Counted from the stretch's first letter, positions 1 through 64,000 are shown. The stretch is 64,000 nucleotides of DNA from an uncultured bacterium (GCA_965371515.1 CBDUYR010000001.1:64001-128000); one strand, 5' to 3'. Notes: generated from the sequence alone by a model not told the origin. Translations and numbers: made by a program.

Positions 1-1
1 G

Positions 2-1039
2 ACACTCCTCGAGCTAGGTGAATCGAAGGACGCCGTAAAGCGGTTCGAAGAGGCGATCAGGCTCGAGGGATCCGACACCTGCCGGATCCTCTCCGGGAGG
101 TCGAGGTCGTATTATTCCGCCGGCGAATCGAAGAAGGGGAACCGTGACCTCGACGGGCTGATCCGGCAGTGCCCGGGTCACATCGGGACGGCGCCGGCCC
201 TCCTCGCCCGCGGTGAGGCGGCCGTCGAAGCGGGCGACTGCGCGGGGGCGGCGGAGACGCTCGAATACCTGCGCGAGCATTACGCCGGCTCGGAGGCAGC
301 CGCCGGAGCGCTTTACCAGCTGGCCCTCTGCGACATCCGACGGGGGGGATATGCGGAGGCGATAGAGAGGCTCGGGCTCTTTCTCAGGGAGTCCCCCGAA
401 TCGCCGATGACCGGCCAGGTCTATTTCAAACTGGCCACCTCGCACTACGCTTCCGGTAACCATAACCTCGCCGCCTCGAACTACGCCCTGGCCGCCGAAT
501 CGATGACAGACCGCGAGAGAAAATACACGGCGATGGCGAATCTCGCCCGGGTCTACCAGGAGCTCGAGGAGTGGGAAAAGGCAGGTGACGTCTGGAAGGA
601 CGTGACCGAGCAGTTCCCCGAGAGGGATGGCATTATCGAGACCTTCTTCAAACTGGGATTCTGCTACAGTCAGTCAGGCGACTTCGAACTGGCCTGGGGT
701 GTGTACAGAAGGATACCGGCCGTCGCGGTCACGGAGGAACAGCAGGGCAGGGCCCATTACTGGGCGGGGATATCGCTGAAGAACCTCGGCCGCTTCGACG
801 AGGCGGTCCGCGAGTTCCTCCGCGTTCCGTACCTGAAGACGGGCGGCATGTGGGGCGTCACCTCGAAGCTCGAGGCGGCGGTCTGCTATGAGAGGCTCGG
901 CAGGATCGACGAGGCGAAGATCATATACGCGAAGATAGTCTCGTCTCACGGAGAGAACTCCAACTGGGGCTCGATGGCGAAAAAGTCTCTCGACAGGCTG
1001 GAGGCCGGACAACAGCAGCCGGAAAACAACGGAGAGTGA
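2..1039 (+). CDS. Tetratricopeptide-repeat protein (BamD/CpoB-like repeats), 5'-truncated by window edge
   Basis: The frame of ORF 407..1039 is open back to position 2 (TLLELGESKDAVKRFEEAIRL...ALYQLALCDIRRGGYAEAIERL...). Repeated TPR helices such as FFKLGFCYSQSGDFELA and AHYWAGISLKNLGRFDEAVREF. Confidence 0.8.
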   Translation, partial: TLLELGESKDAVKRFEEAIRLEGSDTCRILSGRSRSYYSAGESKKGNRDLDGLIRQCPGHIGTAPALLARGEAAVEAGDCAGAAETLEYLREHYAGSEAAAGALYQLALCDIRRGGYAEAIERLGLFLRESPESPMTGQVYFKLATSHYASGNHNLAASNYALAAESMTDRERKYTAMANLARVYQELEEWEKAGDVWKDVTEQFPERDGIIETFFKLGFCYSQSGDFELAWGVYRRIPAVAVTEEQQGRAHYWAGISLKNLGRFDEAVREFLRVPYLKTGGMWGVTSKLEAAVCYERLGRIDEAKIIYAKIVSSHGENSNWGSMAKKSLDRLEAGQQQPENNGE

Positions 1040-1070
1040 TCCGGAAGTGACGGGCAGGAAGGGCGGCCGA

Positions 1071-3914
1071 ATGGCTCATGAAGACCTCATTGTCAGAGGC
1101 GCCAGGGAGCACAATCTCAAGAATATCACAGTGACCATTCCGCGCGGGAAGTTCGTGGTCATCACCGGCCTGAGCGGCTCGGGAAAATCCTCGCTCGCCT
1201 TCGACACTATCTACGCCGAGGGCCAGAGACGGTACGTCGAGTCGTTGTCGAGTTACGCGAGGCAGTTCCTCGAGCAGATGGAGAAACCCGATGTAGACTC
1301 CATCGAGGGCCTCTCTCCCGCGATATCCATAGATCAGAAGACGACCTCGAGGAATCCCCGGTCGACCGTGGGGACTATTACCGAGATACACGACTACCTC
1401 AGGGTGCTCTTCGCCCGTGCGGGCGAGCCGCACTGTCCCGGATGCAGACGGCCGATCAGACGACAGACCGTCGCGCAGATCGTCGACAGGCTGACCGCCG
1501 CCGGGAAGGGCAGGAAGCTCGTCATCATGGCTCCGGTGGTGAGGGGCCGCAAGGGCGAGCACAGGGCGCTCCTCGAGAAGTTCGCGAAGGACGGGTTCAC
1601 CAGGGCGAGGGTCGACGGGGAGATGTTCGACCTCGGCGAGGAGATCGTACTCGACAAGAAACGCAAGCACGACATAGAAGTGATCGTCGACCGCGTGACG
1701 ATCAAGCCCGGCGTCGAGAGGCGTCTGGCCGACTCTGCCGAGACGGCGGCAAGGGCGGGGGAAGGGATCATCATGGTCCTGCAGGGAGGCGAGGAGACAT
1801 TGTACAGTCTCGAGTATGCGTGCCCGTACTGCGGCGGAGGACTCGGCGAGATATCTCCGAGGATGTTCTCGTTCAACTCTCCCTACGGGGCCTGCCCGAC
1901 CTGCCACGGCCTCGGTACGACTAACGATTTTGCCGAGGAGCTTCTCGTGCCCGACCCGAAGCTGAGCGTCGCCGATGGCGCGCTCGCATCGATCGGTTCA
2001 CCCAAGGCGAACTGGTTCCGGCTGAGACTCGATGCCCTCGCCGAGCTCCACGGATTCTCCCTCCACAAGCCGTTCGGAAAGCTCTCGAAGAAGGCACGCA
2101 GAATGATACTCGACGGGACCGACGACGAGATCGTCGTCCAGTACGACTTCGAACGTGGGAAGGGTGAGTACTATACGAATTGGGAGGGAATAATACCGAA
2201 CCTGCGCCGCCGTTACCATCAGACCCGTTCCGAGGCGGTAAGACGCTGGATAGAGACCTTCATGACATCGAGCCCATGCTCCGACTGCCGCGGCACGCGG
2301 CTCAAGCCGGAGAGCCTCTCCGTTACCCTTGGTGGCCGAAATATCGCCGAGGTATCGTCGCTGACGATCGAGAGGGCGTCGGAGTTCTTCGGATCGCTCG
2401 GCCTCGAAGGCAACAGGGCGATCATCGGCGGCCCGCTCCTGAGGGAGATCACGTCGAGGCTGCAGTTCCTGCGCAACGTAGGGCTCGACTACCTCTCGCT
2501 CGACCGCTCGGCCGGCACGCTGGCAGGCGGCGAAGCGCAGAGGATAAGACTCGCCACGCAGATCGGATCGAAGCTCGTGGGCGTCCTCTACATACTCGAC
2601 GAGCCGTCGATCGGTCTTCACCAGTGCGACAACGCGAGGCTGATCGCCACCCTCAAGGAGCTGCGCGACGCGGGCAACACGGTCATCGTGATCGAGCACG
2701 ACAGGGACACGATCCTCTCCGCCGACCATGTCATCGACCTCGGGCCGGGCGCGGGAGAGCACGGAGGCGAAGTCGTCGCCGAAGGGACCCCCGACGAGAT
2801 CTCGGCGGTCGAAAGCAGCCTCACCGGCAGGTATCTCGCCAGGGAGAGATTCTTCGAATTGAAGAGCGGCAACGGGAGGGGCACCGGCGAGGCCCTGGTC
2901 CTCAGGGGAGCGCGTGAGCACAACCTGAAAAATATCACCGTCGAGTTCCCGCTCGGCCGTCTTATATGCGTCACAGGCGTCTCCGGCTCGGGAAAGAGCA
3001 CGCTCATCGGGGACGTTCTCTACAGGGCGCTCCACAGGATCTTCTACCGCAGCACGAGGCTCGCCGGCCGGCACGACGGGATCGACGGAGTCGAACATAT
3101 CGACAAGGTAATCAACATAGACCAGTCCCCGATCGGGAGGACGCCGAGATCGAACCCGGCGACCTACACCGGGATCTTCGGTCCGATCAGGGACCTCTTT
3201 TCGAGGCTCCCCGAATCTCAGGTCCGCGGCTACAAGCCGGGGAGGTTCAGTTTCAATGTCAAGGGCGGCAGGTGCGAGACATGCAGGGGAGGGGGGATGA
3301 TCAAGGTCGAGATGCATTTTCTCCCCGACGTCTACGTTCACTGCCAGCAGTGCAAGGGGAAACGCTACAACAGGGAGACGCTCGAGGTCACATTCAAGAA
3401 CCTCAACATCGCCGAGGTCCTCGAAATGACCGTTGACGAGGCGCACGATTTCTTTAAGAATATCCCTTCCGTGAGGAGGAAGCTGAAAGTGCTCAGGGAG
3501 GTCGGGCTCGGGTACATCCGTCTCGGCCAGCCCGCGACGACCCTGTCGGGCGGGGAGGCGCAGAGGGTCAAGCTTTCGTCCGAGCTTTCCAAGGTCAGCA
3601 CAGGGAGAACGTTCTATATACTGGACGAGCCCAGCACGGGCCTCCACTTCGAGGACGTCAAGATGCTGATGAGCGTTCTCGACAGGCTCGTCGAGAAGGG
3701 TAACACGGTGCTCGTCATCGAGCACAATCCCGATATCATAAGGTTCGCCGACCATATCGTCGACCTCGGCCCGGAGGGAGGAGAGCGCGGCGGCGAAGTA
3801 GTATACACCGGTTCGCCGGCCGGCATCACCGGCTGCGACGGCTCGCACACGGGCGGTATGCTCAAGCGGTATGTCCGGACCGCAAACAGGAAGAGAAAAA
3901 AGAACAAATCCTGA
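1071..3914 (+). CDS. uvrA: Excinuclease ABC subunit A
   Basis: GAREHNLKN, two Walker A motifs ([18 protein letters not shown]), zinc fingers, [24 protein letters not shown] at 1071 chosen as start. Confidence 0.98.
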
Positions 3915-3938
3915 CCTGTACTGGAAAGAGAGGATCAG

Positions 3939-5048
3939 ATGGCCCTGAAGACACCCCTTTACGATTCGCACGTCGAGAGAGAGGGCAGGATAGTAGAGTT
4001 TGCCGGATTCCTCATGCCGGTCACCTTCGAGGGGATCGTTGCAGAGCACGAGATAGTCCGCACGAAGGTCGGTCTCTTCGACGTGAGCCACATGGGAGAG
4101 ATCTTTATCACCGGGCCGGGAGCGATTGATTTCGCCGACTACGCAGTAACGAACTCGGTAGCGAATCTCGACGAGGGGCAGATCTGCTATACCGTATGCT
4201 GCAACGAAAAGGGACATGTCCTCGACGACCTGCTCGTATACAGATTTTCAGATGAACGGGTGTTGTTTGTCGTGAATGCCGTCAACGTCGTGAAGATCTT
4301 CGAGCACCTTCTGTCTATAGCGCCCGACGGCCTGAAGCTCAGGAACCTCACAGCCGGTATCGGACAGATCGCCGTCCAGGGACCGGCCTCGGCAGACCTG
4401 CTCGCGTCCGATCCGTTCTTTTCGCGAGTGGCGGACGGGATCAGGGAACTGCAGTACTACAGGTTCTTCACCTTCGAACACGAGGGTTCGGAGATCCTCC
4501 TGTCGAGGACCGGGTACACGGGAGAGCGTGGTTACGAGATATATCTCCCCGCCGGTATGGCGAAGGGAATCTGGGACGGATTGCTCGACGGGGGCAGAGA
4601 GTACGGTGCCGCACCGATCGGCCTCGGGGCGAGGGATACGCTGAGGTTCGAGCCGGGGTACTGTCTCTATGGACACGAACTGGACGAGGAAACCTCGCCG
4701 CTCGAGGCGGGGCTCTCCTGGGTGGTGAAGCTGAAGAAGGACGATTTCGTCGGCCGCGAGGCGCTTGCCAGGGAGAAGGATGAAAAGCCGGCCCGAAAGC
4801 TGATCGGGCTCGAGGTCATGGGCAAGGGGATCCCCCGGCAGGGATTCGCCGTCCATCACGACGGCGAGACGGTCGGGAAGGTGACCTCCGGCACATTCTC
4901 GCCGACGCTGAAGAAGGCGCTTGCCATGGCGCTCGTTAAAAGGTCTGTACCGAAGAAGGCGGAAGGGATTACAATCGACATCCGCGGCAGGGCCGCATCC
5001 GCCGTGCGAACGCCGCTGCCGTTTTACAAGGGCAGCGTAAATGACTGA
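3939..5048 (+). CDS. gcvT: Glycine cleavage system aminomethyltransferase T
   Basis: LKTPLYDSH, GLFDVSHMGEI, SRTGYTGERGYE, GLGARDTLRFE. Confidence 0.97.
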   Translation: MALKTPLYDSHVEREGRIVEFAGFLMPVTFEGIVAEHEIVRTKVGLFDVSHMGEIFITGPGAIDFADYAVTNSVANLDEGQICYTVCCNEKGHVLDDLLVYRFSDERVLFVVNAVNVVKIFEHLLSIAPDGLKLRNLTAGIGQIAVQGPASADLLASDPFFSRVADGIRELQYYRFFTFEHEGSEILLSRTGYTGERGYEIYLPAGMAKGIWDGLLDGGREYGAAPIGLGARDTLRFEPGYCLYGHELDEETSPLEAGLSWVVKLKKDDFVGREALAREKDEKPARKLIGLEVMGKGIPRQGFAVHHDGETVGKVTSGTFSPTLKKALAMALVKRSVPKKAEGITIDIRGRAASAVRTPLPFYKGSVND

Positions 5049-5104
5049 ATGAAGCATAGAGCAGACTGCCGGAACGGGGACTCTCTTTAAAAGGAAGGTG
5101 TGCG

Positions 5105-5491
5105 ATGGTTCCTGAAGAATGCACTTACACCAAAGATCACGAATGGGTATATCACGAGGGCGGCGTCGCCGTCATCGGGATCAGCGAGTACGCTGTGACG
5201 GAGCTCGGAGATATCGTCTTCATCGAGTTGCTCGAGCAGGAATCGAACGTCAAACAGATGGATCCGATCGGCACTATCGAAGCGGTCAAGACAGTGGCGG
5301 AGCTCTTCTCGCCGGTGAGCGGGGAGATCATCGAGGTCAACGAGGCGATCATCGAGCACCCCGAGATCGTAAACCGCGACCCGTTCGAGGAAGGGTGGTT
5401 CATCAAGATAAAGATGAACGATCCCGGAGAGCTCGACAACCTGTTCAGCTTCGAAGAGTATTCGGAATTCCTGGGCGAGCAGGAGCATTGA
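5105..5491 (+). CDS. gcvH: Glycine cleavage system H protein
   Basis: YTKDHEWV, LGDIVFIEL, lipoyl-lysine motif IEAVKTVAELFSPVSGEI. Confidence 0.97.
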   Translation: MVPEECTYTKDHEWVYHEGGVAVIGISEYAVTELGDIVFIELLEQESNVKQMDPIGTIEAVKTVAELFSPVSGEIIEVNEAIIEHPEIVNRDPFEEGWFIKIKMNDPGELDNLFSFEEYSEFLGEQEH

Positions 5492-5513
5492 GAGATAACG
5501 GCAAGGAAGGTCG

Positions 5514-6869
5514 ATGAGCTACGTTCAGAACACCGACAGTGACAGGCTCGAGATGCTGAAAGAGGCAGGGGCCTCTTCCTTCGAAAAACTGCTCGAGCCG
5601 ATAGACGTGAAGCTTCGCGTCGACGGCGGCCTCGATATCGGCCCCCCGATGAGCGAGGCCGAGGTTGCCTCGAGGCTCGGCGCCCTCGCCTCGGCGAACA
5701 GCCCTGCCTCGGAGATGGTCAGCTTCCTCGGGGGCGGTATCTACGACAGGTTCATACCCGCGACCGTGAGATACGTCCTCTCGCGGAGCGAGTTCTACAC
5801 GTCTTACACTCCCTACCAGGCGGAAGTAAGCCAGGGCACCCTTCAAGCGATATACGAGTACCAGACGATGATAGCCCGCCTCACGGCGATGGATGCGGCG
5901 AACGCCTCTATGTACGATGCCTCCACGGCGCTCGCCGAGGCGATGCTTATGGCCGCCGCGATCAAGCGCACCGGGAGGGTCATCGTTCCGGCCTCGCTTG
6001 CCAGGAGAGTGCGGGCCGTGCTGGACAGCTACGCGGTGGGGAAGGGTGTCGTCATAGACGAGGTTCCATTCGGCGACGACGGAACGATTGACAGGGAGAG
6101 GCTTGCGGAGATGCTGTCCGGGAAGGCCGCTGCAGTCGTGCTGGCCCAGCCGAACTACTTTGGGCTGATCGAGGACGCGCGGGCTGTTTCCGGTATGGCG
6201 CACGAGGCCGGAGCGCTGCTGGTCGTCCTCGCCGATCCAGTGTCGCTTGCGCTGATCGAGCCGCCCGGAGAATACGACGCCGACATCGTGGTGGGGGAGG
6301 GCCAGTCGCTCGGTATCGCCCAGAGCTTCGGGGGTCCGCTGCTCGGTTTTCTGGCGGCGAAGACGCCGTACCTCAGAAAATGTCCCGGCCGCCTGATCAG
6401 TGCGGCAGTAGACGTCGATGGGAACAGGGGATATACGATGACTCTCCAGACACGCGAACAGCATATCAGGAGGGAAAATGCGACATCGAACATATGTACC
6501 AACGAGGGCCTCGTAGCCCTTGCCGCCTCGGTCTACCTCGCCACCCTCGGCGAGGACGGCTTCAGGGAGGTGGCGCTGCAGAGCGCTTCGAAGGCAAGGA
6601 CTCTCTACCGGATGCTTGCGGAGGCCGGCGGCGTCGGCCTGCCGTTCGGCGAGAACTTTTTCCAGGAATTTGTCATGACCGTACCCGGCGGCGCGGACGC
6701 GTTCGTAGCGAAGGCGAGAAAGCGCGGCGTGCTGGCGGGGATTCCGCTCGGGAAGGATTTCCCCTCGCTCGGCGGCGATGCGATCCTCGTTGCCGTGACA
6801 GAGAAGCGCACAAGGGCGGAGCTCGAGCTGTTCCGTGATCTGGCGACGGGGAAGGGGGGTGCGGCATGA
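5514..6869 (+). CDS. gcvPA: Glycine dehydrogenase (decarboxylating) subunit 1
   Basis: EFYTSYTPYQAEVSQGTLQAIYEYQT, NASMYD, TREQHIRRENATSNICTN. Confidence 0.97.
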   Translation: MSYVQNTDSDRLEMLKEAGASSFEKLLEPIDVKLRVDGGLDIGPPMSEAEVASRLGALASANSPASEMVSFLGGGIYDRFIPATVRYVLSRSEFYTSYTPYQAEVSQGTLQAIYEYQTMIARLTAMDAANASMYDASTALAEAMLMAAAIKRTGRVIVPASLARRVRAVLDSYAVGKGVVIDEVPFGDDGTIDRERLAEMLSGKAAAVVLAQPNYFGLIEDARAVSGMAHEAGALLVVLADPVSLALIEPPGEYDADIVVGEGQSLGIAQSFGGPLLGFLAAKTPYLRKCPGRLISAAVDVDGNRGYTMTLQTREQHIRRENATSNICTNEGLVALAASVYLATLGEDGFREVALQSASKARTLYRMLAEAGGVGLPFGENFFQEFVMTVPGGADAFVAKARKRGVLAGIPLGKDFPSLGGDAILVAVTEKRTRAELELFRDLATGKGGAA

Positions 6870-8320
6870 GCACAACGATATTCGAAAAAGGCACGGCCGG
6901 AAAGAGCGGAAACTTCATAGCGGCGAACGACTGTCCCGTCGAGGATCTGGGTTTCGCGCACCCGCGCGGCGGAGAGATCGGCCTGCCCCGCATAGGCGAG
7001 CAGGACCTGATCAGGCACTACGTAGAGCTCGCTTCGAAGAACTATCACATAGACAAGGGGATGTATCCCCTCGGCAGCTGCACGATGAAATACAACCCCG
7101 TGATCAACGAGGAGGTGGCGGGACTCGGCGGGTTCACCGGGCTCCATCCCCTCCAGTCTGAGGAGGATGTGCAGGGCGCGCTCGAGCTGATGTATGAGCT
7201 CGAGTCGGACCTCTGCGAGATCTGCGGGATGAGCGCGTTCAGCCTGCAGCCGGTCGCAGGCGCCCACGGGGAACTGACGGGGATGATGATCGCGAGGGAC
7301 TGGTTCCGCCGCAGAGGAGAGGAGAGGAAGACTGTCCTCGTCCCCGATTCGGCGCACGGCACCAACCCGGCGAGTGTCGTTATCTGCGGGTTCACGCCGA
7401 AGACGATCCAGTCGAACGAAGCGGGGCTCATCGATCCCGATGCGCTCGAGAGAGAGGTGGGTGCCGATACGGCGGTCCTCATGCTGACGCTGCCCAACAC
7501 GCTCGGCCTGTTCGAGAGAGACATCGAGCGGATAATCAGGATCGTCCATGACGCCGGCGCCCTGATCTATATGGACGGCGCGAACATGAACGCCCTGCTG
7601 GGCATAGTCCGCCCGGGCGCGATAGGCGTCGACATCATGCACGTGAACCTTCACAAGACCTTCTCCACGCCGCACGGCGGCGGCGGCCCCGGATCGGGGC
7701 CGGTCGGAGTGCGGGAACATCTCGCCGGGCTGCTTCCCGTGCCGAGGGTCGTGAAGGAGAACGGCCGGTTCTCCCTGGAAGAGGATATCGAGGAGTCGAT
7801 CGGCAGGGTCCACCCGTGGTTCGGCAACTTCAATGTTTTCGTCAAGGCATTCGCTTATATCAAGGCGCTCGGCGGCGAGGGCCTCAGGGAGACATCGGAG
7901 AACGCGATCATAAACGCCAATTACCTGATGAAGAAGGTCGAGGAACACTACGACATCAAGTATCCCGGCCGGTGCATGCACGAGTTCGTAGCCTCTGGAA
8001 GGAATCTCAGGCAGTTCGGTGTAAAGACGGTCGATGTGGCCAAGCGGCTGCTCGACTACGGCCTTCATGCCCCGACGGTCTACTTCCCCCTGATCGTCGA
8101 GGAGGCTCTTATGATCGAGCCGGTCGAGACGGAGAAGAAGGAGACCCTGGACCATTTTGCCGATGTGATGGCGGCGATAGCGAAAGAAGCCGAAGAGAAT
8201 CCGGAGATCCTCCACGAGGCGCCGGTGACGACGCCGGTGAGGCGTCTCGACGAAGTATCTGCGGCCCGCAGCCCGGAACTCTGCTGGCCCGGCGAGGAAT
8301 GCATGCCCGGGGAGGACTGA
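6866..8320 (+). CDS. gcvPB: Glycine dehydrogenase (decarboxylating) subunit 2
   Basis: YPLGSCTMKYNP, SAHGTNPAS, PLP-lysine motif NLHKTFSTPHGGGGPG, RLLDYGLHAPT. Confidence 0.97.
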   Translation: MSTTIFEKGTAGKSGNFIAANDCPVEDLGFAHPRGGEIGLPRIGEQDLIRHYVELASKNYHIDKGMYPLGSCTMKYNPVINEEVAGLGGFTGLHPLQSEEDVQGALELMYELESDLCEICGMSAFSLQPVAGAHGELTGMMIARDWFRRRGEERKTVLVPDSAHGTNPASVVICGFTPKTIQSNEAGLIDPDALEREVGADTAVLMLTLPNTLGLFERDIERIIRIVHDAGALIYMDGANMNALLGIVRPGAIGVDIMHVNLHKTFSTPHGGGGPGSGPVGVREHLAGLLPVPRVVKENGRFSLEEDIEESIGRVHPWFGNFNVFVKAFAYIKALGGEGLRETSENAIINANYLMKKVEEHYDIKYPGRCMHEFVASGRNLRQFGVKTVDVAKRLLDYGLHAPTVYFPLIVEEALMIEPVETEKKETLDHFADVMAAIAKEAEENPEILHEAPVTTPVRRLDEVSAARSPELCWPGEECMPGED

Positions 8321-9114
8321 TGGCGGGATGGTTCCTGATCGACGACGAGCCGGCGAGCGGTGCGAGAAACATGGCCGTCGACGAGTTTCTACTGAAAAGA
8401 GCCGAAAACGAAGGCGGAGCCCCGGTGCTCCGCCTTTATTCATTCAGCCCGCCGGCGATCACGATCGGTTACAATCAGGATATGGATCGCGCGATCGACA
8501 TGGCGGCGGTCGCGGCCGATGGGCTCGATGTCGTCAGGAGGGTAACGGGTGGAAGGGCTCTCCTGCACGACGGGGAGCTGACCTACTCTGTGACAGCGCC
8601 TCTCGGCCAGCCGTTCGGGCAGGGGCTCGCCGGTACCTTCCTCGCCATAGCCGGGGTGATCGTCTCGGCCCTCCGCTGCGCCGGTGTTACAGCGGAGACA
8701 GGGGGAACCCGGCACGGAAGAGGTGAGAGCGCGATGTCGTCACCCTGCCTCGTCTCAACGAGCAGGCACGAAATAACGGCCGGAGGAAAGAAGATCTCGG
8801 GGAGCGCGCAGAGGAGGACCGGCCGGGCATTCATACAGCACGGATCGATCCTGCTCCGCAGCGGCTCCGAAAGAATTGAACATTACCTGCGCGGTGGATG
8901 GAAGGGACTTGCCGGGATGATCACGACAGTCGAGGCCGAGACGGGGGATCCCGGAAAGGAAAGGGAGCTGCGCGGCCATATAATGGACCGATTCGGCGAG
9001 AGGTTCGGCGGGGAGCCGGAGGAGCTCGTCTTTTCTGAAACAGATCTGGCCGCGATAGAATCGGCGGTGGCGGAGAAGGATGCCGAGCTCTTCGCCGGAA
9101 AGGCGGAACGGTGA
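8320..9114 (+). CDS. Lipoate-protein ligase A family / LipM-like octanoyltransferase
   Basis: NMAVDEFLL, VVRRVTGGRALLHDGELTYS, KKISGSAQRR, QHGSIL. ATG overlaps the gcvPB stop (TGATG). Confidence 0.88.
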   Translation: MAGWFLIDDEPASGARNMAVDEFLLKRAENEGGAPVLRLYSFSPPAITIGYNQDMDRAIDMAAVAADGLDVVRRVTGGRALLHDGELTYSVTAPLGQPFGQGLAGTFLAIAGVIVSALRCAGVTAETGGTRHGRGESAMSSPCLVSTSRHEITAGGKKISGSAQRRTGRAFIQHGSILLRSGSERIEHYLRGGWKGLAGMITTVEAETGDPGKERELRGHIMDRFGERFGGEPEELVFSETDLAAIESAVAEKDAELFAGKAER

Positions 9115-10097
9115 TGGCGAGATACTTCGCGGGCAGGCTCGGGCAGTCTGTACTCCTCGTCTGGCTCGTCCTGACCATCACGTTCTTTCTTCTGCATCTC
9201 GCTCCGGGCGATCCCATGGCGAGGTACGACGATCCGGAGATGGACCCGGAGACGGTCGAGATGATGCGGAGGCAGTTTGGCCTCGACCGAAGCGTACCGG
9301 AGCAGTATGCGAGATGGATCTCGAACTTCGCCCGGGGGAATTTCGGGATCAGCCTGAGGTACAACCGCCCCGTCTCCGAGCTTCTCGCTTCGGCCGTTCC
9401 CAACACGCTGCGCCTGACCCTCCTGGCGCTTGCCGTATACATGATCCTCGGCGTGGCCCTCGGGGTCACGTCCGCGGCGAGGAAAAACTCTCTCTTTGAC
9501 CGCATCGGCACGCTCACCGCTCTCGTCGTATATTCGATCCCGTCATTCTGGCTGGCCCTGATGCTGATAATGCTCTTCTCGCTGAAGCTCGGCTGGCTGC
9601 CGTCTTCCCACATGCAGTCGATAGATGCCTCGAACTTCGGCGCCCTCGAGCTCTTTCGCGACAGGGCGGCCCACCTCGTCCTGCCGGCGTTCGTGCTTGG
9701 AGTTGCATCGGCAGCGGGCATGGCCCGCTACATGAGGGGCAGCATGATCGACGAGCTGAGGAGCGACTATGTCCGCACGGCTCGCGCCAAGGGTCTCTCG
9801 GAGGGTGCGGTGCTGATGAAGCACGCCTTCCGGAACGCGGCGATACCGATCGTGACGATCGTCGGCCTGAGCATTCCGTTCCTGCTCGGCGGCTCTGTCG
9901 TGACGGAGAAGATATTCTCGTGGCCCGGGATGGGATCGTTGATGGTCGAGTCGATATTCACTAGGGATTACCCCGTTGTCCTCGCGATCAACTTCATTGT
10001 CTCGGTGATGGTCATCCTGGGAAATCTCCTCGCCGATTTCGGCTATGCGCTCCTCGATCCGAGGATCGCCTATTCCGGAGAGGAGGGAGAACGATGA
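9111..10097 (+). CDS. Peptide/nickel ABC transporter permease (DppB/OppB family)
   Basis: APGDP, FGLDRS, SIPSFWLAL, DYVRTARAKGL, EKIFSWPGMG, RDYP. Confidence 0.93.
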   Translation: MMARYFAGRLGQSVLLVWLVLTITFFLLHLAPGDPMARYDDPEMDPETVEMMRRQFGLDRSVPEQYARWISNFARGNFGISLRYNRPVSELLASAVPNTLRLTLLALAVYMILGVALGVTSAARKNSLFDRIGTLTALVVYSIPSFWLALMLIMLFSLKLGWLPSSHMQSIDASNFGALELFRDRAAHLVLPAFVLGVASAAGMARYMRGSMIDELRSDYVRTARAKGLSEGAVLMKHAFRNAAIPIVTIVGLSIPFLLGGSVVTEKIFSWPGMGSLMVESIFTRDYPVVLAINFIVSVMVILGNLLADFGYALLDPRIAYSGEEGER

Positions 10098-10951
10098 GCG
10101 GCGGCAGGTCCCTCTGGTCGGCAGGATGGGCGAGGTTCCGTCAGAACCCCCTGGCGATGGCCGGTGCGGTCACGGTCCTTCTGCTCTACCTCGTCGCGAT
10201 ATTCGCCCCCGTGCTGACTCAGTACGATCCCGTCTCTCACGGCGACCTTCCGGAGATGAGGCACCAGCCGCCGTCGAGGGAACATCTCCTCGGTACCGAC
10301 AAGTTCGGACGCGATGTCCTGACAAGGTTGGTCTACGGCTCGAGGATCTCGCTGATGGTGAGCTTCCTTGCCGTTACGATATCCGTCGTCCTCGGATCGA
10401 TAATAGGAGCGGCCGCAGGGTATACCGGCGGGATAGTCGATGCCGTGCTGATGAGGATGGTCGACGCGCTTATGTCGATCCCGAGACTTTTCCTGCTGCT
10501 GACGTGTATAGCCCTGTTCTCGAGGAGCCTTCTGCTCGTCACCGTCCTGCTGGGCGCGACGGGATGGATGGGCACGGCCCGCCTGGTGCGCGGGCAGATC
10601 CTGTCGTTGAAGAACAGGGAGTTTGTCAGCGCGGCCGAGGCGCTCGGAGCGGGGAACAGCCGTATCGTCCTCCGCCACCTCATACCCAATGCGCTGACCG
10701 TGATAATCGTTTCGGCGACACTGAGGATAGGCCTGATCATACTCGTCGAAGCGGCCCTGAGTTTTCTCGGCCTCGGCGTCCCGCCCCCGACGCCGAGCTG
10801 GGGACAGATGGTCTACGAGGGACGCGATGTCCTGCTCGACGGCTGGTGGGTTTCGACCTTTCCAGGCATGGCGATTGTTGTTACAGTGGTCGCGTACAAT
10901 CTTCTCGGGGACGGCCTGAGAGACTCGTTCGACCCGATCCAGTTCACATAG
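10094..10951 (+). CDS. Peptide/nickel ABC transporter permease (DppC/OppC family)
   Basis: [54 protein letters not shown]. Confidence 0.93.
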
Positions 10952-10967
10952 ATGGCAGAGAAGGAAT

Positions 10968-11945
10968 ATGCCCGAAGAGCTCCTTAAGATAGACGACCTG
11001 AGAACGGTGTTCCATACAGAGGCCGGGACGGTCAGGGCGGTCGACGGCGTGAGCTTCACCGTCGGGCGCGGAGAGACTGTCGGGCTGGTCGGCGAGTCGG
11101 GGTGCGGAAAGAGCGTTACGGCCCTCTCGATAATGAGACTGGTGACCGATCCACCCGGACGGATCGAGGGAGGGAGCATCCTCTTCGAGGGGAGGGACCT
11201 CCTCGGGCTGAGCGAGAAGGAGATGAGGAATGTCAGGGGCAACGAGATATCGATCGTCTTCCAGGAGCCGCTGAGCAGCCTCAATCCCGTCTTCACCTGT
11301 GGAGAACAGATCAGAGAGGCAATAGCCCTCCACCAGAAGCTCAACCGCCGGAAGTCGAAGGAGAAGGCGATCGAGATGCTCCGGATCGTCAGGATTCCCG
11401 ATCCGGAGAAACGTTACGGCAGTTATCCTCACCAGATGAGTGGGGGGATGAGGCAGCGGGTGATGATCGCGATGGCATTGAGCTGCAAGCCCAAGCTCCT
11501 GCTCGCCGACGAGCCGTCGACGGCGCTCGACGTATCGGTCCAGGCTCAGATAATAGAGCTCCTGGCCGAGCTGAGCGATGGCATGGACATGGCGATCCTT
11601 CTCATCACGCACGACCTGGCCGTCGTCGCGCAGATGGCCGACCGAGTCGTCGTGATGTACGCGGGGACAGTGGTAGAGGAATCGCCGGTGAAGGAACTCT
11701 TCGGATCGCCGGCGCACCCGTACACGAAGGGGCTCATCGATTCGATCCCGAGGCTCGGCCAGAGACTCGAGAGACTGCCGATGATCCCGGGTAACGTGCC
11801 CGATCCGCTCGATCTCCCCGAAGGGTGCAGGTTCAGTGACCGGTGTCCGGCGAGATTCGAAAAATGCGCCACCGAACCTCCGCTCTTCGATCAGCCCGGC
11901 GGCCGCCTGGCGAGGTGCTGGCTCTGCGAGGGGGGAAGCGGATGA
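10968..11945 (+). CDS. Peptide ABC transporter ATP-binding protein (DppD/OppD family)
   Basis: [25 protein letters not shown]-terminal GCRFSDRC oligopeptide-ABC domain. Confidence 0.95.
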
Positions 11946-12904
11946 GTATCCTCGTTGCGAAGGGGTTGAAGAAATACTACAGGAGCCAGGGAGGGTTTTT
12001 CCTGCGAGGCAGGCAGCTGGTCAGGGCGGTCGACGGCGTCGACATCGAGCTCGAAAAGGGAATGACCCTCGGGCTGGTCGGAGAATCGGGCTGCGGCAAG
12101 AGTACGCTGGCACGATTGCTCCTCAGGCTCGAGGAGCCGACTGCAGGGACGCTCGAGATAGACGGGGCCGATTTTTTCGCCCTCAGGGGTGGGGAGCTGC
12201 GCAGGGCGCGCAGGAAGATCCAGATGATCTTCCAGGACCCGTACTCCTCCCTCAACCCGAGGCTGACTGCCGGCAGCACGATCGCCGAGGGTATAAAGAT
12301 CCACAAACTGGCAAGGGGCGCCGATGTGGAAAGGCGGGTCGTCGAGCTTCTCGGCAAGGTCGGGCTTCCGCGGGCGGCGTATTCGAGGTACCCGCACGAG
12401 TTCTCGGGAGGGCAGAGGCAGAGGATAGGGATAGCGCGGGCCCTGGCAGTGGAACCGGAGATCATCGTGGCCGACGAGCCTGTCTCCGCGCTTGACGTCT
12501 CGGTCCAGGCGCAGATTATCAACCTCCTCGCCGATCTCCAGAACGATCTCGGACTCACCTATCTCTTCGTCGCGCACGATCTCGGCGTCGTCGAGCATGT
12601 GAGCAACCGTATCTCGGTGATGTATCTAGGCCGGATCGTCGAGTCCGGCCCGGCGGAGGAGCTCTTTTCCTCACCTCTTCATCCGTACACAGAGGGTCTG
12701 CTCGCGTCGATCCCCTCGGCGAAACCGGGTAGCAGGGTGAGGGTGGCGATAAGCGGCGACGTGCCGAGTCCCGTTGATATCCCCGCGGGGTGCGCGTTCC
12801 ATACGAGGTGCCCGAAGGCGTTCGACCGCTGCAGCGCGGAGACCCCGCAGCTCAGGGAAGTCTCGCCAGGGCGCCGCGCCGCGTGCTGGCTGCATGTGGA
12901 TTAG
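11942..12904 (+). CDS. Peptide ABC transporter ATP-binding protein (DppF/OppF family)
   Basis: [43 protein letters not shown] at 11942 overlaps the previous stop. Confidence 0.95.
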
Positions 12905-12915
12905 AACGGCGCTGT

Positions 12916-13191
12916 TCAGCGCCTCGAGGTCTGCTCATCGAGAATACGGTTCGACACGGATCCGCCGGTCTTCAGCACCTTCGATCCCCTGGTGATCTTG
13001 CAGAGGCTCACCCCGAGTTTCGTGGCGATCGCGCGCTGTGAAACGCCGCGCTTGAGCATCTCCATGACTTTCCATCGTTTGGAGATGTCCTCGATCTCGG
13101 AGGGGGTGAAGATCTCCTTCATGAACTTCTTCATCGTCCGCGGATCGTCTATTGAGCAGAAGACCCTTACAAGCCTGTCTGTTGCTTTCAT
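12916..13191 (-). CDS. TrpR-like (YerC/YecD family) helix-turn-helix regulator
   Basis: FMKEIFTPSEIEDISKRWKVMEMLKRGVSQRAIATKLGVSLCKITRGSKVLK matches the TrpR/YerC pattern. GGAGAG RBS precedes the ATG at 13191. Confidence 0.85.
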   Translation of the reverse strand: MKATDRLVRVFCSIDDPRTMKKFMKEIFTPSEIEDISKRWKVMEMLKRGVSQRAIATKLGVSLCKITRGSKVLKTGGSVSNRILDEQTSRR

Positions 13192-13359
13192 CTCTCCAGC
13201 CTTTGTGGAAGAGAAATCGGAGCCACCGTTCCGCAACAGGCGCTCGTATATGACGGGACCTGGGAGAGCCGGATTATCCGAGGGGTGCGACCGGCCCTTT
13301 GAGCCATTGCGGATGTGTGACTCCGATATCCCGATATTAGATATCAGGTGGCACCGCGT

Positions 13360-13400
13360 ATGTTACTGTTAATAGAAACTGTTTCTATTAACAGTAACAT
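13360..13400. promoter_or_regulatory. Perfect 41-bp AT-rich palindrome, candidate operator in the divergent trpR-like/tag intergenic region
   Basis: ATGTTACTGTTAATAGAAAC-T-GTTTCTATTAACAGTAACAT: 20-bp exact inverted repeat with a 1-nt spacer. The sequence is certain; the operator role is inferred. Confidence 0.65.
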
Positions 13401-13510
13401 TATATCCTCCAAACGCGATCCTGTAAAGGGCCATTTTCGATTCAGTGAGATTTATTTGTGGAGAGCCTCGAGCATGGTGTATATTGTAGCCGCGGTAAAG
13501 GAGAGAGGCG

Positions 13511-14077
13511 ATGAAACGAAGATGCGACTGGCCCGCCGATAACCCCCTCATGGTCGAATATCACGACACCGAATGGGGTGTGCCGGTACACGATGACCGG
13601 AAGCTCTTCGAGTTCCTCGTGCTCGACGCCGCGCAGGCGGGGCTGAGCTGGCTGACCGTGCTGAAGAAACGGGAAAACTACAGGAAGGCCTTCAGGCAGT
13701 TCGATCCGGAGAAGGTCGCGCGATTCAAGGCCGGCAAGATCGAGGATCTTCTCGCCGACCCGGGGATAATCAGGAACAGGCTCAAGGTCGAATCGGCGGT
13801 GGCGAATGCGAAGGCGATGCTCGAGGTGCGGGAGGAGTTCGGATCGTTCGATTCGTATATATGGGGATTTACCGGCGGGAAGACGATAAAGAACAAGTGG
13901 AAGAAGCTCGACCAGCTTCCCGCTGAGTCGGATGAATCCCGCGCGATGAGCAAGGATATGAAAAAGCGGGGGTTCAAGTTCTGCGGCCCCGTGATATGCT
14001 ACGCCTTCATGCAGGCGGCCGGGATGGTCAACGACCACCTCGTCCACTGCTTCAGGTACAGGGAGGTAGGAAGATGA
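13511..14077 (+). CDS. tag: DNA-3-methyladenine glycosylase I
   Basis: RCDW, YHDTEWGVP, LFEFL, QAGLSW, GIIRNRLK, GFKFCGP, MQAAGMVNDHLVHC. Confidence 0.96.
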   Translation: MKRRCDWPADNPLMVEYHDTEWGVPVHDDRKLFEFLVLDAAQAGLSWLTVLKKRENYRKAFRQFDPEKVARFKAGKIEDLLADPGIIRNRLKVESAVANAKAMLEVREEFGSFDSYIWGFTGGKTIKNKWKKLDQLPAESDESRAMSKDMKKRGFKFCGPVICYAFMQAAGMVNDHLVHCFRYREVGR

Positions 14078-14919
14078 AAATACGGATGTTTTTTCTGATC
14101 GTGCTGGCCTCGGTCGTACTGATAGGTTGTGATGACACGACTTATCCAGAAAAGGATGAGGATTTCATACTGGCCGTGATGGTTCTCGACACCGGCCGTG
14201 ATCCGCTCAAAGGGATGTCGGTATCGAGACAGAGTCATCTGGAAGGGACGATACCCGACCTGTCGTCGGCAGCCGCGGTCTCTCTGGTCCCTGTCCCGGC
14301 TGCTCCTCTGGCACCGGATTCGCTCCACAAGGCGTATCCCAATCCGTTCAATGGGGTGATAGTTATCCGTTACGCGACTTCCGACGTCAGGGAGGCCAGG
14401 CTGGATGTGGAAGACTGGCGGGGCCGCCATGTGAGGACGGTCATCGACGGCGTCGTTCCGGAAGGGGCGCATGAGGTCCAGTGGGACCAGAGGGACGAGA
14501 CCGGAGAAAAGGTGCTTACAGGAGTCTACGCGTTGAAACTGACCTTGACTGACACGCTCGATACCCATCTGTTCACATATTCGGGCGAGTTGAAATGCAC
14601 GAACTACGATGACTTCTCTCTGAACAGCACGAGCATGGGAGAGACTGACCAGACCGGATTCTTCTCAACGCGGGACCTCGATTTTTTTCCATCGTTGCAG
14701 GGGCACGAACAGCAGACGGGATACGATTATATGGGTGACTGGATCGGCGTATTCTCGTTCAGCGACACGGTGACGATCAGGGTATCCACGCCTCCTCCCG
14801 CCGAAGGAGGGTATATCTATCACATGAGCCGTGACATCGTGCTGGTCGACGGGCCGAACTATCTCGAGTTCTACTTTGTGCCGGACGATTCCACGGGGGT
14901 ATTCGAACCATTGCACTGA
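14074..14919 (+). CDS. Lipoprotein with internal FlgD-Ig / T9SS-CTD-like domain
   Basis: MKIRMFFLIVLASVVLIG-C lipobox. Internal LHKAYPNPFN...RGRHVRTV...VQWDQRDETGEKVLTGVYALKL. ATG overlaps the tag stop (ATGA). Confidence 0.7.
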   Translation: MKIRMFFLIVLASVVLIGCDDTTYPEKDEDFILAVMVLDTGRDPLKGMSVSRQSHLEGTIPDLSSAAAVSLVPVPAAPLAPDSLHKAYPNPFNGVIVIRYATSDVREARLDVEDWRGRHVRTVIDGVVPEGAHEVQWDQRDETGEKVLTGVYALKLTLTDTLDTHLFTYSGELKCTNYDDFSLNSTSMGETDQTGFFSTRDLDFFPSLQGHEQQTGYDYMGDWIGVFSFSDTVTIRVSTPPPAEGGYIYHMSRDIVLVDGPNYLEFYFVPDDSTGVFEPLH

Positions 14920-15120
14920 ACCCCTGGATCTGCCCTGCAGGACTTTTTCGGGCCGTTCCGGTTTTTTACAGGGACGGCCGTATTTTACTTGGGATGGCCT
15001 CCCGAATGTATTAATATAGCAACCCCTGATTTGAGGTGCATGGATGCGCCGCTCAGGGACGCCTCTCCGGGGCCCGACGGCGGACCCGGAAGAACCATCG
15101 AAAGCAAACGGGAGCATATC

Positions 15121-15438
15121 ATGGTCGAAAAGCATCTCGATGCCATCCGCGCGAAGGAAGTAGAGGCGCGCGAGCGTCTCGAGGCCACCGCGAAGGAAGC
15201 AGAGATCATTCTGGAAAAGGCACGCGCCGAGGGCGAGAAGCTGATCGAGGATACGAAGATAAGCGGGAACGAGCTGAGGCGCTCGAAAATGGCCGGGGCG
15301 AAGCAGGAGGCCGAGAAAGAGATCGAGGGGCTCCGGGGCGAGAGCGCGGAGGTGTCGACTGCGCTCGGCGAGGTGGCCGTACGCAACAGGGACAAGGCGC
15401 TGGAGCTCATCATCCGAACCTTCAGACAGGGCATCTGA
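15121..15438 (+). CDS. A/V-type ATPase peripheral stalk subunit H/G
   Basis: Charged coiled-coil (IRAKEVEARERLE...AKQEAEKEI), first gene of the A/V-ATPase operon, GGAG RBS before ATG 15121. Confidence 0.75.
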   Translation: MVEKHLDAIRAKEVEARERLEATAKEAEIILEKARAEGEKLIEDTKISGNELRRSKMAGAKQEAEKEIEGLRGESAEVSTALGEVAVRNRDKALELIIRTFRQGI

Positions 15439-15459
15439 CCGGGACCGGGAGGGACTCAT

Positions 15460-17421
15460 TTGGCTGTCAGCCGCATGCTGAAGATGCAGCTGCTGGGACA
15501 TTCTTCCATCAAGGGTGATCTCAAGAAGTACCTGCGCGCCAGGGGCGTAGTTGAAGTCATCGCTGCGGAGTCGGGCGGCGCCGGGGTTGCCGCGCCCGAT
15601 CCCTCCAGAAATCTCGAGGCAGGCCTGGAGAGCGCCGAGAGCGCGCTCGAATTCCTTTCCGCCTACGAGACACCGAGATCATTCTTCGAGAAACTTTCCG
15701 CCGGCCCGCTCGAGACTAGCGACGAGGAGTCGGCCGAGCTCGCCCGGCGGGTCTCCGTCACGGAGTTTTCCGACCGCTGCACAGGCCTGCAGGCAGAATC
15801 ACGCTCGGCGATGGACGATCTGGCCCGGAGCAGGGGCGTAGTCTCGTCCCTCGAGCCCTGGACGGGACTCGATGTCCAGATGGAGGCTCTGCGCGCGGGG
15901 GATTACACCGTCGAGTTCTGGTCCTTCTCCGAAAAGACAGCCGCCGACATCCTCGAAGAGGCGGCAGAGTCTTTTCCGCTTGCCGTCTTCGAGACTGTAG
16001 CTTCCACGGGGGGCAGGAGGTACGTTGCCGCGATCGTATCTGACGGCGACGCCGAGGAACTCGGCGACATGCTCAAGGAGAGAGGCTGCTCGATGAGTTC
16101 TTTCGAAGGACTCGAGGGAACGCCTTCAGAGATCATAGAGAAGGAAAAGGCGAGCTGGGCGAAATACGAAAAAGCTGTCGGCGAATCGGATGAAGAGGCG
16201 AGACGCCATGCAGGATCGAGCGACGATCTTAGGATGCTGTCCGATTATTACAGGGAAGCGATCGGCCTCGAGGAGGTCGATGACCGCATGTCAACGACCG
16301 ACGCGACCTTCCTGATGGAGGGATGGGTGAGGGCCCTCGACAGGTCCTGGCTCGTCAGGGAACTGGGCGAGAGATTCGAGGAGGTCGAGGTCTCGTTCAG
16401 GGAGCCGCTCGAGGACGAGGAGCCGCCGGTCCATCTCGACAACAGGGCCGTTACGAGGCCCTACGAATTTGTCACGACACTCTACGGCAGGCCGGTCTAC
16501 AGAGAGGGCGATCCGACACCGCTGCTCGCTCCCTTCTTTGTCTTTTTCTTCGCGATGTGCCTGACCGACGCGGGATACGGTCTCACTCTGGCGGCGCTCT
16601 CCGCCTTTGTCCTGCTGAAGTTCAAACCGAAAGGTGGCGTGAAGAATCTGTTCGATCTTCTCTTCGCCGGCGGGCTGGTCACTGCGGCCGTCGGCATCAT
16701 CGCCGGGGGTGTATTCGGCCTCGGCGTCGACTCGTTCCCCGGATGGCTGCAACCATTCGTTCTTATCAATCCCCTCGAGGAACCGATAAAGATGCTGAAC
16801 ATCTCGTTCCTCATGGGGATCGTCCACATACTCTTCGGGATCGGCGTGAGGATGCGGGCGAATCTCAGGGCGGGACTGTTCTCCGACGCCTTCTTCGACG
16901 ACCTTGCCTGGATGATATTCATCGCAGCGCTCGCGCCGCTCGGATATGCCGGAATACTCGGCGGGCAGGCGCCACCTTCTGTTGTACGCGGCGCGACGTA
17001 CGTATCACTCGCCGTGGCGGCGGTGATTCTGGTCACGGGCGGCAGAAAACAGAAAAAACCCGTCATGAAGTTCCTCGGTGGACTGCTGAAGTTCTACGAT
17101 GTCGTCGGCTACTTCGGAGACGTCCTCTCGTACGCCCGCCTGCTGGCCCTCGGGCTGGCGACGAGCGCTATCGCCCTCGCCGTCAACGATATTGCGGCGA
17201 TGGTCAAGGGAATGCCGTACTACATCGGCTACGTGGTGATGGTCGTCATCCTCATCGGCGGCCATACATTCAATCTTGCCGTAAACACACTCGGCGCCTT
17301 TGTCCATGCGGCGCGGCTTCAGTACCTCGAGTTCTTCGGGAAGTTCTTCCGGGGCGGGGGAGCGGAATTCAGGCCTTTAAGGAGCGAGAGAAAGTATTCG
17401 GTACTCAAGGATCACGACTGA
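15460..17421 (+). CDS. atpI: A/V-type ATPase subunit I (a)
   Basis: MAVSRMLK, EGWV, DPTP...FFAMCLTDAGYG, DVLSYARLLALGLAT (essential Arg), ARLQYLEFFGKF. TTG start. Confidence 0.95.
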   Translation: MAVSRMLKMQLLGHSSIKGDLKKYLRARGVVEVIAAESGGAGVAAPDPSRNLEAGLESAESALEFLSAYETPRSFFEKLSAGPLETSDEESAELARRVSVTEFSDRCTGLQAESRSAMDDLARSRGVVSSLEPWTGLDVQMEALRAGDYTVEFWSFSEKTAADILEEAAESFPLAVFETVASTGGRRYVAAIVSDGDAEELGDMLKERGCSMSSFEGLEGTPSEIIEKEKASWAKYEKAVGESDEEARRHAGSSDDLRMLSDYYREAIGLEEVDDRMSTTDATFLMEGWVRALDRSWLVRELGERFEEVEVSFREPLEDEEPPVHLDNRAVTRPYEFVTTLYGRPVYREGDPTPLLAPFFVFFFAMCLTDAGYGLTLAALSAFVLLKFKPKGGVKNLFDLLFAGGLVTAAVGIIAGGVFGLGVDSFPGWLQPFVLINPLEEPIKMLNISFLMGIVHILFGIGVRMRANLRAGLFSDAFFDDLAWMIFIAALAPLGYAGILGGQAPPSVVRGATYVSLAVAAVILVTGGRKQKKPVMKFLGGLLKFYDVVGYFGDVLSYARLLALGLATSAIALAVNDIAAMVKGMPYYIGYVVMVVILIGGHTFNLAVNTLGAFVHAARLQYLEFFGKFFRGGGAEFRPLRSERKYSVLKDHD

Positions 17422-17913
<492 letters not shown>

Positions 17914-17947
17914 GATCATTACCCGCAACACGAATGGAAGATACGTA

Positions 17948-18538
17948 ATGTCGATCGAGAAGATATTGAACAAGATAGACGAGGACTCGCGGGCCGCCGT
18001 CGAGGCGGCGCTCGCGCGCGCCAGGGATGAAACGGCGGTCCTGTCCGCCCGTTATGTCCGGCGTGCTGAGGAACTCGAGGCTGACCTGCGCGCGAGAGCC
18101 GGGAAGAAAGCGGTCGAGGAGAAGCGGCGGCTGCTCGTAAGCGAACAGCTCGAGCTGCGGAAGGCCGTGCTGGTAAAGAAACGCGAGATCCTCTCGGAGC
18201 TGTACGATGAAGCGAGAAAGACTATCGCCGCCTTTTCTGGCGAAGAATACCTCTCGCTCATCCGTACCCTGGTGATCTCGATGGCTGTCTCCGGCGCCGA
18301 GGAGATCGTGCCGGCGGCGGGACAGGCCGCTCTGCTCTCGTCGGATTTTCTGACTAAGCTCAATAAGGAATACCCCGGTGGCGGAAGGTTCACGATCGCC
18401 GCTGAGGAGGGATCCTTCGACTGGGGAGTCGTATTGAGGGAGGACAGGCGGACAGTCGACCTGTCGCTCTCCACGGTGTTCGATCAGGTCATAGACAGGA
18501 TCGAGCCTGAGGTCTCGGCGATCCTGTTCCAGCAGTAA
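17948..18538 (+). CDS. atpE: A/V-type ATPase subunit E
   Basis: MSIEKILNKI, N-terminal coiled-coil, C-terminal GVVL...DLS. Position between K and C. Confidence 0.85.
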   Translation: MSIEKILNKIDEDSRAAVEAALARARDETAVLSARYVRRAEELEADLRARAGKKAVEEKRRLLVSEQLELRKAVLVKKREILSELYDEARKTIAAFSGEEYLSLIRTLVISMAVSGAEEIVPAAGQAALLSSDFLTKLNKEYPGGGRFTIAAEEGSFDWGVVLREDRRTVDLSLSTVFDQVIDRIEPEVSAILFQQ

Positions 18539-18553
18539 CGGAAGAGAGGGCCG

Positions 18554-19516
18554 TTGGCCGTCGATTATACATACGCGGTCGCGAGGCTGAGAGCCATAGA
18601 GGCGGCCATGCCAGACAGGGCGTGGTTCATGCGCATGGTGCGCTCGCCCGCACGCCAGCTGCTTGCCGGAGTGAGGGAGCATTACCCCGGATTCGAGGGA
18701 ATCGAAGCGATTCATGATTTCGAGAGAGGGATCGAGCTGGACACGGGCTCGCTGTACGATCTCTTTTCCTCGGTCCTCGGCGAAGGGCCGGTGACCGAGT
18801 TCCTGCGGGCCGGTTGCGATTTTGACAATTACGTCCTGGCCCTCAAGGGGAAAATGCTTGGCGCGGAACCGGTGCTCCTTCCGTTCGGGCTCACCGGGAC
18901 CGAGCTGGTCGAGGCTGCCGCCGACAGCGGCGATCCGTCGCTTCTTCCGGAGTACCTGAAGGGCCTTCATGATTCCCTGGTGGAACCCATGGAGAAGGAA
19001 CTGCCCATTGCGCTCGACCGCGAGGGCGAGAGCGCGAAATGGCAGTATCTCCTCGGCGCCGCGCCTTCGGAGGAAGCGAGGCACTGGGTAAGATTGAGGA
19101 TCGACATGGCAAATATAAAAAGCTTCGCGAGACTCCGTATGACGGGCCTGCGAAAGGGAGACGCCGCCGGCACCTGGATAGCGGGCGGGACGATCGAGTC
19201 GTCGAGATTCGAGAGCCTCTACACCGAGCCGTTCGAGGATTTTCTCTCATTCCTTGGATCGACGGAGTGGCGGGGGCTTCCGGCCCGGGGATTCGACAGG
19301 GAGATGGAGGCCTGGAAGATCGACACGGCTCTCGACAGCGTTCTGTTCGATCTGATCGGCGGCAGCCGGTCGCGGTTCTTCGACGTCATGCCGCTGCTCT
19401 ACCATGTCGAACTGAGGCAGAGAAACGACCGGATACTGAGGACGATAATCACAGGCAGGATAAACAACCTGCCCGAGGACGATATAGCGGAGAGCGTCGA
19501 GGCACTTCTGTCCTGA
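18554..19516 (+). CDS. atpC: A/V-type ATPase subunit C (d)
   Basis: DYTYAVARLRAIE, RIDMANIK, LRTIITGRINNL. Operon position; TTG start. Confidence 0.85.
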   Translation: MAVDYTYAVARLRAIEAAMPDRAWFMRMVRSPARQLLAGVREHYPGFEGIEAIHDFERGIELDTGSLYDLFSSVLGEGPVTEFLRAGCDFDNYVLALKGKMLGAEPVLLPFGLTGTELVEAAADSGDPSLLPEYLKGLHDSLVEPMEKELPIALDREGESAKWQYLLGAAPSEEARHWVRLRIDMANIKSFARLRMTGLRKGDAAGTWIAGGTIESSRFESLYTEPFEDFLSFLGSTEWRGLPARGFDREMEAWKIDTALDSVLFDLIGGSRSRFFDVMPLLYHVELRQRNDRILRTIITGRINNLPEDDIAESVEALLS

Positions 19517-19538
19517 CGCGTGTCCGAAGGGAGCGGCG

Positions 19539-19886
19539 ATGGCCGATAACATCGCGGTGATCGGCAACGAGGATTCGATAGAGTACTTCCGGGCTCTCGG
19601 ATGCGTGACATACGAGACCCATGGCGGCGAGCTGACAGAGCGGCAGTTCCTCGAGATCGTAGAGAGGAAGTTCAAGATCATCTTCGTCACCGAGGAGGTC
19701 TTCCACAAGTACAAGAAACTGATAAGGGAGAGATCGCAGAGGGTCTTCCCCGTGATAAGCATTATTCCGGCGATCCACGGAGCGGTATGGAAGGACGGGA
19801 TGCCGCATTCCGAGGGAATAGCCTTCGAAGAGATACGTCACGCGGTGATAAAGGCCGTTGGACAGGACCTGTCCGGTCCGGATTAA
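19539..19886 (+). CDS. atpF: A/V-type ATPase subunit F
   Basis: IAVIGNEDSIEYFRALG, IIFVTE, IIP, VIKAVGQD. Confidence 0.9.
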   Translation: MADNIAVIGNEDSIEYFRALGCVTYETHGGELTERQFLEIVERKFKIIFVTEEVFHKYKKLIRERSQRVFPVISIIPAIHGAVWKDGMPHSEGIAFEEIRHAVIKAVGQDLSGPD

Positions 19887-19905
19887 ACAAGGAGAAAGGC
19901 ACGAG

Positions 19906-21693
19906 ATGGCCGATGGAAGAATAGTGAAGATCTCAGGCCCCCTCATCGTCGCCGAGGGGATGGAAGGAGCGAGGATGTTCGAGGTCGCCCGCGTCAGCGA
20001 CCGAGAGCTGATCGGCGAGATCATCGAGCTGCACGGTGACCAGGCGTACATCCAGGTCTACGAGGACACATCGGGGCTCGGGCCGGGGGAGAAGGTCGTG
20101 ACGACCGGCCAGTCGCTGAGCATCGATCTCGGGCCGGGGCTCCTCGAATCGATATACGACGGCATACAGCGCCCGCTAAACGACATCTACGACCAGGTGG
20201 GCCATTTCATCACCCGCGGGATCAACGTGCCGGGCCTCGACCGCAAGCGCAGATTCGACTTCATCCCGAACCCCGACCTGAAGGAAGGCGACGAGATAAA
20301 AGTCGGCGATATCCTCGGCGAGGTGAAGGAGACCGAGCTGATAATGCACAAGGTGATGGTGCCCCCGACAGTGAAGGGCGGCATCCTCAAGAGAAAACCG
20401 GAGAAGGGCACCTGCTTGATCGAGGACGTCATCGCCGAGATCGAGGCGGACGGCGAGGTGCAGGAGGTGAGGATGTTCCACCGCTGGCCGGTAAGGACTC
20501 CCCGCCCGATTACGCGGAAAACCCTTCCCGTCAAGCCGCTCGTCACCGGTCAGAGGGTGATCGACATGTTCTTCCCGATAAGCCAGGGCGGAACGGCTAC
20601 CATTCCCGGCCCCTTCGGTGCGGGAAAGACGGTTGTCCAGCACCAGCTCGCCAAGTGGTCCGACGCGAACGTCATAGTCTACGTCGGATGCGGTGAGCGC
20701 GGAAACGAGATGACCGACGTGCTCCAGGAATTCCCCGAACTGATCGATCCGAAAACGGGACGGCCCCTGATGGAGAGGACAGTGCTTATCGCCAACACGT
20801 CGAACATGCCCGTCGCGGCGCGCGAGGCATCGGTCTATACCGGCATCACGATCGCCGAGTACTACAGGGACATGGGATACGACGTCGCCGTACTGGCCGA
20901 TTCGACCTCGAGATGGGCCGAGGCGATGAGGGAGATGTCCGGACGTCTCGAGGAGATGCCCGGCGAGGAAGGGTATCCCGCGTATCTTCCGTCGAGGCTC
21001 GCCGAATTCTACGAGCGCTCGGGAAAAGTCGTCTGCAGCGGGAGCGAAGAACGCCAGGGAACGCTCAGCATCGTAGGTGCCGTCTCGCCGCCGGGAGGAG
21101 ACCTCTCCGACCCGGTCGTCCAGGCGACGCTCAAGGTTGTCAAGGTCTTCTGGTCGCTCGAGGACCAGCTCGCGTTCGAGAGGCACTTCCCCGCGATCGG
21201 GTGGCTGTCGAGCTACTCGCTTTACCATGACAACCTCCGAGAGTATTTCCGTAGTGAGGTCGAGGAGGAGTGGGAGGACGTGCGGATCACAGCGATGATC
21301 CTGCTCCAGAAAGAGGCCGAGCTCAAGGAACTCGTGCGGCTCGTAGGTGTCGACTCGCTCTCGTCGAACGACAGGATGGTCCTCGAGACATCGAAGCATA
21401 TCAGGGAGGATTTCCTTCACCAGTCGGCATTCGATCCGGAAGACGCGTATACGAGACTCGATAAACAGTTCCTCATGCTCAAGGTGATCGTCGAACTCCA
21501 CAGAGCGTGCGAGCGTGCCATCGAGAAGAAGGCCCCCCTTCGCAAGCTGCTCGAGCTCCCCGTCAGGGAGAAGATCGCGAGGATGAAGCATATCAAGGAA
21601 GACGATCTTGCCGAGTTCGATGTGATTCTCGGCGATATCACGGCTCAGATAGCCGACAGCATGACCGAGAACAGAGTCGGAGAGGCGGAGTGA
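19906..21693 (+). CDS. atpA: A/V-type ATPase catalytic subunit A
   Basis: GPFGAGKT P-loop, [32 protein letters not shown]. No intein seen. Confidence 0.98.
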
Positions 21694-21694
21694 C

Positions 21695-23149
21695 ATGGTA
21701 ACAGAGTACAACACTATCGAAGAGATCGTCGGCCCGCTGGTATTTCTCAATGACGTCGATCACGCGACGGTAGAAGAGCTTGTCGAGGTCGAGCTTCCCA
21801 GCGGAGAACAGCGGCGGGGCAAGGTCCTCGAAGTCAACCGCAACAGGGTCCTCATCCAGCTGTTCGAGGGGACGAGAGGCGTCGACATCACCAGGACAAA
21901 GGTCCGCTTCCTCGGCAGGAGCCTCGAGCTCGCCGTATCGCCCGACATCCTCGGAAGGATCTTCAACGGGCTGGGCTCGCCGATCGACGACGGCCCGGCG
22001 ATCATCCCCGAGAAGAAACTCGACATCAACGGTGATCCGATAAACCCCTATGCGCGAGTCTATCCGCAGGAATTCATCCAGACCGGAATTTCCGCGATCG
22101 ATGGTCTCAATACGCTCGTGCGCGGGCAGAAACTCCCGATCTTCTCAGGCTTCGGCCTTCCACACTCCGAGCTCGCCGCGCAGATCGCCAGGCAGGCGAC
22201 CGTGCCCGGAAAAGAGGCGGCATTCGCCATCGTCTTCGCCGCTATGGGTATTACCTTTGAGGAGGCGAACTACTTCATCCGTGATTTCCAGGAGACCGGC
22301 GCGATGGAGAGGGTGGTCCTCTTCATCAATCTTGCCAACGACCCGACTATCGAGCGTATAGCGACGCCGCGCGCCGCGCTGACGGCCGCTGAGTACCTCG
22401 CCTTCGAGAAGGGGATGCACGTGCTGGTTATCCTTACCGACATGACGAACTACTGCGAGGCGCTCCGCGAGGTGTCGGTCGCGAGGAAGGAGATCCCGGG
22501 CAGGCGCGGTTATCCCGGTTATCTCTACACCGACCTGGCGACGATCTACGAACGGGCCGGGCTGCTCAAGGGCGAGAAGGAGGGAGAAGTGCTTCCGGGG
22601 TCGATCACACAGATCCCCGTCCTCTCGATGCCCGACGACGACAAGACGCATCCGATACCCGACCTTACAGGATACATCACCGAAGGACAGGTGATCCTCG
22701 ACCGCGTGCTGCACCGCAAGGGGATCTATCCGCCGATCAACGTCCTGCCGAGCCTCTCGAGGTTGAGGGACAAGGGTATCGGCGAGGGCAGGACGCGCGA
22801 GGACCATCCGCATATAGCGAACCAGCTCTTCTCCTCCTACGCGAAGAGCAAGGAGATCGAAGAGCTCGCCGTGGTGCTCGGCGAGGCGGCGCTGACCGAC
22901 ACCGACAGGGCGTTCATGAAGATGGGCGAGAAGTTCGAGGACCGTTTCATCAGGCAGGCGCTTGACGAGAACCGCACGATCGAGGAGACCCTGTCGATCG
23001 GCTGGGACCTGCTTACAATGATCCCGAAGTCCGAGATCAAGAGGATCAAGGACGATATGATAGAGAAGTACCTTCCCGTGAAGACTGACGATGACGAAGA
23101 TCCTGCCGTCGCGTCCGCTGACACCGCGGAGGAGGAAGGCGCCGAGTGA
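21695..23149 (+). CDS. atpB: A/V-type ATPase subunit B
   Basis: [45 protein letters not shown]. Acidic C-terminal tail. Confidence 0.98.
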
Positions 23150-23778
23150 AGAGGAAGGTCAACCCCAACAGGATGATGCTGCTGCGCCTGCGGCGAAGGA
23201 GCGAGCTCGCCCGGCGGGGACACAAGCTCCTGAAGAACAAGCAGGAGAAACTGATGCAGAACTTCATCGCGCTCGCCCGCGACACGTCCGAGCTGCGCCG
23301 CCGCCTCGAGAAGATCTTCATGGAGATATCGATGCACTACCTCAAAGGGCGATCAGTCACCGGAAGGCAGAGCATCGAGGATGCCCTCTCGCTGACGACG
23401 ATGGCGGGCACGCTCGAGACAGGCATGCGCAGCGAGATGAACGTCAGGATCCCCGAGTTCACGTTCACTGTTCCCGAAGCCGATCCCGCTTACAGCCTGC
23501 AGGGCACTTCACCCGAGCTCGACGTTGCGTTCGAGAAGCTCCGCGACAACTTCCAGGAGCTGCTCGACCTGGCGGCCTCGGAGGACGGGTTGTTCAAACT
23601 CGCCGACGAACTGGAGAAGACACGCCGCAGGGTGAACGCTCTCGAGTACATCCTCATCCCCGACCTCGAGGTCCAGATCCGATCGATCGAGAGCAAGCTC
23701 AGCGAGGCGGAGCGCAGCACGCAGACCCGCCTGATGAAGATCAAGGACATGGTCAAGGCGAGAGAATCCCGGCAATAG
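23146..23778 (+). CDS. atpD: A/V-type ATPase subunit D
   Basis: [29 protein letters not shown]. Confidence 0.96.
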
Positions 23779-24085
23779 GATTTGACCGACCCGCTTCCTC
23801 TGGATATATTCAAGTATACTCACTCCGCAGGGCTGCAACGGAGACCCCACCTGATTCTTCGCGCACCCACCCGAAGGGAATACCTGCAATATGAGTCGTA
23901 CGAAGGGGTGTTCTGCGGGACACGCCTGCCAGCACCTCCCGACGACGACAGGCAAGTTTGTCGTGATAAAATGACACTGTTCATGTTATATTCTGTTTTC
24001 GTAAGGAGTTGGCGTTTGTACCGGGCCGTTCCGGGAGGGACGATTGGAAATCGTTCCCCTTTTTCCACCACGGGCGGCTATTTTA

Positions 24086-24118
24086 TTGACACTGTGTGAA
24101 GGGATAATTATATTATCC
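24086..24118 (+). promoter_or_regulatory. Sigma70-like promoter of the TBDR operon with an overlapping inverted repeat
   Basis: TTGACA (24086-91), 17 bp, TATATT (24109-14). GGATAAT-TAT-ATTATCC inverted repeat at 24102-24118 covers the -10. Confidence 0.6.
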
Positions 24119-24242
24119 GTGAGGAATTAGAGGAGAGTTTGAGACCCCACACCTGCACCCGCCCCGCATGCTGTCCGTATGATTCGGGACGGGCCCTATA
24201 TACAGGCATAGATGCTACACAGGCAAGTACAAGGAGATTGAC

Positions 24243-27200
24243 ATGAAAGCCCGCTCTCATTTCAGGCTGCTTGCCGTTGTGCTTCCCGCCCTGACAATCC
24301 TTGTGGCTGCGCAATCCGCCATGGCGCAATCGGGAAGGCTCAACGGCAGAGTGACGGAAGCAGAGACAGGCAGTGCCCTTCCCTATGCCAACGTAGTGAT
24401 CGTCGGCACAAACATGGGTGGAATGACCCTGACCGATGGGACGTTCACGATCGTCGGAGTTCCCGTCGGCACATATACCATCAAGGTAATGATGATGGGA
24501 TTCAAGCCGGAAGAAGAGACCGGTGTCAGAGTCAATGCCAGCCAGACGACGAGGGTTGATTTCAAGCTTATAACGCAGATCGTGGGTAAGACGCAGGAGA
24601 TCGTCGTCGAGGCCGAACAGGTCCAGATCGATGTGAGGAGCTCCGATGTCAAGCACAGGGTATCCAGGGACGAGCTCATGGAACTCCCCGTAGACGATGT
24701 CGTCGAGGCGATCGCGCTCAAGGGCGGCATCGTAAAGACCGGCGACGAACTGCACGTCCGTGGAGGGCGTGACAGTGAAGTCCAGTTCCAGATCGACGGT
24801 GTTCCGGTGGACGATCCTCTCGGAGGCGGGATGATCTCGGTAGGTATGCTGGGTACCAGCGACAGCGAAATCATCACCGGGGGAATGGACGCCGAGTACG
24901 GAAATGCGCAGTCGGCCATCGTGAACATCAGCACGAGAGAGGGCGGCCGGAGCTTCGAGGGACAGGTCAGGTACATGACTGACGATTTCGGCCGCAAGGA
25001 CAAGACATATACCAACTATGACAGGTTCAGCCTCGGTTTCGGCGGACCTACCGGGGTCAGGAACATCACGTTCTACGTCTCGGGCGAGTTCACCGCATCG
25101 GACGGTGAGAACTGGGCGATCTGGGACAGGAGCAATCATATGGCCGGTACGCCGATGTCGGACATCATGAGCTTCGCGCAGAGGCAGTCCGAATCGTACA
25201 ACGTCCAGGGTAAGCTCGCCTGGCAGGTCAAGCCGGGGATGAAGCTGATCGGCGAGGCGATCTATTCGCACGCCCGCTCCCACGGATATCTCAACAACTG
25301 GAACATCGAGGGATACGTCCAGAAAGTATATAGATTTACGACACTGCGGGCCAGCCGTGAAAGCCTCGCCGACGATGCGAGGGCCTTCGGCCCGTACGTC
25401 TCGGTCTATCACGGCCCATGGATAGAGATGTCAGAGGCCGAGCTCGAAGCGATGAGGATCGATTACTATCCCGGCACCCTTGAGGAGAGGCGCCGCACGA
25501 TCTACCCGATCACGATCTTTACAAAGGTGCGCGATCCGAACAACCCGGAAGCCGGCGCTTTCATAATCAGGTACGACAACTTCTTCGCGAGACTGGTGGA
25601 GAACATCTACGGCGAAGAGACCGAGATTATCTGGGAAGAGCAGGTCATCAACTCAGAGGGCCAGGCGGAAGTGCAGAACAAGGTCCTCTTCGAGGGATTC
25701 CAGAATCCCGACTCGAAGTTCAGTTATTTCAGGGATGATTCGAGCTTCGTCTACTTCAACTCGGCCGAACGGACCAATGTCGCTATCAGCAATAACCTCA
25801 ACCTCAAGGTGGCGCTGAACCACAATATCAACGACAACGTGCTGTACACGATCAACCTCAGCCGTTCGCAGTTCGACAGGGAAGTGTCGGTCAAGGATCC
25901 CGTGACGGGTGAACTGAAAGACCCGCAGGAATTCCTCGTGGCCGGATTGCCGACGATCCTGCCCAGCGGAGTGTTCATGCTAAGCGGCGTGAGCAACGCG
26001 ATGTGGTACAGTGATCCGGAATATCCATACTTCGTCGATGCGTACGATTACCCGTTTTACCAGGACCGCAGCTCAGTCATATACACGGTGAAGGGAGACA
26101 TCACGTCCCAGCAGTGGTACGGGCACGTGTTCAGGACCGGAGTGCAGTTCATATACAACGATCTCCAGGACCGGGCGATCAACCGCCCGGGCAGCGTGAG
26201 GCGTATGGAGGACGGCACCTACATGATCGGGACGAGCGCGAACGTATTCCATAACTTCAATCCCGAGGCATCCTTTTATGTACAGGACAAGTGGGAATAC
26301 CAGGGTATGGTAGTCAATGCGGGGGTAAGGTTCGATTTCTTCTCGCCTGGAAACAACACCGAGATCCTGATCAGCTCGGCGGAGATCGATCCCACCGTTG
26401 AAAAGTACAAATTCCAGATCAGCCCGCGCCTCGGCTTCGCGTTCCCGATCACCGACAAGGACAAGTTCCACTTCCATTACGGAAGGTTTACACAGTGGCC
26501 GAGCAGATCCTTCCTGTTCCGCACGCAGGACCTGGTCGCCGGGACCGGAACCCTCGGCAACCCCAATCTCGACGAGGAGCTCACAGTTTCGTACCAGGCC
26601 GGTGTATCGCACCAGTTTACCGAAACGGTCGCGGCGAACTTCGTTGTGTTCAACAAGGATATCTATGGACTGATCTCGTCGACCAGGGTAACCGACGAGG
26701 ACCTCGGGATTCAGGGCTACCGCTATATCAACAGGACATATGCGAGCTCGCGGGGAATGGAGGTCGCGATCAACAAACGTCTCAGCCACCACATCGGAGG
26801 CGAGATCTCATATACATGGTCGTTCGCCGACGGCGTTGCCTCCGACGCTGACTTCGGCGTCACAGCCCAGGGGCTGTCCCACCTGCCGACACAGGAGATG
26901 CCCCTCGACTGGGATCAGCGCCACACGCTGAACGTCACCTTGAGGCTGCAGGACGAGAACAAATGGGGAGCCACGGTGGTCTACTCCTTTGGAAGCGGGC
27001 TGCCATGGACGCCTGTCGACAGGTTCGCCAGGCGCGCGGACCCACTGTGGGAGAACTCGATGAGGCTCGACGCGACGCACGTTATCAACATTCAGGGAAG
27101 AAAGAAGTTCAACATATACGGACAGGAGCTGACGCTGTTCTTCGAGGGCAGGAACCTGCTCAACGATGATGTGCTCCTGCCATTCGGTACGGCTCCCTTC

Positions 27201-27386
27201 GCCAATCCCCTCATGGGCAATGCCAGGATGGACGGCGGCTCCTATCTCACCGAGACGGGGAATTTCGGAGGAGCGTACCTCCAGGACCTTGACGAGGACG
27301 GCATCGATGACTTCACGCCGGTGAACGATCCTACGATCTGGGCCAGGCACAGACAGTGGCGCATAGGCTTTGGGTTCGAGTTCTAG
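24243..27386 (+). CDS. TonB-dependent outer-membrane receptor with N-terminal carboxypeptidase-regulatory-like domain
   Basis: Signal peptide; GRVTEAETGSALPYANVVI...GTYTI domain; plug LHVRGGRDSEVQFQIDGVPV and GGMDAEYGNAQSAIVNI; barrel motifs ISPRLGFAFPI, GNPNL, LDWDQRHTLN; C-terminal IGFGFEF. Confidence 0.93.
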   Translation: MKARSHFRLLAVVLPALTILVAAQSAMAQSGRLNGRVTEAETGSALPYANVVIVGTNMGGMTLTDGTFTIVGVPVGTYTIKVMMMGFKPEEETGVRVNASQTTRVDFKLITQIVGKTQEIVVEAEQVQIDVRSSDVKHRVSRDELMELPVDDVVEAIALKGGIVKTGDELHVRGGRDSEVQFQIDGVPVDDPLGGGMISVGMLGTSDSEIITGGMDAEYGNAQSAIVNISTREGGRSFEGQVRYMTDDFGRKDKTYTNYDRFSLGFGGPTGVRNITFYVSGEFTASDGENWAIWDRSNHMAGTPMSDIMSFAQRQSESYNVQGKLAWQVKPGMKLIGEAIYSHARSHGYLNNWNIEGYVQKVYRFTTLRASRESLADDARAFGPYVSVYHGPWIEMSEAELEAMRIDYYPGTLEERRRTIYPITIFTKVRDPNNPEAGAFIIRYDNFFARLVENIYGEETEIIWEEQVINSEGQAEVQNKVLFEGFQNPDSKFSYFRDDSSFVYFNSAERTNVAISNNLNLKVALNHNINDNVLYTINLSRSQFDREVSVKDPVTGELKDPQEFLVAGLPTILPSGVFMLSGVSNAMWYSDPEYPYFVDAYDYPFYQDRSSVIYTVKGDITSQQWYGHVFRTGVQFIYNDLQDRAINRPGSVRRMEDGTYMIGTSANVFHNFNPEASFYVQDKWEYQGMVVNAGVRFDFFSPGNNTEILISSAEIDPTVEKYKFQISPRLGFAFPITDKDKFHFHYGRFTQWPSRSFLFRTQDLVAGTGTLGNPNLDEELTVSYQAGVSHQFTETVAANFVVFNKDIYGLISSTRVTDEDLGIQGYRYINRTYASSRGMEVAINKRLSHHIGGEISYTWSFADGVASDADFGVTAQGLSHLPTQEMPLDWDQRHTLNVTLRLQDENKWGATVVYSFGSGLPWTPVDRFARRADPLWENSMRLDATHVINIQGRKKFNIYGQELTLFFEGRNLLNDDVLLPFGTAPFANPLMGNARMDGGSYLTETGNFGGAYLQDLDEDGIDDFTPVNDPTIWARHRQWRIGFGFEF

Positions 27387-27420
27387 GAAAATCTGTGGAG
27401 AGATACTGGAGGTCCTAACG

Positions 27421-29904
27421 ATGATACGCAAGGGATGCATGCTGATCGCTCTTGCTTCGCTTCTGATCTTCATGCTTCACTCTCCGGCTTCTGCCAGGGA
27501 GGAAGAGGGGGAATGGAGCGACAAGCTCAATCAGCTTGACCAGATATGGGTATACGACGGAACAGGCATACATAATGTCGGAAATCTCCAGATGCATGTG
27601 TGCAACTGGGGCTGCTTCGGGTCGTACCCCGGCTCGCGCCAGCCGACGGCCGAGTACCCTTCGGCGCAATGGCCCGCCAACTCTGGCGTGGAATATCTTT
27701 ATATCGCCGGTCTCTGGGTCGGGGCGAGGAAGGGTGGTATCCCCGTCGTTTCGACCTCCGCGTACCAGATCGAGTTCAGGCCTCCCGGAACGGAGGACCC
27801 GAACGCGAAGATCTACACGGCGTTCGAGGGGATCCAGAACGGAGCGAGGCTGCCGAGCCCCGACGACGATGACAAAGACGGAGTCTCGGACGAGGACTGG
27901 CTGAACGGCGAGGACGACGATGGCGACGGGAAGATCGACGAGGATTTCGGCGCGATAGGCAAGCAGATGTTTACCTGCTGGTTCACCGATGATCATCCGG
28001 GCGCCTCCCAGAGGTACCCCGAGCATACTCCGCTTCACCTGTTCGTGAGGCAGGAAAGCTACCAGTGGGAAGAGGAGCAGTTCTACGACTTCGTCGGCGT
28101 CGAGTACAAGATCACAAACTATGGCACTGATATCGTAGAGGATGTTTTCGTGGGCTTCTTCGCCGACGGCGATGCCGGCCCGCGCGACCGCGAGCAGTAC
28201 TGGATGGATGACTGCACCGGTCTCTGGGAGGGAATCCGCTGCGCACAGAAGGGCGAGAGGCAGGTTCCGGTGAGGATGAGCGTCGCCTACTTCTACGACA
28301 AGGACGGCGACGAGGGGATGACGACAGGTTACCTCGGCATCATCTTCCTCGGCCACGACGTCGATCCGCTCGGTGAGAACGCACCGCAGAAGGTCGGAAT
28401 CACGTCGTACCAGAACTTCTCGGGCGATCAGCCGTATGCGAACGGCGGCGACCCGACGAACGACTACGAGCGGTACGAGCTCATGAGCAAGGAAGGCAAG
28501 GACCGTAACGCCGAGGTCCCGCGCGATTACAGGATGATGATGGCCACGGGCCCCTTCCGCGAGCTGTATCCCGACAGCACGATGATACTCCAGGTAGCAT
28601 TTGTCGTGGGCGAGGGCCTCGAGGGTATGCTCTCCTCCGCGGCGAGCGCGACGATGGCCTTCCAGGGCAACTGGTTCGATATCGACGGTAACCCCCAGAC
28701 GGGAGTCCTCGGCAGGGAGACGCCGCTGCCCGGTCCGGTGAGCGGTATAGATCCCGATTCATGCGACAATGACTTAGCCCTCCTGTCGGCTGCCAGGGGC
28801 GAGATCCTCTGGATAAACCTCGATTGCGGCGAGGAGCAAGAGCTCATAAAAAGCACGAGATGCCCGAGGGGCGAGGCGATCGACGAGGATTTTATGACCG
28901 GTGTGTTCGGCAAGGAGACCAACGTCAAGTGGCTCGTAGGTTCGGCGCCGCCTCCGCCTAATATGAGGATCCTTCCTTTCGACCACAGGATCGTCCTCCT
29001 CTGGGACAACTTCAGCGAGGTCACTCCGGACGTCTCGACGCTAGAGTTCGACTTCGAGGGATACAGGATCTGGAGGGCCGACGGATGGGGAAGGCCTCTC
29101 GGCACTTCGGTACTCAGCGGACCGGCCAGGGAACTGTGGCAGCTCCTCGAGGAGAGGGACCTGATCAACGGTGTCCTGCCTGACATCGAGTTCAAGAAAC
29201 CGATATCCGAGGATGGATGGCAATACGATCCTCTCCCGGAGCTCGGCAACAAGGACGAACTGATGGCATACTTCGAGGAGAACCTCTGGTACTATCCGCT
29301 CGATACGGTTCCCTGCCCGCCAGGGCTGAGCAATCTTCAATGCGATACCCTCGAATCGCTCGCGAGGTTTAACCTCGGCTTCGAGGGCGGCCTGCAGTAC
29401 TACCAGTTCGCAGACATAGACGTGCATAACGGCATGCACTATTTTTACAGCATCACGGCCTACGATCACCTGCTGGTCAGTGGTATGCCGGTCAAGCCCA
29501 ACAAGTACGGTGATCCGGCATCGAACTTCCAGTACACGGTGCCACTCTCCGATGCGCAGGAGGCGGAGGGATACCTCGACGAAGAGGTATATGTCGTTCC
29601 CAATCCGGCGACGGCGGAATCGATGGATCCGTGGAAGCTCGAGCCCAACATGGATGATCCTACGGGTATCAAGGTCGAGTTCAGGAACCTGCCAGCATGC
29701 AGGAGCACTGTCAGGATATACTCTCTCGCCGGCGACCTCGTCGAGACGCTGTACCATGACGGATCGGAGGGACGGGGTACTCTGATGTGGGATCTCGTAT
29801 CCCGCAACGGTCAGAATGTGACCAGCGGCGTCTATCTCTTCGCGGTGGAACCGGACGACGAAAAGTTTAACAGGACTATCGGAAAGTTCGTGGTTATCAG
29901 ATAA
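27421..29904 (+). CDS. Secreted protein with acidic Ca-binding repeats, split FN3-like domain and T9SS-like C-terminal Ig domain
   Basis: GGAGG RBS and signal peptide; QWPANSGVEYLYIAGLWVG; DDDDKDGVSDED/DDDGDGKIDEDF; APPPP...LLWD...FEGYRIWR...NGMHYFYSITAYD; C-terminal VYVVPNP...IYSLAGDLV...WDLVSRNGQNVTSGVY...GKFVVIR. Confidence 0.8.
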   Translation: MIRKGCMLIALASLLIFMLHSPASAREEEGEWSDKLNQLDQIWVYDGTGIHNVGNLQMHVCNWGCFGSYPGSRQPTAEYPSAQWPANSGVEYLYIAGLWVGARKGGIPVVSTSAYQIEFRPPGTEDPNAKIYTAFEGIQNGARLPSPDDDDKDGVSDEDWLNGEDDDGDGKIDEDFGAIGKQMFTCWFTDDHPGASQRYPEHTPLHLFVRQESYQWEEEQFYDFVGVEYKITNYGTDIVEDVFVGFFADGDAGPRDREQYWMDDCTGLWEGIRCAQKGERQVPVRMSVAYFYDKDGDEGMTTGYLGIIFLGHDVDPLGENAPQKVGITSYQNFSGDQPYANGGDPTNDYERYELMSKEGKDRNAEVPRDYRMMMATGPFRELYPDSTMILQVAFVVGEGLEGMLSSAASATMAFQGNWFDIDGNPQTGVLGRETPLPGPVSGIDPDSCDNDLALLSAARGEILWINLDCGEEQELIKSTRCPRGEAIDEDFMTGVFGKETNVKWLVGSAPPPPNMRILPFDHRIVLLWDNFSEVTPDVSTLEFDFEGYRIWRADGWGRPLGTSVLSGPARELWQLLEERDLINGVLPDIEFKKPISEDGWQYDPLPELGNKDELMAYFEENLWYYPLDTVPCPPGLSNLQCDTLESLARFNLGFEGGLQYYQFADIDVHNGMHYFYSITAYDHLLVSGMPVKPNKYGDPASNFQYTVPLSDAQEAEGYLDEEVYVVPNPATAESMDPWKLEPNMDDPTGIKVEFRNLPACRSTVRIYSLAGDLVETLYHDGSEGRGTLMWDLVSRNGQNVTSGVYLFAVEPDDEKFNRTIGKFVVIR

Positions 29905-29937
29905 ATGAATGTTAGATTAATTTCAGGAGGTCTGGTG

Positions 29938-30882
29938 ATGTTTCGCAAGGTGTTTCTCGGGTTGGTCGTAGTGATGATGCTGGCGCCCGGCATCGCTCAC
30001 GGCGGGACCGAGCCGTTCGAGAAAGTGGGCATGTACGCGGCTCAGTTTCTGAAGATCGGCGTATCGGCGAGAGCGGTCGGAATGGGTAGCGCGTATACGG
30101 CGGTCGCCGACGGCGCTACCGCGATCTACTGGAACCCGGCCGGTATGGTCGCGCAGACCAGGACGCAGGTCACTCTCAATACGGTCACGTGGCCGGCTGA
30201 CATCGACATTTATTTCGTCGCCGCGACGTTTTCCACTCCGTATCTCCCCGGAACCTGGGGAATCAGTGCGAGGGCCCTGACGATGGATCCGCAACTCGAG
30301 CGTACGATCTACATGCCCGAGGGGACGAACCGGTTCTTCGACGCTGGCGACATGTCCTTCGGACTGTCGTACGCGATGTGGTTCACCGACAGGTTCTCCG
30401 CCGGTATAACGGCCCATTTCATCCATATGGGCCTGGCCGACAAGAGCGTCCAGACAATGGCGTTCGACTTCGGCCTCCTCTACCGGATCGGTATCCAGGG
30501 CATGAAGCTTGGTATGATGATCCAGAGTCTCGGTTCCGAGGTCGACTTCGACGACCGGGCCTCCAAGATGCCGACCCTTTTCAAGGTGGGCCTGAGTGTG
30601 GATGCCTACAGGCGAGGCGCTCACGCTCTGCTCGCGTCCGGAGAGTTCGCCCATCCTTCCGACAACAAGGAGAGGCTGAACGTAGGGCTCGAGTACGGAT
30701 TCAACGAGTTCTTTTTTCTGCGTTCCGGATATAACATTGGGTACGATACGCAGGGTCTCGCGTGGGGTGTCGGATTCAATTTCGACACGAGCCAGACTTC
30801 CGATATCGGTTTCGATTACGCCTGGGAGGACCTTGCTTACCTCGGACAGGCTCACCGGTTCACCCTCAATTTCAGCTATTAG
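29938..30882 (+). CDS. PorV/PorQ (UPF0164, FadL-like) outer-membrane beta-barrel
   Basis: Signal peptide; AAQFLKIGVSARAVGMGSAYTAVADGATAIYWNPAG hatch motif; amphipathic strands; C-terminal HRFTLNFSY. Confidence 0.87.
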   Translation: MFRKVFLGLVVVMMLAPGIAHGGTEPFEKVGMYAAQFLKIGVSARAVGMGSAYTAVADGATAIYWNPAGMVAQTRTQVTLNTVTWPADIDIYFVAATFSTPYLPGTWGISARALTMDPQLERTIYMPEGTNRFFDAGDMSFGLSYAMWFTDRFSAGITAHFIHMGLADKSVQTMAFDFGLLYRIGIQGMKLGMMIQSLGSEVDFDDRASKMPTLFKVGLSVDAYRRGAHALLASGEFAHPSDNKERLNVGLEYGFNEFFFLRSGYNIGYDTQGLAWGVGFNFDTSQTSDIGFDYAWEDLAYLGQAHRFTLNFSY

Positions 30883-30923
30883 GCTGAGGAGAGGGCGCCG
30901 GGCCGCATGAGGCCCGGTCTGTT

Positions 30924-32435
30924 ATGAGAGAAATGCGAAATATCACAATGATGACGATGATTGTCCTGTTGCTGCTGGCGCCGGAAGCAGCAGGGCAAGT
31001 CGCAAGGGGGGAAGGTGATTTCGAGTTTTTCCTCGACATTTCCGCCATTCCCCTGGAGAACGGCAGGACCCTCGGGCTCTTCCATATCGCCGTTCCCATC
31101 AAGGAGATACATTACAAGGAAAAGGACGGATCGTTCGAGGCTGCGGTAAAAGTGGCCATCGTGCTGATGTGCGGCGATGAGAAGATCCACGAGAAGGGCC
31201 TTGTGATCAGGGATCAACGCGACACGAAGCCCCTGGTCAATGATCTTTCAGGATTCATCTACATGTCAGATTCCAGTTCCGTCGATCCGGGAAGCTACAC
31301 GATCAATGTCCGGATCGAGGATCTCAAGCGCAGGAAAAAGACCCTTATGGGCCTGGTCAATCGCAAACATTACTATTCGGAGATCAAGGACCTGGAGATA
31401 GAGATCGCCGGGTTTTCCCCGGACCGCGTGGCCCTCAGCGATCCGATGCTGATCTGGAGCCGCGAGAGCGGCGGGCGATACGTTCCTAATCCGATGCAGA
31501 TCTACGGGCTGAAGAACGATACCCTTTCGTTTTTCGCCAGCGGCCTTATGCCGGACGTGGATGTCCCCGATTCGGTCGAAGTCCACCTGTCCGTCCTCGA
31601 CTCGAAGGGAGAGACGATAGGCTCGAAGAGCGGTCTCATTTCGGTAAGGAACGGCAAGATACTGATCTTCGGATCGTTCGACGTCAACACATGGCCGGCG
31701 GGCAATTACATGGCAAGGGTGGAGGTGCTCCACGGCGGTGCGCTGAGAGCCACGTCGGCGAAGGAGTTCAGCGTCGCGTGGCAGCTGCTCAACTGGCAGA
31801 AGCCACGGAGGGATGTCCTGGTAGAGGCGAAGCTCCTCTTCAGGGATTCCGAATTCAACGAATTCCGCAGGATGAGTATCGGCGAACAGGAACGGGTACT
31901 GACCGCCTACTGGAAGAAGCTCGACCCGACGCCGCATACGGCGGTCAATGAACTGTATGAAATATTCCAGAACCGCGTAAGGTACGCCGACGCGAATTTT
32001 GCCGGCGGCGGTACGAGGGGCGCACTTTCAATCCGGGGGCTGCTCTATACAAAACTGGGTCCGCCGGACGAGATCATCTCGGAGAGTGTTCCCTTCAACA
32101 GGATAGATCTGAACGAGACGCTCGACAAGCTCGAGGACAAGTACAGCGTGATCATTCACAGCACCTACAAGGGTCCCGGCACCGATTACGCGATGATGAA
32201 GGAAGCAACGGATAATATTCAGAGGCCCTACAGGGGCGGCGGGATGGACACAGGCGGGTACGAACTCTGGATGTACATGATGCGGGGCGATCCGCTACTC
32301 GAGAGGGACAGGATAATGATGGGTGAGACCGGTATGAGGTATCTGTTCGTCGACAAGGACGGCATCGGAAACTACGTACTGGTAGGCACTTCCGAGGAAA
32401 TTGAGGGCTTTGGCGCGACGACCCGTGTGGAATGA
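30924..32435 (+). CDS. GWxTD domain-containing protein with degenerate signature
   Basis: Signal peptide; Ig-like N-terminal part; YWKKLDPTPHTAVNELYEIFQNRVRYADANF...RGLLYTKLGPPDEI...YELWMY...YLFVDKDGIGNY. The signature position reads GALSI. Confidence 0.82.
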   Translation: MREMRNITMMTMIVLLLLAPEAAGQVARGEGDFEFFLDISAIPLENGRTLGLFHIAVPIKEIHYKEKDGSFEAAVKVAIVLMCGDEKIHEKGLVIRDQRDTKPLVNDLSGFIYMSDSSSVDPGSYTINVRIEDLKRRKKTLMGLVNRKHYYSEIKDLEIEIAGFSPDRVALSDPMLIWSRESGGRYVPNPMQIYGLKNDTLSFFASGLMPDVDVPDSVEVHLSVLDSKGETIGSKSGLISVRNGKILIFGSFDVNTWPAGNYMARVEVLHGGALRATSAKEFSVAWQLLNWQKPRRDVLVEAKLLFRDSEFNEFRRMSIGEQERVLTAYWKKLDPTPHTAVNELYEIFQNRVRYADANFAGGGTRGALSIRGLLYTKLGPPDEIISESVPFNRIDLNETLDKLEDKYSVIIHSTYKGPGTDYAMMKEATDNIQRPYRGGGMDTGGYELWMYMMRGDPLLERDRIMMGETGMRYLFVDKDGIGNYVLVGTSEEIEGFGATTRVE

Positions 32436-32476
32436 CGTGGATAAAGAGCGCTGAAACAGGCCCCTTGAATTTTTCG

Positions 32477-32505
32477 TTGACAAGGGGGTTTCGATAAAGT
32501 ATTTT
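32477..32505 (+). promoter_or_regulatory. Sigma70-like promoter upstream of exbB
   Basis: TTGACA (32477-82), 17 bp, TATTTT (32500-05). Confidence 0.5.
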
Positions 32506-32665
32506 ACAGCAGTTAAGAGGCTGATACGGGCTGATTTGCGTGTTTTCCGGACAATTCTTCCAGCCCAGTCGCGGAGAAAAAGCCTCTCGACTATTTCAAC
32601 GGAAAATCCGTAACTGAACGAAAGTACACGATAGGTACTGTTTTTCCCCAAAAGGAGCGCGGCGC

Positions 32666-33580
32666 ATGGTAAAGGCAAACTCTTCGGTCAGGTCGATTCT
32701 TCTCATATCGGTTCTCCTCGTTGCATTTGCTTCTGTCGCCGTTGTGGCTCAGGAAGCCGAGGAAGTCGAGGAAGTCCAGGAAGCCCAGGAAGTTCAGGAA
32801 GTTCAGGAAGCCGAGGAAATTATTGAGCCTGAATTTACCGTCCAGGCCGAGACCGATTCACTGGTCACCGCAAAGAACGACTCGATGGTGGTCGCAAAGG
32901 CTGTTGAAGATATGGCAGAGAGGAAGAAGCTCGGAGCCGTTCTTTACAACCTCAAGCACAGCGGTATCGGCGAGAAGTATGTCGATGGTGGTAACTTCAT
33001 GCACGCCCTCCTTATCGCGTCAATAATCGGCTTTGTCTTTATCATCGAGAGGTTCGTCACTCTGTCGCGTGCCCGCGTCAACGTCAGAAGGCTGATGTCC
33101 GAGGTGCTTTCGGCGATACGTTCGGAGGGTATAAGCGGAGCGATGGGCGTTTGCGAGAGGACGAGGGGGCCGATCGCAGCAGTGCTCCACTCCGGCCTGC
33201 TCCGGGCAGGCCGAGGTCCCGACGCGGTGAAAGAAGCTATTGAGACGGCGGGCAGTATCGAGACTTCGTTCCTCGAGAGGGGACTGGTCGCGATCGCTAC
33301 CGTCGCGCAGGTCGCTCCGCTCCTCGGATTCCTCGGAACGGTATCCGGAATGATCAGCGCGTTCGCCGCTATCGCGGCGGCCGAGCAGGTCAGCGCGAAG
33401 GTGGTGGCCTCCGGTATCGAGGAGGCGCTCATCACCACGGCGACCGGTCTTATTATCGCCATTCCGGCGAGTATCGGCCATTCGTTCTTTGTCTCACAGA
33501 TCGACAGATTCGTTCTCGAGATGGAGGAGGCCTCGGCCGAGCTCGTCAACGAGCTCATCGAGATGGGTATGGGCCAGTAA
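32666..33580 (+). CDS. exbB: ExbB/TolQ/MotA-family proton channel with signal peptide and acidic N-terminal extension
   Basis: GGNFMHALL, IIERF, LERGL, APLLGFLGTVSGMISAF, GIEEALITTATGL. Confidence 0.9.
   Translation: MVKANSSVRSILLISVLLVAFASVAVVAQEAEEVEEVQEAQEVQEVQEAEEIIEPEFTVQAETDSLVTAKNDSMVVAKAVEDMAERKKLGAVLYNLKHSGIGEKYVDGGNFMHALLIASIIGFVFIIERFVTLSRARVNVRRLMSEVLSAIRSEGISGAMGVCERTRGPIAAVLHSGLLRAGRGPDAVKEAIETAGSIETSFLERGLVAIATVAQVAPLLGFLGTVSGMISAFAAIAAAEQVSAKVVASGIEEALITTATGLIIAIPASIGHSFFVSQIDRFVLEMEEASAELVNELIEMGMGQ
32750..32821 (+). repeat. In-frame 9-bp tandem repeat, 8 units (consensus SAGGAAGYY), encoding QEA/EEV/QEV
   Basis: caggaagcc gaggaagtc gaggaagtc caggaagcc caggaagtt caggaagtt caggaagcc gaggaaatt. 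Confidence 0.9.
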
Positions 33581-33600
33581 CCCGTCCGGAGTAGCAGAAT

Positions 33601-34008
33601 ATGATTAAGAAGAGAAGCAAGGTTACTTCCGAATTCAGCACCGCCTCGATGTCGGACATCAACTTTCTTCTGCTCATCTTTTTCCTGGTGAGCACGATGT
33701 TCGCGGTCGAGAAGGGACTGCCGATGGCTCTTCCGGGTCAGCAGTCAAAGTCGGTAAAACTGAAGAGGGACAACGTTCTCACGATCCAGGCGTTTGCCAA
33801 CGGGTCGATCGTCATCAAGGGTACGGGACCGGTGAGCGTCCATGATCTCAAGCAGATCGTGGAGAACAAGCTCATTGCCAACCCCAAGCTGGTCGTCGTC
33901 ATAGAGACGCATCCCAGCGCCGAATACGCCGTGATGATCGATATCCTCGACGAGTTGAGGCTTGCCAACGCCTCGAGGATATCGTTGAGGACGATGAAGA
34001 GCGGTTAA
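33601..34008 (+). CDS. exbD: ExbD/TolR family protein
   Basis: ASMSDINFLLLIFFLVST TM segment with conserved Asp; YAVMIDILDEL. Confidence 0.9.
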   Translation: MIKKRSKVTSEFSTASMSDINFLLLIFFLVSTMFAVEKGLPMALPGQQSKSVKLKRDNVLTIQAFANGSIVIKGTGPVSVHDLKQIVENKLIANPKLVVVIETHPSAEYAVMIDILDELRLANASRISLRTMKSG

Positions 34009-34023
34009 CAGAGGAGAGACGCC

Positions 34024-34431
34024 TTGAAAATTACAAAGAAACAGGGTGTTCAGAATTCGATCCCGACAGGGTCGATGGCCGATATCATCTTCCTCCTGTT
34101 GATCTTCTTCATGGTTACGACGATCTTCAAGATGGAAGAGGGACTTCCGATTTCCCTGCCGCGGGCCGAAACGGGCGCGGAACTCGATCGGGAAAAGCTC
34201 ATGAATATCTGGGCCGACCGGTTCAGCAGGGTCAGCATCAACGACAAGCTGATACAGGTCGAGCAGATCGATGCCGTGGTATCGAAACGGTTCGAGGAGA
34301 ACAGGAGCCTCATCGTTGCCTTCAACATCGACAGGCGGACGAAATACGACCTGGTCTCCCGCATAATGGAGCAACTGAAGGAAGCAAACGCCGTAAACGT
34401 GACATTCGTCTCTATCAGCGAAGAAGATTAG
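34024..34431 (+). CDS. exbD: ExbD/TolR family protein (second paralogue)
   Basis: GSMADIIFLLLIFFMVTT; ISLPRA; YDLVSRIMEQL. TTG start after GAGGAG. Confidence 0.9.
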   Translation: MKITKKQGVQNSIPTGSMADIIFLLLIFFMVTTIFKMEEGLPISLPRAETGAELDREKLMNIWADRFSRVSINDKLIQVEQIDAVVSKRFEENRSLIVAFNIDRRTKYDLVSRIMEQLKEANAVNVTFVSISEED

Positions 34432-34453
34432 ATAATCGGAAAAGGGGGCCTTC

Positions 34454-35086
34454 GTGGCCGTTGTCGCTGTTGAAAACCAGAAATTCAAGGCGGGATACAA
34501 CAAGTATCTGCGGAACTCGCTCTACGCGACGCTTGTTCTGCATTTTGTCGGCATTTACTTTTCGCCCCCCTTCGAATTCAAGCCTTATGTGTTGAAGGAA
34601 CAGGAATTCATCGTGATCGATACGGCCGATGACTTCGAGCTTCCACCTCCTCCAAAGGAGATCGATCAGCCCGTGGTCCCGATCGCTGCCGAAGAGGGTG
34701 AAGAAGTAGACGAGGATACCGAGATCGCCCCGACGAGTTTCGATCGCATCGAGAACCTTCCGCCTCCTCCTCCGCCCCCGTCCGAGTCGTCTTCGGAGTT
34801 CTACGCGTTCGACGAACCTCCCATGCTGATCAAGTACACCTCGCCGACATATCCTGCCCTGGCGAGACAGGCCGGCATCGAGGGTACAGTACTGCTGCGG
34901 GTAATAGTCGGAACGGACGGCAAGGTGGAGAGCGCCTCGGTCATCCAGTCCGATGTGACGCCGGCGATGGAGAAAGCGGCAATCGCAGCGGCAAGAAAGT
35001 TCATCTTCAAGCCCGCGAAGCAGAGGACGGTCCCGGTGAGGGCAAGCATGGCTGTTCCGATCAGATTCAAGCTGCACGGTAGTTGA
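34454..35086 (+). CDS. tonB: Energy transducer TonB
   Basis: TM segment with His (ATLVLHF), Pro-rich linker, C-terminal YPALARQAGIEGTVLLRVIVGTDGKV...FKPA. Confidence 0.92.
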   Translation: MAVVAVENQKFKAGYNKYLRNSLYATLVLHFVGIYFSPPFEFKPYVLKEQEFIVIDTADDFELPPPPKEIDQPVVPIAAEEGEEVDEDTEIAPTSFDRIENLPPPPPPPSESSSEFYAFDEPPMLIKYTSPTYPALARQAGIEGTVLLRVIVGTDGKVESASVIQSDVTPAMEKAAIAAARKFIFKPAKQRTVPVRASMAVPIRFKLHGS

Positions 35087-35110
35087 TACCTTGCGAATAA
35101 AGATATTACG

Positions 35111-35141
35111 AGGCCCGGAATATTAACCGGGCCTTTTTTTT
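35111..35141 (+). terminator. Rho-independent terminator after tonB
   Basis: AGGCCCGG-aatattaa-CCGGGCCT followed by a T run. Confidence 0.88.
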
Positions 35142-35307
35142 GCCCTTTCGGGGGAGTGGGGAAGGCCTCCAGGCCTCATGCCAAGGATATGTTGACATGC
35201 TGTAGCTCTTGATTGAAACTTAAGGACCGAATATTCGTATCATTTAAGTGTATCATTATACAGAGTCACCGGTTTCACAGTCCGTAACGCAAGGAAAGGC
35301 TTCTACG

Positions 35308-36678
35308 ATGTTTCGAGCAAAGAGAGGAATTTCGCTCTCCGTAATAGCGGTGAGTGCGGCGATCATGGTCTCGACGGCGGTATCCGCAGGGTTTTCCGCG
35401 GAGAGGATATTGTCGCTGAGGGAGTGTATCGATATCGCGCTCGTGAGGAATCCCGACATGGGGATGGCTCGGCAGTCGCTCAAGAAATCGGAGAGCAACG
35501 TGCTATACGGTTACGGGAACCTTCTTCCCAATCTGCAGCTCGATTTCTACGCCGGCCACCGGTATTACGGCCCGTCTTCCGTACTGATCGACGATTCGGG
35601 CCGCCCGGTGCAGCAGCAGGGATTCGATTTCGAGGACTACACATTCCGTATCGGCTCCGACATTGTCTTCTGGGACGGCGGTGCCAACTACGCGAGGCTC
35701 AGGCAGGCGAAACGGAACCGCGAGGGAGCGAAGGAAGAGCTTCAGTACAACTACGACATGATCACGGCCACCGTCATCCGGGCTTACTACAACGTCGTCA
35801 GATTCAAGAGGCTGACCGTCGTCGCCGAGGAGAGTGTCGACCAGGCGAGCCAGAGTCTCGACAGGACCGAGGCGCTGCTCGAGGTCGGCTCCGGCACGCG
35901 GGCCGACGTCCTGAAGGCAAAGGTGCGTCACTCGAACACGAAGCTCGACATGATCAGGGCGAAGAACCAGGTGGAGCTCGCCCGTGAGGACCTGATAGCG
36001 GTCCTCAACCTCGACGATTACTCCGATCTGGGTGTCGACACTGTGCTTGTGATGAAAATGACCAATCCTGATCCTTCCAGCGAGATCGACTTCGCGATAC
36101 AGAACAGATCTGATCTCAGGGGGCTCAGGGCCTACCTGGATGGGGCCGATGCCGGCGTAAGGGTTGCCAAGAGTGGATGGCTGCCGATATTCGGCGCGAA
36201 CTTCGGATATTTCTGGAACGACCGGAGCATGGCCGAGAATCTCAATTTCTTCAGGGATGAGTATTCCTGGAACATCACCGCCTACATGCGGATCAACGTC
36301 TTCGACAGGTTCTTTACAAGTGCCAACGTCAAGACGGCAAAGGCGGATTACAGGATATCCGAGTACCAGCTCGAGAAGAGCAAGATCAACGCCGTCAGGG
36401 AGATCAAGAGTCTCATCATCGTTATCAACGAGGCGATCGAGCGGGTTGCGGTCGCCACCGAGACAGTCGAGCAGGCGAAGGAAGATGTGCGGCTCGCAGA
36501 GGAGAGGCACAGGGTGGGCGCCGGGACGATGCTCGACACGATCGCGGCCCAGGTGGCCCTTACCGAGGCCAAGGCTGTCGTGATCGATGCGAAGTGCGAT
36601 TACCTCGTTGCTGTTGCCGACCTCGACAGGGCGACCGGCAGGGAATCGAGGCTCAGGGCCGGGCTGGGGAGGGAGTGA
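35308..36678 (+). CDS. TolC-family outer-membrane efflux protein
   Basis: Signal peptide; [50 protein letters not shown]. Confidence 0.9.
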
Positions 36679-36679
36679 G

Positions 36680-37360
36680 ATGCTGATAAAGATCAGCGGG
36701 GTCAAGAAGATATACGAGGTCGGGATACAGAAGATAGAGGCGGTCGCGGGGATCGATCTCGAGATCGATAGGAACGAATACGTCGCGATCATGGGTCCTT
36801 CGGGCTCGGGCAAGTCGACCTTGATGAACCTGCTCGGATGCCTCGATACACCGTCGGCGGGCGACTACTGGCTCAACGGCAAGGAGGTCAGTAACCTCAG
36901 CGACGACGAGCTGGCCAGGATCAGAAACAGGGAGATAGGATTCGTCTTCCAGACGTTCAACCTGCTTCCCAGGGCGACGGCGGCGCAGAACGTCGAGCTG
37001 CCCCTGATATACGCCGGCATCCCGGCCGACGAGCGCCGCAGAAGGGCTGCGGAGGTACTCGAATCGGTCGGCCTCACAGACAGGGCGAAGCACAGGCCGA
37101 ACGAGCTGTCCGGGGGACAGCGCCAGCGGGTGGCCATCGCCAGGGCGATGGTCAACAGGCCGTCGATCATACTCGCCGATGAGCCGACAGGAAACCTCGA
37201 CAGCAAGACGGGCATCGAGATAATGTCGGTATTTGACAAGATCCACCAGGCCGGCAACACTATAGTGATGGTGACTCACGAGGAGCATATCGCCGATTAC
37301 GCCAGGCGCGAGATAAAACTCCTCGACGGAAAGATAGAATCGGACGTCAGGACGGGCTGA
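36680..37360 (+). CDS. MacB/LolD-family ABC transporter ATP-binding protein
   Basis: [46 protein letters not shown]. Confidence 0.95.
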
Positions 37361-37462
37361 CGGCCCCTCCTGAGGGGCGGTAATGCCCACGCAGAAAGCC
37401 CCGGTCCGCTCTGATCGCGGGGTCTTTCGAAAACGCAAGCGGTAGAAAAACCAGGAGGAGAG

Positions 37463-38716
37463 ATGACCAGGAAGCACTGGATAGCCATCGGTGTCGTCGT
37501 TGTGGTGGTCGTGCTCGTACTGATCAACCTCAAGGCCAAGGGCGGCAAGGCGCTCGCGGTCCAGGTGGAGGAAGTGGGCCGTAAGGACCTCGAGATGATC
37601 ATATCCGCCTCGGGAAGCATCAAGCCGAAGCGGCAGATCGACATCAGTGCCTCGAACATCGGCAAGGTCACCAGGGTCGCCGTGAAAGAGGGGGATTACG
37701 TCGAGCAGGGACAGTTCCTCATCCAGATCGATCCGATACAGCTCGAGACCACAGTGGACCGGCTGGAGGCAGCTGTGGCAGCCGCGAAGGCCGGCGAGCG
37801 CCAGGCGAAGTACCAGCTGGAGCTGTACGAAAGCGACTTCCATAGGGCGGAGAGGCTGTTTGCTGATGGATACCTGACCGACAAGGAGGTAAACGACGCC
37901 AGGACTGCCCGGGATGTCGGCAGATCCAACCTCGAATCGGCACGGCAGCTCGTCAGGCAGCAGAAGGCGCAGCTCTCGAGCGCCAGGCACAACCTCCAGG
38001 AGGTGACGATAGAGGCCGAGATGGCCGGCATCGTCACGCGCCTCAACGTGGAGGAGGGCGAGATCGCCATCATGGGAACGCTGAACAATCCAGGGACAGT
38101 GCTGATGACGATAGCAGACCTATCCACCATCGAGGCGGAGGTCGAGGTCGACGAGACCGAGGTGGTCAGCATCGAGATGGGACAGTCCGCCAAGGTCACC
38201 CTGGACGCCTTTCCCGACACATCGTATTCAGGTATCGTGACGGAGGTCGGTAACAGCCCGATACTTTCTTCCTCGGTATCGGGTCAGCAGGGCGTAGATT
38301 TCAAGGTAGTCATCACCGTGACAGATACTATCCCCAACGTCAGGCCGGGCCTTTCGGCCGATTCGGAGATAATCGCCGCCAGGGCCGAGAACGGACTCGC
38401 CATCCCGATACAGAGTCTCACCGTCAGGCAGGAAAAGGACTTGAAGGGATTTGCTGCGAAAGCCGACTCGGCTGCAGCCGACTCTACGGCAGCGAAGAAG
38501 GACGAGGGAAGCAGCGAGGTCGAAGGTGTGTTCGTCGTTGTCGACGGCAGGGCCGAGTTCAGGCAGATAAAGATCGGTATCGCCGGGCAGACCCATTTCG
38601 AGGTCATCTCAGGGCTCGAGGAAGGCGACAAGGTCGTCAGCGGCAACTTCAAGGCGATAAGAGACCTCAGGGACGGGCAGAGGGTCAAGATCACAAAGAA
38701 GGCCGAAAAGAAGTAA
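37463..38716 (+). CDS. MacA-like periplasmic adaptor (membrane fusion protein)
   Basis: N-terminal TM, ASGSIKP, VKEGDYVEQGQFL lipoyl-like half, coiled coil, EVISGLEEGDKVV. Confidence 0.92.
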   Translation: MTRKHWIAIGVVVVVVVLVLINLKAKGGKALAVQVEEVGRKDLEMIISASGSIKPKRQIDISASNIGKVTRVAVKEGDYVEQGQFLIQIDPIQLETTVDRLEAAVAAAKAGERQAKYQLELYESDFHRAERLFADGYLTDKEVNDARTARDVGRSNLESARQLVRQQKAQLSSARHNLQEVTIEAEMAGIVTRLNVEEGEIAIMGTLNNPGTVLMTIADLSTIEAEVEVDETEVVSIEMGQSAKVTLDAFPDTSYSGIVTEVGNSPILSSSVSGQQGVDFKVVITVTDTIPNVRPGLSADSEIIAARAENGLAIPIQSLTVRQEKDLKGFAAKADSAAADSTAAKKDEGSSEVEGVFVVVDGRAEFRQIKIGIAGQTHFEVISGLEEGDKVVSGNFKAIRDLRDGQRVKITKKAEKK

Positions 38717-38723
38717 CGGGACC

Positions 38724-39953
38724 ATGCAGATTTTTCAGGGGATGAATATCGCCCTCAAGGCGCTCCGTGAGAACAAGCTCCGGACCCTTCTCACGCTTCT
38801 CGGCAACATTGTAGGGACGATGTCGGTCATCGCCGTCGTGTCTCTCATCGGCGGGATAGACGATTACGTCAAGGAAGAGGTAGCCGGGGCGGGAAGCAAC
38901 GTATTCACTATCGAGCGATTCAATTTCTTCGAGGCGATCACCGACCTCGACGCTTTCCTCGAAGCGATCGCGCGTAACCCGAGGATCAAGCTGAGCGATG
39001 TCGATTATATGCGCGGCAGGATACCATCCGCCTCGTATGTATCCGCGGCGGCGAGCAGCAATGCCCAGGTAAGCTATCGTGATGAATGGGTCGACCGGAT
39101 ATCGATCAGGGGGAGGTCCGAGGAATATTCCATGATCGAGGATGCCCCTCTCTTCCTGGGCAGGCACATCTCGCGCCTCGAGGTCCAGAAGTCGGCGAAC
39201 GTGACTGTTCTCGGCTGGGAGGTCTTCACGAGGCTCTTTCCCCGGGGCGATCCGCTCGGCGCGCGGATCAAGATAGGAAGAAAACATTTCACGGTGATCG
39301 GCGTGGTCGAGGATCTCGGCACAGTTCTCGGAGAATCAAAGAACAGGTTCGTATATATCCCCATCAACACATTCCTCAAGACATATGGCTCGAGGACGTC
39401 GATAGAGATCAAGGTCAAGGCCGCGGACATAATGCTTCTCGATCAGGCTGTCGACGAGGCGACGATGGCGATGAGGATAAGACACAGGCTGAGGCCGATG
39501 GAGGACGACGATTTCGCCATCGTGACCTCGGAGAGTCTCATCTCCCTGTGGGAGAAGATTTCGACGTCGATATTCAACGCGCTGATATTCATCGTATCGA
39601 TAGCGCTCGTGGTCGGCGGTGTTGTCCTGATGAACGTGATGCTCGTGTCGGTCACCGAGCGGACGAAGGAAATCGGTCTGAGAAAGGCCCTCGGCGCGAG
39701 GAAATCGAACATAATCTGGCAGTTCATCGTAGAGTCGGTCACCCTGTCGCTTATCGGCGGCATCATCGGGATACTGACGGGCTTTACAATAGCGGCGATC
39801 ATATCGATCGTCTCTCCGCTTCCGTATGTAGTGGCACCCTGGTCGATAGCGGCGGGGCTGATAGTTACTTTCGTCATCGGGATCGTCTTCGGGACATACC
39901 CGGCAAGCAAGGCGGCGAACCTCGACCCGGTAGTCGCCCTGCATTCCGAATAG
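38724..39953 (+). CDS. MacB/FtsX-family ABC permease
   Basis: NKLRTLLTLLG, VGGVVLMNVMLVSVTERTKEIGLRKALGA, YPASKAANLDPVVAL. Confidence 0.93.
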   Translation: MQIFQGMNIALKALRENKLRTLLTLLGNIVGTMSVIAVVSLIGGIDDYVKEEVAGAGSNVFTIERFNFFEAITDLDAFLEAIARNPRIKLSDVDYMRGRIPSASYVSAAASSNAQVSYRDEWVDRISIRGRSEEYSMIEDAPLFLGRHISRLEVQKSANVTVLGWEVFTRLFPRGDPLGARIKIGRKHFTVIGVVEDLGTVLGESKNRFVYIPINTFLKTYGSRTSIEIKVKAADIMLLDQAVDEATMAMRIRHRLRPMEDDDFAIVTSESLISLWEKISTSIFNALIFIVSIALVVGGVVLMNVMLVSVTERTKEIGLRKALGARKSNIIWQFIVESVTLSLIGGIIGILTGFTIAAIISIVSPLPYVVAPWSIAAGLIVTFVIGIVFGTYPASKAANLDPVVALHSE

Positions 39954-39954
39954 G

Positions 39955-41226
39955 ATGAGCATGGCTCCTGGTGCAGAAAACAAAGTGAAGAAGAGACTGG
40001 TCTGGAAGGAAAACTTCCGGCAGGCCCTCGAGGTGATCCGTACGCACAGGATGCGGTCCTGGCTGCTTATAGTCGGAGTCGCGATCGGGGTAACGACCGT
40101 TCTCGCGATGGTCACAGTCATGTCCGGCCTCGGAAAGCGGATACAGTCCGATATCGTATCGGCCGACAGGCCCTATCTCTTTCTGTCAAGGTTCGATCCA
40201 ATGGGCGGCGGCAACGACAGGCGCGATCTGCTGAGGCGCAAGCAGCTCTCGATCAGGGACGCGAGATTTCTCGAGGATAACTGCGTGAGCTGCGATCGCG
40301 TAGACCTCAATATCGACCCGCAGGGATGGATGCATGTCCTGAGGTACGAAGGCGAACGGACCAACCTGATCCAGGTCATGGGGTCCACACACAACATGGT
40401 GAGCATGTACAGCATAGTGATCGAATACGGGCGGTTCTTCACCGAGTTCGAGACCGGCCGCAGCCGCCGTGTGATCGTGCTCGGTTACGGTCCGGCGCAC
40501 GATCTTTTCCCGAACCGCGATCCGATCGGCAAATGGATCAAGATAGGAACCCACCGGTACGAGGTCGTCGGCACCATGGCGACGAGAGATAATATCCTCG
40601 GAAGCATCAGCGACAATTACGCGGTCGTTCCCCTTACGACATATGAGAAGGATCTCGGATACCGCTTCGACGATTACCAGATCGGCGTCACGATAATGCC
40701 GGAGTACTCCATCGAAGAGGCTGTCGACGAGGTGCATGCCCTTATGCGGGCCTCGAGAAAACTCGGCCCCGGGGACGAAAACGATTTCTACATCACGACC
40801 TCCGAAGGGTTCAGGGAGATGCTTGGCAATATCATGAAATACATCGGCCTCGTGCTGGTCGTGATCTCCTCGATCGGGCTGATGGTAGGCGGGATCGGTG
40901 TTATGAACATCATGCTCATCTCTGTAACGGAGAGAACGCGCGAGGTAGGGATCAGGATGGCGCTCGGCGCGAGAAGGAACGACATCATGCAGCAGTTCCT
41001 CATCGAGGCCGCGACCCTGACGGGAGCGGGAGGGATGATCGGGATATTCCTCGGGCTTCTCGCTGCGAGAGGTGTGGCGGCGCTGATCAGGTTCCCCTAC
41101 TCGGTCCCGCTGATCTGGATAGTCATTGCGTTCGTTTTCTCCGCTTCGATCGGCCTCATCTTCGGCCTCTATCCGGCCAACAGGGCGGCGAGGATGGACC
41201 CGATCAAGGCCCTGCACTACGAATAA
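39955..41226 (+). CDS. MacB/FtsX-family ABC permease (second)
   Basis: VGGIGVMNIMLISVTERTREVGIRMALGA, YPANRAARMDPIKALHYE. Confidence 0.93.
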   Translation: MSMAPGAENKVKKRLVWKENFRQALEVIRTHRMRSWLLIVGVAIGVTTVLAMVTVMSGLGKRIQSDIVSADRPYLFLSRFDPMGGGNDRRDLLRRKQLSIRDARFLEDNCVSCDRVDLNIDPQGWMHVLRYEGERTNLIQVMGSTHNMVSMYSIVIEYGRFFTEFETGRSRRVIVLGYGPAHDLFPNRDPIGKWIKIGTHRYEVVGTMATRDNILGSISDNYAVVPLTTYEKDLGYRFDDYQIGVTIMPEYSIEEAVDEVHALMRASRKLGPGDENDFYITTSEGFREMLGNIMKYIGLVLVVISSIGLMVGGIGVMNIMLISVTERTREVGIRMALGARRNDIMQQFLIEAATLTGAGGMIGIFLGLLAARGVAALIRFPYSVPLIWIVIAFVFSASIGLIFGLYPANRAARMDPIKALHYE

Positions 41227-41239
41227 CCAGCCATAAAAC

Positions 41240-41269
41240 TTGCCCGTTCCGCCCCGTGATGGCTATACT
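41240..41269 (+). promoter_or_regulatory. Possible sigma70 promoter for the GWxTD2/peptide-ABC operon
   Basis: TTGCCC, 18 bp, TATACT; GGAGG RBS follows. Confidence 0.4.
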
Positions 41270-41289
41270 GTATCAGGCAGGAGGTATCG

Positions 41290-42621
41290 ATGCGAAGGGG
41301 ATCAGCAGCAATAACGTCGCTCCTTCTGGCCGCGACGGTCATATCGCTTGGGCCGCCGGCCGTGAGCGATGCCGTGGCGCAGGCGACGACCAGGTCGGTC
41401 AGAAGGCCTTTCGAGCTTTCCGCGGTGCAGAGCATCGATGCCGAGGGGAACGTCCTGCTCGTCGTAGGCACGGCGATTGATTACAGGCGCCTCGTTTTCT
41501 TCCGCCAGCCTTCAGGTTATGTCGCTGATTACAGAATATACATCGAGATACACGATGATGAGGGCAAAAGGGTCCGAGGCGAGGTCATCGAGAAGACGGT
41601 GACCGTTCTGGACTACAAGATAACCCGCAGCGCCGGCATGCTCTCCGAAGTAACGAAGAAGATCCCCCTGGACTCGGGGGAATACGACCTGAGGGTGATC
41701 ATCGAGGTGGAAAAGACCTCGCTGAAGTACGAGCGCCACACCGAGGTCAGGATGTACGGCAGGGAGCACGGGCTCTTCGAGATGTCCGATCCGGTCTTTT
41801 CCATTCCCAGCGATCCCGGAATGGGTCGTAAACCTCCCCTTGGGGAGCTGTTTTTCTCCGTCTGCTCGAACGAGATCCCCGATGGCTTCAGGTCGCTGGC
41901 CGGCGAGGTCTTCATCGGTTTCGAGGGATGGATCCGGATGAGCTGGACCGTTCTCTCCCCCATGGAATACAGGACGGGCAGGGGGATGGAAGTGACAGTC
42001 AGGGTGCGGGATTCCAGGAAGCACATCAAGGTATATACGAGACAGATCTTCGATGTGGACGGAGAGGGCCGGGGCATGTTCTGCACAGAGATGAACGTCG
42101 ATGACCTGCCCCTCGGTTTTTACGAGATCACCGCGGCCGTTTCAATACCCAACTCGACGAAGAAGGTCGTCAGGACCGGCAACTTCACCATGCTGCTCGG
42201 GAGGGCGATGTTCGACGAGTATTTCGAGGATACGCTCGAGATGCTCGGCTACATGGTCGAAGACGACAATATTGAGCAGCTCCGCGACGCCTCTCCCGAA
42301 GAGCGGATAGACGAGTGGAACAGGTACTGGAAATCGAAGGATCCGACAAGGACGACCGATCTCAACGAAGCGCTGAGCGATTTTCTGCGCCGGGTGAGAT
42401 TCACTCTGGAGACCTTCGGCTCGCATGGCCCGGGTTGGAAGACCGACTTGGGAAGGATCTATATCAGACACGGTCCACCCGACAAAATGGTCGACCGCGA
42501 CGGAAGGACTCTCGGCAGCAAGCTGAAGATATGGTATTACTATTCCAAGGGGATCGCCTTCATATTCGAGGATTCGATAGGATCGGGGCTATTCATGCTT
42601 ATCGATACGAGGAGTATCTGA
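41290..42621 (+). CDS. GWxTD domain-containing protein (canonical motif)
   Basis: Signal peptide; YWKSKDPTRTTDLNE...RRV...GWKTDLGRIYIRHGPPD...IWYY...FIFED. Confidence 0.9.
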   Translation: MRRGSAAITSLLLAATVISLGPPAVSDAVAQATTRSVRRPFELSAVQSIDAEGNVLLVVGTAIDYRRLVFFRQPSGYVADYRIYIEIHDDEGKRVRGEVIEKTVTVLDYKITRSAGMLSEVTKKIPLDSGEYDLRVIIEVEKTSLKYERHTEVRMYGREHGLFEMSDPVFSIPSDPGMGRKPPLGELFFSVCSNEIPDGFRSLAGEVFIGFEGWIRMSWTVLSPMEYRTGRGMEVTVRVRDSRKHIKVYTRQIFDVDGEGRGMFCTEMNVDDLPLGFYEITAAVSIPNSTKKVVRTGNFTMLLGRAMFDEYFEDTLEMLGYMVEDDNIEQLRDASPEERIDEWNRYWKSKDPTRTTDLNEALSDFLRRVRFTLETFGSHGPGWKTDLGRIYIRHGPPDKMVDRDGRTLGSKLKIWYYYSKGIAFIFEDSIGSGLFMLIDTRSI

Positions 42622-42628
42622 CCGGCTG

Positions 42629-44179
42629 ATGATCAGACGCTTTCTGTCTATCACCGTTTCTCTCATATCCGCCCTGCTGATTGTTTCATGCGGTGGTGGG
42701 GAAGGGCCTCCCGCCCTCAGGCTCGCACTGCAGACCGAACCGACCAATCTCGATCCAGCTTTCGCCGTAGACTATTCCTCCGGCTGGGTCAGCTCCCTGA
42801 TACATTCGAACATTGTCAGGTTCGAACCGGACGGATCGATTTCACCCGATCTGGCCCGCAGCTGGACCGTCTCCGGGGACGGGCTCGAGTATGTCTTCCA
42901 TATTTACGGCGGCAGGTTCAGCGACGGCGGCCCCGTAACGGCGTTCGACGTGGAGCGGTCTCTGACGAGGCTCGTCGCGCCCTCGACGGCATCTCCGAGA
43001 TGGTGGGTCCTCGAGCCGGTTGCGGGGGTGCCCGACTTTCACGCCGGCCGCGCCGACCGGTGCTCGATCGAGGCAACGGACGATTCCACGCTCGTCATAA
43101 GGCTCGAAAATCCCGCGGCCCACTTCCTCAACCTGCTCGCCATGCCCGCCGCCGGGATCGTCGCCTCCGCGGCTGCCGATTCACTCGGCAGGGATTACGG
43201 GAGGAGCCCGACGGGGAGTGGTCCGTGGAGGCTCGAGTCGTGGACGTCCGGCGACGAGATCGTCCTCGAGAGGAATCTGTTCAGCCCCGAAGCAGGTTCC
43301 GGGGTGGCGAGGATAAGTATACGGCTGATTCCCGAGACGATGACGAGGGTCGCCGAATTCGAGGTGGGAAACCTCGATGTCCTCGAGATCCCCCCGGCGG
43401 AGCTGGAGCTCTGGCGCTCGGCGGGCGTGAGACTGCTGAGAAGGTCTGAGATGAGGATCGTGTATATCGGTCTGAACAACGAAAAACCGCCTTTCGACGA
43501 TCCCCGTGTCCGGAGGGCCCTAAACATGGCGATCGACGTCGAGCCGGTGATCGGGCACCTTCTCTTCGGCGCGGCGGAGAGGGCGACAGGAGTCGTTCCT
43601 GCGGGGCTCAGGGGATCTCCCCTTCCCGGGCCACTCTACTCGTACGATCCGGAAGGGGCGGTACACCTTCTCGAGGAGGCAGGCTACCCGGAGGGGTTCT
43701 CCATGGAGATATGGCAGCGGGAGAATCCCGAGTCAGGCCGGATCCTCGAGAGCGTGCAGGGATTCCTCGCCCGGGCGGGCATAGAGGTGAAGATAGTCAC
43801 CCGTGAGTGGAGTGCCTTCAAGCAGGCGGTCGACAGGGGGACGCCCGACGCGTTCTATCTCGACTGGTTCGCCGACTATCCCGACGCGGGCAATTTCCTC
43901 GTGCCACTCTTCCACTCGCAAAACAGGGGCGGAGGAGGGAACAGGGCCGGATTTGCCGATGCGGCTGTCGATTCGATCCTCGACATCGCCTCAGGCGTGA
44001 GCGATCCGGCTGCAAGGTGGGAGCTGTACGCGGAAGCTGAGCAAATGGTGATGGAGGCTGCTCCCTGGATATTTCTGTGGTTTCCCGTCAGGTACGAAGT
44101 GGTATCGCACCGGCTCGAGGGGTATGAGATACCTGTGATATTCAACGGTCAGAGGTTTACAGGGGTGTCGCTGAAATAG
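42629..44179 (+). CDS. Peptide ABC transporter substrate-binding lipoprotein (family 5)
   Basis: Lipobox LIVS-C; NLDPA, PDLARSW, GSGPW, PFDDPRVRRALNMAID, WFADYPD. Confidence 0.92.
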   Translation: MIRRFLSITVSLISALLIVSCGGGEGPPALRLALQTEPTNLDPAFAVDYSSGWVSSLIHSNIVRFEPDGSISPDLARSWTVSGDGLEYVFHIYGGRFSDGGPVTAFDVERSLTRLVAPSTASPRWWVLEPVAGVPDFHAGRADRCSIEATDDSTLVIRLENPAAHFLNLLAMPAAGIVASAAADSLGRDYGRSPTGSGPWRLESWTSGDEIVLERNLFSPEAGSGVARISIRLIPETMTRVAEFEVGNLDVLEIPPAELELWRSAGVRLLRRSEMRIVYIGLNNEKPPFDDPRVRRALNMAIDVEPVIGHLLFGAAERATGVVPAGLRGSPLPGPLYSYDPEGAVHLLEEAGYPEGFSMEIWQRENPESGRILESVQGFLARAGIEVKIVTREWSAFKQAVDRGTPDAFYLDWFADYPDAGNFLVPLFHSQNRGGGGNRAGFADAAVDSILDIASGVSDPAARWELYAEAEQMVMEAAPWIFLWFPVRYEVVSHRLEGYEIPVIFNGQRFTGVSLK

Positions 44180-44195
44180 GCGGTGCCGGAGTATT

Positions 44196-45134
44196 ATGGG
44201 AAGATTCATCGCCAGAAGGCTCCTTCTGCTCATCCCGATTCTCTTCGGAGTCGTAACTGTAACGTTTATAATAATGTACGTCATACCTGGCGATCCGGTG
44301 CTCTCCCTTGTCGGCGAGAGGTACGACGAGGAGACTCTCGAGCGCCTCCGCGGTGAGCTGGGGCTGGACCGCCCCCTCGCGCTTCGCTATATCGACTACC
44401 TGGGCCGGGTCGCGAGGTTCGACCTCGGCCGGTCGTTCGTCACGGGAAGGCCCGTGATGGAAACGATAACAGAGAGGTTTCCCCGCACCCTCACTCTCGC
44501 GGGGGCGGCGATGCTCATAGCCGTGGCCGGGGGTATAGCGGCAGGGGCCGTCGCCGGTTCGGGACGCATACCCTGGGCGGGAAAGGGATTGATGGCCCTG
44601 ACCCTTGTCGGAGTGTCGATCCCCGTATTCTGGCTGGGGCTGCTGTTGATCCACCTCTTTGCCATCAGGCTCAATATCCTTCCTCCGTCGGGGTACGGCG
44701 GGGGCTCGATCAGGTATCTCGTCCTGCCGGCCCTGACGCTTTCCTTCGCCTCGATGGCGACCGTGGCGCGGGTGACGCGGGCGGGATTTCTCGAGGCGGG
44801 ATCGGAGGATTTCGTCAGGACCGCCCGGGCCAAGGGACTCGGCGAAGGAACCGTCATGGGAAAGCACGTCTTCAGGAATGCTCTCATCCCTGTAGTGACG
44901 ATCGTCGGCACCGACTTCGGGAGCTATCTCGGCGGCTCGGTCCTGACCGAGTCGATATTCGGATGGCCGGGTCTCGGGAGGCTGATCGTCCAGTCGATAC
45001 TGAGGAGGGATTTCCCCGTCATCCAGGGCGCCGTGCTCTTCATGGCAATCCTATTTGTTCTCGTAAACCTCGTCGTAGATATAAGTTACGGATTTATAGA
45101 TCCCCGGATACGCGGAGAGGAGGTCGATGAGTGA
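44196..45134 (+). CDS. Peptide ABC transporter permease (DppB family)
   Basis: IPGDP, LGLDRP, SIPVFWLG, DFVRTARAKGL, ESIFGWPGLG, RDFPVIQG. Confidence 0.93.
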   Translation: MGRFIARRLLLLIPILFGVVTVTFIIMYVIPGDPVLSLVGERYDEETLERLRGELGLDRPLALRYIDYLGRVARFDLGRSFVTGRPVMETITERFPRTLTLAGAAMLIAVAGGIAAGAVAGSGRIPWAGKGLMALTLVGVSIPVFWLGLLLIHLFAIRLNILPPSGYGGGSIRYLVLPALTLSFASMATVARVTRAGFLEAGSEDFVRTARAKGLGEGTVMGKHVFRNALIPVVTIVGTDFGSYLGGSVLTESIFGWPGLGRLIVQSILRRDFPVIQGAVLFMAILFVLVNLVVDISYGFIDPRIRGEEVDE

Positions 45135-46042
45135 TGGGGGCCGCGTCGGAGATGAAAGAAGCTTCTATTAAGCGGGGACGGAGGAGAGAATCGGAGAGGG
45201 CGGCAGCGAGGTTCGTCTCCAATCGTGCGGCCGTCGCGGGGCTGGTCGTCCTCGTCGCGATCGTGACCGCAACTCTCGTACCCGGGCTGCTTACCCGATT
45301 CGATCCGATAGAGATGGACCTTTCCGTGTCTCTGCAGCCCCCTTCGGCGGAGCATCTGTTCGGCACCGACGCATTCGGGCGGGACGTCCTCTCGAGAGTC
45401 CTTTACGGGGGAAGGGTGTCGCTCGGCGTTGGACTGGCGGCTCGGACGATTGCCCTGATCCTCGGCCTGCTTGCCGGCACGGTCGCCGGATATTTCGGCG
45501 GCAGGCCCGACGGGTTCATCATGAGGCTGGCCGACATCACGCTCGCCTTCCCGACTCTCCTGCTCCTGATCGCGATCATGGCTGTCGTCACTCCCGGAGT
45601 CTGGGCCCTCAGTATCGCCCTCGGCGTGGTCGGGTGGGCCGCAATGGCGAGACTCGTGCGCGCCCAGGTCCTCTCGGTCAGGGGCCGCGATTATGTCCAG
45701 GCGGCGAGGGCCGCTGGTGCTAGCCATCTGAAACTGATTGTAAAATATATACTTCCGCAATGTTTATCGCCGCTGATAGTGGTATTCACGCTCGGTCTGG
45801 GGATGACGATCATGGCCGAGTCGAGCCTCAGCTTCCTCGGCCTTGGCATCCAGCCTCCCGACCCGAGCTGGGGAGGGATGATCGCGCGTGGGATAGCGTT
45901 CATGCGTACGGCGCCATGGCTTACGGTACTCCCGGGACTCGTCCTGACACTCGTGATATGCTCGATAAATCTCGTTGGGGACGGCTTGAGGGATGCCATG
46001 GACCCGAGGAGGATCGCTTCATGGAAGGGAGGGAAAGGGTGA
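45131..46042 (+). CDS. Peptide ABC transporter permease (DppC family)
   Basis: HLFGTDAFGRDVLSRVLYGGRVSL, DYVQAARAAGA, ESSLSFLGLG, NLVGDGLRDAMDP. Confidence 0.93.
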   Translation: MMGAASEMKEASIKRGRRRESERAAARFVSNRAAVAGLVVLVAIVTATLVPGLLTRFDPIEMDLSVSLQPPSAEHLFGTDAFGRDVLSRVLYGGRVSLGVGLAARTIALILGLLAGTVAGYFGGRPDGFIMRLADITLAFPTLLLLIAIMAVVTPGVWALSIALGVVGWAAMARLVRAQVLSVRGRDYVQAARAAGASHLKLIVKYILPQCLSPLIVVFTLGLGMTIMAESSLSFLGLGIQPPDPSWGGMIARGIAFMRTAPWLTVLPGLVLTLVICSINLVGDGLRDAMDPRRIASWKGGKG

Positions 46043-46043
46043 T

Positions 46044-47060
46044 ATGAAAGATTCGGTGGCCAGGATCAGCGAAGAGATCGCCGGAGCGGCGATGAGGCTG
46101 GAGCTTGACTGGAGGACCTCGTGGTCTAAGGTCGTCACGGATACCGGCGGAAGGCTCCACGTGACCTTGAGCCGGCCCGAGGTATTCGATGAACTCTCCC
46201 CGTCGGCAGACGCCGAGATCGAGCTCGCCGGTTCCTCGTCGGGCAGTGTGCTCTGGGCCCTGTCGAGTGTCGTCGACGTCCGGCGCGAACCGGAGCATTC
46301 CTCCGAGCTGCTGACCCAGGCGATCATGGGCGAGACGATGACACGCCTCGACGCGAGGGGAGACTGGTATCTTGTCATGCTCGACGACGGGTATCATGGC
46401 TGGGTCCGGTCGTGGAACGTCGGTGAGTTCCCGAAGGAAACGGCTGTCTCGTACGGGGAGCGGGCCGGGGCCATGGTGGCGGCCAGCGTTGCCTACGTGC
46501 TGGCCGAACCGAAAGCGGGGAGCATCCCCGTATCCGATATAACGGCTGGATCGAGAATCGTGACCGGTGAAGTGGCAGATGGTTATACGAGAGTCGAACT
46601 TCCCGGGGGGAGGTCCGGTTACCTCGAGACCGGATCGCTTGAGGATCTTCCTGCCGGCCAGCCGGCCAGGGAGATGGTGCTGGACAGGGCGAGGCGTTTT
46701 CTCGGAATACCCTACATATGGGGCGGGACGTCGGCAAAGGGATTCGACTGCAGCGGCCTGGTCAAGCGGGTCTTCAGGATGGAAGGGATAGAGACGCAGA
46801 GGGACGCCGATCAGCAGTCGGCCACGGGCAGTCCGGTAGAGGAGGCCGGCCTCCTGGAGATACCCGAGGCTGCCCTTCTCTTCTTCGGCGAAGGGGGCCG
46901 TGTCACCCATGTCACCGTCTCCCTCGGGGGGGGCAGGTTCATCCATTCGTACGGCGATGTACGTATCAACAGCCTGCTCGAGAACGATCCGGTGTACGAG
47001 GAAAAGCTTGCCCGGATCTACCTCTTCTCCCGCGATCTCCTTGCCGATCCCTCCGTTTGA
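46044..47060 (+). CDS. SH3 + NlpC/P60 peptidase, YkfC (dipeptidyl-peptidase VI)-like
   Basis: SELLTQAIMGE...DGYHGWV SH3 domains; PYIWGGTSAKGFDCSG (Cys), RDADQQ, VTHV and FIHS (His). No signal peptide. Confidence 0.88.
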   Translation: MKDSVARISEEIAGAAMRLELDWRTSWSKVVTDTGGRLHVTLSRPEVFDELSPSADAEIELAGSSSGSVLWALSSVVDVRREPEHSSELLTQAIMGETMTRLDARGDWYLVMLDDGYHGWVRSWNVGEFPKETAVSYGERAGAMVAASVAYVLAEPKAGSIPVSDITAGSRIVTGEVADGYTRVELPGGRSGYLETGSLEDLPAGQPAREMVLDRARRFLGIPYIWGGTSAKGFDCSGLVKRVFRMEGIETQRDADQQSATGSPVEEAGLLEIPEAALLFFGEGGRVTHVTVSLGGGRFIHSYGDVRINSLLENDPVYEEKLARIYLFSRDLLADPSV

Positions 47061-47117
47061 ACACGGTTGTCGACGCCGAATATCGGGTTATCCCCGTCAC
47101 TTGTCTTCTGGGAAAAC

Positions 47118-47167
47118 AATTTTTTAAAAAAAACCTGTTGACAAGATTTTTATCATTGGTTTACTTT
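47118..47167 (+). promoter_or_regulatory. Strong sigma70-like promoter with A/T-rich UP element
   Basis: A/T tract (aattttttaaaaaaaa), TTGACA (47138-43), 18 bp, TACTTT (47162-67). Confidence 0.6.
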
Positions 47168-47464
47168 TCGTCCAAATATACGGCAAGGTGTGTTCGGGGG
47201 TTCTGGAAGGGGGTAATCTCGGACGGCTCGAGCATTTATAAAACGCCTGGATCCTAGTATTCAAGCTGGCCTGCGGGCATGGCCGCAGGCTGCGAGAGTT
47301 TGAACGCAGGGAGGAGAGGAGGTCCTGGTATCAGCAACTGCAAATCGTCTATGAGGCGATAGGTCGGAATCACCAGTGAACATATCCGCGCAAAGAGCGC
47401 GGTGAGATAAAACCACAGATTCCTGAAGATCTCCCCGAGAGGGAGGATTCTGCAGGAGGTAGAA

Positions 47465-48724
47465 ATGAAGAAGTTAATACTTGCTATTCTGGTGATCGCG
47501 GTCGCTATGCCCGCGTTCGCTTCGGAGACCCGCGTCAGGGCGCTCGGCCCGATGACGGCTCCCTTCATCGAGGATAACTCGAACGTATTCATGTGGCCCG
47601 CCACTCTGGTCAATTACGCCAACCAGGTGACGGTCACCGCCGGCTACTACGAAGTGATCAAGTGGGGCGACGACAGGGGCTACTACGATGACAGTATGAC
47701 GGCCAAGTTCGGCCTTACCTACGGCCTCGGCGAGGACAACAGGTTCGGCGTCTTCGGCATCTGGTGGCAGGAAGATACATGGGGCCCGAACTACATGGGC
47801 GACTGGTTTGGTCCTGGGGGCGTCGGAACCACTGCGTTCATGGAGAATGCTTTCAATAAGTGGAACGTCATGTGGGCCCTGGCCTTCGAGACGATCGACA
47901 TCGGTATCCACATAGAGCGTGCCGATCAGGGCGACTATGCCGACCTGGACGGCGAAAAGGACGAGGACTACATCAGCTACCAGACCCTCGGCCTCGGACT
48001 TCGCTGGAACATGAGCGACGCTACCTACCTGGACGTTGCCTTCGACTACACCTCGGTAGGCTATAGCTACAAGGAGATGGGCGTCGACGCGACAATAGAG
48101 GCCGACAAGAACAGCATCATGGCCTTCAGAGCGCGCATGTTCTACGAGTGGACCGACGTCATCACCTGGGTGCCCTACTTCAACTACAAGTTCGGCGACC
48201 TCAGCATCAAGTCGAGCGAGTCGGGCTACTATGACGACGACGACTGCTGGGGAATCAAGGGCTACCAGTTCGACCTCGGCCTTGCGGCCAACATCAATGT
48301 CAACGATGACAACCTGATCATCGTCGGCATAGAGCCTTACGGAGCCTACAAGGGCGAGCCTTCCGAGTGCGGCAGCGCCGCCGGCAGCGAGGAAGAGAAG
48401 ATGACGATCCTCCCCGGATTCGTTTTCGGCCTCGAGAGCGACGTCAAGGACTGGCTGACATTCCGCATAGGCTGCAGAAAGGCCCTGGTGAAGACCGAGT
48501 ACAAGTACACGGCCGAAGGCACGAACTACGAGCAGAGCGAGACCGAGGCTCCGTTCGACTGGCAGCTCGGTCTGGGATTCCATGTGAGCGATTTCGACAT
48601 CGATCTTCTCGTCAACAGGGAAGTCCCCTTCTCGATGGGCTACTGGATGACCGGTTTCTCACCTGAAGGAGGCAGCGACTCCGGTACCCCGGTCGGTATG
48701 ATCTCCATGACCTACTCCTTCTAG
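47465..48724 (+). CDS. Probable abundant outer-membrane beta-barrel (FadL/PorV-like N-terminus)
   Basis: Signal peptide MKKLILAILVIAVAMPAFA; RVRALG...DNSNVFMWPATL hatch-like motif; aromatic-rich amphipathic strands; C-terminal ISMTYSF. Codons appear strongly C-ending. Confidence 0.78.
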   Translation: MKKLILAILVIAVAMPAFASETRVRALGPMTAPFIEDNSNVFMWPATLVNYANQVTVTAGYYEVIKWGDDRGYYDDSMTAKFGLTYGLGEDNRFGVFGIWWQEDTWGPNYMGDWFGPGGVGTTAFMENAFNKWNVMWALAFETIDIGIHIERADQGDYADLDGEKDEDYISYQTLGLGLRWNMSDATYLDVAFDYTSVGYSYKEMGVDATIEADKNSIMAFRARMFYEWTDVITWVPYFNYKFGDLSIKSSESGYYDDDDCWGIKGYQFDLGLAANINVNDDNLIIVGIEPYGAYKGEPSECGSAAGSEEEKMTILPGFVFGLESDVKDWLTFRIGCRKALVKTEYKYTAEGTNYEQSETEAPFDWQLGLGFHVSDFDIDLLVNREVPFSMGYWMTGFSPEGGSDSGTPVGMISMTYSF

Positions 48725-48747
48725 GTCCGGGTATCTGTTGAAACGAC

Positions 48748-48781
48748 AGGCGGGAGACTTTCAGGCCTCCCGCCTTTTTTT
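48748..48781 (+). terminator. Rho-independent terminator
   Basis: AGGCGGGAG-actttcaggc-CTCCCGCCT followed by a T run. Confidence 0.88.
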
Positions 48782-48882
48782 ATTCCCCCTTTTTCCATGA
48801 ATATCCCTTCAATGTCCTTCCGGTGCCTGCGATGGTCTGTTAATTGCATTCAAACGGGCCGTACAGCAGAAAGGCGCCGAAT

Positions 48883-50127
48883 TTGTATTTCTTCTACTAT
48901 TTCCCTACAGGGCTCGATGTAAGGTCGCGCAGGACACCGGTGATCACGTATTTTCTCGCCGCGATGTGCGTAATCATCTTTGTTTTATATAAATACGGAC
49001 CCGTTGGGCGGGTGTGGAATCTTTCCAACCTCGTATTCCTGCCTTCGGCGCCGATACTGCCGACGTCGCTGAGCTACGTATTCCTCCACATGGGCTGGCT
49101 TCACCTGATCGGAAACATGGTTTACCTCGTCATTTTCGGGCGGGCGCTCGAAGACAGGTATGGTTCCGGCAGGTTCTTCGCGATATTCGCTCTGACAGCC
49201 ATGGCGGGGGCCTGGGTGCACGCCTGGCTCGTTGCCTGGCTTGCCCCCCGATTCCTCGTTTACGGTGTCATCGGGGCTTCCGGAGCGACCTCAGGGCTGC
49301 TCGGGGCGTTCATGGTGAGGCTGTACTATGCGAGGATAGAGGTCGCCTACTGGGTATTCATGCCTCTGCAGGCGGTGAACAAGGCCGGACGCAGGTTCAT
49401 ACCCGCCGTTATCGCCGTCTTATGCTGGTTTGCATACCAGGGCGCCTACGCTGCCGTGCAGTACGGTATGGACAGCGCCGGCGTTGCATACGGCGTCCAT
49501 GTCGGGGGATTCGGGGCGGGGGTCATCCTGGCGCTCCTCTTCGGCTCGCTTCCCGCCGCGAGGGCTGAGAAGCATCTCGCATATGCTCGCCGCGCATTCG
49601 CCAGGTCGGAATTCTTTGCAGCCCGGGCCGAATATCTCGAGTATCTCGAGAGAAGGCCGGACGATGCCCTTGTCCACGCCGAGGCGGCAAGAGCCAGCCT
49701 CTGCAGTGGAGAGGTCGACCTCGCGAGATCTCACTACTCGGAGGCCGTTTCCGGGCATTTAGACACCGGCGACAGGGGAGAGGCCGAGGAGGTCCTCTCC
49801 GAGGCTATGCGCTCGATCGAGGGCTTCACGCTCGGCGAGAGCCTGCACCTCGACCTCGCGTTCGGGATGGAGAGATCGATGAAATTCAGCCTGTCGCTCA
49901 CCGCATACGAGAATTTTACCCTCAGGTATCCGTTTTCACCCGATGCGCCTTTTATCCTGCTGAGGATGGCGGGGTTGCACGAGAGGCGGCTCGATCATCC
50001 GGACAGGGCCGTGGAATGCTACGAGAAGATCGTAAAATACTATCCGGACGACAGCTGGGCTGATTTCGCCGATAACGAGATATGGAGGCTCGGGCGGAGA
50101 GAGGTTCGCGGTGGCGAAAAATCTTGA
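48883..50127 (+). CDS. Rhomboid-family intramembrane serine protease fused to C-terminal TPRs
   Basis: FLHMGWLHLIGNM, GASG (Ser), VHVGGF (His); C-terminal TPR helices (AVECYEKIVKYYPD). Start uncertain (TTG 48883 or 48844). Confidence 0.85.
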   Translation: MYFFYYFPTGLDVRSRRTPVITYFLAAMCVIIFVLYKYGPVGRVWNLSNLVFLPSAPILPTSLSYVFLHMGWLHLIGNMVYLVIFGRALEDRYGSGRFFAIFALTAMAGAWVHAWLVAWLAPRFLVYGVIGASGATSGLLGAFMVRLYYARIEVAYWVFMPLQAVNKAGRRFIPAVIAVLCWFAYQGAYAAVQYGMDSAGVAYGVHVGGFGAGVILALLFGSLPAARAEKHLAYARRAFARSEFFAARAEYLEYLERRPDDALVHAEAARASLCSGEVDLARSHYSEAVSGHLDTGDRGEAEEVLSEAMRSIEGFTLGESLHLDLAFGMERSMKFSLSLTAYENFTLRYPFSPDAPFILLRMAGLHERRLDHPDRAVECYEKIVKYYPDDSWADFADNEIWRLGRREVRGGEKS

Positions 50128-50178
50128 ACGGTTATCGGTGTTCTGATACCTTGCAGCAGGAATGAGGGGTGGTGTGGT

Positions 50179-50859
50179 GTGAAGGACGAAAATAGCAGGA
50201 CTCTCGATGCGGTCAGGTCGAGGGGGTATCTCAGGGGATTCGGGCGAATCGCTGATACGGAGCTTCTCGCCCTTGTAATGGGGAGGCTCGGAACAAGGTC
50301 GAGCGGGTCTGTGGCGCAGGAGCTCGTTGACCACTACGGCGATCTCGCCGGGCTCGGTGAGGCGAGGATCGAGGAGCTGCTCTCCTTTCCCGGCATCGGG
50401 AGGACGGGCGCCTTCAGGCTTAAGGCGTCGTTCGAGCTGGGCAGGAGAAGCCTCGTCGAGGGGAAGGAGAGGGCCGTCAGGAAGGTCCGCTGCCCGGAGG
50501 ACGTGGCGTCGCTGCTGATCCCGGAGATGAAGGGCCTAGACAGGGAGTATTTCAAGGCGGTCCTTCTGAATACCAAGAACGGTATTCTCAAGATCGTCAC
50601 GGTAGCGATAGGCTCCCTGAACGCGGCGCTCGTACATCCGCGAGAGATCTTCAAGGAAGCGGTGGTGGCGAGTGCGGCCGGAATCATAATCGTTCATAAC
50701 CACCCTACCGGCAATCCCGAGCCGAGCAGGGAGGACACCGATCTTACGGTACGTTTTGCGCAATGCGGGGAATTGATGGGGATCGACCTGGTCGATCACA
50801 TCATCATCGGAGGTGACGGTTTCGTCAGCATGCGGGAGAGAGGCCTTGTTACATCCTGA
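50179..50859 (+). CDS. radC: RadC / UPF0758 JAB-domain protein
   Basis: ELLAL, GIG, ASFELGRR, VHPREIF, HNHPTGNPEPSRED, DHIIIG. Confidence 0.93.
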   Translation: MKDENSRTLDAVRSRGYLRGFGRIADTELLALVMGRLGTRSSGSVAQELVDHYGDLAGLGEARIEELLSFPGIGRTGAFRLKASFELGRRSLVEGKERAVRKVRCPEDVASLLIPEMKGLDREYFKAVLLNTKNGILKIVTVAIGSLNAALVHPREIFKEAVVASAAGIIIVHNHPTGNPEPSREDTDLTVRFAQCGELMGIDLVDHIIIGGDGFVSMRERGLVTS

Positions 50860-50874
50860 AAGAAAGGGACGGAA

Positions 50875-51909
50875 GTGTTAGGGCGAATCACGACATATTT
50901 CTCCAATGATATCGCGATAGACCTTGGAACGGCGAACACCCTCATATACCTCAAAGGCAGCGGCATCGTCCTCAACGAACCCTCGGTCGTCGCGGTCGAC
51001 CAGAGGACTAAAAAGATCTATGCGGTGGGGCTCGAGGCGAAGGCGATGCTCGGCAAGACGCCCGACCATATCGCGGCGGTGAGGCCGATGAAGGATGGCG
51101 TTATCGCCGATTTCGAGATCACAGAGGTGATGCTCCGGGAGTTCATCCGCAAGTCTCAGAAAAAGAGGTTCTTCATAAGGCCGCGTATAGTCATAAGCGT
51201 TCCCTCCGGGATCACCGAGGTAGAACGCAGGGCCGTCATAGATTCGGCGCAGAATGCCGGCGCGAGGGAAGTATACCTCGTCTCCGAGCCTATCGCCGCG
51301 GCGATAGGGGTGGGGCTTCCCGTAGACAAGCCGTCGGGGAACATGGTCATAGATATCGGCGGCGGCACGACGGAGATAGCCGTTATAGCGCTCAACGGGA
51401 TAGTGTCCGATATGTCGATACGAGTGGGCGGCGACAAGATGGACGAGGTGATCGTCCAGCACGTCAAGAAAGCTTATAACCTCCTGATCGGCGACCAGAC
51501 GGCCGAGCACGTCAAGAAGGTCATTGGATCGGCAACCAACCTCGGGCAGGAAGAGGAGATGGAGATCAAGGGCAGAGATCTTGTCTCCGGGATTCCCAAG
51601 ACTCTGCGTATCTCCAGCGTGGAGATCCGCGAGGCGCTCGCCGAGCCGATAAGCCAGATCGTCGTCGCGCTCAAGACCGCGCTCGAGCAGACCCCGCCCG
51701 AGCTCGCGGCCGATATCGTCGACAGGGGAATAGTAATGACGGGCGGCGGTTCGCTGCTCAGGGGCATCGACGTTCTTCTCAAGGAAGAGACCAACCTTCC
51801 GATAAACGTTGTCGAGGATCCGCTGACGTGCGTCGTGCTCGGCAGTGGAAAGGTGCTTGGGAACATCCACGAGTTCGAAGGCATCATAATGAAGAGCTCC
51901 CGGTTGTAG
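50875..51909 (+). CDS. mreB: Rod shape-determining protein MreB
   Basis: DIAIDLGTANTL, RPMKDGVIADF, DIGGGTTE, TGGGSLL. Confidence 0.98.
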   Translation: MLGRITTYFSNDIAIDLGTANTLIYLKGSGIVLNEPSVVAVDQRTKKIYAVGLEAKAMLGKTPDHIAAVRPMKDGVIADFEITEVMLREFIRKSQKKRFFIRPRIVISVPSGITEVERRAVIDSAQNAGAREVYLVSEPIAAAIGVGLPVDKPSGNMVIDIGGGTTEIAVIALNGIVSDMSIRVGGDKMDEVIVQHVKKAYNLLIGDQTAEHVKKVIGSATNLGQEEEMEIKGRDLVSGIPKTLRISSVEIREALAEPISQIVVALKTALEQTPPELAADIVDRGIVMTGGGSLLRGIDVLLKEETNLPINVVEDPLTCVVLGSGKVLGNIHEFEGIIMKSSRL

Positions 51910-51911
51910 GC

Positions 51912-52796
51912 ATGCAGATCTTTTCATTCCTTTTTGACCGACATCTCGAGAAAACGGTTCTCGCAGCCGCGATAGCCCTTTCGGTGTTCATGCTCACCAG
52001 GTCCGAGGACAGCCAGCTGGCGGCCGGGAAGAATATAAGCGCCTTCCTTCTCGAACCGGTCGACAGGGCTGAGGATTACTTTGTCAACGCCAGGAAACTG
52101 AGCGCGGAAAACGACAGTCTCCGCGAACGCGTAGTATCGTTGCAATACGAAAATGAGAGGATCACACAGTTCAGGGACGAGAGAAACCGGCTGAGAGAGC
52201 TGGCCGGTTTCAGGGAGGACTCGTTCTACGTGTTCCTGCCGTGCGACGTGATCGCCAGGTCGTCGAACAGGTTCCATCATTCGATAACGGTCGACCGCGG
52301 TTCCGACGCCGGAGTGCTCCCAGGCATGCCGGTCGTAGGTTACAGGGGGCTGGCCGGCCGCGTGACGCAGGTGTTTCGCTCCTCGTCGCGCGTCCTTCTC
52401 CTCAACAACAAGTCCGTTTCGGTCAGTTGCCTCGTGAAACGAAGCAGGGTGGTAGGTGTGCTCGCGTGGGAGAGAGGAACCCTCTTCAGCCTCGACTACG
52501 TCGGCAAGGAAGAGGACGTCCGTCAGGGGGACACCCTCATCACCTCGGGGTTCGGCAGGGTCTTTCCCAAGGGATTTCCCGTCGGCTCCGTCGTCCATTC
52601 GACAGAGGAGAAGACCGAGCTCTCGCGCAGGGTCGGCATCGTATGCATGACCGACTTTAACAAGCTCGAGGAAGTCTTCATCATCACCGGCGGCAGGGAG
52701 TGGGAAGGCGGCGAGGCCTGGCTCGAGATGGAGAAGAGCAGGCGGGAAAAAGAAAAGGCGGATGAAAAGGACGATGGGGGAGGTGGTGAGCAGTGA
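51912..52796 (+). CDS. mreC: Rod shape-determining protein MreC
   Basis: TM plus coiled coil (ENDSLR, ERNRLREL), TVDRGSDAGV, GLAGRV, GDTLITSGFGRVFPKGFPVG. Confidence 0.93.
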   Translation: MQIFSFLFDRHLEKTVLAAAIALSVFMLTRSEDSQLAAGKNISAFLLEPVDRAEDYFVNARKLSAENDSLRERVVSLQYENERITQFRDERNRLRELAGFREDSFYVFLPCDVIARSSNRFHHSITVDRGSDAGVLPGMPVVGYRGLAGRVTQVFRSSSRVLLLNNKSVSVSCLVKRSRVVGVLAWERGTLFSLDYVGKEEDVRQGDTLITSGFGRVFPKGFPVGSVVHSTEEKTELSRRVGIVCMTDFNKLEEVFIITGGREWEGGEAWLEMEKSRREKEKADEKDDGGGGEQ

Positions 52797-53293
52797 CGTA
52801 CGTACTGAGGGTCGTGCTCGCGGCGTTCATCGTATTCATCCTCCAGGTCACCGTCATGAGCAAGGTTGAGGTGGCCGGCGCCTCGCCCGACCTGATGATG
52901 GTCATGCTCGTCGTGCTGGTCATCGACAGGAAGCCGATAGCCGGCATCATCGCCGGGTTCCTGCTCGGTTTTCTTCAGGACCTCGGCAACGCCTCGTTCC
53001 TCGGGATGAACGCGCTGGCCAAATCGCTCGTCGGATACGGCATAGCCAGGTACGGGAGGGATTACCTGCCGGACAACATCCTCTTCAAGGGGCTGCTTGT
53101 CTTCATCGCCTGCCTGATCCACGACATCATCAAGCTCCATATCACGACCTCGTTCGATTCGGCCGATGTGATCGTCGCGTTCTTTCGATACTCGATCCTG
53201 TCTGCCGCGTACACCGCGCTGCTCGCGGTACTCGTAATGCAGATCATCGACATACTTCCGAGAAGGATGGTGCGCTCCGGTGGCAGGTATTGA
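52793..53293 (+). CDS. mreD: Rod shape-determining protein MreD
   Basis: Hydrophobic; PDL, GFLLGFLQD, LGMNAL; follows mreC. Confidence 0.9.
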   Translation: MTYVLRVVLAAFIVFILQVTVMSKVEVAGASPDLMMVMLVVLVIDRKPIAGIIAGFLLGFLQDLGNASFLGMNALAKSLVGYGIARYGRDYLPDNILFKGLLVFIACLIHDIIKLHITTSFDSADVIVAFFRYSILSAAYTALLAVLVMQIIDILPRRMVRSGGRY

Positions 53294-55127
53294 CGTCAGC
53301 AGCGAGAGGCTTCTCGAGAGAAGGCGTACCATATTGCTCGTTATCCTCGCCGGCGTCCTGATCGTGCTGGCGGTGTGGCTCTTCTATCTCCAGGTATTCC
53401 AGAAAGACAAGTACAGCAGGCTGGCCCTCTCGAACAGGATACAAAAAGAGGACATCCCCGCCCCGAGGGGGCTGATCTGGTCGGCAGACACATTGAAGCT
53501 TGTAGTGAACGTTCCCGTCTACCAGATCAGCATCCTGCCGAACAGGATCCCGGGAAGAGAGGACCGGCTCAGCCTTGCGTGCAGATGGCTCGGGATCGAT
53601 GAGGAGAAACTCGCCTCGTCGCTCGCCGTATGGAACGAGAAATATCCCGACGGGCGGGAGATGACTGTCGTCCAGGCTGCAGACAAGGGACAGATTTCGA
53701 TACTGACCGAAAACAGGGCCCTATTCCCGTTCTTCAGTCTCGAGATGAAGCACAGGAGGCAATACCCCGAGGGAAAGCTTGCCGCGCATCTTCTCGGCTA
53801 TACGGGCGAGGTCTCGGATACCGAGCTTAAGGAGCCGGGCGATCTGCGAAGAGGCGACATCATCGGCAGGACGGGCATTGAGTATGTCTATGAGGAGTTC
53901 CTCAGGGGACAGCATGGCGTCAGGATCATCGAGATCAGCGCCGAGGGGACACGGATAGGAGAATATGTCGGGATGGTGGAGAACGAGCAGCTCGAGGGCC
54001 GTGTCGAATCGAGGCCTCCTGTCCCGGGACATGACGTGTTTTTAACGATCGATCTCGCCCTGCAGAGGAAGGTCGAGGCGGCGTTCGAATGGAACAAGGG
54101 GGCCGTCGTCATCATGGACCCGCGCAACGGCGCCATCCTTGCCGCGGTGAGCAGGCCCTGCTACGATCCGAACGTCTTCATCGGAGGCATAAGCACGGAG
54201 GACTGGCGGCTGCTCGACGAGGATCCTGACAAACCCCTCTTCAACAGGACCGTGCAGGCTACGTATCCCCCCGCGTCGACCTTCAAGATGATCGTCGCCT
54301 ACGCCGGTGTGAGTGCCGGAGTGATCTCGACTGCCGAGAGGTTGAAGCCATGCTTCGGCGGCTACCAGTTCGGCAACAGGTACTTCCGCTGCTGGAAATC
54401 CGAGGGTCACGGTTCGTCCAACCTCACAGAGGCGATCTTCAACTCCTGCGATGTCTATTTCTACCAGCTTGGCCAGAAGCTCAAGGCCGACGAGTTTGCT
54501 TATGCAGGGAGGCTTTTCGGCTTCGGCAGGAAGACGGGGATCGACCTGCCGAGCGAGGCGAGGGGCATCCTTCCCGACCAGGCTTACTATGACAGGAAAC
54601 ACGGAAAGGGAAAGTGGACGAAGGGACATCTGCTTAACTACTCGATCGGGCAGGGCGACGCTCTGGCGACGCCGATCCAGCTCTGCCAGATGGCGGCGAT
54701 GATAGGCAACGGCGGAAAGAGGATCAAGCCGCACATCGTCGACAGGATCGAGGATTCAGAGGGCAGCGAGATATTCAGATTCGGCGAGACTCCGGAGAAA
54801 GTGTCTCAGATAGACCTGACGCTGCTGAGGTTCATACAGAGATCGATGCGGGCGGTCGTAGCGGGAAAGACCGGGACGGGCCGGGCCGCCGCTATTCCCG
54901 GCGTGGCCGTTTGCGGGAAGACGGGGACGGCCCAGAACCCGCACGGTGAGGACCACGCCCTGTTCGTGGGCTACGCACCAGCCGGAGATCCCGAGATAGC
55001 GCTTGCGATAGTCCTCGAGAATGCCGGCCATGGAGGCGCAATGGCGGCGCCGCTGGCGAGAAAGATATTTTCGGCCTATTTCGACTCTCTCACCGTGATG
55101 GGGGCCGCCGGGGAGGAGAAGCGATGA
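53280..55127 (+). CDS. mrdA: Penicillin-binding protein 2
   Basis: PAPRGLI, RQYP, GRTGIE, YPPASTFK (SxxK), SCD, KTGTAQ. Confidence 0.96.
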   Translation: MAGIDVSSERLLERRRTILLVILAGVLIVLAVWLFYLQVFQKDKYSRLALSNRIQKEDIPAPRGLIWSADTLKLVVNVPVYQISILPNRIPGREDRLSLACRWLGIDEEKLASSLAVWNEKYPDGREMTVVQAADKGQISILTENRALFPFFSLEMKHRRQYPEGKLAAHLLGYTGEVSDTELKEPGDLRRGDIIGRTGIEYVYEEFLRGQHGVRIIEISAEGTRIGEYVGMVENEQLEGRVESRPPVPGHDVFLTIDLALQRKVEAAFEWNKGAVVIMDPRNGAILAAVSRPCYDPNVFIGGISTEDWRLLDEDPDKPLFNRTVQATYPPASTFKMIVAYAGVSAGVISTAERLKPCFGGYQFGNRYFRCWKSEGHGSSNLTEAIFNSCDVYFYQLGQKLKADEFAYAGRLFGFGRKTGIDLPSEARGILPDQAYYDRKHGKGKWTKGHLLNYSIGQGDALATPIQLCQMAAMIGNGGKRIKPHIVDRIEDSEGSEIFRFGETPEKVSQIDLTLLRFIQRSMRAVVAGKTGTGRAAAIPGVAVCGKTGTAQNPHGEDHALFVGYAPAGDPEIALAIVLENAGHGGAMAAPLARKIFSAYFDSLTVMGAAGEEKR

Positions 55128-56392
55128 GCGACAGGTCGCTGCAGAATCTCGACTGGCTCGTCCTGATGTCGACTCTACTCCTGATCGTGATCGGCCTGCT
55201 CAATCTCTATTCGGTCGGGCACGTTCCCGCCGAACTCAGAGAGACGTTCGAAGGCGGAAACATGAGGTTCTTCCAGAGACAGGTCATATGGAGCGTCATA
55301 GGCCTGGGTGTCATGTTCCTCGCCTACTTCATACCCTTCAGGTATTATGAGGGGGGCGCCGTGATATTCTACTTCACGGTACTCATCATGCTTGTGATCG
55401 TGCTCCTGATGGGAGCGGCCAAGGGATCGAGCAGATGGATAGTAATGGGAGGGTTCCGGTTCCAGCCGAGCGAGGTGATGAAGGTCTCCCTGGTCTTTCT
55501 TCTCGCGCGGTTTCTCGCCGAAAAGAGGCACGATCCCAACAGGTTGAGGATCCTCTCCGCGGCCACCGCGATGACCCTCGTCCCGTTCCTGCTCATCGTC
55601 AAGCAGCCCGATCTTGGAACGGCGCTCGTATATCCGGCCCTGCTGCTGACGATCCTCTACTGGCGGGGCCTCGACGAGGGACTGATGATCCTGATCCTCA
55701 GCCCGGTAGTCAGCGCCTTCCTCACCGTTTTCAGTCAGAGCGCCCTTCAGAGCGGCAATTACCCGTTCATTCTGCTGGCCTTCTTCGTCGGCATCCTGAT
55801 AATCGCGTACAGGCGGCGGGAAAAGATTTTCCAGAGCATCTTCCTAGTGGCGGTGAACCTGTCCGTAATGCTCGTGATTCCTGCTCTGATAGAGCGTCTC
55901 AAACCTTACCAGCAACTGAGAATCCTCGCCTTTCTAAGGCCCGAGTCGGATATCCTCGGTTCGGGATGGCAGGTATACCAGTCGAAAGTGGCCGTCGGCT
56001 CGGGAGGCTTTCTCGGGAAGGGATTCCTCAGAGGGAGCCAGAAGCTTCTCGCCTTTCTTCCCGAGCGGCATAGCGACTTCGTATATTCGGTCCTGTCGGA
56101 AGAGGCGGGCTATATCGGCGCGATCAGCGTGCTCATCCTCTTCTCGGTCATAATCGTTCGCGGCCTCTACCTTGCCACCAAGGTCAAGAGCAGGTTCGCC
56201 TCGCTGGCCATCATCGGCATCTGCTCGTATTTCACTTTTCACGTGGCTGTAAACATCGGCATGACGATCGGGCTCGCACCGGTGACGGGCCTGCCCATAC
56301 CCTTCCTGAGCTACGGGGGCAGCTCGATGCTGGTGAGCTGCTTCTTCATCGGGGTGCTTCTGAATTTCGGATCGAGCTTTTACGAGTATTGA
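55124..56392 (+). CDS. rodA: SEDS peptidoglycan polymerase RodA
   Basis: FQPSEVMK, QPDLGTA, QSKVAVGSGG, FLPERHSDF, PVTGLPIPFLSYGGSS. Confidence 0.96.
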   Translation: MSDRSLQNLDWLVLMSTLLLIVIGLLNLYSVGHVPAELRETFEGGNMRFFQRQVIWSVIGLGVMFLAYFIPFRYYEGGAVIFYFTVLIMLVIVLLMGAAKGSSRWIVMGGFRFQPSEVMKVSLVFLLARFLAEKRHDPNRLRILSAATAMTLVPFLLIVKQPDLGTALVYPALLLTILYWRGLDEGLMILILSPVVSAFLTVFSQSALQSGNYPFILLAFFVGILIIAYRRREKIFQSIFLVAVNLSVMLVIPALIERLKPYQQLRILAFLRPESDILGSGWQVYQSKVAVGSGGFLGKGFLRGSQKLLAFLPERHSDFVYSVLSEEAGYIGAISVLILFSVIIVRGLYLATKVKSRFASLAIIGICSYFTFHVAVNIGMTIGLAPVTGLPIPFLSYGGSSMLVSCFFIGVLLNFGSSFYEY

Positions 56393-56416
56393 GGAGGAAC
56401 CGGCCTGAAAGAGATC

Positions 56417-57733
56417 GTGGAGAAGGTTCTCGACATGGCCGCCGACAGGGGGCTCGAATGCGAGATCTACGGCGAGGATGCTGAAAGCTTCCAGGTCGAG
56501 GTCTTCCGCGGAGAAGTCGAGTCGGTCGATCGGGCGAAGGAAGCGGGCCTTGGCATGAGGGCTGTCTGTGGTGGCAGGGTCGGGTTCGCGTGGACGTGCG
56601 ATCTTTCCGACGAGGGGCTTGCCGTCCTTCTCACCGAGGCGGAATCCAACGCTGCATCGGGAGACGAGACGGACGTTGCCGTACTTGCCGATGGAGACGG
56701 CCGGGAGACGCCTGCCGGAGAGAAGCGGCAGTATCCGCGCGAGACGCCGGTGGAGATGAAGATAGAAGGCACCCTCGCCATGGAGGAGGCAGCGATTGCA
56801 GTCGACGGGAGGATCAAGGGGAGCGAGGGGGCGTCGTACTCCGAGGTGACATATACGATCTGCGTTGCCGGGACGAGGGGTTTCCTCAGGACGAGGTGTG
56901 GAGGTTATTGCTCCTGCTCGATCGGCGCGGCAGCCGCTTCGGACGGAGAGGTCAGGTCCGGGTGGGCGTACGCCCAGGCTCCGCTGCCCGGCATGCTCGA
57001 CTTCCGGAAGACCGGGATCGAAGCGGGTGGCAGGGCTGCAGGGCTGCTCGGCGGTACGCCGATGCCGACTGGAAGATACGCCGTCGTATTCGATGCCCTC
57101 GCGTTTACCGAGATCGTCTCCCTGCTCGGCGAGGTCCTGTCCGCCGAGATGGTGGCCAGGGGATCCTCGGTCTTCCGCGGCAGGCTCGGTGGGAAGGTGG
57201 CGTCGGAAGTCTTCACGCTGATCGATGATCCCTTTCTCGGCGACGGGTGTTTCAACGCTCCCTTCGACGACGAGGGAGTTCCCTGCAGCAGAAGGGAGCT
57301 CGTTTCCGGGGGAGTGCTGGAGGGATTCCTGCATAACAGCTATTCGGTGAGAAAGCTCGGGCGGGGGACTGCCGGCAACGCTTTCCGAGGCTCGTTCAAG
57401 AGCATTCCCGTTCCCGGGACGACGAATCTTTTCGTCGGGCCGGGAACAGCCGATACGGATGAACTTGTCGAATCTCTCGGGAATGGTATATATATACAGG
57501 ATGTGATGGGAATGCATACCGCCGATCCGATCTCGGGGGATTTCTCCGTCGGGATAACCGGGTACGAGGTCCGCGGCGGGAAGAAGGAAAGAGCGATCTG
57601 CGAGATGACGATAAGCGGAAACGTCGTGTCGCTTCTCGAGGGGATCGCGGCGACGGGAAGAGCGATCAGTTTCGCCGGGCGGGTCGGCTCGCCACCCGTT
57701 CTGGTCGAAGGGTTGAGCGTGAGCGGCAGATAG
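56417..57733 (+). CDS. pmbA: TldE/PmbA-family protein (no HExxxH)
   Basis: GLGMRA, GRVGFA, TLIDDP, PFDDEGVP, ISGDFS, EMTISGN, GSP. Start may be CTG at 56405 (best spacing from GAGGAGG). Confidence 0.85.
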   Translation: MEKVLDMAADRGLECEIYGEDAESFQVEVFRGEVESVDRAKEAGLGMRAVCGGRVGFAWTCDLSDEGLAVLLTEAESNAASGDETDVAVLADGDGRETPAGEKRQYPRETPVEMKIEGTLAMEEAAIAVDGRIKGSEGASYSEVTYTICVAGTRGFLRTRCGGYCSCSIGAAAASDGEVRSGWAYAQAPLPGMLDFRKTGIEAGGRAAGLLGGTPMPTGRYAVVFDALAFTEIVSLLGEVLSAEMVARGSSVFRGRLGGKVASEVFTLIDDPFLGDGCFNAPFDDEGVPCSRRELVSGGVLEGFLHNSYSVRKLGRGTAGNAFRGSFKSIPVPGTTNLFVGPGTADTDELVESLGNGIYIQDVMGMHTADPISGDFSVGITGYEVRGGKKERAICEMTISGNVVSLLEGIAATGRAISFAGRVGSPPVLVEGLSVSGR

Positions 57734-57742
57734 GAGAGGGCA

Positions 57743-58516
57743 ATGCATCCGATTCTGATAGATCTGGGAAGGCTCAAGATATACTCGTACGGTTTCATGC
57801 TGGCGCTGAGCTTTCTGATCGGGATAGTGATCTCCTCCAGGCGCGCAGGCAGGCGCGGGATAAACCCCGACATCATCTACGATCTCAGCATCATCCTTGT
57901 TCTTGGAGCGGTGTTGGGCTCGCGGGGGCTCTACATCCTGACGCACATGGACCATTTCAACAGCATCGTGGATGTCGTCGCCATATGGCAGGGAGGCGCT
58001 ACGTTTTACGGAGGCCTCATTCTCGCCGTGGCGGGCGCGATCGTCTTCCTCAGGATAAAGAAGATATCGTTCTTCCGCCTGGCCGACATCGGCGCCCCTT
58101 CGATCGCGGCGGGCGTGTTCATCACGAGGTGGGGGTGTTTCCTCAGCGGCTGCTGCTTCGGGAATCCGACGTCCTGCCCGATCGGGGTCGTCTTTCCCCC
58201 CGGATCGCCCGCCGGACACCATCATGCGGGAGTCCCGATCCATCCGACCCAGATATACTCGTCGCTCTACGGACTGGTAATATTCGTGATACTCATACTG
58301 CTCGACAGGAAGGAGCGCTTCGACGGGTTCCTCTTCGCCTGGCTCTGCATCCTGTACGGCATCGCGAGGTTCATCGTCGATTTCTTCCGTTTCTACGAGG
58401 ACTCGGCCATTGTCGCCGGCGGCCTGACGGACAACCAGGTGATAAGCATCGTGCTGATCCTGCTCGGGGCTGTTTATCTCGCTGTTGGACAGGCGAGACA
58501 GGCGCGCGCGGCCTGA
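57743..58516 (+). CDS. lgt: Prolipoprotein diacylglyceryl transferase
   Basis: MHPIL, IYSYG, GGATFYGG, RWGCFLSGCCFG, HPTQIY, YGIARFIVDFFR. Confidence 0.94.
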   Translation: MHPILIDLGRLKIYSYGFMLALSFLIGIVISSRRAGRRGINPDIIYDLSIILVLGAVLGSRGLYILTHMDHFNSIVDVVAIWQGGATFYGGLILAVAGAIVFLRIKKISFFRLADIGAPSIAAGVFITRWGCFLSGCCFGNPTSCPIGVVFPPGSPAGHHHAGVPIHPTQIYSSLYGLVIFVILILLDRKERFDGFLFAWLCILYGIARFIVDFFRFYEDSAIVAGGLTDNQVISIVLILLGAVYLAVGQARQARAA

Positions 58517-58552
58517 CGGCGAAGGCTTTCCGGCCGGCCGGAAGGTGGAGGT

Positions 58553-59254
58553 GTGGTGGTGAGGGGATTCTGCCGTTTTCTGCTTGATTGTATGTTTCCA
58601 CGCACATGCGTTTCCTGTGGCTGTTTCACCGGCGGCAACCTCGTCTGCGGCCTCTGCCGCGGGCAGATGGTCCGGGCGGATGAGGCATCCCGCCTGCCGG
58701 GGCGATGTTCCCCGGATGTGATTTCGCCTTTTCTCGCAGGCGACGTCCTTCTTGACCTTGTCAGGTTCCTGAAGTTCGAGGGCGGGACGGCGGCCGTGGG
58801 CTGGCTGGGCAGGGAGATGGCTGCTGCTCTCGAAGCTCGTCCCGCAGGGACAGGCGATGCCGTGATCGTCCCGGTGCCTCTGCACTGGACCAGGTTGATG
58901 CGCAGGGGCTACGACCAGGCCGGGCTGCTCGCCGCCGAAGTCTCACGGCGGACGGGGATCCCGCTTCGTCCCAGGGTGCTCGCAAGGATGAGAAGGACGA
59001 TGGCGCAGTCGAGTCTCGATCGGGGGAACAGGCGGAACAACGTCGCCGGCGCTTTCCGCCTCAGGTCTGCCGGTCAGATCCGGGGCAGGGACGTGGTGCT
59101 GGTAGACGATCTCGTGACCACGGGCGAGACTGTTCGGGCCTGCTGTCTTGCGCTTTCCGGGGCACGGCCTTCCTCCGTGACCGTTCTCTGCGCCGGTCGG
59201 GCGCGGACGGGGAAAAATAAGGTTGAACGTTCCGGTTGCCATATGTTTGAATAG
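58553..59254 (+). CDS. comF: ComF-family double zinc ribbon / phosphoribosyltransferase
   Basis: CVSC...CGLC, LKF, VPVPLH..R...RGYDQ, LVDDLVTTGET. Confidence 0.88.
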   Translation: MVVRGFCRFLLDCMFPRTCVSCGCFTGGNLVCGLCRGQMVRADEASRLPGRCSPDVISPFLAGDVLLDLVRFLKFEGGTAAVGWLGREMAAALEARPAGTGDAVIVPVPLHWTRLMRRGYDQAGLLAAEVSRRTGIPLRPRVLARMRRTMAQSSLDRGNRRNNVAGAFRLRSAGQIRGRDVVLVDDLVTTGETVRACCLALSGARPSSVTVLCAGRARTGKNKVERSGCHMFE

Positions 59255-59292
59255 CCTGGAGAGACCGATCACTATGCATATGGGAGGGCGGA

Positions 59293-60222
59293 TTGCTAGT
59301 AACAAACAAGGTGCTGCTCGACAAAGCGAAGGCGGGTTCCTATGCCGTCGGAGCTTTCAATATCAATAACCTCGAATTCGTTCAGGCGATCACATCTGCG
59401 GCAGCCGAGCTGGGCAGCCCGGCAATACTTGCCGTCTCGCAGGGAGCCATCAAGTACGCCGGTTTCGAGAATATCGTTTCGATGGTCAGGACCGTCTCCG
59501 ACAACCTGAACATCGAGATCTCCCTTCACCTCGATCACGGACAGGATATGGAGATCATCGAGCGTTGTATAAACGGGGGATTCACGTCGGTCATGATCGA
59601 TGGTTCAAACCTGCCGTTCGAGGAGAACATCGCTGTGACCCGCGAGGTCGTCGAGAAGGCTAAGCCGGCCGGCGTATCGGTCGAGGGAGAGCTTGGAAGG
59701 CTGGCCGGCATCGAGGACAATGTCTCGGTCGCCGAGCAGGACGCGATCTTCACCGATCCCGGTGAGGCGGCCGAGTTCGTCGAGAAGACGGGGGTCGATT
59801 CCCTCGCCGTGGCCGTGGGTACATCGCATGGGGCCTACAAGTTCAAGGGAGATGCGAAGCTCGCGATGGACAGGCTCAGCGAGATCGCTTCCATCGTTCC
59901 TGTGCCGCTTGTCCTGCACGGAGCCTCCGGCGTCAACCAGGAGCACGTGGCGATCGCCAACGAGTTCGGGGCGAAGATAGGCGCGGCGAAGGGCGTTCCC
60001 GACGAGGCGATATCCGAGGCGGTCAGGCGCGGCGCGGCAAAGGTAAATATAGACACCGACATGAGGATCGCCTTCACGGCATACACGCGCAAGTCGTTCG
60101 CCGAAAAGCCGGAGAACATAGATCCGCGCAAGTATCTCGGAGCGGCGAGAGACGCAGCCTTCGAGGTCGTAAAAGCGAAGATGAAACTTTTCGGAAGCGT
60201 CGGCAAGGCATTTGGCGAATGA
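59293..60222 (+). CDS. fba: Class II fructose-1,6-bisphosphate aldolase
   Basis: YAVGAFNINN, LHLDHG, SVMIDGS, VEGELG, GTSHGAYK, LVLHGASG, KVNIDTD, DPRKYL. Confidence 0.96.
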   Translation: MLVTNKVLLDKAKAGSYAVGAFNINNLEFVQAITSAAAELGSPAILAVSQGAIKYAGFENIVSMVRTVSDNLNIEISLHLDHGQDMEIIERCINGGFTSVMIDGSNLPFEENIAVTREVVEKAKPAGVSVEGELGRLAGIEDNVSVAEQDAIFTDPGEAAEFVEKTGVDSLAVAVGTSHGAYKFKGDAKLAMDRLSEIASIVPVPLVLHGASGVNQEHVAIANEFGAKIGAAKGVPDEAISEAVRRGAAKVNIDTDMRIAFTAYTRKSFAEKPENIDPRKYLGAARDAAFEVVKAKMKLFGSVGKAFGE

Positions 60223-60232
60223 CGCGCCGTAA

Positions 60233-61273
<1,041 letters not shown>

Positions 61274-61299
61274 AGCGCAGGGAAGACTGGAGGAGACTG

Positions 61300-62499
61300 T
61301 TGAGAAAGAAGATTCTGAGGGACGTGGAGCTCGATGGGAAAAGGGTGCTGATGCGAGTCGATTTCAACGTGCCGCTGACGAAGGACGGCGATGTCGACGA
61401 CGACACCCGCATCAGGGCCGCCCTGCCGAGCATAAACTACATAGCGGAGCATGGAGCTTCTCTCGTCCTGATGTCTCATCTCGGAAGGCCCGAAGGCAAG
61501 CGCGTTCCCTCGATGAGCCTGAAGGTCGTGGCTTACCGGCTCGCCGAGCTTATCCATCATCCGATCAGGTTTGCCGAGGACTGCCTCGGCGACAAGGCTC
61601 TCGAGATGGCCTCCGCGCTGGCTCCCGGGGAGATACTGCTCCTCGAGAACCTCCGTTTCTACGAGGAGGAGACGTCAAACGATCCGGAGTTCGCGCGGAA
61701 ACTCTCCGGGTACGGCGACATCTATGTGAACGACGCGTTCGGTACCGCTCACAGGGCTCACGCCTCCACCGAGGGCGTCACGCACTACTTCGACGAATGT
61801 GTGGCGGGGATGCTGATGGAAAAGGAGCTGATGACCCTCGATGGCCTGCTGACCGATCCGGACAGGCCGTTCGTGGCTGTTCTCGGTGGCGCCAAGGTCT
61901 CGGGGAAGATCGGACTTATCAGGAACCTGCTCGAGAAGGTCGACCGGATCCTCGTAGGCGGCGGGATGGCCTTTACATTCTTCAAGGCGCTCGGCCTCGA
62001 AATCGGCGATTCCCTTCTCGACGAGTCGTATATGGACATGTGCCGCGAGACGATGATGAAGGCGGGAAGCGGCGGCGAGAAGAGGATATTCCTTCCGGTC
62101 GACTGTATCGTGGCGAGGGAGATCGACAACGACGCGGAGCACAAGACCGTGTCGACCGGCGACATCCCCGAGGGGTGGACCGGCGTCGATATAGGCAGAA
62201 AGACTGTCGATGTCTTCCGTGACGAGCTGATGAAAGCGAAGACGATCTTCTGGAACGGCCCGATGGGTGTATTCGAGATGTCGAACTACGCCGAGGGTAC
62301 GAAAGAAATAGCCCGCGCCATAGTCGATGCGACGGCGGCAGGCGCGAAATCGGTGGTGGGTGGGGGCGACAGCGTCTCCGCGCTCGCGAGGCTGCACTTC
62401 AAGGACAGGGTCACGCACGTATCGACCGGAGGAGGAGCCTCTCTCGAGCTCCTGGAGGGAAAGGTCCTGCCGGGTGTCGAGGCCCTGAGCGACGCCTGA
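61300..62499 (+). CDS. pgk: Phosphoglycerate kinase
   Basis: RVDFNVP, SHLGRP, LLENLRF, NDAFGTAHRAHAS, WNGPMGVFE, HVSTGGGASLE. Confidence 0.98.
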   Translation: MRKKILRDVELDGKRVLMRVDFNVPLTKDGDVDDDTRIRAALPSINYIAEHGASLVLMSHLGRPEGKRVPSMSLKVVAYRLAELIHHPIRFAEDCLGDKALEMASALAPGEILLLENLRFYEEETSNDPEFARKLSGYGDIYVNDAFGTAHRAHASTEGVTHYFDECVAGMLMEKELMTLDGLLTDPDRPFVAVLGGAKVSGKIGLIRNLLEKVDRILVGGGMAFTFFKALGLEIGDSLLDESYMDMCRETMMKAGSGGEKRIFLPVDCIVAREIDNDAEHKTVSTGDIPEGWTGVDIGRKTVDVFRDELMKAKTIFWNGPMGVFEMSNYAEGTKEIARAIVDATAAGAKSVVGGGDSVSALARLHFKDRVTHVSTGGGASLELLEGKVLPGVEALSDA

Positions 62500-62532
62500 G
62501 CGTCGAATATCCGTAAAAAGGAGAGGATCGGA

Positions 62533-63288
62533 GTGAGAAGGACGATAACAGCCGGCAACTGGAAGATGAACATGGACCACATCGAGGGCGCCTCCCTGGC
62601 GAAGGATATCCTCGCGGGCCTCGAGGGCAGGGATCCGGCATGCGAGGTCATCCTGATACCTCCTTTCACCACCCTTCCTGCGGTTGTGGAAGCCCTTGAG
62701 GGCAGCCGCGTACTGACAGGCGCGCAGAACCTCTGGTACGAGGAAAAAGGCGCCTTCACCGGCGAAATATCGGCCGGGATGATACTCAACCTCGGATGCA
62801 GGTATGTCCTGGTGGGGCACTCGGAGAGACGCCACGTGATCGGAGAAATGGGGGATATCCTCTCGAAAAAACTGCGGGCGGCCCTGTCCGGCGGCCTTTC
62901 ACCGATCTACTGCGTCGGGGAGACCCTCGAAGAGAGGGAGAACGGCATGGCTTCCACGATCGTCACGGAGCATATCGAGAGGGTCCTCGAGGGTCTTTCC
63001 GTTGAGGAAATGGGCCGTACCGTGATCGCCTACGAGCCCGTCTGGGCTATAGGCACGGGAAAGACAGCTACTCCGGACGATGCGGGAGCGATGCACGCCG
63101 TCATCCGCGGCGTCCTTGCGAAGATATTCGGAGCGCCGGTCGCTGGAGAGACGCCTATCCTCTACGGCGGGAGCGTGAAGCCCGGAAACGCCGCCGAACT
63201 TCTCGCAATGGAGGATATCGACGGGGCCCTCGTCGGCGGTGCTTCTCTCGACGCGGAATCGTTCCTCGGCATCGTATTTCCCGCCTGA
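62533..63288 (+). CDS. tpiA: Triosephosphate isomerase
   Basis: AGNWKMN, GAFTGEIS, GHSERR, AYEPVWAIGTG, YGGSV, LVGGASL. Confidence 0.98.
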   Translation: MRRTITAGNWKMNMDHIEGASLAKDILAGLEGRDPACEVILIPPFTTLPAVVEALEGSRVLTGAQNLWYEEKGAFTGEISAGMILNLGCRYVLVGHSERRHVIGEMGDILSKKLRAALSGGLSPIYCVGETLEERENGMASTIVTEHIERVLEGLSVEEMGRTVIAYEPVWAIGTGKTATPDDAGAMHAVIRGVLAKIFGAPVAGETPILYGGSVKPGNAAELLAMEDIDGALVGGASLDAESFLGIVFPA

Positions 63289-63326
63289 ACAGGCCCTTTC
63301 AGCTACCAAAGGGCAGCACAAATCAT

Positions 63327-63355
63327 TTGACTGCCCCCCCCTTATCTATTACACT
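63327..63355 (+). promoter_or_regulatory. Sigma70-like promoter of secG
   Basis: TTGACT, 17 bp (containing C8), TACACT. Confidence 0.5.
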
Positions 63356-63381
63356 ACTCTTTTAAAAAGGGCTGGTATTGA

Positions 63382-63795
63382 ATGTTGTTTAACGTGTTTG
63401 TGCTAATACACATCGTTACCTGTGTACTACTCATCGTTGCTGTGCTGATGCAGTCGAGCAAAGGCGGCGGCCTGTCCGGTGCCTTTGGCGGCGGGGGAGG
63501 CCAGGCCATCCTCGGTGGGCGGGAGACCGCCACCTTCCTCAGCAGGGCCACGACGTATCTGGCCGTTATATTCATGTGCACCTCGTTGTCGCTGGCGTTC
63601 CTGTCCGCCGGAAGGGGAGGAAAGGTGGCCGAGAGCGCACTGAGAAAGGCCGCGCAGCGCCAGGAGTGGGGCGGCATGGTTCCAGAGGAACGCAAGGACA
63701 TCGATGATGTCATCGGAAACGTTCCCTCAGCGGACCAGCAGCAGGAGACGACACCGGAGGGAGAGCCTGTCGAACAGCAGGATCCCCCGCAATAG
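63382..63795 (+). CDS. secG: Preprotein translocase subunit SecG
   Basis: LLIVAVLMQSSKGGGLSGAFGGG, FLSRAT; tpiA-secG-tRNA-Leu synteny. Confidence 0.95.
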   Translation: MLFNVFVLIHIVTCVLLIVAVLMQSSKGGGLSGAFGGGGGQAILGGRETATFLSRATTYLAVIFMCTSLSLAFLSAGRGGKVAESALRKAAQRQEWGGMVPEERKDIDDVIGNVPSADQQQETTPEGEPVEQQDPPQ

Positions 63796-63812
63796 AGAAA
63801 TTCGTAAATATC

Positions 63813-63896
63813 GCCGAGGTGGTGGAACTGGTAGACACGCTACTTTGAGGGGGTAGTGGGTGAAAACCTGTGCGGGTTCGAGTCCCGCCCTCGGCA
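63813..63896 (+). tRNA. tRNA-Leu (anticodon GAG), CCA not encoded
   Basis: Acceptor GCCGAGG/CCTCGGC-A, D arm GTGGAACTGGTAGACAC, anticodon arm CTACT-TTGAGGG-GGTAG, long variable arm, T arm GCGGG-TTCGAGT-CCCGC. Confidence 0.97.
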
Positions 63897-63907
63897 TTTG
63901 AATAGAC

Positions 63908-63934
63908 GGAGGCCATATGCGCCTCCTTTTTTTT
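63908..63934 (+). terminator. Rho-independent terminator after tRNA-Leu
   Basis: GGAGGC-catatgc-GCCTCC followed by T8. Confidence 0.85.
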
Positions 63935-64000
63935 GGAAAGACGCGGGAACAGGATGAAAAATCCTTTACACATTCCCGTGCTCTGTTTTACGCTTCAGCA

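Follow-up and report, generated by a model that had tools for sequence, protein, structure and literature searches.

The locus described here raises the question of why a secreted protein with a T9SS-type C-terminal domain (CTD) is encoded between a TonB-dependent receptor and a PorV-like barrel, next to a Ton motor. It lies in a 64,000-nucleotide stretch of DNA (the window) from an uncultured bacterium whose genome is Krumholzibacteriota-like, and comprises eight open reading frames, all on the + strand (24243-35086), in the order TBDR, cargo, barrel, GWxTD, exbB, exbD, exbD, and tonB (Table 1). As the original prediction described, the first four genes are tightly spaced (gaps of 34, 33, and 41 bp) behind one promoter-like site, and the Ton motor follows and ends in a terminator-like hairpin. 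A gap of 230 bp separates the GWxTD gene from exbB, after which the gaps are 20, 15, and 22 bp. The promoter-like sites of the region number 7 against 5.4 +/- 2.1 in shuffles, a count not beyond chance by itself; the site 5' of exbB recurs in 44 of 52 related loci versus 63 of 1040 shuffles. Because this second site precedes exbB, we regard the Ton motor as a separately promoted unit. In 26 of 77 loci the gene directly upstream encodes a DppF-type ABC ATPase; downstream, within the window, are genes for a family-5 binding protein and permeases. Since the locus is part of a long conserved block that includes gcv, dpp, V-ATPase, tolC-macAB, and mreBCD, synteny alone is a weak argument.

Table 1. 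Features of the locus, in positions counted from the first nucleotide of the window
Feature	Position	Strand	Basis
Sigma-70-type promoter-like site, four-gene unit	24086..24114	+	17-nt spacer, 11/12; consensus match only
TonB-dependent receptor, 1047 aa	24243..27386	+	PF00593, model, conservation
Secreted cargo, 827 aa from ATG behind GGAGG	27421..29904	+	ORF call, model
Cargo beta-supersandwich domain (~residues 42-400)	27544..28620	+	VIA, DSSP, conservation
Cargo FN3-like domain (~residues 511-710)	28951..29550	+	Foldseek, occupancy in alignment
Cargo CTD, distinct PorZ-like subtype	29572..29904	+	Structure match to 5m11, NF052228 weak, score gap
PorV/PorQ-family outer-membrane barrel, 314 aa	29938..30882	+	NF033709
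GC-rich hairpin between barrel and GWxTD genes, without T-tail	30897..30918	+	z -2.2, 6/200 shuffles; weak
GWxTD-domain protein, 503 aa, signal peptide	30924..32435	+	TIGR04514 above cut-off
Second sigma-70-type promoter-like site, 5' of exbB	32477..32505	+	Consensus match; kept in relatives
ExbB (MotA/TolQ/ExbB family)	32666..33580	+	Family profile
ExbD 1	33601..34008	+	Family profile
ExbD 2	34024..34431	+	Family profile
TonB	34454..35086	+	Family profile
Intrinsic terminator-like hairpin with T-run	35110..35143	+	Terminator call at 35110-35135; fold z -3.5, 2/200 shuffles

The first product is a TonB-dependent receptor, as had been claimed. It scores 81.8 with PF00593 (cut-off 27) and lies above the cut-off of PF13620 as well, while the Plug profile PF07715 gives 17.9, below its cut-off of 23.9. 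A signal peptide is followed by a CarboxypepD_reg N-terminal extension (residues 33-109) and then the plug; by our own count the predicted model has a barrel of about 22 long strands, and its Foldseek matches are the import TBDTs PfeA, FepA, and BtuB, with an E value of 3e-25 to PfeA. Residues 117-124, in which three positions are nearly invariant, form a TonB-box-like stretch by comparison with the TonB-box consensus. Loop 3 bears a variable insert of 165 residues, loops 1, 9, and 10 are conserved, a DxDxDG motif lies at 1015, and the C-terminal residue is Phe. The receptor is not a member of the SusC/RagA subfamily TIGR04056 (24.8 against a cut-off of 368.25), and it has no match to PF25183, presumably the Oar-like family, which two other receptors of the same genome match with 94.8 and 88.3 (cut-off 30).

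The second product agrees with the secreted, non-lipoprotein CTD protein of the original prediction, having a type I signal peptide and no lipobox. It is acidic (16.6% D+E), contains 12 Cys, and has no match in the PDB by sequence. Its predicted model (pLDDT 94, pTM 0.92, linker pLDDT >90) places the CTD and the rest of the protein in one rigid body, which fits a retained CTD. The supersandwich domain of the model matches the N-terminal parts of the GH15 proteins 1ulv and 1lf6 (VIA Z 19.4, rmsd 3.0-3.2, 246-247 residues aligned) and carries two conserved DxDxDG-like loops, at 149 and 165. The matches to glycoside enzymes cover about 250 residues of their N-terminal domains, and the (alpha/alpha)6 catalytic barrel of GH15/GH94/GH116 is absent after the supersandwich, where DSSP of the model gives only scattered short helices. 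Because the supersandwich also matches the periplasmic domain of YidC (Z 12.7) and mutarotase-like proteins, the shared fold shows no function; the domain occurs in stand-alone paralogues bearing a generic CTD, too. The FN3-like domain has the ectodomains of Eph, insulin, and cytokine receptors as its Foldseek matches, and its inserts are mostly missing from paralogues with other tails. The CTD superimposes on that of PorZ (5m11; Z 12.4, rmsd 2.3, 94 residues aligned, 29% identity), although it stays under every curated T9SS-CTD cut-off, with an E value of 1e-7 for NF052228, which is far under the cut-off, 20.6 against 27 for FlgD_ig, and a weak PorU match. As a subtype it is set more than 100 bits apart from the generic CTDs, which are numerous in these genomes. 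No relatives of the cargo were found on viral contigs, and none of 3999 candidates was a longer, fused form, which is weak evidence.

The barrel belongs to the PorV family (NF033709, 187.6 bits against a cut-off of 90) but falls below the equivalog cut-offs for PorV (65.7 against 250), PorQ (74.5 against 220), and PorV2 (61.5 against 325). The canonical PorV adjoining porU is a different paralogue, which scores higher with the PorV profile (132.2) yet likewise below the cut-off. The GWxTD protein scores 58.6 with TIGR04514 (cut-off 28) and is below the cut-off of PF20094; its gene is directly 3' of the barrel gene in 53 of 57 readable loci and is missing from three loci (L067-L069). By sequence, both proteins gave only chance-level matches in the PDB, and no relevant paper on GWxTD was found in the literature searched. 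Elsewhere in the genome, two further GWxTD genes adjoin lptF/lptG and sprA, and PorV-family genes come after the gene for a CTD-type protein at C1, C8, C12, C21, C35, and C99; pairs of a CTD protein and a PorV paralogue also occur without any receptor.

Relatives of the locus, found by a genome scan with the receptor alignment, identify it as a core feature of the phylum, with one copy in nearly every genome. The receptor is present in 145 of 151 genomes (single copy in 132), the barrel in 148 of 151 (single copy in 147), and the CTD subtype in 149 of 151, with 1-6 copies; all three are kept even in the 2.2-Mb genomes G047 and G052. The receptor-cargo-barrel order with short gaps recurs in families f1, f3, f4, f5, f7, and f8, so that conservation of gene order, by which the prediction was to be checked, extends across the phylum. 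In one clade the cargo gene lies at least 120 kb from the locus yet is kept in five of five genomes; where it is gone from the locus, the receptor and barrel genes are still neighbors, as seen in a single lineage that accounts for 28 of 70 readable loci. One clade of paralogues in the cargo tree, a quick tree, adjoins an unrelated lipoprotein of about 750 residues instead. Because a single-copy barrel faces 1-6 copies of the CTD subtype, we consider that it serves the CTD class and not one gene; the proposed dedicated barrel thus stands as a distinct PorV paralogue, but not as the partner of one cargo gene. Outside the phylum, two Eisenbacteria names and Atlas leads were obtained.

The original prediction noted that T9SS core genes and SusD are lacking. 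For T9SS this is true of the window but not of the genome, which has SprA (TIGR04189, 468.6 against 200) encoded outside the window, 52 kb 5' of the receptor gene, and PorU (NF033707, 559.4 against 420) followed by a PorV gene, the pair lying on C8. Co-occurrence with the T9SS is likewise divided: SprA was matched in 54 of 61 genomes, and GldM and GldN in 0 of 61; in the genome itself GldL was not found and GldK was only below the cut-off. Since the Gld searches had no matching positive control, namely a T9SS-bearing genome, divergent GldK, GldL, GldM, or GldN may be missed; with GldLM undetected, SprA export has no evident source of energy. SusD (PF07980) was found neither in the window nor in any of 61 genomes, in a search whose control matched. 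No paper on Krumholzibacteria with type IX secretion was found in the literature searched.

The ExbB of the locus has one orthologue in each of 61 genomes, and 57 of these are beside the barrel gene. This linkage supports the claim that the system has its own Ton motor, which is weakened by the separate, conserved promoter-like site and by the lack of a detectable tonB in 11 of 44 related loci. In five of five genomes whose locus lacks tonB, 6-9 TonB_C matches lie elsewhere, so independence from TonB is not indicated. A second cluster of a barrel and ExbB, on C21, was considered as a universal energiser of the T9SS and rejected, as its ExbB matched only 21 of 61 genomes; its barrel matched 39 of 61, 23 of these at E <1e-100.

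We suggest, with a probability of roughly 0.45, that the cargo is an SprA-exported protein tethered in the style of PorZ and PorQ and acts as the capture partner of a TonB-dependent importer. The cargo would be exported through the SprA pore of the genome, keep its CTD, and stay docked on the PorV-like barrel, and it may stand beside the TonB-dependent channel as a sugar- or peptide-capturing partner, in putative contact with the receptor and in the service of import. The barrel would recognise the CTD subtype, so that it could carry either a single cargo or several interchangeable paralogues whose genes lie within the operon or elsewhere. The ExbB-ExbD-ExbD-TonB unit, with a promoter of its own, would energise this receptor and others. 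The proposal draws on the import-type receptor model, the presence of SprA, PorU, and PorV, the predicted PorZ-like CTD, the co-occurrence of the three parts, and the retention of the cargo after it left the operon, as well as the absence of SusD, the supersandwich without a catalytic barrel, the pairs of CTD-protein and PorV-family genes, and the neighboring DppF-type ATPase and family-5 binding protein. However, SusC/SusD loci have a patchy, multi-copy pattern, and the near-universal single-copy retention seen here suggests a housekeeping role. The stand-alone supersandwich paralogues, the CTD scores below the cut-offs, and the undetected GldLM also count against this reading. With up to six cargo genes for one barrel and about one receptor, and with one paralogue clade beside a lipoprotein, the cargo proteins may not all be lids.

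A channel with a barrel-tethered partner of this design was not found in the literature searched. In the T9SS attachment complex of Porphyromonas gingivalis, PorZ and PorU are described as retaining their CTDs and being anchored by PorQ and PorV (PMC5562754, PMC10202324), an arrangement that the proposed tethering mirrors. The CTD of the cargo is structurally closest to that of PorZ, and the best equivalog of the barrel is PorQ. However, our barrel does not reach the PorQ or the PorV cut-off, separate PorU-PorV genes exist, the supersandwich and FN3-like body of the cargo matches neither the PorZ body nor a C25 peptidase, and a TonB-dependent receptor and a Ton motor are encoded alongside. In SusC/SusD (RagA/RagB), as here, the gene for a large TBDT with a carboxypeptidase-regulatory-like N-terminal extension is directly followed by that for a large surface partner, but our receptor is outside the subfamily, the partner is a non-lipoprotein without a SusD match, and the single-copy, core locus has a partner gene that can be distant or multiplied. 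The predicted SusCD analogue is supported in part, by the conserved order, the failure to find SusD, the non-lipoprotein cargo with a PorZ-like CTD, and the distinct PorV paralogue, but the barrel would serve a CTD class and the cargo gene can be far from the receptor. Type B CTD cargo (PG1035-PorP-PorE and SprB-SprF) is likewise anchored by a barrel of its own, there with a periplasmic third partner; our barrel is of the PorV/PorQ family and the CTD PorZ/PorU-like, and the available portion of that source names no TBDT for the PorP/SprF complexes (PMC9143113).

Whether the receptor belongs to the system at all is the point on which another explanation turns, according to which the cargo is paired with the barrel for surface display (as an adhesin, a coat, or a lipid or sugar handler like PorZ-PorQ) and acts independently of the receptor, a neighbor by inherited synteny and shared expression. 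The cargo gene that functions from afar after leaving the operon, the extra paralogues adjoining a lipoprotein, the receptor-less pairs in the genome, and the conserved block all agree with this, but the receptor and barrel genes remain adjacent after the cargo gene has left, the short-gap order persists in six families, and all three genes are retained together phylum-wide, and we consider this explanation rather unlikely. It has also been considered that the receptor itself exports the cargo with TonB energy, as Oar, a TBDT of about 1050 residues, does for PopC with ExbBD-TonB in Myxococcus xanthus (PMC6434023). Although one receptor for several cargo genes and the linked motor would suit such a route, the cargo has a T9SS-type CTD, the genome has SprA, the PF25183 match is confined to other receptors, and the Oar model, as far as the available text of that source goes, assigns no function to a PorV-family barrel; this alternative of the original prediction is very unlikely.

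Two further explanations would accord with the core single-copy retention. The universal receptor-barrel-ExbBD2(-TonB) unit might be the missing energy chain of a motor-less T9SS, in which it would replace GldLM/GldKN, pull barrel-bound cargo from SprA through the receptor, and power or complete export, with the CTD-subtype cargo as a structural subunit. Extraction of cargo from SprA is reported to need energy (PMC10994853), GldLM is described as resembling ExbBD (PMC10202324), and SprA is widespread while Gld proteins went undetected and ExbB is universal and linked to the barrel. However, the Gld searches may have let divergent homologues escape, the barrel is not the PorV adjoining porU, the receptor resembles an ordinary plugged TBDT, and tonB is missing from a quarter of the loci, which makes this account improbable. 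A complex for envelope upkeep or sensing and not for feeding, which would reuse or survey a surface polymer made by the cell itself or help to assemble large outer-membrane complexes, with the GWxTD protein as periplasmic partner, is little favored too. It would explain why the set is kept even in the 2.2-Mb genomes and why other GWxTD genes adjoin lptF/lptG and sprA, and it has a precedent in the Bacteroidota BAM complex, in which a canopy at the cell surface, above a second barrel, is described as being held by a FadL-family barrel (PMC12611786). However, the locus lacks bamA, no adjoining sigma/anti-sigma pair was seen, and GWxTD is missing from some loci.

If the proposed capture partner is real, FCB-related bacteria lacking SusD would position it next to a TonB-dependent channel by means of T9SS parts, the CTD being kept and bound to a barrel of its own in place of a lipid anchor. 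Such a design would solve the lidded-transporter problem in a second way and would connect two systems so far studied apart. Being single-copy and part of the core gene set of an entire uncultured phylum, the locus probably answers a constant need. One barrel with many cargo proteins and a sharply separate CTD subtype offers a clean test of CTD sorting by PorV-family barrels, and the locus is a tangible candidate for the means by which SprA is driven where GldLM is lacking.

All eight genes of the locus, encoding a TonB-dependent receptor (1047 aa), a secreted cargo protein (827 aa) ending in a C-terminal domain (CTD) of a distinct PorZ-like subtype, a PorV/PorQ-family barrel (314 aa), a GWxTD protein, ExbB, two ExbD proteins, and TonB, lie on the + strand where the original prediction had placed them, with intergenic gaps of 34, 33, 41, 230, 20, 15, and 22 bp from the receptor gene to tonB. 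The promoter-like site and terminator-like hairpin that it had proposed were also located, as was a second promoter-like site that it had missed. Family scans bore out the receptor, the GWxTD protein, ExbB, both ExbD proteins, TonB, and the PorV-type barrel, which scored 187.6 bits against a PorV/PorQ-family cut-off of 90, fell under the PorV and PorQ equivalog cut-offs, and is a member of neither canonical equivalog. The cargo gave sub-threshold matches only, all at its tail. Named close homologues are mainly from Candidatus Krumholzibacteriota, and some carry the label Latescibacterota. The tolC gene is found 3' of the Ton genes phylum-wide, and in families other than the source lineage DppF is immediately 5' of the receptor.

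Features of the locus and its flanks (window coordinates)
Feature	Position	Remark
V/A-type ATPase operon	15460-23778	between dpp genes and receptor, in source lineage only
Promoter-like site	24086-24114	
Second promoter-like site	32477-32505	5' of exbB
Terminator-like hairpin	35110-35135	fold z -3.5
TolC, MacAB-like ABC exporter with two permeases, second GWxTD gene, then family-5 binding protein and DppB/C-type permeases	35248-46042	

The triad of receptor, cargo, and barrel is conserved, as had been anticipated: in 77 loci located with a receptor alignment, the receptor is followed directly by cargo in 42, by the barrel in 28, and by unresolved or other genes in 7, and six more distantly related genomes within the class (G034, G035, and G037-G040) keep the order from receptor to ExbB. 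The gene after the barrel is GWxTD (53 loci), ExbB (3), a second cargo (1), or a contig end (4); the receptor is preceded by a DppF-type ATPase (26), V-ATPase D (24), an extra cargo copy (11), a contig end (12), or other genes (4). Five loci (L078, L085, L086, L087, and L092) have tandem receptor duplicates 5' of one barrel gene. Of 151 phylum genomes, 145 have the receptor, 132 of them with a single match and 13 with two, and 148 have the barrel, 147 of them once. The CTD subtype, scored with a profile from 18 mostly close sequences on at most 31 candidates per genome, was found in 149 of 151 genomes, once in 59 and two to six times in 90 (307 total). Exactly one ExbB orthologue is present in 61/61 genomes, by our coordinate comparison within ~6 kb of the barrel gene in 57 and on another contig in 4. 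A sigma-70-like site precedes exbB in 44/52 loci against 63/1040 base shuffles, the relatives being non-independent, and tonB is present in 33 and absent from 11 of the 44 exbB-to-tolC loci. Another ExbB cluster of the source genome (G000:C21:27840-38879) contains no receptor. It encodes a CTD protein of 1009 aa, a PorV-like barrel that ends in an FlgD_ig domain, a TPR protein of 1054 aa, and ExbB together with two ExbD and one TonB_C protein; it is patchy, its ExbB orthologue occurring in 21/61 genomes.

In all five genomes tested (from 28 cargo-less loci), the cargo is kept elsewhere, as one or two genes at a distance of 120 kb or more; their CTDs score 172-181 bits, and no other CTD scores above 59. 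Since the six relocated copies form one clade (SH-aLRT 100) in a quick tree of 39 hand-picked copies, relocation was probably a single event; eight lipoprotein-linked copies and two orphans form another clade. In metagenomes, 75 loci gave 82 cargo ends, which are followed by the barrel (23), the lipoprotein (14), cargo (5), receptor (3), other genes (31), or a contig end (6). In the source genome, a 51%-identical cargo paralogue of the same CTD subtype (G000:C27:22159-26935) has directly 3' a 744-aa predicted lipoprotein with no match in Pfam or NCBIfam; that lipoprotein has five paralogues there, and such pairs are seen again in family f1. At G000:C49:265-5928, a protein of 444 aa whose CTD belongs to a related second tier (55.6 bits) is encoded after two predicted lipoproteins of 651 and 772 aa that lack annotation; G041-G045 also have second-tier matches of 46-59 bits.

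The cargo model (pLDDT 94, pTM 0.92) predicts an N-terminal beta-supersandwich resembling N-terminal domains found in enzymes of families GH15, GH116, and GH94 (Z 19.4, rmsd 3.0-3.2, ~246 aligned, 8-10% identity), and YidC and mutarotase-like domains to a lesser score (Z 12-13); the catalytic helical barrel is absent from the model. An FN3-like domain follows, and then the CTD, which resembles PorZ (Z 12.4, rmsd 2.3, 94 aligned, 29% identity). Paralogues with other tails share the supersandwich, most without residues 428-490 and FN3 inserts; their "generic" tail set (44) is pattern-defined, with some rows misassigned. One such paralogue (G000:C30:18696-21161; 54% identity over residues 11-510, generic CTD) has no receptor or PorV-family gene near it. 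The receptor model (pLDDT 79), with a plug and by our count ~22 strands, resembles import TonB-dependent transporters; among 195 sequences, loops 1, 9, and 10 are most conserved (0.88, 0.81, and 0.78), the least conserved part being the insert of 165 aa in loop 3 (0.41).

That T9SS core genes are absent holds for the window and fails for the genome. SprA (TIGR04189, 468.6 vs 200) is encoded ~52 kb upstream of the receptor on the same contig, and PorU (559.4 vs 420) on contig C8, where a PorV paralogue comes next. Two further GWxTD genes and lptG/lptF are divergent from sprA (G000:C1:29801-42367), which ties GWxTD proteins to envelope-biogenesis genes. The source genome has 74 FlgD_ig and 11 PorV_fam matches, 7 of the latter above cut-off; in a neighbour survey covering the ten contigs listed here, a CTD-type protein precedes the PorV-family gene on C1, C8, C12, C21, C35, and C99, and on C14, C15, C25, and C29 no CTD-type neighbour was seen or the contig ended. 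GldK matched below cut-off only, and GldL and GldM were not found in a search without a responding positive control. T9SS co-occurrence across the phylum is likewise split, with SprA in 54/61 genomes and GldM and GldN each in 0/61, here too with no responding control, unlike the SusD search, whose control responded and which extended the reported absence of SusD from the window to 0/61 genomes.

We suggest, with a probability of about 0.45, that the cargo is exported via SprA and held on the barrel as capture partner of the receptor, through putative contacts. According to two studies, PorZ and PorU retain their CTD and are anchored by the barrels PorQ and PorV (PMC5562754; PMC10202324); by analogy, the cargo would cross SprA bound to the locus barrel and stay there after export. 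It may then capture, for a receptor that a Ton motor would open, a ligand resembling an oligosaccharide or a peptide. This role is suggested by the gene linkage, by the missing SusD, by a supersandwich that is not catalytic, and by the flanking Dpp-type ABC genes. Against it, the locus is core and single-copy, in which typical SusCD loci differ, and the partner of additional cargo copies is a lipoprotein.

It is unlikely that cargo and barrel form a display pair independent of the receptor. That the Ton motor takes the place of GldLM, supplying the energy that cargo release from SprA is reported to need (PMC10994853), is improbable. A role in envelope upkeep, comparable to the BamG-held canopy (PMC12611786), seems about equally improbable. 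Oar-type export (PMC6434023), also raised originally, is highly improbable.

The literature search, which did not cover subscription papers, found no paper describing the triad. The locus would work like a SusC/SusD pair built on a PorQ-PorZ-type tether, and is not itself a SusC/SusD member. It is real, conserved, and assembled from known parts, its function being what we infer. The present tests add its phylum-wide single-copy status and one-barrel-many-cargo ratio, together with cargo relocation with retention and a separate promoter-like site for the Ton motor.
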